Assembly: GCF_000328765.2 (NCBI RefSeq)
Contig: NC_019954.2
Location: 2,339,769 to 2,363,768 of the forward strand
DNA length: 24,000 bases
From: Tepidanaerobacter acetatoxydans Re1
Lineage (GTDB): Bacteria; Bacillota; Thermosediminibacteria; Thermosediminibacterales; Tepidanaerobacteraceae
Direction: 5' to 3'
Numbering within the stretch: the first letter of the stretch is position 1; every line of letters starts with the position of its first letter. A program made the translations under genes and the position numbers. Below the pieces are notes generated by a model. That model saw only the letters and a list, made by a program, of their open reading frames with translations, did not search any database and was not told where the DNA came from. Positions 1 to 24,000 of this stretch are shown here, piece after piece.

Positions 1-656
1 TCTTTAACAACATTAGCATGAAGAAAGGGAGCTGATAGCGCTTCAGCGGAGCCGTATCGCGCAGACTTGCTTCCGACCTTGTTATTCAGAAATTGTTCAT
101 CCGCCCACCACCTACCGACTTCAACAGGATTTTCAGGGTCCTGTATATCAACTATACGTAAAATGAAGTTATTGAACCCTTCGCAGGATCCCGTAACATA
201 AATATAACGTCCGCCATTATAGAAGAAGCGGTGAACTCCGGCTCCTCCTTTGCATTCAAATTTTGAAATCAATCTGGGATTCTCCGGATCTGTCTTGATA
301 TCCCAAATCATAATCCCGCCCCAATACGGAAGTCCTGTTTCAGTACCATGAAGCTCTTTCATGGTGCCACCATGTGCGGTAATCATCAAACCATCTGCAA
401 TTTGAATCTTTGGCGTGCTTTGCCCATCACGTATACCATCAAAAAACCATGGCCCCTCTAACCATTTTACATTTCGCGGATGTGCCGGATCTGTAACATC
501 CACAATATTCCAACCATTATGGCGGAATGAAGCAACATATAGATAATATTTATCTTCCCATTTTTGCATTGCCATCTGAAATCCGGGTTTCCCATTCAAA
601 TCATCAAAGCCAATCCATTCTATATTTTTAGCTAATGGTTCTTTTCTCAAAGTCAT
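1..656 (-). CDS. LVIVD-repeat beta-propeller protein, N-terminal ~218 codons (3' end runs off the window)
   Basis: Absent from the ORF track because it is edge-truncated. Hand translation of the minus strand from ATG 656-654 gives MTLRKEPLAKNIEWIGFDDLNGKPGFQMAMQKWEDKYYLYVASFRHNGWNIVDVTDPAHPRNVKWLEGPWFFDG...GGRYIYVTGSCEGFNNFILRIVDIQDPENPVEVGRWW...LHANVVK. It stays open to position 1 with no stop. An in-frame stop lies 2 codons upstream of the ATG, and a GGAG sits ~13 nt upstream. The repeated YxYV...(I/L)xIVD(I/V)xDPxxP blocks match the LVIVD repeat pattern. No signal peptide. Confidence 0.65.
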   Translation of the reverse strand, partial: MTLRKEPLAKNIEWIGFDDLNGKPGFQMAMQKWEDKYYLYVASFRHNGWNIVDVTDPAHPRNVKWLEGPWFFDGIRDGQSTPKIQIADGLMITAHGGTMKELHGTETGLPYWGGIMIWDIKTDPENPRLISKFECKGGAGVHRFFYNGGRYIYVTGSCEGFNNFILRIVDIQDPENPVEVGRWWADEQFLNNKVGSKSARYGSAEALSAPFLHANVVK

Positions 657-714
657 AAGAGATTAATTTCTCCTTTCTTAGAAAAAATTGCATTCCTATC
701 ATATTGTTAAATAT

Positions 715-1554
715 TTATCTCATAGTAATATATCCACGGTACTGTGAATAGTTATCAGAGTCTGCAATATCTGTTAAAAATAAGCTTGCAATTTGAAATT
801 TTGGTTTAAGATATGGAAATTCTTCGGCTGTTGCCCAATGTGGTCTTTCAATAGATTTTCCTTTTTCTACTGCCGCCCGATACCACTCTTCCGGGCCATC
901 AAACCACATCTCAATTACGCGATGGAATTGACAATCATTTACATCGCGAATTACCCTGCTTGTTAAAAAACGATTTACCTCCGGCATTTCTTTGAATGCA
1001 GGAACTAACTTTTTATAGAACCATTGATCTCCTTCTTCTAAAGATATTCCGTTCGGATATTGAATTAAAAATTGCCAGCGATAATTCGGACCATCTTCAA
1101 CAGTTCTTCCAGCTCCTTTAAAGTCTTCTTCCCACCAAAATGGGATAAAAGCAAAGATGAACGGAGGCATCCCATTATCTCCTCCGGAACTACGTGCTGC
1201 ATCACCTTCAATATTCACGGAATCTGCATCTGCGTCATCGGGAATATTTCCTTGCCACTTCAAAACATCTACCGGGAAGAATTCAGTAAATGCCTTAATC
1301 TTTAATTGAGGATTCATCGGATTGATCAACCAGTAGTGTTCAGTTAGCTGCATATTATAAGCGCCAAATCGCTCACCTTCAGGAGGAACCGGCAATGCAT
1401 TATAAAACGCATACTTTGTGACATATGGTGCAAATTGAGAAATACTATCCGGAATATGGTAACGGTATAACCAGTTTTTTAATTTATGCCGGTATTCTTC
1501 CTTCGCAACACCTACGTAAATCAGGCTTCTCATTGGTTTAAATTCAGTATCCAT
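715..1554 (-). CDS. Uncharacterised 279-aa protein (possibly tandem EthD-like / dimeric alpha-beta-barrel halves)
   Basis: Long ORF co-directional with its neighbours, with GAGAGGAG upstream. I cannot name a family with confidence. Two halves each have a beta-helix-beta pattern reminiscent of EthD-type domains (LIYVGVAKEEYRHKLKNWLYRYHIP... and FLIQYPNGISLEEGDQWFYKKLVPAFKEMPEV...). They are joined by an acidic/Gly-rich linker (DDADADSVNIEGDAARSSGGDNG). Confidence 0.7.
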   Translation of the reverse strand: MDTEFKPMRSLIYVGVAKEEYRHKLKNWLYRYHIPDSISQFAPYVTKYAFYNALPVPPEGERFGAYNMQLTEHYWLINPMNPQLKIKAFTEFFPVDVLKWQGNIPDDADADSVNIEGDAARSSGGDNGMPPFIFAFIPFWWEEDFKGAGRTVEDGPNYRWQFLIQYPNGISLEEGDQWFYKKLVPAFKEMPEVNRFLTSRVIRDVNDCQFHRVIEMWFDGPEEWYRAAVEKGKSIERPHWATAEEFPYLKPKFQIASLFLTDIADSDNYSQYRGYITMR

Positions 1555-1620
1555 CTAACACTCAACACTCCTCTCTTTATTTATGCAATAAAATATTACT
1601 AATGATTTTTTAATTATGTA

Positions 1621-2556
1621 TTAATTATGCGGTTTGAGTGGTTCGATAAACTCTTTATATTTTTTTATTCGTTTTTTATAATCATCACTTTTTTTAATGT
1701 CATTATATCTTAGAGTGTTGTTTTTAATGTCATTGGCATGTTTAAACTTTCCTGGCAATGTGTCATGAGCATGTTCTAATTGTTCTTCCGGAAATACAAA
1801 GCAAACTTTATTATCTACAATCTTAACATCTCCTTCAATGCCGCATAAGCAACAAATTGCTTTAGTACTATCATTACTTAGAAAGAAGTTCCTGCTGTGG
1901 CAATGAGGACATACTCCTTCTTCTCCTAAATATTCTGCCTTTTCAAAGTTTACAGCAGCCAGAGCCAAATTTCTTCCAATTTTGTGTGCTCGAGCAACCT
2001 TTTCATCATCTGCGATGATTCCCAACGACCATGGAAAAACTTCATTTTCAATGATCTTCCACATTGGAGTCAGCGCTAACATTGCCATGTCGCATTGAAC
2101 TCTCGTCATCCAATCCGAACCGCCAATTCCCATAAAAGAAATAACCTTGTCCTTAATAATTCTGGGATCAATTGGCTTTCCATGTCCCTCTTCCGCCATT
2201 TTGGTTGCAATCACGTTGTTACCCCGATCCATTCGAGGGCCAAATCGATCGGTAATGGTATGGAAAAGTCCCAATGCTCCTTTTTCAAAAATCGGAGTAG
2301 CGAATACGATTCCGTCAGCGTCTAGCATTTTATCAAGTAGCCAGTCAAAATCATCATTTAAAACACACATGTTCCCTTTTCCCGAAAAAAGTGATTGAAC
2401 ACATGTTGTGCAACCGGTACAATATTTAATATCTAAGTCCATTAAGTGAATAAACTCTACCTCAGCTCCTACTTCCTTTGCTCCTATTAATGCTTCTTTG
2501 CACATTGAATCATTTGCACCATTTTTTGTTCCTCCGGAAATTCCTAAAATCTTCAT
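1621..2556 (-). CDS. Flavodoxin-like-fold FMN reductase / iron-sulfur flavoprotein (Isf-like) with C-terminal zinc-ribbon-like extension
   Basis: The track ORF runs to 2586, but AGGAGG lies 9 nt before the ATG at 2556 (MKILGISGGTKNG...), so I use 2556 as the start. Flavodoxin-like motifs are present (ILGISGG, ADGIVFATPIF). The compact Cys motif C-x2-C-x2-C-x11-C (YCTGCTTCVQSLFSGKGNMC) resembles those of Isf-type 4Fe-4S flavoproteins. The C-terminal CPHC...CCLC pair suggests a zinc ribbon. Confidence 0.8.
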   Translation of the reverse strand: MKILGISGGTKNGANDSMCKEALIGAKEVGAEVEFIHLMDLDIKYCTGCTTCVQSLFSGKGNMCVLNDDFDWLLDKMLDADGIVFATPIFEKGALGLFHTITDRFGPRMDRGNNVIATKMAEEGHGKPIDPRIIKDKVISFMGIGGSDWMTRVQCDMAMLALTPMWKIIENEVFPWSLGIIADDEKVARAHKIGRNLALAAVNFEKAEYLGEEGVCPHCHSRNFFLSNDSTKAICCLCGIEGDVKIVDNKVCFVFPEEQLEHAHDTLPGKFKHANDIKNNTLRYNDIKKSDDYKKRIKKYKEFIEPLKPHN

Positions 2557-2964
2557 GCTTTCTATCCTCCTAAAAAATTTTAGCAATTACTTAAAACATA
2601 AATCCCCTTCTTAAGCAATAAAATCCGAAAACAGTTTTTGAATAAGTTTTTGCTAAGTTATTTAGAATTTTATGTAAAGTAATTGCTTTTTGAATGTTGC
2701 TGTGATTATTATATCCTAACTGCTTAGTAAAGTCAACTATTTGTTGAAGTTTTTCAAAAAATAAAATTCTGTCAACATATTTCCGAATTACAGTAGAATT
2801 AAACCAGCAAGCCAGTTTCATCCCTGACTCTCTTATAAAAAAATAACCTTAAGGTTTAGCCAATCCTTAGATAGACTCTTTTCGCTTGCGAGTGTTACAT
2901 CTTCTACCTTAAATTGAACTTTCCTTGCTTTGTTAAATTCTATATAGTCGAGAAAAGAATTGCC

Positions 2965-3038
2965 GCTCATAAAATCCACTTTCTTTCTATATTTTTATGA
3001 CAGAGGTGAAATAGTAACAAAGTAAAGGTCAGCAAGGC
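2965..3038. repeat. 74-bp direct repeat, copy 1 (3' end of the ABC-2 permease gene)
   Basis: gctcataaaatccactttCtttctatatttttatgacagaggtgaaatagtaacaaagtaaaggtcagcaaggc recurs at 7756-7829 with one mismatch (C vs T, aligned by hand). This copy encodes the last 23 codons plus stop of the permease. Confidence 0.95.
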
Positions 3039-3701
3039 GAGGATGTTAAGAAAGATGTTCAAAGCCGGGTTTCCCATGATGGCGCCCTTGAGCATGTCGG
3101 TTCCATATGTCAGCGGCAGGCAAAAGGAAATAAGTCTTAAAGGGGCAGGCAGTTGGTTAATTGGTATAAACAGCCCGCATAAAAACAACATAGGAAACCT
3201 GAAGAAGTTGGAAAAGGTCTGCGCCTCGAAGACTTCTTTTGCCGAAACGGCAATAAATAGACCTATTAAGGTGGAAGTAGCCGCAATGAGAAAAATCGCA
3301 GCAAAAGCAATTACCCAGTTCACTTCGCTCAAATCTATAAAGAAAGCTGCGAAGATAGCCGGCACAAAGGCATTGATTATACCGAATATTATTGCACCGG
3401 ATAATTTTGCAAGAACCATCATGTTAAGGCTTATTGGAGCAAGGAGCAGCCTGTCAAAGGAGCGCCCTTTTTTCTCAAACGTGATTGTAACAGCCAGCAT
3501 CGAGGTTGTGCCAAATAGCACGCTCATTGCCATTAGTCCCGGCAGCAGTTCTATAATTTCTATTTTGCCAGGCGCACGGATAAGCTGCATTAGCGTCCAT
3601 GAAACAGGAAAGATAATTCCCCAGCTGATGTTAGGGGGCTTTAGATAATAGGTTCTGACATCCTTTTTTAAAATATTCCAAAATGCAATCCATGTTTTCA
3701 T
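2967..3701 (-). CDS. ABC-2 type transporter permease
   Basis: 244-aa polytopic hydrophobic protein with about 6 TM segments by eye. It starts 2 nt after the stop of the ATPase gene, the typical ABC-2 exporter arrangement. Confidence 0.85.
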   Translation of the reverse strand: MKTWIAFWNILKKDVRTYYLKPPNISWGIIFPVSWTLMQLIRAPGKIEIIELLPGLMAMSVLFGTTSMLAVTITFEKKGRSFDRLLLAPISLNMMVLAKLSGAIIFGIINAFVPAIFAAFFIDLSEVNWVIAFAAIFLIAATSTLIGLFIAVSAKEVFEAQTFSNFFRFPMLFLCGLFIPINQLPAPLRLISFCLPLTYGTDMLKGAIMGNPALNIFLNILALLTFTLLLFHLCHKNIERKWIL

Positions 3702-3703
3702 TC

Positions 3704-4669
3704 CTATTTTTCCACCCCTTCTTTTTCCTTTTTCAACTTGAAGGCTTCGATTCCCGTTACACTGACAAATACATCTTCAAGAGATGGCTTTATTTCTATT
3801 GCTTCATAAACCGATACTCCCTTGCTGTCTAAAATCCGAAGGACAGGATATAGTGCTATGCGCTCTTTTGAAATAATAAGGCAGGAGTTTTCCTCTTGTA
3901 TTTTAAGCTTGCAGTTTTCTAAACTGCTTTCGATTTCCTCCTTCATACCTTTAATGCTTTTGTCAAGAACAAGTTTTATTCTGTGTTCATGCTGCGCATT
4001 TTCCACAAGCTCTTTCACAGTGCCCACTTTTACAATCTTTCCATTTGCGATAAAGGCAACTCTGTCACATACACGCTGAGCCTCTTCAATATAGTGAGTG
4101 GTAAGAAATATTGTCTTGCCTTGCTCTTTTAAGCTCACTATAAGCCTTCTTATCTGTCGAGCACTTTCCACATCTATGCCCGTAGTCGGCTCATCTAAGA
4201 ACAGAATCTTGGGATCATGTATAATCCCTGCAGCTATTGTAAGCTTGCGGCGCATCCCTTTAGAATATGCTTTAAATGGACGTTTTTCCGCAGCAGCTAA
4301 ATCAAAGTCTTCCAGTAATTCTTGCGCTCTTTTTTCCCGCTCATTTTTTCCCATTCCATATAAAGCGGCGCAAAAGCAAAGATTATCAAAACCGTCCATA
4401 TCATCATATAAATTATTCTCGTCAGGCACTACCCCTATAATCCCCTGAACCTTTTTAACGTCCTTTACGGCATCAATACCATAAATTACAATATCTCCGT
4501 CGGTAGGTCTTGCAAGTCCGATCATCATATTGATGGTTGTAGTCTTGCCTGCTCCGTTGGGTCCTAGAAAGCCAAATATTTCCCCTTCATCTATCTCAAA
4601 GGAAATATCATCAACCGCACAAACTTTTCCAAATGTCTTTTTAAGATTCGTGACAGTTATAATTGGCAT
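3704..4669 (-). CDS. ABC transporter ATP-binding protein (DrrA/CcmA-like, with C-terminal extension)
   Basis: Walker A GPNGAGKTT, signature YSKGMRRKL, Walker B ILFLDEPTTGID, H-loop TTHY. The track ORF begins at 4771, but homologues normally begin near MPIITVTNLKKTFGK, so I chose the ATG at 4669. The start remains uncertain (4669 or 4771). Confidence 0.9.
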   Translation of the reverse strand: MPIITVTNLKKTFGKVCAVDDISFEIDEGEIFGFLGPNGAGKTTTINMMIGLARPTDGDIVIYGIDAVKDVKKVQGIIGVVPDENNLYDDMDGFDNLCFCAALYGMGKNEREKRAQELLEDFDLAAAEKRPFKAYSKGMRRKLTIAAGIIHDPKILFLDEPTTGIDVESARQIRRLIVSLKEQGKTIFLTTHYIEEAQRVCDRVAFIANGKIVKVGTVKELVENAQHEHRIKLVLDKSIKGMKEEIESSLENCKLKIQEENSCLIISKERIALYPVLRILDSKGVSVYEAIEIKPSLEDVFVSVTGIEAFKLKKEKEGVEK

Positions 4670-5078
4670 CTTGTCTTCCGCTTTCTCTTTTATTGCTGCC
4701 GTGGCAGAAAAATCGAACCTCGTCAGAACATTTCTCTCCTGTTTTTTGCATGTAACATTCTTGTCCTTCATTAGGATCGCAGCCTTCTTTTTCTTTAAGA
4801 TTGCAGGGCTTGCGCTGGGCAGCCGCTAATTCTTCAATTTTTGATGCAAGTTTATGTAGGACATCTCGATTTACATCATAGTGCATATAATAGCCTCGTC
4901 TTTCGCCTTCAAGCAGGCCTGCCTCTTTTAACACTTTTAAATGCTGAGATACAGCAGCTTCCGAAATCCCAAGTTCTTGAGCCAAGGTTCTTACACAATA
5001 GTTATATTCCAGCAGAATGTTAATGATTTTAAATCTCGACTCATCACCTAAAGCCTTTATCACGGCTAACGTATCCAT
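4641..5078 (-). CDS. ArsR/SmtB-family transcriptional regulator with Cys-rich C-terminal tail
   Basis: Winged HTH: FKIINILLEYNYCVRTLAQELGISEAAVSQHLKVLKEAGLLEGERRGYYMHY. RBS AAGGTGG sits upstream of ATG 5078. The Cys-rich tail (CNLKEKEGCDPNEGQECYMQKTGEKC...) overlaps the ATPase gene, so the exact 3' end is uncertain. Confidence 0.85.
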   Translation of the reverse strand: MDTLAVIKALGDESRFKIINILLEYNYCVRTLAQELGISEAAVSQHLKVLKEAGLLEGERRGYYMHYDVNRDVLHKLASKIEELAAAQRKPCNLKEKEGCDPNEGQECYMQKTGEKCSDEVRFFCHGSNKRESGRQDANYNCHES

Positions 5079-5097
5079 AAGCTACCACCTTCCAATT

Positions 5098-5121
5098 TTA
5101 ATTAAGTAAATACCTAATTAA
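5098..5121. promoter_or_regulatory. Imperfect 11-2-11 palindrome, candidate ArsR operator
   Basis: TTAATTAAGTA-aa-TACCTAATTAA, with 10/11 arm complementarity. It lies between the predicted -10 and the arsR-like RBS and covers the expected transcription start. A related palindrome, ATTAAG-tcaacg-CTTAAT at 5141-5158, overlaps the -35. Confidence 0.45.
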
Positions 5122-5122
5122 A

Positions 5123-5150
5123 ATTATAGCACAGTTCTTGATTAAGTCAA
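5123..5150 (-). promoter_or_regulatory. Sigma-A type promoter of the arsR-ABC operon
   Basis: On the minus strand: TTGACT (5150-5145), 16-nt spacer, then TGcTATAAT extended -10 (TATAAT = 5128-5123). It lies about 45 nt upstream of the ATG at 5078. Confidence 0.6.
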
Positions 5151-5302
5151 CGCTTAATTAGTCTATAAAATAGAAATATAAATACGGTTTTTGTCGGTTA
5201 AGGTTTGCGCTTTTGGGTCTTGAGCTTAGAGGGTGGCATTTCGCCGGCAGCCAGCATATAAATCAAATGTTATACATTTAAACTTTTACACAAAAACATG
5301 TG

Positions 5303-5345
5303 AAAAAAAGCCTGAACACCACGCCTTTACAGGCATTCAGGCTTT
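5303..5345 (-). terminator. Rho-independent terminator of the DUF4825 gene
   Basis: Arms AAAGCCTGAA (5307-5316) and TTCAGGCTTT (5336-5345). On the minus strand the hairpin is followed by a T7 run (complement of the A-run 5303-5309). It lies about 40 nt after the stop at 5386. Confidence 0.7.
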
Positions 5346-5385
5346 ATGTTTCAGTCATAAAGTTGTTGTGAAAAAGTATGATTTT

Positions 5386-6474
5386 TTATTGTTTTTTCTC
5401 CAGCAGCCCTTTTACAGCTGCTTTCAAGCTTCCATCTTCCGCTGCAGTCCCACTCATAATTATTCCAATAAATTTCATATTGCCGCCATTTTGAGATACT
5501 ACAAGCATAGGACTTCCCATGCTGCTGGTCTCCTTGAGCCAACCGTTTTCGTCTACATCCATGCCGCCTGCTAAAACCACTTTGCTTAAGTCTTCAGGAA
5601 GCAGACGATATTCCAGCGCATATACATCAATGGTCTCATCTGTCAAGTCATTAAAGCTTTCAACAAGTTCCAAACGAGTTATTTTGCTGTCAACAATTTT
5701 TACTTTCGGATCTTCTTCATAGTATTCGATATCCTTATTTACTACTTCCCACGCAAAGCCGGTAATTGGATCTGACTCATCGGCTTTATATGTTTCGTAC
5801 ATTTTAAGCGGCCCATCTGCTCCGCCAATTGTACTAATTGTACTAATGGAACTATTTTCATACTTATTAATAAAATCTTCTTCTATCTTGTCTGCCGTTT
5901 TTAAAAGTCGTGCAAATGTGAGTTTTTCTCCAGAAAACTCTCGCACATCCTTTCCCATCATAGCATCCGCCTGGTCCTTTGTGTATTGAATTAAATAGTC
6001 ATTTTTGCCGTCAGTCAAATTAAAGTTGATATAATCAACATTACCTATGAGCGAAAACATGATGATGGCATTTTTCTCAAAAGGTGTTTGATTTAAAGCT
6101 AAATTGGCTCCCGTATAGAAATTCTTTGTTTGGGTATCAGTTTTTAAATGCACTGTAATTCCATAAGGAACATTTTCTGTGTGAAGTTCAAAGTGGTCAT
6201 ATTTTACCTTTTCCGGAAACTTTAATAGCCTTATTATATTGCCAACCTTTGATGCATCACCCACATACTCCGTCTTATATTCTAAGAATTTCTCAGCTGA
6301 TGTTAAATACGAGTCTTGAGGTTTGTTTAAAGGATTTGCCGCAAGCACAATAGATATCACTCCAACTAAAATGCAGGCAGAGCATATAACCCAGAACACA
6401 GGTTTTTTATAATTTAATATATTTTTTATGTGCCCTTTGACATTGCTTTCTCCAAAGGCAAAGAGCTTGCTCAC
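5386..6474 (-). CDS. DUF4825-domain membrane-anchored protein (BlaR1-associated type, lacking the M56 peptidase domain)
   Basis: GTG start at 6474 with GAGGAGG 7 nt upstream. One N-terminal TM segment (KKPVFWVICSACILVGVISIVLAANP). The DUF4825-like core is EYKTEYVGDASKVGNIIRLLKFPEKV...ELHTENVPYGITVHL. The stretch IKNILNYKKP+TM is what normally follows the M56 domain in BlaR1-like proteins. Confidence 0.75.
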   Translation of the reverse strand: MSKLFAFGESNVKGHIKNILNYKKPVFWVICSACILVGVISIVLAANPLNKPQDSYLTSAEKFLEYKTEYVGDASKVGNIIRLLKFPEKVKYDHFELHTENVPYGITVHLKTDTQTKNFYTGANLALNQTPFEKNAIIMFSLIGNVDYINFNLTDGKNDYLIQYTKDQADAMMGKDVREFSGEKLTFARLLKTADKIEEDFINKYENSSISTISTIGGADGPLKMYETYKADESDPITGFAWEVVNKDIEYYEEDPKVKIVDSKITRLELVESFNDLTDETIDVYALEYRLLPEDLSKVVLAGGMDVDENGWLKETSSMGSPMLVVSQNGGNMKFIGIIMSGTAAEDGSLKAAVKGLLEKKQ

Positions 6475-6596
6475 TTTGCCGCCTCCTCTATCATTTTTTG
6501 TATCTCTTAAGCTTCTTTTTTTGAAAGTTTCTTATCTTGTAAAAAAGCTGTAAGGAATGCAGGAAGTAAAAAATTAAATTTGTCTTCTAATTTGGT
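6471..6596 (-). pseudogene. Relic 3' end of a BlaI/MecI/CopY-family repressor gene
   Basis: Minus-strand frame reads TKLEDKFNFLLPAFLTAFLQDKKLSKKEA*EIQKMIEEAAK*. This matches the conserved C-terminal dimerisation region of BlaI-type repressors (...FL..KKLSKEEIEEL.K.LEE). It has an internal TAA at 6509-6507 and no N-terminal winged helix, because a stop lies immediately upstream at 6599-6597. Its terminal TGA overlaps the GTG of the next gene, as in blaI-blaR1 pairs. Confidence 0.55.
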
Positions 6597-6622
6597 TTAT
6601 TGCAGTAAACCTTTGTGGGTAT

Positions 6623-6651
6623 AGTTTATTCTAATAGACCAATATTGTCAA
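6623..6651 (-). promoter_or_regulatory. Sigma-A type promoter upstream of the blaI relic / DUF4825 gene
   Basis: On the minus strand: TTGACA (6651-6646), 17-nt spacer, TAAACT (6628-6623). It is preceded by the small palindrome AAGATAT-aaa-ATATCTT. Confidence 0.5.
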
Positions 6652-6794
6652 GAAGATATTTTATATCTTTTTACTCCAGACTTATTAAATCTATCGGAAA
6701 ATTGAAGAGTTATTTCGCAGTGACGAATTTGCTTTTTGCGTCTCAGCAAACCCGCATGATGTCTGTACTTATGTTTTAAAACCATCAAACTTGG

Positions 6795-7460
6795 TTATTC
6801 GCCATATACGGCTATCAAGTTTTTTCTTCTTTTAGCCTCATAAAGCGCCTCATCAGCCATACCTATTAGCTTGTCTGCTTCTATATCTTCCCCGACAAAA
6901 GCAATTCCTCCGGATACAGTAATTTTGCATCCAAAATCATAGTTTTCTATTATTTTTCTTATCCTCTCAAAAACTATTTTTGCTCCTTTTACATCGGTTT
7001 TCGGCAAAACTATTATGAATTCCTCTCCGCCCCATCTGGCAACAATATCATTCTTACGAAGGTTTTTTTGTAATATGCAGGCCATTTCTATTAATACCTT
7101 ATCCCCGAATAAATGGCCGAAAGTATCATTTATACGCTTAAAATTATCTATATCTATAATAGCAAGTGATAAGACTTTATTTTGTTTCAATCTCTTCATT
7201 TCATCTTTGAGTCTAGTGTATAAATATCGCCTATTCCATAAATTAGTCAATTCATCCTGATATGCAAATATGTACAATTTTTTAAAGGAATATCCCAATC
7301 CAAGCCACATAATAATTTGAATAGTTAAAGATGCAGTCATAAGTAAATTTTTGCCACATTTCTTATGCATATATAACTGTATAATTCCTGATGATAATCC
7401 TATCCCTATCCATAAAAAAAATATTGGGAATAATTTTGATAAATGAGGCCTTTTTAACAA
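6795..7460 (-). CDS. Membrane-anchored GGDEF diguanylate cyclase (2 TM + GGDEF)
   Basis: GGEEF active site with an RxxD I-site five residues upstream (RKNDIVARWGGEEF). Also DIDNFKRINDTFGH and two N-terminal hydrophobic helices. TTG start at 7460 with GGTGGTG 7 nt upstream; internal ATG starts are possible. Confidence 0.85.
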   Translation of the reverse strand: MLKRPHLSKLFPIFFLWIGIGLSSGIIQLYMHKKCGKNLLMTASLTIQIIMWLGLGYSFKKLYIFAYQDELTNLWNRRYLYTRLKDEMKRLKQNKVLSLAIIDIDNFKRINDTFGHLFGDKVLIEMACILQKNLRKNDIVARWGGEEFIIVLPKTDVKGAKIVFERIRKIIENYDFGCKITVSGGIAFVGEDIEADKLIGMADEALYEAKRRKNLIAVYGE

Positions 7461-7495
7461 GCTTTTTCACCACCAATAAGCACTTTTTAAACAAT

Positions 7496-7550
7496 ATTGT
7501 ATACTAAATATGTGCGATAAGCAAATCATTTTTATATGCTATTTGCTTAT
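7496..7550 (-). promoter_or_regulatory. Putative promoter of the GGDEF gene overlapped by a perfect 10-bp inverted repeat
   Basis: On the minus strand: TTGCTT (7524-7519), 17-nt spacer, TACAAT (7501-7496). The inverted repeat ATAAGCAAAT (7517-7526) / ATTTGCTTAT (7541-7550) has a 14-nt spacer, and its proximal arm covers the -35. Confidence 0.4.
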
Positions 7551-7715
7551 TCAGATATTTACACATAAAGTTGTTGTGCAATAGCCTGTTTTTTAGCACA
7601 AAATTTCATTCTTCCCATAAACTAGTGTCAATTAGTGTCTACAACTATTATATTAAGTACCATCTTTTTTGTATTTTGTTAAGTTATAGGTAAAAAATAG
7701 TAAGTTTCATGCATA

Positions 7716-7758
7716 TAAAAAAGCACCTCGAAAGTAAAATTGTCTACTTCGAGGTGCT
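7716..7758 (-). terminator. Rho-independent terminator directly after the duplicated permease tail
   Basis: Arms AGCACCTCGAA (7722-7732) and TTCGAGGTGCT (7748-7758). On the minus strand the hairpin is followed by TTTTTT (complement of the A-run ending at 7722). Confidence 0.75.
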
Positions 7759-7829
7759 CATAAAATCCACTTTTTTTCTATATTTTTATGACAGAGGTGA
7801 AATAGTAACAAAGTAAAGGTCAGCAAGGC
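7756..7829. repeat. 74-bp direct repeat, copy 2 (orphan permease 3' end fused to the tsaA-like gene)
   Basis: 73/74 identical to 2965-3038. The permease reading frame would read ...HKNIEKKWIL*, but no permease body precedes it. Instead it abuts codon ~125 of the TsaA-like ORF in a different frame. Confidence 0.95.
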
Positions 7830-8203
7830 TTAATATCAAGCACGGGGGTGCCATCCAGCATATCTACTCCTTCAAAAATCAGCCGGTTATTTTCTTTTTT
7901 AATAAATCGGACAATGGACATTCCTATGCCGTTTGGACGGTTGGGAGATCTTGTAGAAAACACGCCCATAATTTTATTGCTTTTGCGGGACAGTGTCGTT
8001 AGTTTATAGCCTTCGGATTTGTGAAAGTAGAACAATACGACGCCGTATTCCCCTTCCTTAATATCAGCTATGCCTTCCACATACTCATCCAATATCTCAA
8101 TAACAGCTGTCGTTCCTTGTGAGAGTGTACTTTGTTTGGCAGCGGCAGTCTTGTCTTTATAAGGCGATCGGATATAGCCGATAGGTTTCATTAAAATCTC
8201 CAT
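7820..8203 (-). CDS. TsaA/YaeB (TrmO) family SAM-dependent methyltransferase-like protein, C-terminus cut at the repeat junction
   Basis: PIGYIRSPY..., GVFSTRSPNRPNGIGMSIVRF, and DGTPVLDIKP are hallmark TsaA-family motifs. The ORF ends VLDIKPC* exactly where the 74-bp repeat begins (7829), so the residues that normally follow VLDIKPY are missing. RBS AAAGGAGG upstream of ATG 8203. Confidence 0.8.
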   Translation of the reverse strand: MEILMKPIGYIRSPYKDKTAAAKQSTLSQGTTAVIEILDEYVEGIADIKEGEYGVVLFYFHKSEGYKLTTLSRKSNKIMGVFSTRSPNRPNGIGMSIVRFIKKENNRLIFEGVDMLDGTPVLDIKPC

Positions 8204-8394
8204 TGATTTCCTCCTTTTTGTGCAACATATTTTATCTGTGCCTGTGTTCGTATTCTGCTATGTTGTTAAACATCAGATGAGGCGCTGCAAGACGGCTTCA
8301 TCCAGCCGTCTTTACTGTATTAACGATTAGTAGTAACTGTCCGGTTTACTCAACTAAGTTAAATTACCATGATGAAAGGAATTAAGGTCTTCCC

Positions 8395-8715
8395 TTATTT
8401 TTTATCATCTCCCGAATACTTTTTATGAACCAATAACATCTCGTTGGTAATATCCCTTAACAATTCCGTCGACATCATTTGGTCTTCAGCATGCATCAAT
8501 AAAAGAGATAGCTCAATTGGCTCTTGAGTTTCCTGTTGCAGCAACTCTCTATGTATCTCATGGGCTTTTAACAGACTTTCGTCTGCACTTTCAATAAGCT
8601 TCTCTGCTGCTTTAAAGTCTTCTTCCCTAGCAGCTTTTAAAGCTTTAAACAGAAATGATTTCGCATCTCCGACATTGCTTATCATTTGAAAATTTAATAA
8701 TTCCATGCCTTCCAT
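8395..8715 (-). CDS. PTS EIIA component, lactose/cellobiose family
   Basis: 106-aa all-helical protein. Has ISNVGDAKS...A and a LLMHAEDQMM motif with the conserved His, typical of ChbA/LicA-type EIIA. Confidence 0.85.
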   Translation of the reverse strand: MEGMELLNFQMISNVGDAKSFLFKALKAAREEDFKAAEKLIESADESLLKAHEIHRELLQQETQEPIELSLLLMHAEDQMMSTELLRDITNEMLLVHKKYSGDDKK

Positions 8716-8757
8716 ATGTCCACCATCTTTCTATATCTGTTGTATCAATTATTATTA

Positions 8758-9723
8758 TTATTTTAATTTTAATTTTAAGGGAGCTGTCCTTGTCTTCATA
8801 TAATTGTGCATCCATTCTTCTGTAGCCACTTGATAAATCGTTTTGTTGTTTTCAACAGTACATGTATAAACAGTTGGCGGCAATTTTTCGGTAGCTACTA
8901 CAAAGGAAAACTCTTTAATATTTGTAGCAGCCCCAAATTCTCCTTTATTGTTTATGCAAACTACGGAGATATCTCCCGCCTTTTGCCTTCTACTTATAAG
9001 CAGGTTAGTAAGTTCGAAGACGGCCTTATCCGCTGCCTCTTGAGGGGCATAACCATCCTTCATCAACCTGACTACTTCATAAGAGATGCACCCTTTCATT
9101 ATATCCTCTCCCAGTCCCGTAGCAGTAGCGCCTCCTATCTTGCTATCTACATAGAAGCCTGAGCCGGATAGCGGAGAATCTCCCACCCTTCCTCTTTTCT
9201 TCATAAAAAGGCCGCTTGTAGACGTACCGCTTGCCATAGAATTGGCCAAGTCAAGAGCAACCATTCCTACAGTGTCATGACCGTCATAGGGACTGAGCCC
9301 CTTATTTACCGTTTCTTTCAATCTGTTTTTATAATGGATAATGGCTCTTTCAGTAAGCATATTCATCCTTTCGAATCCATTTTTATGAGCATATTCCTCT
9401 GCTCCGTATCCTACCAAAAATGAATTAAATCTTTCTTCGCTCAACTTTCTGGCTATGCTGATAGGATTCTTAAAATCTTTAATCGCCGCAACAGCTCCAA
9501 TGGATAAACTATCACCATCCATATATGCCGCATCGAGTTCAACTTCCCCGTTTTCGTTAGGAAGGCCTCCGTATCCGACAGATTTATAGTAAGGAAAATC
9601 CTCTACCATCTTTATAGCTGTTTCAATGGCATCTCCTGAACTTCCTCCGTTAGAAAGCAGCTTTGCTGATTTTTCAATGCCTTCCAAGGCCATTCTCCAG
9701 GTGCCTATGATTGCCCAGCCCAT
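8758..9723 (-). CDS. Ntn-hydrolase of the asparaginase-2 family, glycosylasparaginase-like (N4-(beta-N-acetylglucosaminyl)-L-asparaginase), cytoplasmic
   Basis: Autoprocessing/nucleophile motif GHDTVGMVALD. Also TSGLFMKKRGRVGDSPLSGSGFY and GLGEDIM. The N-terminus GWAIIGTW resembles the Trp-containing sugar-binding start of glycosylasparaginases rather than the HGGAG start of IaaA-type enzymes. No signal peptide. Confidence 0.75.
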   Translation of the reverse strand: MGWAIIGTWRMALEGIEKSAKLLSNGGSSGDAIETAIKMVEDFPYYKSVGYGGLPNENGEVELDAAYMDGDSLSIGAVAAIKDFKNPISIARKLSEERFNSFLVGYGAEEYAHKNGFERMNMLTERAIIHYKNRLKETVNKGLSPYDGHDTVGMVALDLANSMASGTSTSGLFMKKRGRVGDSPLSGSGFYVDSKIGGATATGLGEDIMKGCISYEVVRLMKDGYAPQEAADKAVFELTNLLISRRQKAGDISVVCINNKGEFGAATNIKEFSFVVATEKLPPTVYTCTVENNKTIYQVATEEWMHNYMKTRTAPLKLKLK

Positions 9724-9757
9724 GCTATCGCCTCCGCCTCTATTTATTTTGCTTCAT

Positions 9758-10885
9758 CTATTTTGCCAAATTATATATAGCTTGAGCAAATATTTTGCTG
9801 TTTAATATTATATCCTCTATGCTCATATATTCATTTGGATTATGAGAAATTCCTTTCTGCCCAGGAAAAGAAGGTCCAAAAGGCACAATGTTAGGCATTA
9901 TTTTTGCATAAGTTCCCCCTGTGGTTGTAACTGGCGTTCCATCTAATTTTGTAACCTCTTCATATGCCTTTTGCAGTGATTTAATCAGAAAAGAATTTTT
10001 GTCGAATTTAACAGGGTTATAGTTTAAAAGAAGATTTAATTTTATGTTTTTCGAGAGCTTTGATTTTATTCTTTTTATTATTTCATCGATGCTTACAATT
10101 GCCGGATAGCTTAAGCTAAGATTAAACAGAAATTTAGAATCCTCGATATGAATATTATGGCCCCTCATCTCCATAACGCCAAATTCCGCATCGCTAAAAT
10201 CAATGCCTAATCTATCTCCACAGCTTTTACTAGATAGAATATAATCATTTAAAAAACCGAAAAACTCATCAGCGGCGTTTTTATAGTTTTTGTCATTATA
10301 CTCAATTTCAAATTGAATATTTGCCCTTCCTCTTTCTCCATATACAACGGGATATTTACAATCAGGGGTAAATCCCATTACGGGTGGTTTTTCTTTCTTT
10401 AAATAATATCGAACATCATTAAATCCGCTTTCTTCATCGGTGCCGAATATTATTCTAACTGGCTTGCTCAACTTTAATCGAGATTCTTTAATAGCGTATA
10501 AGGCATATAGCGCAGCTAAAATCGGTCCTTTGTTATCTAATACGCCTCTGCCATATATTTTTTCATCTTCAATATGCCCGCTAAAAGGTGGAAACTTCCA
10601 TCCTTCTCCTGCAGGCACTACATCCAAATGTCCTATAACTCCTATATACCCCTCTTCTTTATCCCCGTACTGAGCATATCCAATATAATTATCTAAATTT
10701 TTTGTTTTAAAGCCTAAATTCTCTGCTATATCTAATGTCACAAATAGCGCTTCTTTTATTCGGTCTCCAAATGGTGCATTATCTTTCGGTTCATCTTTGA
10801 CACTGGGTATATTGACCACTTCTATTATAGACTTCAATAGTTTTTCCTTATATTCATCAATCTTATCATTTAAAACCTGTTCCAT
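9758..10885 (-). CDS. M20-family metallopeptidase, PepV/Sapep-like dipeptidase (short form, 375 aa)
   Basis: GHLDVVPAGEGWKFPPFSGHIEDEKIYGRGVLDNKGP, IIFGTDEESG, and GFTPDCKYPVVYGERG are PepV-type metal and catalytic motifs. It is about 90 aa shorter than canonical PepV. Confidence 0.8.
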   Translation of the reverse strand: MEQVLNDKIDEYKEKLLKSIIEVVNIPSVKDEPKDNAPFGDRIKEALFVTLDIAENLGFKTKNLDNYIGYAQYGDKEEGYIGVIGHLDVVPAGEGWKFPPFSGHIEDEKIYGRGVLDNKGPILAALYALYAIKESRLKLSKPVRIIFGTDEESGFNDVRYYLKKEKPPVMGFTPDCKYPVVYGERGRANIQFEIEYNDKNYKNAADEFFGFLNDYILSSKSCGDRLGIDFSDAEFGVMEMRGHNIHIEDSKFLFNLSLSYPAIVSIDEIIKRIKSKLSKNIKLNLLLNYNPVKFDKNSFLIKSLQKAYEEVTKLDGTPVTTTGGTYAKIMPNIVPFGPSFPGQKGISHNPNEYMSIEDIILNSKIFAQAIYNLAK

Positions 10886-10913
10886 TTTTAAGTCTCCATC
10901 GTAAAAGTTGAGA

Positions 10914-10944
10914 TATGAGGTAGCCTTTGCAGAGCTACCTCATA
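10914..10944. other. Perfect 11-bp stem hairpin between the GrdB-like and M20 genes
   Basis: TATGAGGTAGC (10914-10924), 9-nt loop, GCTACCTCATA (10934-10944). There is no clear U-tract on the minus (coding) strand, so it is not a canonical terminator. Confidence 0.6.
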
Positions 10945-10950
10945 ATATTT

Positions 10951-11472
10951 CTAATAACATATTTTTTTCGCTAGTTCCTCTATATCTTCTTTATCAAACA
11001 TTTTTCTTGCTAAAACACAGATATTGTTCAATGATTCGCTTAATCCGATGCCTCCCTTTTTAGGCATCTTTACAATATGTAAAACATCCTTATATTCTGA
11101 AATAACATCTTCATTTTCTTTTGACATAGCAACTACAACCGGTATATCTGTTTTTTCTTGTATATTTTTGCCAACAACAGCGCACATATATGCATATCCT
11201 TTATAGTTATATGCCGGTCCGCAGATAACTACATCAGGGTTTATTTTTTTCACCATAGCAGTCATTTTTTTAGTTGCTATTTCTTCGTTTTCTTTAAAAT
11301 AATCATTGCCGCAATACAAACAAGCTATAATTTCGCCATCTACGTTTTTAAGATGCGGTTCGATCATGGGAGCTGAGCCTATTGCGCCCCTTTTGCCTCC
11401 AAGGGGAAGATCCGACCTTTCCTTGCCTCCCATTCCTGCTTGTATTTGGTCAAATACCATCAAAACTCTCAT
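10951..11472 (-). CDS. GrdB-related protein (homologous to the N-terminal ~170 aa of glycine/sarcosine/betaine reductase selenoprotein B only)
   Basis: MRVLMVFDQIQAGMGGKERSDLPLGGKRGAIGSAPM... parallels the GrdB N-terminus (RVVHYxNQFFAGIGGEEKA....G.vGPG). IACLYCGNDYFKENEEIA...INPDVVICGPAYNYKGYAYMCAVVGKNIQEKTDIPVV parallels the following GrdB segment. The ORF ends with TAG, so there is no UGA/Sec and no C-terminal catalytic half. Confidence 0.65.
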   Translation of the reverse strand: MRVLMVFDQIQAGMGGKERSDLPLGGKRGAIGSAPMIEPHLKNVDGEIIACLYCGNDYFKENEEIATKKMTAMVKKINPDVVICGPAYNYKGYAYMCAVVGKNIQEKTDIPVVVAMSKENEDVISEYKDVLHIVKMPKKGGIGLSESLNNICVLARKMFDKEDIEELAKKICY

Positions 11473-11517
11473 CTTAACCTTTTAACCTCCAGTTTACTGC
11501 CGTCACCGGCAACTGAC

Positions 11518-12864
11518 TTAAAGATCGTCCAAAGATAAGTCTTCAAATGAAATATCAGCCAACTCATCTTCTTCGCTCTGAGATTCTTCGTCTTTTAGGT
11601 AACTCTTATCAAGTATCTTTATGAACGGGTAGTATACTACACAACCTAAAATCAACAATAAAAATTGGAATGCCGATGCCCTCAAGCTGCCTGTTGACAA
11701 ATATCCTGAGAAACCCAAGGGTGTTGTCCACGGCAGTGAAACACCATTGGTATAGGGTAAAAATCCTGTTTCAAAGGCTATTGCCGATAAAATTGTATTC
11801 ATCAAAGGCACGCCAATAAAGGGTATAACCATTATAGGATTTAGCACTATCGGAAGGCCGAATATGATAGGCTCGTTGATTCCGAAAATGCCCGGCACAA
11901 TCGATAATCTTCCTAATTGCTTAATTCTTTCCGACTTGCACACTGTTACCATAAGAATAACTAAAGAAAGCGTGCTTCCTCCTCCGCCAAATGTTTGAAA
12001 AAGGTCAACAAACTGTCCTGTGTATATATGAGGCAATGGCAATCCTGCTTCAAAGGCCGCCAAGTTTTCCATCGACAAAGTTCTAAATATTGGAGAAAAA
12101 ACTGAATTTGCAACTGCAGGTCCGTTTATTCCAAAGAACCAGAAAATAGAACATGATACAACGTAAACAATTTGTGCTCCTAAACTATTTCCAACCCCCA
12201 TTAACGGAGCCTGCAGCACAGTATATATAAAATTATGTGCAGATTCATATGGTGTAAGCTCAAATCCAATTCTCACCAAGAAAAATATGAACATCACTAG
12301 GAAACTCGGTATTAAAGCTGCAAATGAATCAAAAACAGCAGGCGGCACTCCCTGTGGCAGCTTTATTGTCCAGCCCTTTTTGTATCCCCAGTTGAATATT
12401 TGAACTGACAAAATCGAAACAAGCATTGCTAAAAATATTCCATTTGTGCCTATATAAGAAAAGCTTATAGCTCTTACAAAAGATGGCCCTTCTACGCCTT
12501 CATACGGAATTGCCGTAGGCATTAAGATTATAAAGGATACCAGCGAAACAACCGCTCCTTGTATTTTGTCTGCTCCTATTTCTCTAGCATAAGCATATCC
12601 TATGCCCACTACTGTTAATATTGATATTATATCAAAAGTTGCCCGTGCAACGTTAGAAAAATATGATTCCCAACCTGTTCCAAATATTCTTGCCCAAAAC
12701 TCGGACCAGCCCGGCACCGGAAAGTTTGCAAACAATATAAACATAGAGCCGACAATAATCACCGGCGTTGAAACTAGAAATCCATCACGTATAGCAACTA
12801 AAATCTTGTTTTTGCCCAACATATCCGCAATAGGCATTAGAGTCTTTTCTAGTTTATTAAACAT
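11518..12864 (-). CDS. PTS EIIC component, lactose/cellobiose (chitobiose) family, with acidic C-terminal tail
   Basis: 448-aa polytopic protein with typical ChbC/CelB-like blocks (GINEPIIFGLPIVLNP, FGGGGSTL). It starts 2 nt after the EIIB stop. The tail reads DEESQSEEDELADISFEDLSLDDL. Confidence 0.9.
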   Translation of the reverse strand: MFNKLEKTLMPIADMLGKNKILVAIRDGFLVSTPVIIVGSMFILFANFPVPGWSEFWARIFGTGWESYFSNVARATFDIISILTVVGIGYAYAREIGADKIQGAVVSLVSFIILMPTAIPYEGVEGPSFVRAISFSYIGTNGIFLAMLVSILSVQIFNWGYKKGWTIKLPQGVPPAVFDSFAALIPSFLVMFIFFLVRIGFELTPYESAHNFIYTVLQAPLMGVGNSLGAQIVYVVSCSIFWFFGINGPAVANSVFSPIFRTLSMENLAAFEAGLPLPHIYTGQFVDLFQTFGGGGSTLSLVILMVTVCKSERIKQLGRLSIVPGIFGINEPIIFGLPIVLNPIMVIPFIGVPLMNTILSAIAFETGFLPYTNGVSLPWTTPLGFSGYLSTGSLRASAFQFLLLILGCVVYYPFIKILDKSYLKDEESQSEEDELADISFEDLSLDDL

Positions 12865-12866
12865 TA

Positions 12867-13199
12867 TTATTCTCCCTTCTTTTTGTGATTTTTCATAAGT
12901 AATATTGCTTTCTTTAAAACCTTCTCCCCATCCATCATTCCATAATCAGCGGAATCAATGACTCCAACTGGAACATTATAGTTTACCAGCCTTCTTTTGG
13001 TATCCTCCAACAAATGGCTAACCTGAGGACCTAATAAAACACAATCAGGGTTCTTTTCCTCCATGATTTTTTCTAAGGTTTTAATTGAATGAGCTTTTAC
13101 CTCAAGAGGCAGATTGTGTTTTTCCCCTATATCTTGCATTCTTTTAGCAAGCATGCTTGTGCTCATCCCTTGATCGCAAAAAAGATAAATCTTTTTCAT
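12867..13199 (-). CDS. PTS EIIB component, lactose/cellobiose family
   Basis: MKKIYLFCDQGMSTSMLAKRM carries the phospho-Cys loop (CxxGMSTS). It is 110 aa. RBS GGGAGGTG lies upstream. Confidence 0.9.
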   Translation of the reverse strand: MKKIYLFCDQGMSTSMLAKRMQDIGEKHNLPLEVKAHSIKTLEKIMEEKNPDCVLLGPQVSHLLEDTKRRLVNYNVPVGVIDSADYGMMDGEKVLKKAILLMKNHKKKGE

Positions 13200-13212
13200 C
13201 TTTATTCACCTC

Positions 13213-13247
13213 CCAATTGTTGTAATTATATTAATTGCAATTATTGG
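13213..13247. promoter_or_regulatory. Imperfect 16-bp-arm palindrome in the EIIA-EIIB intergenic gap (candidate operator / internal promoter / RNA hairpin)
   Basis: CCAATTGTTGTAATTA-tat-TAATTGCAATTATTGG, with 13/16 complementary positions. A minus-strand TATAAT (13230-13225) sits at its centre with no recognisable -35. Confidence 0.35.
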
Positions 13248-13262
13248 CTTTTTCTTTTATGT

Positions 13263-13733
13263 TTAAAACTTTGATTTAACATTTGCATAGCTACAAATCA
13301 GCCGGGCTATTTCCTTCTTTGTATCAGCGTTTAACAATCTTTTTACAGCTTCCACATCTCCCAGTGAAGAAAACAGCTGCCCTATTTTCTCCAATCCTTG
13401 TTCTATCTCGTTGCCTTGTGGAATGACAAACATGATAATAAGTTTTACTAAATTCCCCTTTTCATCCCAAATAATAGGATCTTTTGTTTTTAAAACAGCC
13501 ACCGCTGTTCTAACTACATGCTTGGACCAGCCATGAGGAATCGCTAAATAATCTCCTGCATATGTAAAACCTCTGCTTTCTCTTTCATATATATCTTTTA
13601 AAAAACCCGGTTTATCCAAAACAGCTCCTGACTCTACTAGCAACTCCGCAAGTTTATCTATGGCTTCCTCCTTAGAACTTACATTAAAATCTATAAGAAT
13701 ATTATCCTCGGTAATTAGGCTTTTACTTTCCAT
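13263..13733 (-). CDS. PTS EIIA component, fructose/mannitol/Ntr type (PTS_EIIA_2)
   Basis: 156 aa with the DYLAIPHG active-site His motif. ATG 13733 is preceded by AGGAGGGG (6-nt spacing) and overlaps the regulator stop by 11 nt. Confidence 0.85.
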   Translation of the reverse strand: MESKSLITEDNILIDFNVSSKEEAIDKLAELLVESGAVLDKPGFLKDIYERESRGFTYAGDYLAIPHGWSKHVVRTAVAVLKTKDPIIWDEKGNLVKLIIMFVIPQGNEIEQGLEKIGQLFSSLGDVEAVKRLLNADTKKEIARLICSYANVKSKF

Positions 13734-15528
13734 ATTGCCCCTCCTTATCCAACCCTTCTCTTATCAAAAACCTTATAACTTTTGATAAGAAGCTATAATC
13801 GGAATAATCGACGGCAATTATACATTTTTTCTCAATGAGGTATTTCCGAGCCGAGTTTGCTTTCTCTGCTCTAAGGTATAAATAGATGTTATCTTTAACA
13901 TGAATCAGCTCATCTTCAATAAGCAAACTTATAAATTCTTTTATTCCCTCTTTATCATCAATAAATTTTATAGAAATCTCTTCATGTTCTGAGGAAATCG
14001 ATTTTTTCTTGCTTTCTAATATATTTTCTATATAGTTTTTTACATTTTCTTTATCTATTTCATTTAAAAAAGCTGATATTATTAAATAAGGTTTATCCGT
14101 GTCCAAATCCACTGTGGAGACTATTAAATCTACTTTCTCTAAATCAGCACTATTAATCGCATTAGATGAAATTATCCCTGAAATTTCGATATTGCTGAAA
14201 GTCTTTGCCAATCTTGCAGCCAATAATCTGCTGGTGCCATAGCCACTATGGCATATTACTACTGTTCGCACCTTTATGGCACTGGCCATTTTTTCGTTTT
14301 CAGAAATAAAATAGGATAGAATATATGCCACTTCATGATCGTTTATCATATTTACTCCATATCTGTTGCAGAGTAAAAAGCAGCCAACCTTTACTATAAA
14401 AAATTCTTCTTCAAATTCCCTTAAAAAATCATCCAATAAAGGATTTTTAATTTGAATATTATATTTTGCCCTGTTGAGCATAGGCCTTACATGCAGCAAT
14501 AATTTATCGTATAAATCAAGGCTTAAATCATAATTGACATCCAGCATTTGAGATATAATGCTTATTAAATCCTTGGTAAAATATACATAGGATAAATCAG
14601 CTTCTTTAATACATTTTTTATCATCTTCAAAACTTAGTCCGACGGATATTAGATATTTATACACATAAGCAATTTCTTGTTTGTTAATCTTAATATCAAA
14701 TTTCTTTTCTATTTCCTTAATTAAATATACGGCAGCGTCATACAGCCTTTCATTCATCGCTAGCATAGAATTATTGTAATCTGGATTATCTTCAATATAG
14801 TTTCCGTTAATTATCCTATTTGTCATAATAACCAAATGACTTAGCAAATTTGTATAATAGGGTTCATAGATTACCAGCTTCAATTCATTCTCCAATTTGT
14901 TTAGCAGCTCTTCGAAAAATGAAATAGACTTGCTGTTTAGCATGCTATTTATTTCAGCAATATTAAGCTCCTTATGCCGGATGCTTTGATATTCGGATAT
15001 ATAACCGGGATTGATTTTAGCATATTCTTGAATAGTAGAAACCAAAGCTTTTCTGATATTTATCTCACTGCCGATTATTCTGGTTCCCTTCAAGGTTTTT
15101 GAAAGTTCCAAGTTATATTTTTTTAACCTTTCCTGAACTTCTTTTAGGTCATTATTAATGGAAGTCCTGCTCACCATATATTTATCTGAAAGTTTCTGGA
15201 TTGTGGTGTACTTGTTTGTATTTATAAGTAGATTTAACAGAATTTCAGTTCTTCTATCCTCTACAGTCTTGTCGCTGTCAAGAGGTGATATATTATTTAA
15301 TATCTCATTTAGCTTATCTAGCTGAGGCAAGGTATAGCATAGCTTAATCCCTCTTCCTTGCTTCCTCTCTATTCTGGCACCGGTGGGACTAATAATTTCC
15401 TCAATATCATCAAGATCCTTTGATATTGTTTTCATTGATGTGCCAAATATAGCAGAAAAATATTTTATCGGCTGATAATCATCTTGAATTATTAATTTTT
15501 TCAGTAAATCTACTTGTCGCCTATTCAT
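13723..15528 (-). CDS. PRD-domain PTS-controlled transcriptional regulator (LicR/MtlR/ManR-like: HTH + Mga-like HTH + 2 PRD + EIIB-like), lacking the usual C-terminal EIIA domain
   Basis: N-terminal HTH (IKYFSAIFGTSMKTISKDLDDIE). Second HTH (TIQKLSDKYMVSRTSINNDLKEV). PRD-like helices with conserved His (LLSHLVIMTNRI, LLLHVRPMLNRA). EIIB(Gat/Cel)-like loop VVICHSGYGTSRLLAARL. Confidence 0.85.
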   Translation of the reverse strand: MNRRQVDLLKKLIIQDDYQPIKYFSAIFGTSMKTISKDLDDIEEIISPTGARIERKQGRGIKLCYTLPQLDKLNEILNNISPLDSDKTVEDRRTEILLNLLINTNKYTTIQKLSDKYMVSRTSINNDLKEVQERLKKYNLELSKTLKGTRIIGSEINIRKALVSTIQEYAKINPGYISEYQSIRHKELNIAEINSMLNSKSISFFEELLNKLENELKLVIYEPYYTNLLSHLVIMTNRIINGNYIEDNPDYNNSMLAMNERLYDAAVYLIKEIEKKFDIKINKQEIAYVYKYLISVGLSFEDDKKCIKEADLSYVYFTKDLISIISQMLDVNYDLSLDLYDKLLLHVRPMLNRAKYNIQIKNPLLDDFLREFEEEFFIVKVGCFLLCNRYGVNMINDHEVAYILSYFISENEKMASAIKVRTVVICHSGYGTSRLLAARLAKTFSNIEISGIISSNAINSADLEKVDLIVSTVDLDTDKPYLIISAFLNEIDKENVKNYIENILESKKKSISSEHEEISIKFIDDKEGIKEFISLLIEDELIHVKDNIYLYLRAEKANSARKYLIEKKCIIAVDYSDYSFLSKVIRFLIREGLDKEGQYGK

Positions 15529-15647
15529 ATTAAATATTCCTTTCTAACTAATAAAATTATATATGTATACATTCTACAAATCTATCACATATGACTTCCT
15601 TAATGATAAGTAAAATATGTTCAGTGTGTGGTTAAATATTATTTACA

Positions 15648-15656
15648 TGTTATAAT
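15648..15656 (+). promoter_or_regulatory. Extended -10 promoter element of the folate operon
   Basis: TGtTATAAT (TATAAT = 15651-15656), 45 nt upstream of ATG 15702. The -35 is weak (TGGTTA at 17-nt spacing). RBS AAGGAGGA lies at about 15688-15695. Confidence 0.55.
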
Positions 15657-15701
15657 AGGGTTAAATATCGTAAAATATGTGCATAAGCAAGGAGGAAATC
15701 A

Positions 15702-16058
15702 ATGATTTTAACAAGAAAATTCAAGTTTGATGCAGCTCATAATCTCGTGGAATATCATGGAAAATGTGAAAAACTCCACGGGCATACGTATAAGCTTGTC
15801 GTTAAATTAGAGGGCAAGCCCGGAAAAGAAGATATGATTATGGATTTTTCTGAGCTAAAACACGTTGTTGAATCCAAAATATTGCAGCAGCTGGACCACT
15901 CCTATCTGAATGACTTTATAAAGCAACCTTCTGCCGAAAATATCGCCAAATGGATTTGGGATAGACTATATGATGAATTATCTAGGGAAAACTGCCGACT
16001 TTATGAAATCCAGGTTTGGGAAACAGAAAATTGTGGCATCATGTACAGGGGTGAATGA
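15702..16058 (+). CDS. 6-pyruvoyl-tetrahydropterin synthase family protein (QueD-like; probable PTPS-III/FolB-replacing type)
   Basis: FKFDAAHNLVEYHGKCEKLHGHTYKLVV carries the T-fold PTPS/QueD motif Cx3HGH, here C-E-K-L-H-G-H. It is 118 aa and the first gene of a folE2-folP-folK operon. Confidence 0.85.
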   Translation: MILTRKFKFDAAHNLVEYHGKCEKLHGHTYKLVVKLEGKPGKEDMIMDFSELKHVVESKILQQLDHSYLNDFIKQPSAENIAKWIWDRLYDELSRENCRLYEIQVWETENCGIMYRGE

Positions 16059-16833
16059 TTTGTTAAAAGATATCCAAAGCCAAATAGATACTCGAGGTAT
16101 TTCACTAAACAGAGTAGGCATCAAAAACATTGACTGGCCCTTAAAGGTATATGACCAAACAAACGGATTTCAAAATACCGTTGCCAATATTAGCCTTTCT
16201 GTAGCCTTAAATCACGATATAAAGGGAACTCATATGAGTAGATTTGTAGAAGTCTTAAATAATATAGATATTCTAAACCCTCAGATTATTTTAAGCATCT
16301 TAAGCAGCATACAAACAAAGCTTGATGCCGAAAGCAGTTTTTTTGAATGCAAGTTCCCATATTTTATTTGGAAAGAATCGCCTGTAAGCAAGAATATATC
16401 GCCGCTTAAAATTGAAGCAATGATATTGGGTGAGAAAAACCGCGATGAAACTGAAATAATTATCGGGGTTGTGGTTCCCGTGCAGACTCTCTGTCCATGT
16501 TCTAAGGCTATTAGCAGCGTTGGTGCTCATAACCAGCGGGCAAATGTTAAAATCCTTGTAAAAACCAAAAAGAAAATTTGGTTTGAACATTTAGCAGCAA
16601 TTGCAGAAATGTCTGCATCAAGCCCTGTTTATTCCCTATTAAAGCGTGAAGATGAAAAATATGTAACCGAAGCAGCCTATAATACGCCAAAATTTGTAGA
16701 AGATGTGGCAAGAGATGCGGCTCTTTTGCTGGAGAAAGAAGACGGGCTTAAATGCTACAGGGTGGAAGTAGAAAGCCATGAAAGTATTCACAATCACGAA
16801 GCTTTTGCTTGGGTTGAAAAAGCATTAAGTTGA
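16051..16833 (+). CDS. folE2: GTP cyclohydrolase IB (FolE2/MptA family)
   Basis: DIQSQIDTRGISLNRVGIKNIDWPLKV..., GTHMSRF, and CPCSKAIS...AHNQR are FolE2-type motifs. The track ORF starts at 15970 inside the upstream gene. The likely true start is GTG 16051 or TTG 16060 (AGGGGTG RBS), overlapping the upstream stop. Confidence 0.85.
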   Translation: MNDLLKDIQSQIDTRGISLNRVGIKNIDWPLKVYDQTNGFQNTVANISLSVALNHDIKGTHMSRFVEVLNNIDILNPQIILSILSSIQTKLDAESSFFECKFPYFIWKESPVSKNISPLKIEAMILGEKNRDETEIIIGVVVPVQTLCPCSKAISSVGAHNQRANVKILVKTKKKIWFEHLAAIAEMSASSPVYSLLKREDEKYVTEAAYNTPKFVEDVARDAALLLEKEDGLKCYRVEVESHESIHNHEAFAWVEKALS

Positions 16834-16850
16834 AGGGAGATAGCTTTGAT

Positions 16851-18041
16851 ATGATATTAGAAATATCTCAAGAATATCTAAAAAATGAAATGAAAAAAGT
16901 CAATGCACATCCCGCATCTTTTAATATTTTTAAAGACAAGTCCATGATAATTCCTCTTAAACTCTTTGATATACCTACACCCGGAGCAAATATCATAAAA
17001 CAAGAAATGCTTTCATCGGGCGGTGATGCCGTAGTTCATAAAAATGCCGTAGATTGCAATGTTGAAACTTCAGATATAATCCTTCTCGGCACTAAAAAAC
17101 ACTACAATATCTTGATGGAAAAACTTCAAAAGATGCCTTATTTTAAGTTAGACAAAGCTTGCTGCGAACTTAAGAAATTTTTTTCAACAGAAAAAACAAA
17201 CTTTATAAAATCCCCTTGGGGCAGAACTTTAAGCTTTGACAAGACTCGTGTTATGGGCATAATAAATGTCACTTCTGATTCATTTTACTCTGGTTCTCGA
17301 AAGCAAAGCATACAAGAAATATTAGACACTGCCCGAGATATGATACAATCGGGTGCAGATGTTGTCGATATAGGCGGAATGTCAACTAGGCCCGGCTCCG
17401 ACCCCATCAGCGAGGAAGATGAGGCAAAAAGGGTTGTTATGGCCATAAAAGCTATAAGGGAAAATTATCACGATATAATGATTTCCGTAGATACCTATAG
17501 GTCAAATGTAGCGGAAAAAGCTTTAGAGGCAGGCGCTGATATAATAAATGACGTAAGCGGATTTAGTTTTGACCAAAAACTGGTAGAGGTAGCAGCTAAA
17601 AGCAATGCACCATATATCCTTATGCACATAAAAGGCACCCCTAAAAATATGCAAGAAAATCCTACATATGATGACCTTATAAAAGAAATTGCACAGTATT
17701 TTATCGATAAGATTAACTATGCAATAAGTTTCAACATGGATGAAAACAATATAATTCTCGACCCGGGCCTAGGCTTTGGAAAAACCTATAAAGATAACAT
17801 GGAGATAATGGACAGAGTTCGTGAGCTTCAAAGTCTTCACAGGCCTTTACTTATTGCCGCATCAAGAAAGTCTTTTATCGGTAAGGCTCTTGATTTAAAA
17901 TCTGCTGACGATAGACTGGAAGGTACTCTTGCCATTACCGCACTTTGTGCCTATCAAGATGTGGATATGGTGCGAGTGCACGATGTAAAGGAAAACGTCA
18001 GGATTATTGAAATGGTGGAGGCGATAAAGTGCCGCAGGTGA
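16851..18041 (+). CDS. folP: Dihydropteroate synthase with ~130-aa N-terminal extension
   Basis: The DHPS core runs from TRVMGIINVTSDSFYSG through DIGGMSTRPG, DTYRSNVAEKALEAGADIINDVSG, and DPGLGFGK. I prefer the ATG at 16851 (GAAGGGAGA 10 nt upstream) over the track TTG at 16830. Confidence 0.9.
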   Translation: MILEISQEYLKNEMKKVNAHPASFNIFKDKSMIIPLKLFDIPTPGANIIKQEMLSSGGDAVVHKNAVDCNVETSDIILLGTKKHYNILMEKLQKMPYFKLDKACCELKKFFSTEKTNFIKSPWGRTLSFDKTRVMGIINVTSDSFYSGSRKQSIQEILDTARDMIQSGADVVDIGGMSTRPGSDPISEEDEAKRVVMAIKAIRENYHDIMISVDTYRSNVAEKALEAGADIINDVSGFSFDQKLVEVAAKSNAPYILMHIKGTPKNMQENPTYDDLIKEIAQYFIDKINYAISFNMDENNIILDPGLGFGKTYKDNMEIMDRVRELQSLHRPLLIAASRKSFIGKALDLKSADDRLEGTLAITALCAYQDVDMVRVHDVKENVRIIEMVEAIKCRR

Positions 18042-18496
18042 TAATAGCGTTTGGAAGTAATATGGGCAATAAAGAACAAAACATTAAAACAGCTTTAGAA
18101 AAAATGAAGGCCCGCGGACTTAATATAATCAAGGTTTCAACCATAATAGAGACAGAACCATATGGTTATGAAGACCAAGACACTTTTTTAAACGGGGCAT
18201 GTATTGCAGATACAAATCTTTCTCCTCAAGAAGTTTTAAAAGAGCTGCTTGCTATTGAGCAAGAGATGGGGAGAGTGCGAAAAATCCACTGGGGGCCGAG
18301 AAATATAGATCTTGACATTATCTTCTATGAAAATATTATAGTTGATGAAGACAATCTTAAAATCCCCCACCCCGATGCCCATAACCGCTCTTTTGTCTTA
18401 GGTCCTATATGCGAAATATCTCCCTCTTTTTTGCACCCAATATACAACAAACCCGTAAAAGAACTTTATGAAGAACTGAAAAAGCAGAATCATTAA
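18029..18496 (+). CDS. folK: 2-amino-4-hydroxy-6-hydroxymethyldihydropteridine diphosphokinase
   Basis: IAFGSNMGN, ETEPYGYEDQDTFLNG, GPRNIDLDIIFY, IPHP, and RSFVL are HPPK motifs. GTG start overlaps the folP 3' end by 13 nt. Confidence 0.9.
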   Translation: MPQVIIAFGSNMGNKEQNIKTALEKMKARGLNIIKVSTIIETEPYGYEDQDTFLNGACIADTNLSPQEVLKELLAIEQEMGRVRKIHWGPRNIDLDIIFYENIIVDEDNLKIPHPDAHNRSFVLGPICEISPSFLHPIYNKPVKELYEELKKQNH

Positions 18497-18509
18497 GAAA
18501 TACAGCCTT

Positions 18510-18655
18510 TTATTTTTCTTCTTTTGAGTATTTTAAAATATCACCCGGTTGGCAGTCCAACACTTCACACAGTTTTTCCAGTGTGGAAAATCGAATGGCT
18601 TTTGCTCAGTGGGATGTATTCTCCCATTAAAGTCATGTTTAAAAATACTTTGACC
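18510..18655 (-). pseudogene. Decayed small XRE/Cro-CI (YozG-like) HTH regulator gene
   Basis: Minus-strand frame 18599-18510 reads AIRFSTLEKLCEVLDCQPGDILKYSKEEK*. This matches the conserved C-terminus of ~70-aa YozG-type regulators. It is preceded by an in-frame TGA (18608-18606). The plausible N-terminal piece (VKVFLNMTLMGEYIPLSK, 18654-18601) is in another frame, and the HTH core is missing. Confidence 0.5.
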
Positions 18656-18686
18656 TACCAGCCAAGGCACAATGACGCAGACCTTT

Positions 18687-20105
<1,419 letters not shown>

Positions 20106-20114
20106 TCATACCTC

Positions 20115-22004
20115 CTATATACGCGACGCGATAGTATACCCTTCGAAAACGGCTTCCATTATTTTTCGGGGTTTCTCGCAGTCTCCAATTGTAAAGGTAT
20201 CCGGCGTAATACCGTAAAAACTTTCGGCTACTGTCCTGTTAGCAGTCACCCCAGTAGAAATTATTACGGTATCAGCTTTTAAAAACTTCTCCTCACCGTT
20301 CTTGGGAACAACGATAACACCATCCTTTGTTATCTCTTTGCACGTGGTTTCTAGCATTCGCTTAAGTGTGCTCACTGCATCCATTTTTTGCCTTAGCGCT
20401 ATCTTATACAGCATATTGCCCTGTGCGGCAAGTTCGCCCGTAGGCTCTACTATAGTGACTTTTTTATGCTTCAGTTCTGCCAGCTCCAGCCCTATTTCTG
20501 CACCTATTGTCCCACCGCCTATTATCACTACATTTTGTCCGATACAGTCCTGATTGTCTATGGCCTCATAAAAATCAGTAACGTTTATTCCGTCAATACC
20601 TTTTATAGGTGGTTTGGCAGGAATAGAACCAACTGCTATAAAAATGGCATCTGGGCACATGCTTTTTACCATCTCCGGGGTCGCAGCTATGTTCAGTCTT
20701 ATATCGATATTATGCTTTTCCACCTGCCTGAGAAGATGGTCAAGATACAACCTGATATCTTGTTTATAGTACTGCTTCACGATATGGCATAACGCCCCGC
20801 CAAGACGGTCGTTTTTTTCAAATAGAGTTACCTTGTGTCCTCGTTTGGCTGCAGTAAGTGCAGCCATAATACCTGCCGGGCCGCCACCGACAACAACAAT
20901 ATTTTTTACTGTTTCGGCCTTTTCTAGGTTTTTTATTACAAATGATTCATTTGTAAACCTCGGATTCACCGAACAGCCGACGTTTTTTCTGTTTGTAGAA
21001 ATATGGTAGCATTGAAGGCAGCGAATACACGGCACTATGTCGTCCGTTTTACCGTCCTTTGCTTTATTGGGCCAGTCGGGATCGGCTATAAAGCTTCTAC
21101 CAAATGCAACCAAATCTACCGCACCGGATGCTATAAGCTCTTCCGCCTCGTAAGGATTCATCACTGCACCTACAACCGAAACCGGAATGCTTACATTCTG
21201 CTTTACAATCCGCGCATATTTTGCATTTGGCATATGCTCTTTAAAATTAGTAGTAACCATATGCACATTGCCCTCATGGTTTATGTCAAGCCCGCAAGAA
21301 ATCTGCACGGTGTCTATCAGAGGTTCCACCAGTTTGATGAACTTAAGCGTATCCTCGAACTCAATAGAGCCCTCCACCCACTCCACCGAGCTGATACGCA
21401 TATCCACGGGATAATTCGGCCCAACCGCCTGCCTTACCTTTTCAAGTATCATTTTAGGGAACCTTGCACGGTTTTCAAACGAACCGCCATATTCATCGGT
21501 GCGCTTATTAAATAATGGCGATAAAAATTGTGGTGGCAACCAACCGTGTCCAAAGTGCATGAATACCATGTCGAAACCCAAGTCGCGTGCGTCCTTTGCG
21601 GCCTGTGCATAACAATTGGCTACATGCTCCATCATTTCGGGAGTCATGGCCTTCACTTCCACACCATCTTCTCGAATGAAACCTACAGGTCCCACCGCAT
21701 AGTCTATCACTCGAGCGTACTGGCCTGCGTGAAAAAGTTCCAGTGACGCCTTAGCACCTGACTGGTGGCATTTGCGTATCCTTGATTGAGCTTCCTCCAC
21801 CGAATATTTGTGGAATAAATAGGGCTCGTTTCCGCTGGCAAAACTGGACCTTCCCGGCTCTACAATGGTATGTCCGCATATAACTATTCCGGCACCTCCA
21901 AGAGCTTTTTCTTCAAATACATCACCTGTAGGAGCGGCCACTATTCTATTTCTTGAAACCATATTGTTTATTTTTATAGGGCTATACAAGTTTGGAAATT
22001 GCAT
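20115..22004 (-). CDS. Fe-S flavoenzyme of the 2,4-dienoyl-CoA reductase / clostridial 2-enoate reductase family (OYE-like FMN barrel + FAD/NAD(P) domains)
   Basis: N-terminal OYE-type barrel (HGWLPPQFLSPLFNKRTDEYGGS). 4Fe-4S motif C-x2-C-x2-C-x11-C (CIRCLQCYHISTNRKNVGC). Two Rossmann GxGxxG motifs (VVVGGGPAGIMAA, VIIGGGTIGAEIG). I use the ATG at 22004 (GAGGAG 7 nt upstream) because the track's GTG at 22019 lies inside that RBS. Confidence 0.85.
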   Translation of the reverse strand: MQFPNLYSPIKINNMVSRNRIVAAPTGDVFEEKALGGAGIVICGHTIVEPGRSSFASGNEPYLFHKYSVEEAQSRIRKCHQSGAKASLELFHAGQYARVIDYAVGPVGFIREDGVEVKAMTPEMMEHVANCYAQAAKDARDLGFDMVFMHFGHGWLPPQFLSPLFNKRTDEYGGSFENRARFPKMILEKVRQAVGPNYPVDMRISSVEWVEGSIEFEDTLKFIKLVEPLIDTVQISCGLDINHEGNVHMVTTNFKEHMPNAKYARIVKQNVSIPVSVVGAVMNPYEAEELIASGAVDLVAFGRSFIADPDWPNKAKDGKTDDIVPCIRCLQCYHISTNRKNVGCSVNPRFTNESFVIKNLEKAETVKNIVVVGGGPAGIMAALTAAKRGHKVTLFEKNDRLGGALCHIVKQYYKQDIRLYLDHLLRQVEKHNIDIRLNIAATPEMVKSMCPDAIFIAVGSIPAKPPIKGIDGINVTDFYEAIDNQDCIGQNVVIIGGGTIGAEIGLELAELKHKKVTIVEPTGELAAQGNMLYKIALRQKMDAVSTLKRMLETTCKEITKDGVIVVPKNGEEKFLKADTVIISTGVTANRTVAESFYGITPDTFTIGDCEKPRKIMEAVFEGYTIASRI

Positions 22005-22034
22005 ATCGTTTCTCCTCACTTAGAAATTTTAGAT

Positions 22035-22066
22035 AAAAAAGAATAGTTATGAACTATTCTTTTTCA
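22035..22066 (-). terminator. Intrinsic terminator/attenuator hairpin between EIIC and the reductase gene
   Basis: AAAAGAATAGTT (22037-22048), loop atga, AACTATTCTTTT (22053-22064). On the minus strand it is followed by a T-run (complement of A6 at 22035-22040). It lies about 20 nt after the EIIC stop at 22086. Confidence 0.65.
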
Positions 22067-22085
22067 CTTGTTTTCAGCTATGCAC

Positions 22086-23363
22086 TTATTTGGTAGCCTT
22101 ATCGTCCTTAGTATCCGATTCACTCTCCTCGAAGGATATCTGTTTATCCACCATCTTGAAGAACGGAAACCATATCAGGGTAGTAACCGCAATCAGCACC
22201 ACTTGCAGCACAGCAGCCTGCCAGCCCTGCGCAAGGAATCCGGAAACAATCTGAGGCATTGTCCAGTTGACCTCAACACCGGATAATCTTGGAACGATAC
22301 CGATAGCAATAGAAACATAGCTTAAGGTTGTGCATACTATTGGGCAGAGTACATAAGGGATGAATAATAGCGGGTTTAGCAAAATGGGAATACCAAAAAT
22401 CAACGGCTCGTTTATGCCGAATATTGCTGGTACAATAGACATTTTACCCAGTGTTTTAAGGCGTTTTGATTTAGAAAAGAACAAGAGTAAAATTGCTAAG
22501 CCGAATGTACCACCAATACCGCCCGGCTGACATAGCACAGAAAAGGAACTAGTAATGATATTGGGCAGAGGCTGCCCTGCGGCCAGTGCAGCCAAGTTTT
22601 CGGCGCTGGCTGCCATGGTAAGTGGAGTAAATGTGGCAAAAATTGTGTTGCCATGTATACCGCAAAACATCAGCAGAGTACACAAAATCTGCATTACAAG
22701 ATAAGCCGGCAGCGACAGACCAAATCCCTGAAGCGGAGCCTGTATAACAGTATAGATGACATTGTGAAAGTTTTCGAAACTGGTAAGTATCAGCATTTGC
22801 GAAATAACAACAGCAATAATTAAAACAAACGCAGCAGGAACCAGCGAAGCAAAGGAGTCTTCCACGATGGGAGGCACCCCTTTAGGCATGTGTATATAAA
22901 TCTTTTTATCAAGCAAGAATTTGATAAGCTGGGGCACCAACCCGCCTACTATTATAGCACTGAACAAACCCGAGTATCCGAGCCATTCGGTTGGAATTGC
23001 AGTATACAGTTCGTGGGGAGTAAGTAGCAAAAATGCCATCAACGAAATAACTGATGCTGATATTGCGTTAATTTTAAGCTTTTGTGCATACTGGAATGGC
23101 AGCACTATAACAACATAAAGCGCTATGATGCTAAGCGTCAGCGACTGTATAGTCATAAGGATAAGCTGCAGCCCGGTAGATGTGACAAAACTTTGCCAAA
23201 ATGGAATATCTAAAAACGCACCCAGGCATGCAAACGAACCAATGATTATAATGGGTAGTAGCAGTTGAAATGTTTGCCCCAGAGAATTCATAAACTTGTT
23301 GTTAGACAGTTTATTTGCGATAGGCATCAGCTTTTTTTGCAGCGTGCCAATAAACTTTTCCAT
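22086..23363 (-). CDS. PTS EIIC component, lactose/cellobiose family
   Basis: 425-aa polytopic protein with GINEPLIFGIPILLNP and QPGGIGGTFG blocks. It is a paralogue of 11518-12864. Confidence 0.9.
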   Translation of the reverse strand: MEKFIGTLQKKLMPIANKLSNNKFMNSLGQTFQLLLPIIIIGSFACLGAFLDIPFWQSFVTSTGLQLILMTIQSLTLSIIALYVVIVLPFQYAQKLKINAISASVISLMAFLLLTPHELYTAIPTEWLGYSGLFSAIIVGGLVPQLIKFLLDKKIYIHMPKGVPPIVEDSFASLVPAAFVLIIAVVISQMLILTSFENFHNVIYTVIQAPLQGFGLSLPAYLVMQILCTLLMFCGIHGNTIFATFTPLTMAASAENLAALAAGQPLPNIITSSFSVLCQPGGIGGTFGLAILLLFFSKSKRLKTLGKMSIVPAIFGINEPLIFGIPILLNPLLFIPYVLCPIVCTTLSYVSIAIGIVPRLSGVEVNWTMPQIVSGFLAQGWQAAVLQVVLIAVTTLIWFPFFKMVDKQISFEESESDTKDDKATK

Positions 23364-23380
23364 AAAATACCTCTTTTCTA

Positions 23381-23695
23381 TTATTTTAATGATTCAATTA
23401 AGGCAATTGCGTCCTTTAGTATCTTTTCACCGTTCATCATACCAAAGTCTATGGTATTTATAACGGCGATTTTCCCCGCATATTTCGGGTATTCGTTCTT
23501 GAATTGTTCTTTCTTGAACATAAGCTGTGGTCCTAGCAGGATGCAATCCATTTCTTCAATAAGGTTGTCCATCTGGGAATCTGGATACGCTGCGATACTA
23601 CTTTCAATACCAAGCTTTTCCGCAGCTTCTATCATTTTGCGCACGCACAAGCCGGTACTTGCGCCATGCTGGCAAACCAATGCAATTTTATACAT
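23381..23695 (-). CDS. PTS EIIB component, lactose/cellobiose family
   Basis: MYKIALVCQHGASTGLCVRKM carries the phospho-Cys loop. 104 aa. The ATG overlaps the EIIA stop (ATGTATAA), and AAGGAGG lies upstream. Confidence 0.9.
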   Translation of the reverse strand: MYKIALVCQHGASTGLCVRKMIEAAEKLGIESSIAAYPDSQMDNLIEEMDCILLGPQLMFKKEQFKNEYPKYAGKIAVINTIDFGMMNGEKILKDAIALIESLK

Positions 23696-23999
23696 GTTTA
23701 ACCTCCTTGTGTAACAAAATCAGTTCCTTGGCAAGAACAAAAATCGTCTCCGCGGCATTCAGATGGTCCGCAGCATGTACCATAAAAATGGTAACCTGTA
23801 GATCCTGGTTTTTGGCGTCGTAGCTTAGCAGGTTAGTGTGCGCCTGATGGCTTTTGGTCAATGACTCCTCAGCTTTTTTCATAGTAACTGCCGCTTCCTC
23901 GGACTTGCCTTCCCGCGACTGCTTGATAGCTAATAATGCAAGACTTTTCGCATCACCTCCATACGAAATCATCTCCATGCATTCCTGAATAGCATCCAT
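23688..23999 (-). CDS. PTS EIIA component, lactose/cellobiose family
   Basis: ISYGGDAKSLALLAI..., helical, with FMVHAADHL carrying the conserved His. 103 aa. The ATG is at 23999, so the upstream region is outside the window. Confidence 0.85.
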   Translation of the reverse strand: MDAIQECMEMISYGGDAKSLALLAIKQSREGKSEEAAVTMKKAEESLTKSHQAHTNLLSYDAKNQDLQVTIFMVHAADHLNAAETIFVLAKELILLHKEVKHV

Positions 24000-24000
24000 T

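Follow-up and report, generated by a model that had tools for sequence, protein, structure and literature searches.

An eight-gene operon of Tepidanaerobacter acetatoxydans Re1 probably serves the import and breakdown of GlcNAc-beta-Asn, the remnant of the glycan-protein linkage that stays behind after proteases and endo-beta-N-acetylglucosaminidases have digested N-glycoproteins. By analogy, it is regarded here as the same system as the enterococcal glycosylasparaginase (ega) locus of Enterococcus faecalis, OG1RF_10933-10939, which was published in 2023 and whose lactose/cellobiose (Lac/Cel) phosphotransferase system (PTS) is reported to support both uptake of and growth on GlcNAc-L-Asn (Combret et al., Res Microbiol 175:104169, 2023/24). 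The original prediction, made from the sequence alone, had proposed that GlcNAc-Asn from N-glycans enters through a PTS and is de-amidated in the cytoplasm, with a peptidase as helper; this reading is supported by the clade of the hydrolase, by conserved gene linkage, by the resemblance of EIIB and EIIC to asparaginase-linked ones and by the E. faecalis work, but the statement that this chemistry had not been described does not stand in view of the ega report.

Organization of the operon

The window examined is the whole 24,000-nucleotide stretch of contig NC_019954.2. All eight predicted minus-strand genes were found in it as open reading frames, running from 15528 to 8395 (Table 1), and the families assigned to them held against Pfam, TIGR and NF profiles. 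Intergenic distances, in operon order, are -11, 63, 2, 45, 65, 34 and 42 nt; the predicted range of -11 to 63 nt was correct at its lower end and trivially short at its upper end. Profile matches also agreed that no glycoside hydrolase, NagA or NagB is encoded among the operon genes, and that a GH1 enzyme (18687-20099) belongs to a second PTS operon in the window. NagA and NagB were not found anywhere within the window, which was counted against the main reading.

Table 1. Genes and putative signals of the operon, in order of transcription
Feature	Position	Strand	Length	Evidence or sequence
Conserved block, possible promoter/operator	15529..15628	-		ACTGAACATATTTTACTTATCATTAAGGAAGTCATATGT...TATAAT, then RBS; directly upstream of the regulator gene
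MtlR/LicR/ManR-type PRD transcriptional activator	13723..15528	-	601 aa	Pfam PRD 1e-21, Mga, PTS_IIB
Stand-alone EIIA (Mtl/Fru type)	13263..13733	-	156 aa	PF00359 (PTS_EIIA_2) 3e-32
Lac/Cel EIIB, active-site C8	12867..13199	-	110 aa	PF02302 6e-17
Lac/Cel EIIC permease	11518..12864	-	448 aa	TIGR00410 413 bits (cutoff 236)
GrdB-like protein without selenocysteine (GrdB_like_no_Se)	10951..11472	-	173 aa	NF041545 262 bits (cutoff 175)
Short PepV/Sapep-like M20 metallopeptidase	9758..10885	-	375 aa	TIGR01887 370 bits (cutoff 208)
Glycosylasparaginase, N4-(beta-GlcNAc)-L-asparaginase	8758..9723	-	321 aa	Asparaginase_2, Ntn hydrolase
EIIA (Lac/Cel), H75	8395..8715	-	106 aa	PF02255 3e-29
Hairpin, candidate operon terminator	8289..8312	-		AAGACGGCT-GGATGA-AGCCGTCTT, read from the sequence

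The gene linkage is conserved

To count linkage, 80 loci, one level per species, were compared with the GrdB-like gene as anchor. In 77 of the 80 the gene directly upstream of this anchor encodes EIIC, an M20 peptidase is nearby in 70 and an asparaginase in 69 (46 of 51 among loci with full flanks), while EIIC, asparaginase and M20 occur together in 66. EIIA(Lac), the transport EIIA of the system, is present in 56. The same eight-gene operon is found in Tepidanaerobacter syntrophicus, with 86 to 95% amino acid identity, and rearranged versions are found in dozens of Firmicutes species. The arrangement is not due to chance. Some related loci also encode enzymes that consume aspartate, with aspartase and malic enzyme present in Clostridium paraputrificum and an AsdA-like aminotransferase in Enterococcus.

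The hydrolase is a member of the glycosylasparaginase clade

The best structurally solved relatives of the Asparaginase_2 hydrolase are Flavobacterium glycosylasparaginases (1e-61, 212 bits), with scores of at most 129 bits against isoaspartyl peptidases, 69 bits against taspase, and 120 against the beta-aspartyl-peptidase equivalog, for which the cutoff is 567. By these sequence comparisons the enzyme is assigned to the glycosylasparaginases and not to the isoaspartyl peptidases, and NCBI names its homologs N4-(beta-GlcNAc)-L-asparaginase. As predicted, the translation starts with MGWAIIGTW, too close to the N terminus for a signal peptide to precede this motif, and carries an autoprocessing site at H149-D150-T151 with a predicted cut at D150|T151. 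Residues W9, T151, T169, R179, D182, T202 and G203 match catalytic and substrate residues of glycosylasparaginases. Across 237 homologs, T151, R179, D182, T202 and G203 are invariant, W9 is kept in 233 (the other four are gapped), and T169 is T or S; the glycosylasparaginase-specific N-terminal T-W motif does not vary among the aligned homologs. The fold, autoprocessing site and substrate-binding residues are like those of Elizabethkingia (Flavobacterium) meningoseptica glycosylasparaginase (PDB 1P4K, 2GAW, 4R4Y) and human AGA. The latter, however, are secreted or lysosomal proteins with unphosphorylated GlcNAc-Asn as their substrate, whereas the enzyme in the window is cytoplasmic.

Transport components and comparison with ega

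The EIIC shares 51 to 62% identity with asparaginase-linked EIICs of Enterococcus, Clostridioides difficile and Latilactobacillus curvatus, and the EIIB shares 48 to 58% with asparaginase-linked EIIBs of Enterococcus, C. difficile and Latilactobacillus, with the upper value to that of Enterococcus phoeniculicola. The paralogous PTS that is also encoded in the window is more distant, at only 38% identity for EIIC and 37% for EIIB. These values favor the predicted function, and the EIIC is probably an EgaC-like GlcNAc-Asn transporter.

According to the published description of ega, both systems comprise a cytoplasmic glycosylasparaginase, a Lac/Cel EIIB and EIIC, a GrdB-like "putative oxidoreductase" and an M20 dipeptidase. 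Orthology to the E. faecalis locus rests on other enterococci together with that description: E. phoeniculicola and Enterococcus gilvus have the order GntR-dipeptidase | GA-IIB-IIC(-GrdB-like), which equals the order published for OG1RF_10933-10939. The asparaginase, EIIB, EIIC and GrdB-like protein of E. phoeniculicola are 57 to 62% identical to those of the window, and the M20 enzyme 37%; for E. gilvus the values are 57% (GA), 51% (IIC) and 48% (IIB). Several differences are nonetheless apparent. The enterococcal genes form two transcription units, compared with one eight-gene unit here, and are governed by a GntR repressor of the LSA1692 subfamily instead of a PRD activator whose EIIA(Mtl) domain is split off; this departure from EgaR was counted against the main reading. 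The operon in the window has its own EIIA(Lac) gene, whereas the ega PTS is described as having no dedicated EIIA and borrowing the general CelA1. The GrdB-like gene is intact in the window but is described as a pseudogene in E. faecalis OG1RF, where its product would be dispensable. The enterococcal dipeptidase has 433 aa, whereas the M20 enzyme of the window has a short lid, and because of the low identity and the different lid the latter may not be its functional equivalent.

Proposed pathway

In the proposed pathway, phosphate would pass from PEP and HPr to EIIA(Lac), EIIB and EIIC. From the PTS mechanism and the E. faecalis work, GlcNAc-Asn would be expected to enter as 6-phospho-GlcNAc-Asn. 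The leaderless glycosylasparaginase, having cut itself at the predicted site, would cleave the N4 amide in the cytoplasm to give L-aspartate and 6-P-GlcNAc-1-amine, and loss of ammonia from the amine would yield GlcNAc-6-P for housekeeping NagA and NagB encoded elsewhere. The sequence itself shows the enzyme family, while the phosphorylated conjugate is a presumed substrate. The GrdB-like protein may have an accessory role linked to EIIC or to the phosphorylated product of EIIC.

A related pathway from glycoamino acid to Asp and GlcNAc is encoded by alf-2 of Lacticaseibacillus casei BL23, which was correctly described in the original prediction as pairing AsnA2 and PepV with a non-PTS permease, the MFS protein AlfH (Becerra et al., mBio 2020, PMC6960285). 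It likewise links a leaderless glycosylasparaginase to an M20 PepV-type peptidase, but AlfH is specific for 6'-fucosylated substrates, the fucosidase AlfC and the sugar kinase SugK are needed, and no GrdB-like protein is encoded (PMC6960285). AsnA2 accepts an O6 substituent (fucose) on GlcNAc-Asn (PMC6960285). In L. curvatus, an asparaginase 59% identical to that of the window occurs together with a GntR regulator, a GrdB-like protein, a Lac/Cel EIIC and a Sapep-type dipeptidase, with no EIIA or EIIB annotated in the record as adjoining the locus; in Latilactobacillus sakei, EIIC (LSA1690), a GntR regulator (LSA1692) and asnA2 (LSA1693) are documented. Both differ from the window in gene order and in their GntR regulator.

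Range of substrates

The true substrates may be larger, namely glyco-di- or tripeptides or chitobiosyl-Asn that enter through the PTS and are shortened in the cell by the M20 enzyme before the asparaginase acts, an extension of the main reading that we hold possible but doubtful. In other species, trimming would also involve M42 aminopeptidases, MupG-like enzymes and GH4 or ChbG. The frequent linkage of a peptidase fits this proposal, as do two M42 aminopeptidases in 26 related loci, MupG-like 6-phospho-glycosidases in 18, GH4 in 11 and ChbG in 9. In addition, Lac/Cel EIICs can move tri- and tetrasaccharides, and glycosylasparaginases need free alpha groups on Asn (PMC6960285). However, the operon in the window contains no M42, MupG, GH4 or ChbG gene, E. 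faecalis is reported to grow on plain GlcNAc-Asn via the PTS, and an L. casei pepV mutant grows normally on 6'FN-Asn (PMC6960285), a result that also weakens a peptidase role in glycoamino acid use under the main reading.

The M20 enzyme has all of its metal and catalytic residues (H86, D88, D117, E151, E152, D175 and H348) but lacks approximately 100 residues of the PepV lid, the remaining lid being DapE-sized. Its length is typical of the M20 cluster neighboring the GrdB-like gene (68 loci; median, 374 aa). Co-transcription of PTS permease genes with cytoplasmic metallopeptidases is also known from frvABXR, sgc and ypdDEFGH of Escherichia coli, which carry M42 or Xaa-Pro peptidases, and many relatives of the operon carry M42; the E. 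coli operons belong to other PTS families and have no asparaginase.

Another N-glycosyl-asparagine, such as Glc-beta-Asn from bacterial N-glucosylated adhesins or environmental glycoamino acids, is an unlikely substrate, although it gains plausibility because the host lineage, Tepidanaerobacter, is a digester anaerobe and not a gut commensal. Beside the sugar-stacking Trp, R10 (231 of 237 homologs) and M11 (invariant) replace N12 and F13 of the secreted Flavobacterium enzymes, but both residues also occur in the sampled enterococcal homologs (a sample without E. faecalis EgaG), and nothing specific to glucose was found. It is highly improbable that the operon combines functions as unrelated as an ordinary cellobiose/chitobiose PTS and an isoaspartyl peptidase or L-asparaginase with a dipeptidase for salvage of beta-aspartyl peptides or asparagine: the EIIC does fall just below the cellobiose equivalog cutoff (413 versus 434 bits), Asparaginase_2 is common to isoaspartyl peptidases, and JGI labels some homologs isoaspartyl peptidase/L-asparaginase-like, but the hydrolase scores and T-W motif given above, the lack of a phospho-beta-glucosidase in the operon, the covariation of EIIC with the asparaginase across phyla and its distance from the cellobiose-type paralog all argue against this.

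The similarity of the GrdB-like protein to glycine reductase selenoprotein B is confined to the N-terminal domain of the latter. Alignments revealed conserved C54, C84 and C172 and a PKKGG loop, and the AF2 model (pLDDT, 97) has a flavodoxin-like fold with no PDB neighbor at E<1e-3. The family is compact and stand-alone, with no fusions seen.

Regulation of the operon

A hairpin lies 83 nt past the last stop codon and is not followed by a U-run. It is a possible operon terminator, though a weak candidate since the terminator scan did not report it. At the other end, the approximately 100 nt upstream of the regulator gene are nearly invariant across five loci, two of which have unrelated upstream flanks, and contain the inverted repeat ACATAT-N22-ATATGT. 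A generic promoter scan did no better than chance, and so the block is only a putative promoter or activator site.

The regulator has HTH_11/Mga, two PRDs and an EIIB(Gat)-like domain with C426 in the motif ICHSGYGTS, but not the usual C-terminal EIIA domain. Its residues 1 to 508 align to a 639-aa regulator of the fused type from a related locus, and the EIIA(Mtl/Fru-type) protein, with H67 in AIPHG, aligns to residues 501 to 601 of the fused regulator L065. Of the related loci, 34 have the regulator-EIIA fusion (approximately 640 aa), compared with only 6 or 7 that have the split form. The protein predicted as "EIIA-Fru type" therefore keeps its family but is most likely the C-terminal regulatory part of the activator, now encoded separately, and not a second transport EIIA. 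Judging from domain content, Cys426 and the separate His67 would sense the PTS phosphorylation state, with the activator acting at the conserved upstream block. The PRD-containing activators MtlR, LicR and ManR of Bacillus subtilis have the same series of HTH, Mga-like domain, PRD1, PRD2, EIIB(Gat)-like Cys and EIIA(Mtl) His; here, in contrast, the EIIA domain is a protein of its own, encoded by a gene that shares 11 nt with the regulator gene. Among the related loci, only the Tepidanaerobacter/Tissierellales lineage shows the split, which is kept in T. syntrophicus and Tissierellales.

Gene content of the operon

All eight minus-strand open reading frames (ORFs) are present exactly as first listed, and their order and family calls were upheld by Pfam and NCBIfam. 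In transcription order the spacings are -11, 63, 2, 45, 65, 34, and 42 nt, so that the minimum of the range proposed in the original prediction (-11 to 63 nt) stands, while its maximum is 65 nt. The same scans found no glycosidase, NagA, or NagB within the operon, as had been claimed; the GH1 6-phospho-beta-glucosidase is part of the second PTS operon, again as described. In T. syntrophicus the same operon has the same folate-biosynthesis gene neighbors and shares 86 to 95% amino acid identity. An Rfam scan of the window found no RNA element. Just downstream of the operon lies a 127-aa ORF for a TrmO/TsaA N-terminal domain, which is above the TIGR00104 cutoff yet short and could be either truncated or a single-domain version.

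Positions and assignments of features in the window
Feature	Position	Strand	Length	Assignment
Regulator	13723-15528	minus	601 aa	HTH/Mga/2xPRD/EIIB-like (Pfam, NCBIfam)
EIIA, Mtl/Fru type	13263-13733	minus	156 aa	Pfam/NCBIfam
EIIB		minus		Lac/Cel family (Pfam/NCBIfam)
EIIC		minus		Lac/Cel family (TIGR00410, 413 bits)
GrdB-like	10951-11472	minus	173 aa	GrdB_like_no_Se (NF041545, 262 bits vs cutoff 175)
M20 peptidase	9758-10885	minus	375 aa	Sapep/PepV family
Asparaginase_2 protein	8758-9723	minus	321 aa	Pfam/NCBIfam
EIIA, Lac type (last operon gene)		minus		Pfam/NCBIfam
TrmO/TsaA N-terminal-domain ORF	7820-8203	minus	127 aa	TIGR00104
Direct repeats	15610-15683			Divergent intergenic region between regulator and folate genes
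Chalcone isomerase, bacterial	715-1554	minus		PF18232 N-domain, 1e-58
FMN_red-family reductase	1621-2586	minus	321 aa	Adjoins chalcone isomerase
Second Lac/Cel PTS operon	18687-23999	minus		IIA, IIB, IIC, OYE/FadH-type Fe-S flavoenzyme, GH1
GH1 6-phospho-beta-glucosidase	18687-20099	minus		Part of second PTS operon
OYE/FadH-type Fe-S flavoenzyme	20115-22019	minus	634 aa	BaiCD- or bilirubin-reductase-like, below all cutoffs

Assignment of the asparaginase

The clade of the asparaginase was placed by score ranking against all solved structures and by an NCBIfam equivalog. The top structure matches were the glycosylasparaginases of Flavobacterium and Elizabethkingia (E = 1e-61, 212 bits, residues 5 to 280), compared with 129 bits for human ASRGL1-type isoaspartyl peptidases, 117 bits for E. 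coli EcAIII, and 69 bits for taspase; against the beta-aspartyl-peptidase equivalog NF007589 the protein scored 120, where the cutoff is 567. In an alignment of the protein, 237 homologs, and the glycosylasparaginase of Flavobacterium, the H-D-T autoprocessing site and the nucleophile T151 were found to be kept, and W9, T151, R179, D182, T202, and G203 correspond to Flavobacterium W11, T152, R180, D183, T203, and G204, respectively. Five of these residues (T151, R179, D182, T202, and G203) are invariant across the 237 homologs, W9 is Trp in all 233 sequences that cover it, and T169, the equivalent of Flavobacterium T170, is either T or S. An isoaspartyl peptidase or a plain asparaginase, the alternative that would have told against the original prediction, was rejected on score ranking and residue pattern, and on this basis the Ntn hydrolase is assigned as a glycosylasparaginase (EC 3.5.1.26), with hydrolysis of GlcNAc-Asn, here in its 6-phosphate form, predicted. 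Because the protein opens directly with MGWAIIGTW, which forms strand 1 of the mature enzyme, it is without a signal peptide, as the original prediction also held.

Three further positions mark the cytoplasmic glycosylasparaginases of the Firmicutes: R10, found in 231 of the 237 homologs, and the invariant M11 and L204, for which the Flavobacterium counterparts are N12, F13, and H205. As the R10/M11 signature adjoins the sugar-stacking Trp, R10 is a candidate contact for the 6-phosphate or another O6 substituent.

Comparison with the ega and alf-2 loci

A PTS route for glycoamino acids, with the phosphorylated conjugate then being de-amidated, had been thought undescribed, but both steps are already published for the enterococcal glycosylasparaginase (ega) locus of E. 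faecalis. In this locus, OG1RF_10933 to OG1RF_10939, a single promoter is described as serving the genes for a GntR regulator and a dipeptidase (Combret et al. 2023/24), and a later paper by the same authors names CelA1 as the EIIA of "the GlcNAc-L-Asn PTS." PTS genes also adjoin asnA2 and pepV in several lactobacilli (Becerra et al. 2020, PMC6960285), and NCBI holds curated models for the neighborhood, namely NF041545 (GrdB-like) and NF041547 ("GntR, LSA1692 subfamily" regulator).

The comparison with ega was made via E. phoeniculicola and E. gilvus, congeners of E. faecalis, together with the published gene description. The E. faecalis ega proteins were not among the top 120 matches of any of three protein searches, one of them seeded with an enterococcal asparaginase, and the locus was neither among the best 80 of 330 GrdB-like loci nor in the plasmid collection. 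The E. phoeniculicola order is AsdA-like, GntR(LSA1692), and M20 (433 aa), then a 0.7-kb gap followed by asparaginase, EIIB, EIIC, GrdB-like, two M42 genes, and EIIA, and that of the E. gilvus megaplasmid is GntR(LSA1692), Sapep dipeptidase, asparaginase, EIIB, EIIC, and EIIA; both agree with the published ega order.

Amino acid identity of the operon proteins to enterococcal and in-window relatives
Protein	E. phoeniculicola	E. gilvus	In-window paralog
Asparaginase	59%		n/a
EIIB	58%	48%	37%
EIIC	62%	51%	38%
GrdB-like	57%		n/a
M20	37%		n/a
EIIA(Lac)	about 33%		about 33%

Like ega, the operon encodes a leaderless enzyme of the glycosylasparaginase clade and has a GrdB-like "putative oxidoreductase" gene after EIIC. 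The adjacent Lac/Cel EIIB and EIIC resemble those of the enterococcal asparaginase-linked loci, with identities above those to the in-window paralogs, and the proteins compared show about the similarity expected of orthologs. The EIIA(Lac) has no special relationship to the enterococcal EIIA, which fits the use of a general EIIA by E. faecalis. The M20 peptidase belongs to the same Sapep/PepV family as the enterococcal dipeptidase but is only 37% identical to the E. phoeniculicola protein and about 60 aa shorter, with half of the lid missing. The regulators also differ, as the enterococcal protein is a GntR repressor (EgaR, LSA1692 subfamily), whereas that of the window is a PRD activator. Among related loci, however, the regulator may be of the fused PRD/EIIA_2, sigma54/PRD, or GntR type, and it is therefore not defining for an ega-type catabolic system. 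The L. casei alf-2 cluster for fucosyl-GlcNAc-Asn differs further, as Pfam and NCBIfam found no MFS permease (AlfH), alpha-1,6-fucosidase (AlfC), or kinase (SugK) in the operon, which would work like the downstream half of alf-2 yet is not a member of it.

Conservation of the gene linkage

The asparaginase homologs examined in Tissierellales and in Clostridium paraputrificum adjoin Lac/Cel PTS genes. Linkage was surveyed with the GrdB-like protein, the rarest component, as the anchor, taking one genome per species and counting neighbors in the best 80 of 330 loci by tblastn with the window proteins. Among these 80 loci the tightest partner of the GrdB-like gene was EIIC, ending no more than 400 nt upstream in 77, rather than the asparaginase (at least 50% identity, same strand, within 10 kb), which was found in 69; an M20 peptidase was near in 70, and all three were present in 66. 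Where at least 8 kb of flank was available on both sides, the asparaginase was near the GrdB-like gene in 46 of 51 loci. The linkage on which the original prediction depended is thus conserved, and the species surveyed include Clostridioides difficile, Paraclostridium, Romboutsia, Erysipelotrichaceae, Lachnospiraceae, Enterococcus, Vagococcus, and Companilactobacillus.

Neighbor clusters in the best 80 of 330 loci included M20 peptidases (68 loci, median length about 374 aa), CutC-family proteins (48), RDD-family membrane proteins (45), M42 aminopeptidases (26, mostly two copies), YitT (23), MupG-like 6-phospho-glycosidases (18), GH4 (11), ChbG (9), and aspartase (8). The recurrent CutC, RDD, M42, YitT, MupG-like, GH4, and ChbG neighbors are absent from the window. 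The C. paraputrificum locus adds aspartase and malic enzyme and Enterococcus adds an AsdA-like aminotransferase, neighbors that fit aspartate as a product of the pathway. In C. difficile the order is regulator, IIA, IIB, IIC, GrdB-like, asparaginase, M20, and CutC; no literature on this copy was found. Directly beside its ega-like operon, T. syntrophicus has another Lac/Cel PTS operon (IIA-IIC-IIB; positions 13099 to 18496 of that locus) that is not found in the window. With genes for an MlrC-type metallopeptidase (DUF1485/MlrC_C) and for a regulator of the fused PRD/EIIA_2 form, it makes up a second "PTS plus peptidase" unit.

A split regulator and its upstream region

The domains of the regulator follow one another as in MtlR/LicR/ManR activators, and the EIIB(Gat)-like part has its Cys (C426 in ICHSGYGTS), but the protein ends before the usual EIIA(Mtl) domain. 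That domain, with its AIPHG histidine (H67), is encoded by the next gene, which overlaps the regulator gene by 11 nt; all domains of the type (HTH, Mga-like, two PRDs, EIIB(Gat)-like, and EIIA(Mtl)) are therefore present, the EIIA as a separate overlapping ORF. A fused regulator, one protein of about 640 aa, is encoded in 34 related loci, and the window EIIA(Mtl) aligns to its C terminus. The split was seen only in the Tepidanaerobacter/Tissierellales group, where it is conserved. We read the gene called EIIA-Fru in the original prediction as a detached regulatory domain of the activator, so that the Lac-type EIIA is the only one for transport. A role as a second transport EIIA was rejected, since most related loci encode the domain and the regulator as one fused protein.

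Five loci share a block of about 100 nt, directly upstream of the regulator gene, that hardly varies even between loci with differing flanks; it carries TATAAT and the inverted repeat ACATAT-N22-ATATGT. This block is likely the promoter plus activator site, a role that we infer rather than observe because scans for sigma-70 promoters and terminators gave chance-level results only. Two direct repeats were noted in the intergenic region: GTAAAATATGT(T/G)CA, in two copies 60 nt apart, of which only the proximal copy is inside the cross-genome conserved block, and GGTTAAATAT, in two copies 29 nt apart.

The GrdB-like protein and the M20 peptidase

The GrdB-like protein matches only positions 1 to 165 of the 431 in the selenoprotein B profile and lacks the Sec-containing C-terminal catalytic region of full GrdB (about 430 aa); it is therefore not a glycine-reductase subunit, and a true glycine-reductase component was rejected. 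Conserved features are D8-Q9, G13/G15/K17, Y53-C54-G55, C84-G85-P86, M116-S117, P137-K-K-G-G, and C172. Its AlphaFold model (pLDDT 97) has a flavodoxin-like alpha/beta fold, for which no solved structure matched at E < 1e-3. When 1.8 billion representatives were searched exhaustively with the family profile, a compact family emerged (40 clusters at E ≤ 1e-30). Its full-length members have about 160 to 177 aa, the rest are fragments, and no fusions to EIIC or another informative domain were found. Against the family profile, full-length stand-alone members scored about 180 to 237 bits and proteins of GrdB/PrdB length at most 96 bits, scores that clearly separate the family from its full-length GrdB and PrdB relatives. 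The gene is intact in the window operon, absent from some otherwise complete loci, and a pseudogene in E. faecalis OG1RF; its product is therefore an accessory component.

The M20 peptidase keeps the di-metal ligands and catalytic Glu (H86, D88, D117, E151, E152, D175, and H348). The lid of PepV/Sapep dipeptidases is complete, two-lobed, and about 200 aa, and lets the enzyme act as a monomer; the window protein, in contrast, has no counterpart of Sapep residues 213 to 313 and by this alignment is a short-lid variant. Because its length and single-stretch alignment agree with DapE-type enzymes (7UOI, residues 13 to 359), it probably has a DapE-like dimeric architecture.

With little confidence, we propose that the GrdB-like protein acts as a new enzyme or PTS accessory factor that is specific for phospho-glycosylamine chemistry, and the short-lid M20 as a dedicated glyco-dipeptidase; if the latter is true, the PTS would also feed on glycopeptides. 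The GrdB-like protein might, for instance, be a deaminating hydrolase and release NH3 from 6-P-GlcNAc-1-amine at neutral pH to give GlcNAc-6-P, a reaction reminiscent of the C-N bond cleavage by its glycine-reductase relatives. No literature on a GrdB-like role in such a PTS/asparaginase context was found.

Proposed pathway and alternatives

Family assignments, active-site conservation, conserved linkage, and ortholog-level similarity to the enterococcal loci argue that the operon quite probably encodes an ega-type GlcNAc-Asn PTS catabolic system. In T. acetatoxydans the PTS would import and 6-phosphorylate GlcNAc-Asn, and the asparaginase, acting in the cytoplasm, would split the phosphorylated conjugate into Asp and 6-P-GlcNAc-amine, the latter in turn yielding GlcNAc-6-P. 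The products that EgaG reportedly forms from the phosphorylated glycoamino acid are aspartate and 6-P-N-acetylglucosaminylamine. As free alpha groups are required by glycosylasparaginases (Becerra et al. 2020, PMC6960285), the M20 peptidase is proposed to release the glycoamino acid from short glycopeptides. The PTS-sensing PRD activator would control expression.

Larger glycopeptides or chitobiosyl-Asn may possibly serve as substrates, a tentative reading that is not exclusive of the ega-type model. Uptake of another N-glycosyl-Asn is improbable, and an unrelated cellobiose PTS beside an isoaspartyl peptidase is highly implausible, the latter enzyme having been rejected on score ranking and residue pattern. 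The functional core of the original prediction, PTS uptake of GlcNAc-Asn and a cytoplasmic glycosylasparaginase, accordingly fares well on clade, linkage, and enterococcal likeness. An ega-type system is already known, and the window copy is distinguished by a variant regulatory module rather than by new basic chemistry.

The scavenging of GlcNAc-Asn stubs of N-glycoproteins, defined by experiment in enterococci, would thereby extend to the digester anaerobe Tepidanaerobacter. Among the several hundred Firmicutes species in which the linked genes were found are Clostridioides difficile, Paraclostridium, Erysipelotrichaceae, and Lachnospiraceae, and this wide spread suggests that PTS glycoamino-acid scavenging is a common trait and not an enterococcal speciality. 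The survey also flags genes of interest, namely the EIIC-coupled GrdB-like gene and the short M20 and, elsewhere, CutC, RDD-family, M42, and MupG-like genes.

Other loci in the window

The chalcone isomerase and the adjoining FMN_red-family reductase, neither of which matched an NCBIfam model, form a pair that we take to resemble the chi/fcr flavonoid-degradation pair of Eubacterium ramulus; if true, such a pair would be a surprise for a genome like that of Tepidanaerobacter. In the second Lac/Cel PTS operon, the presence of an ene-reductase with a phospho-glucosidase could reflect uptake of aryl- or flavonoid-glucosides followed by reduction of the aglycone.
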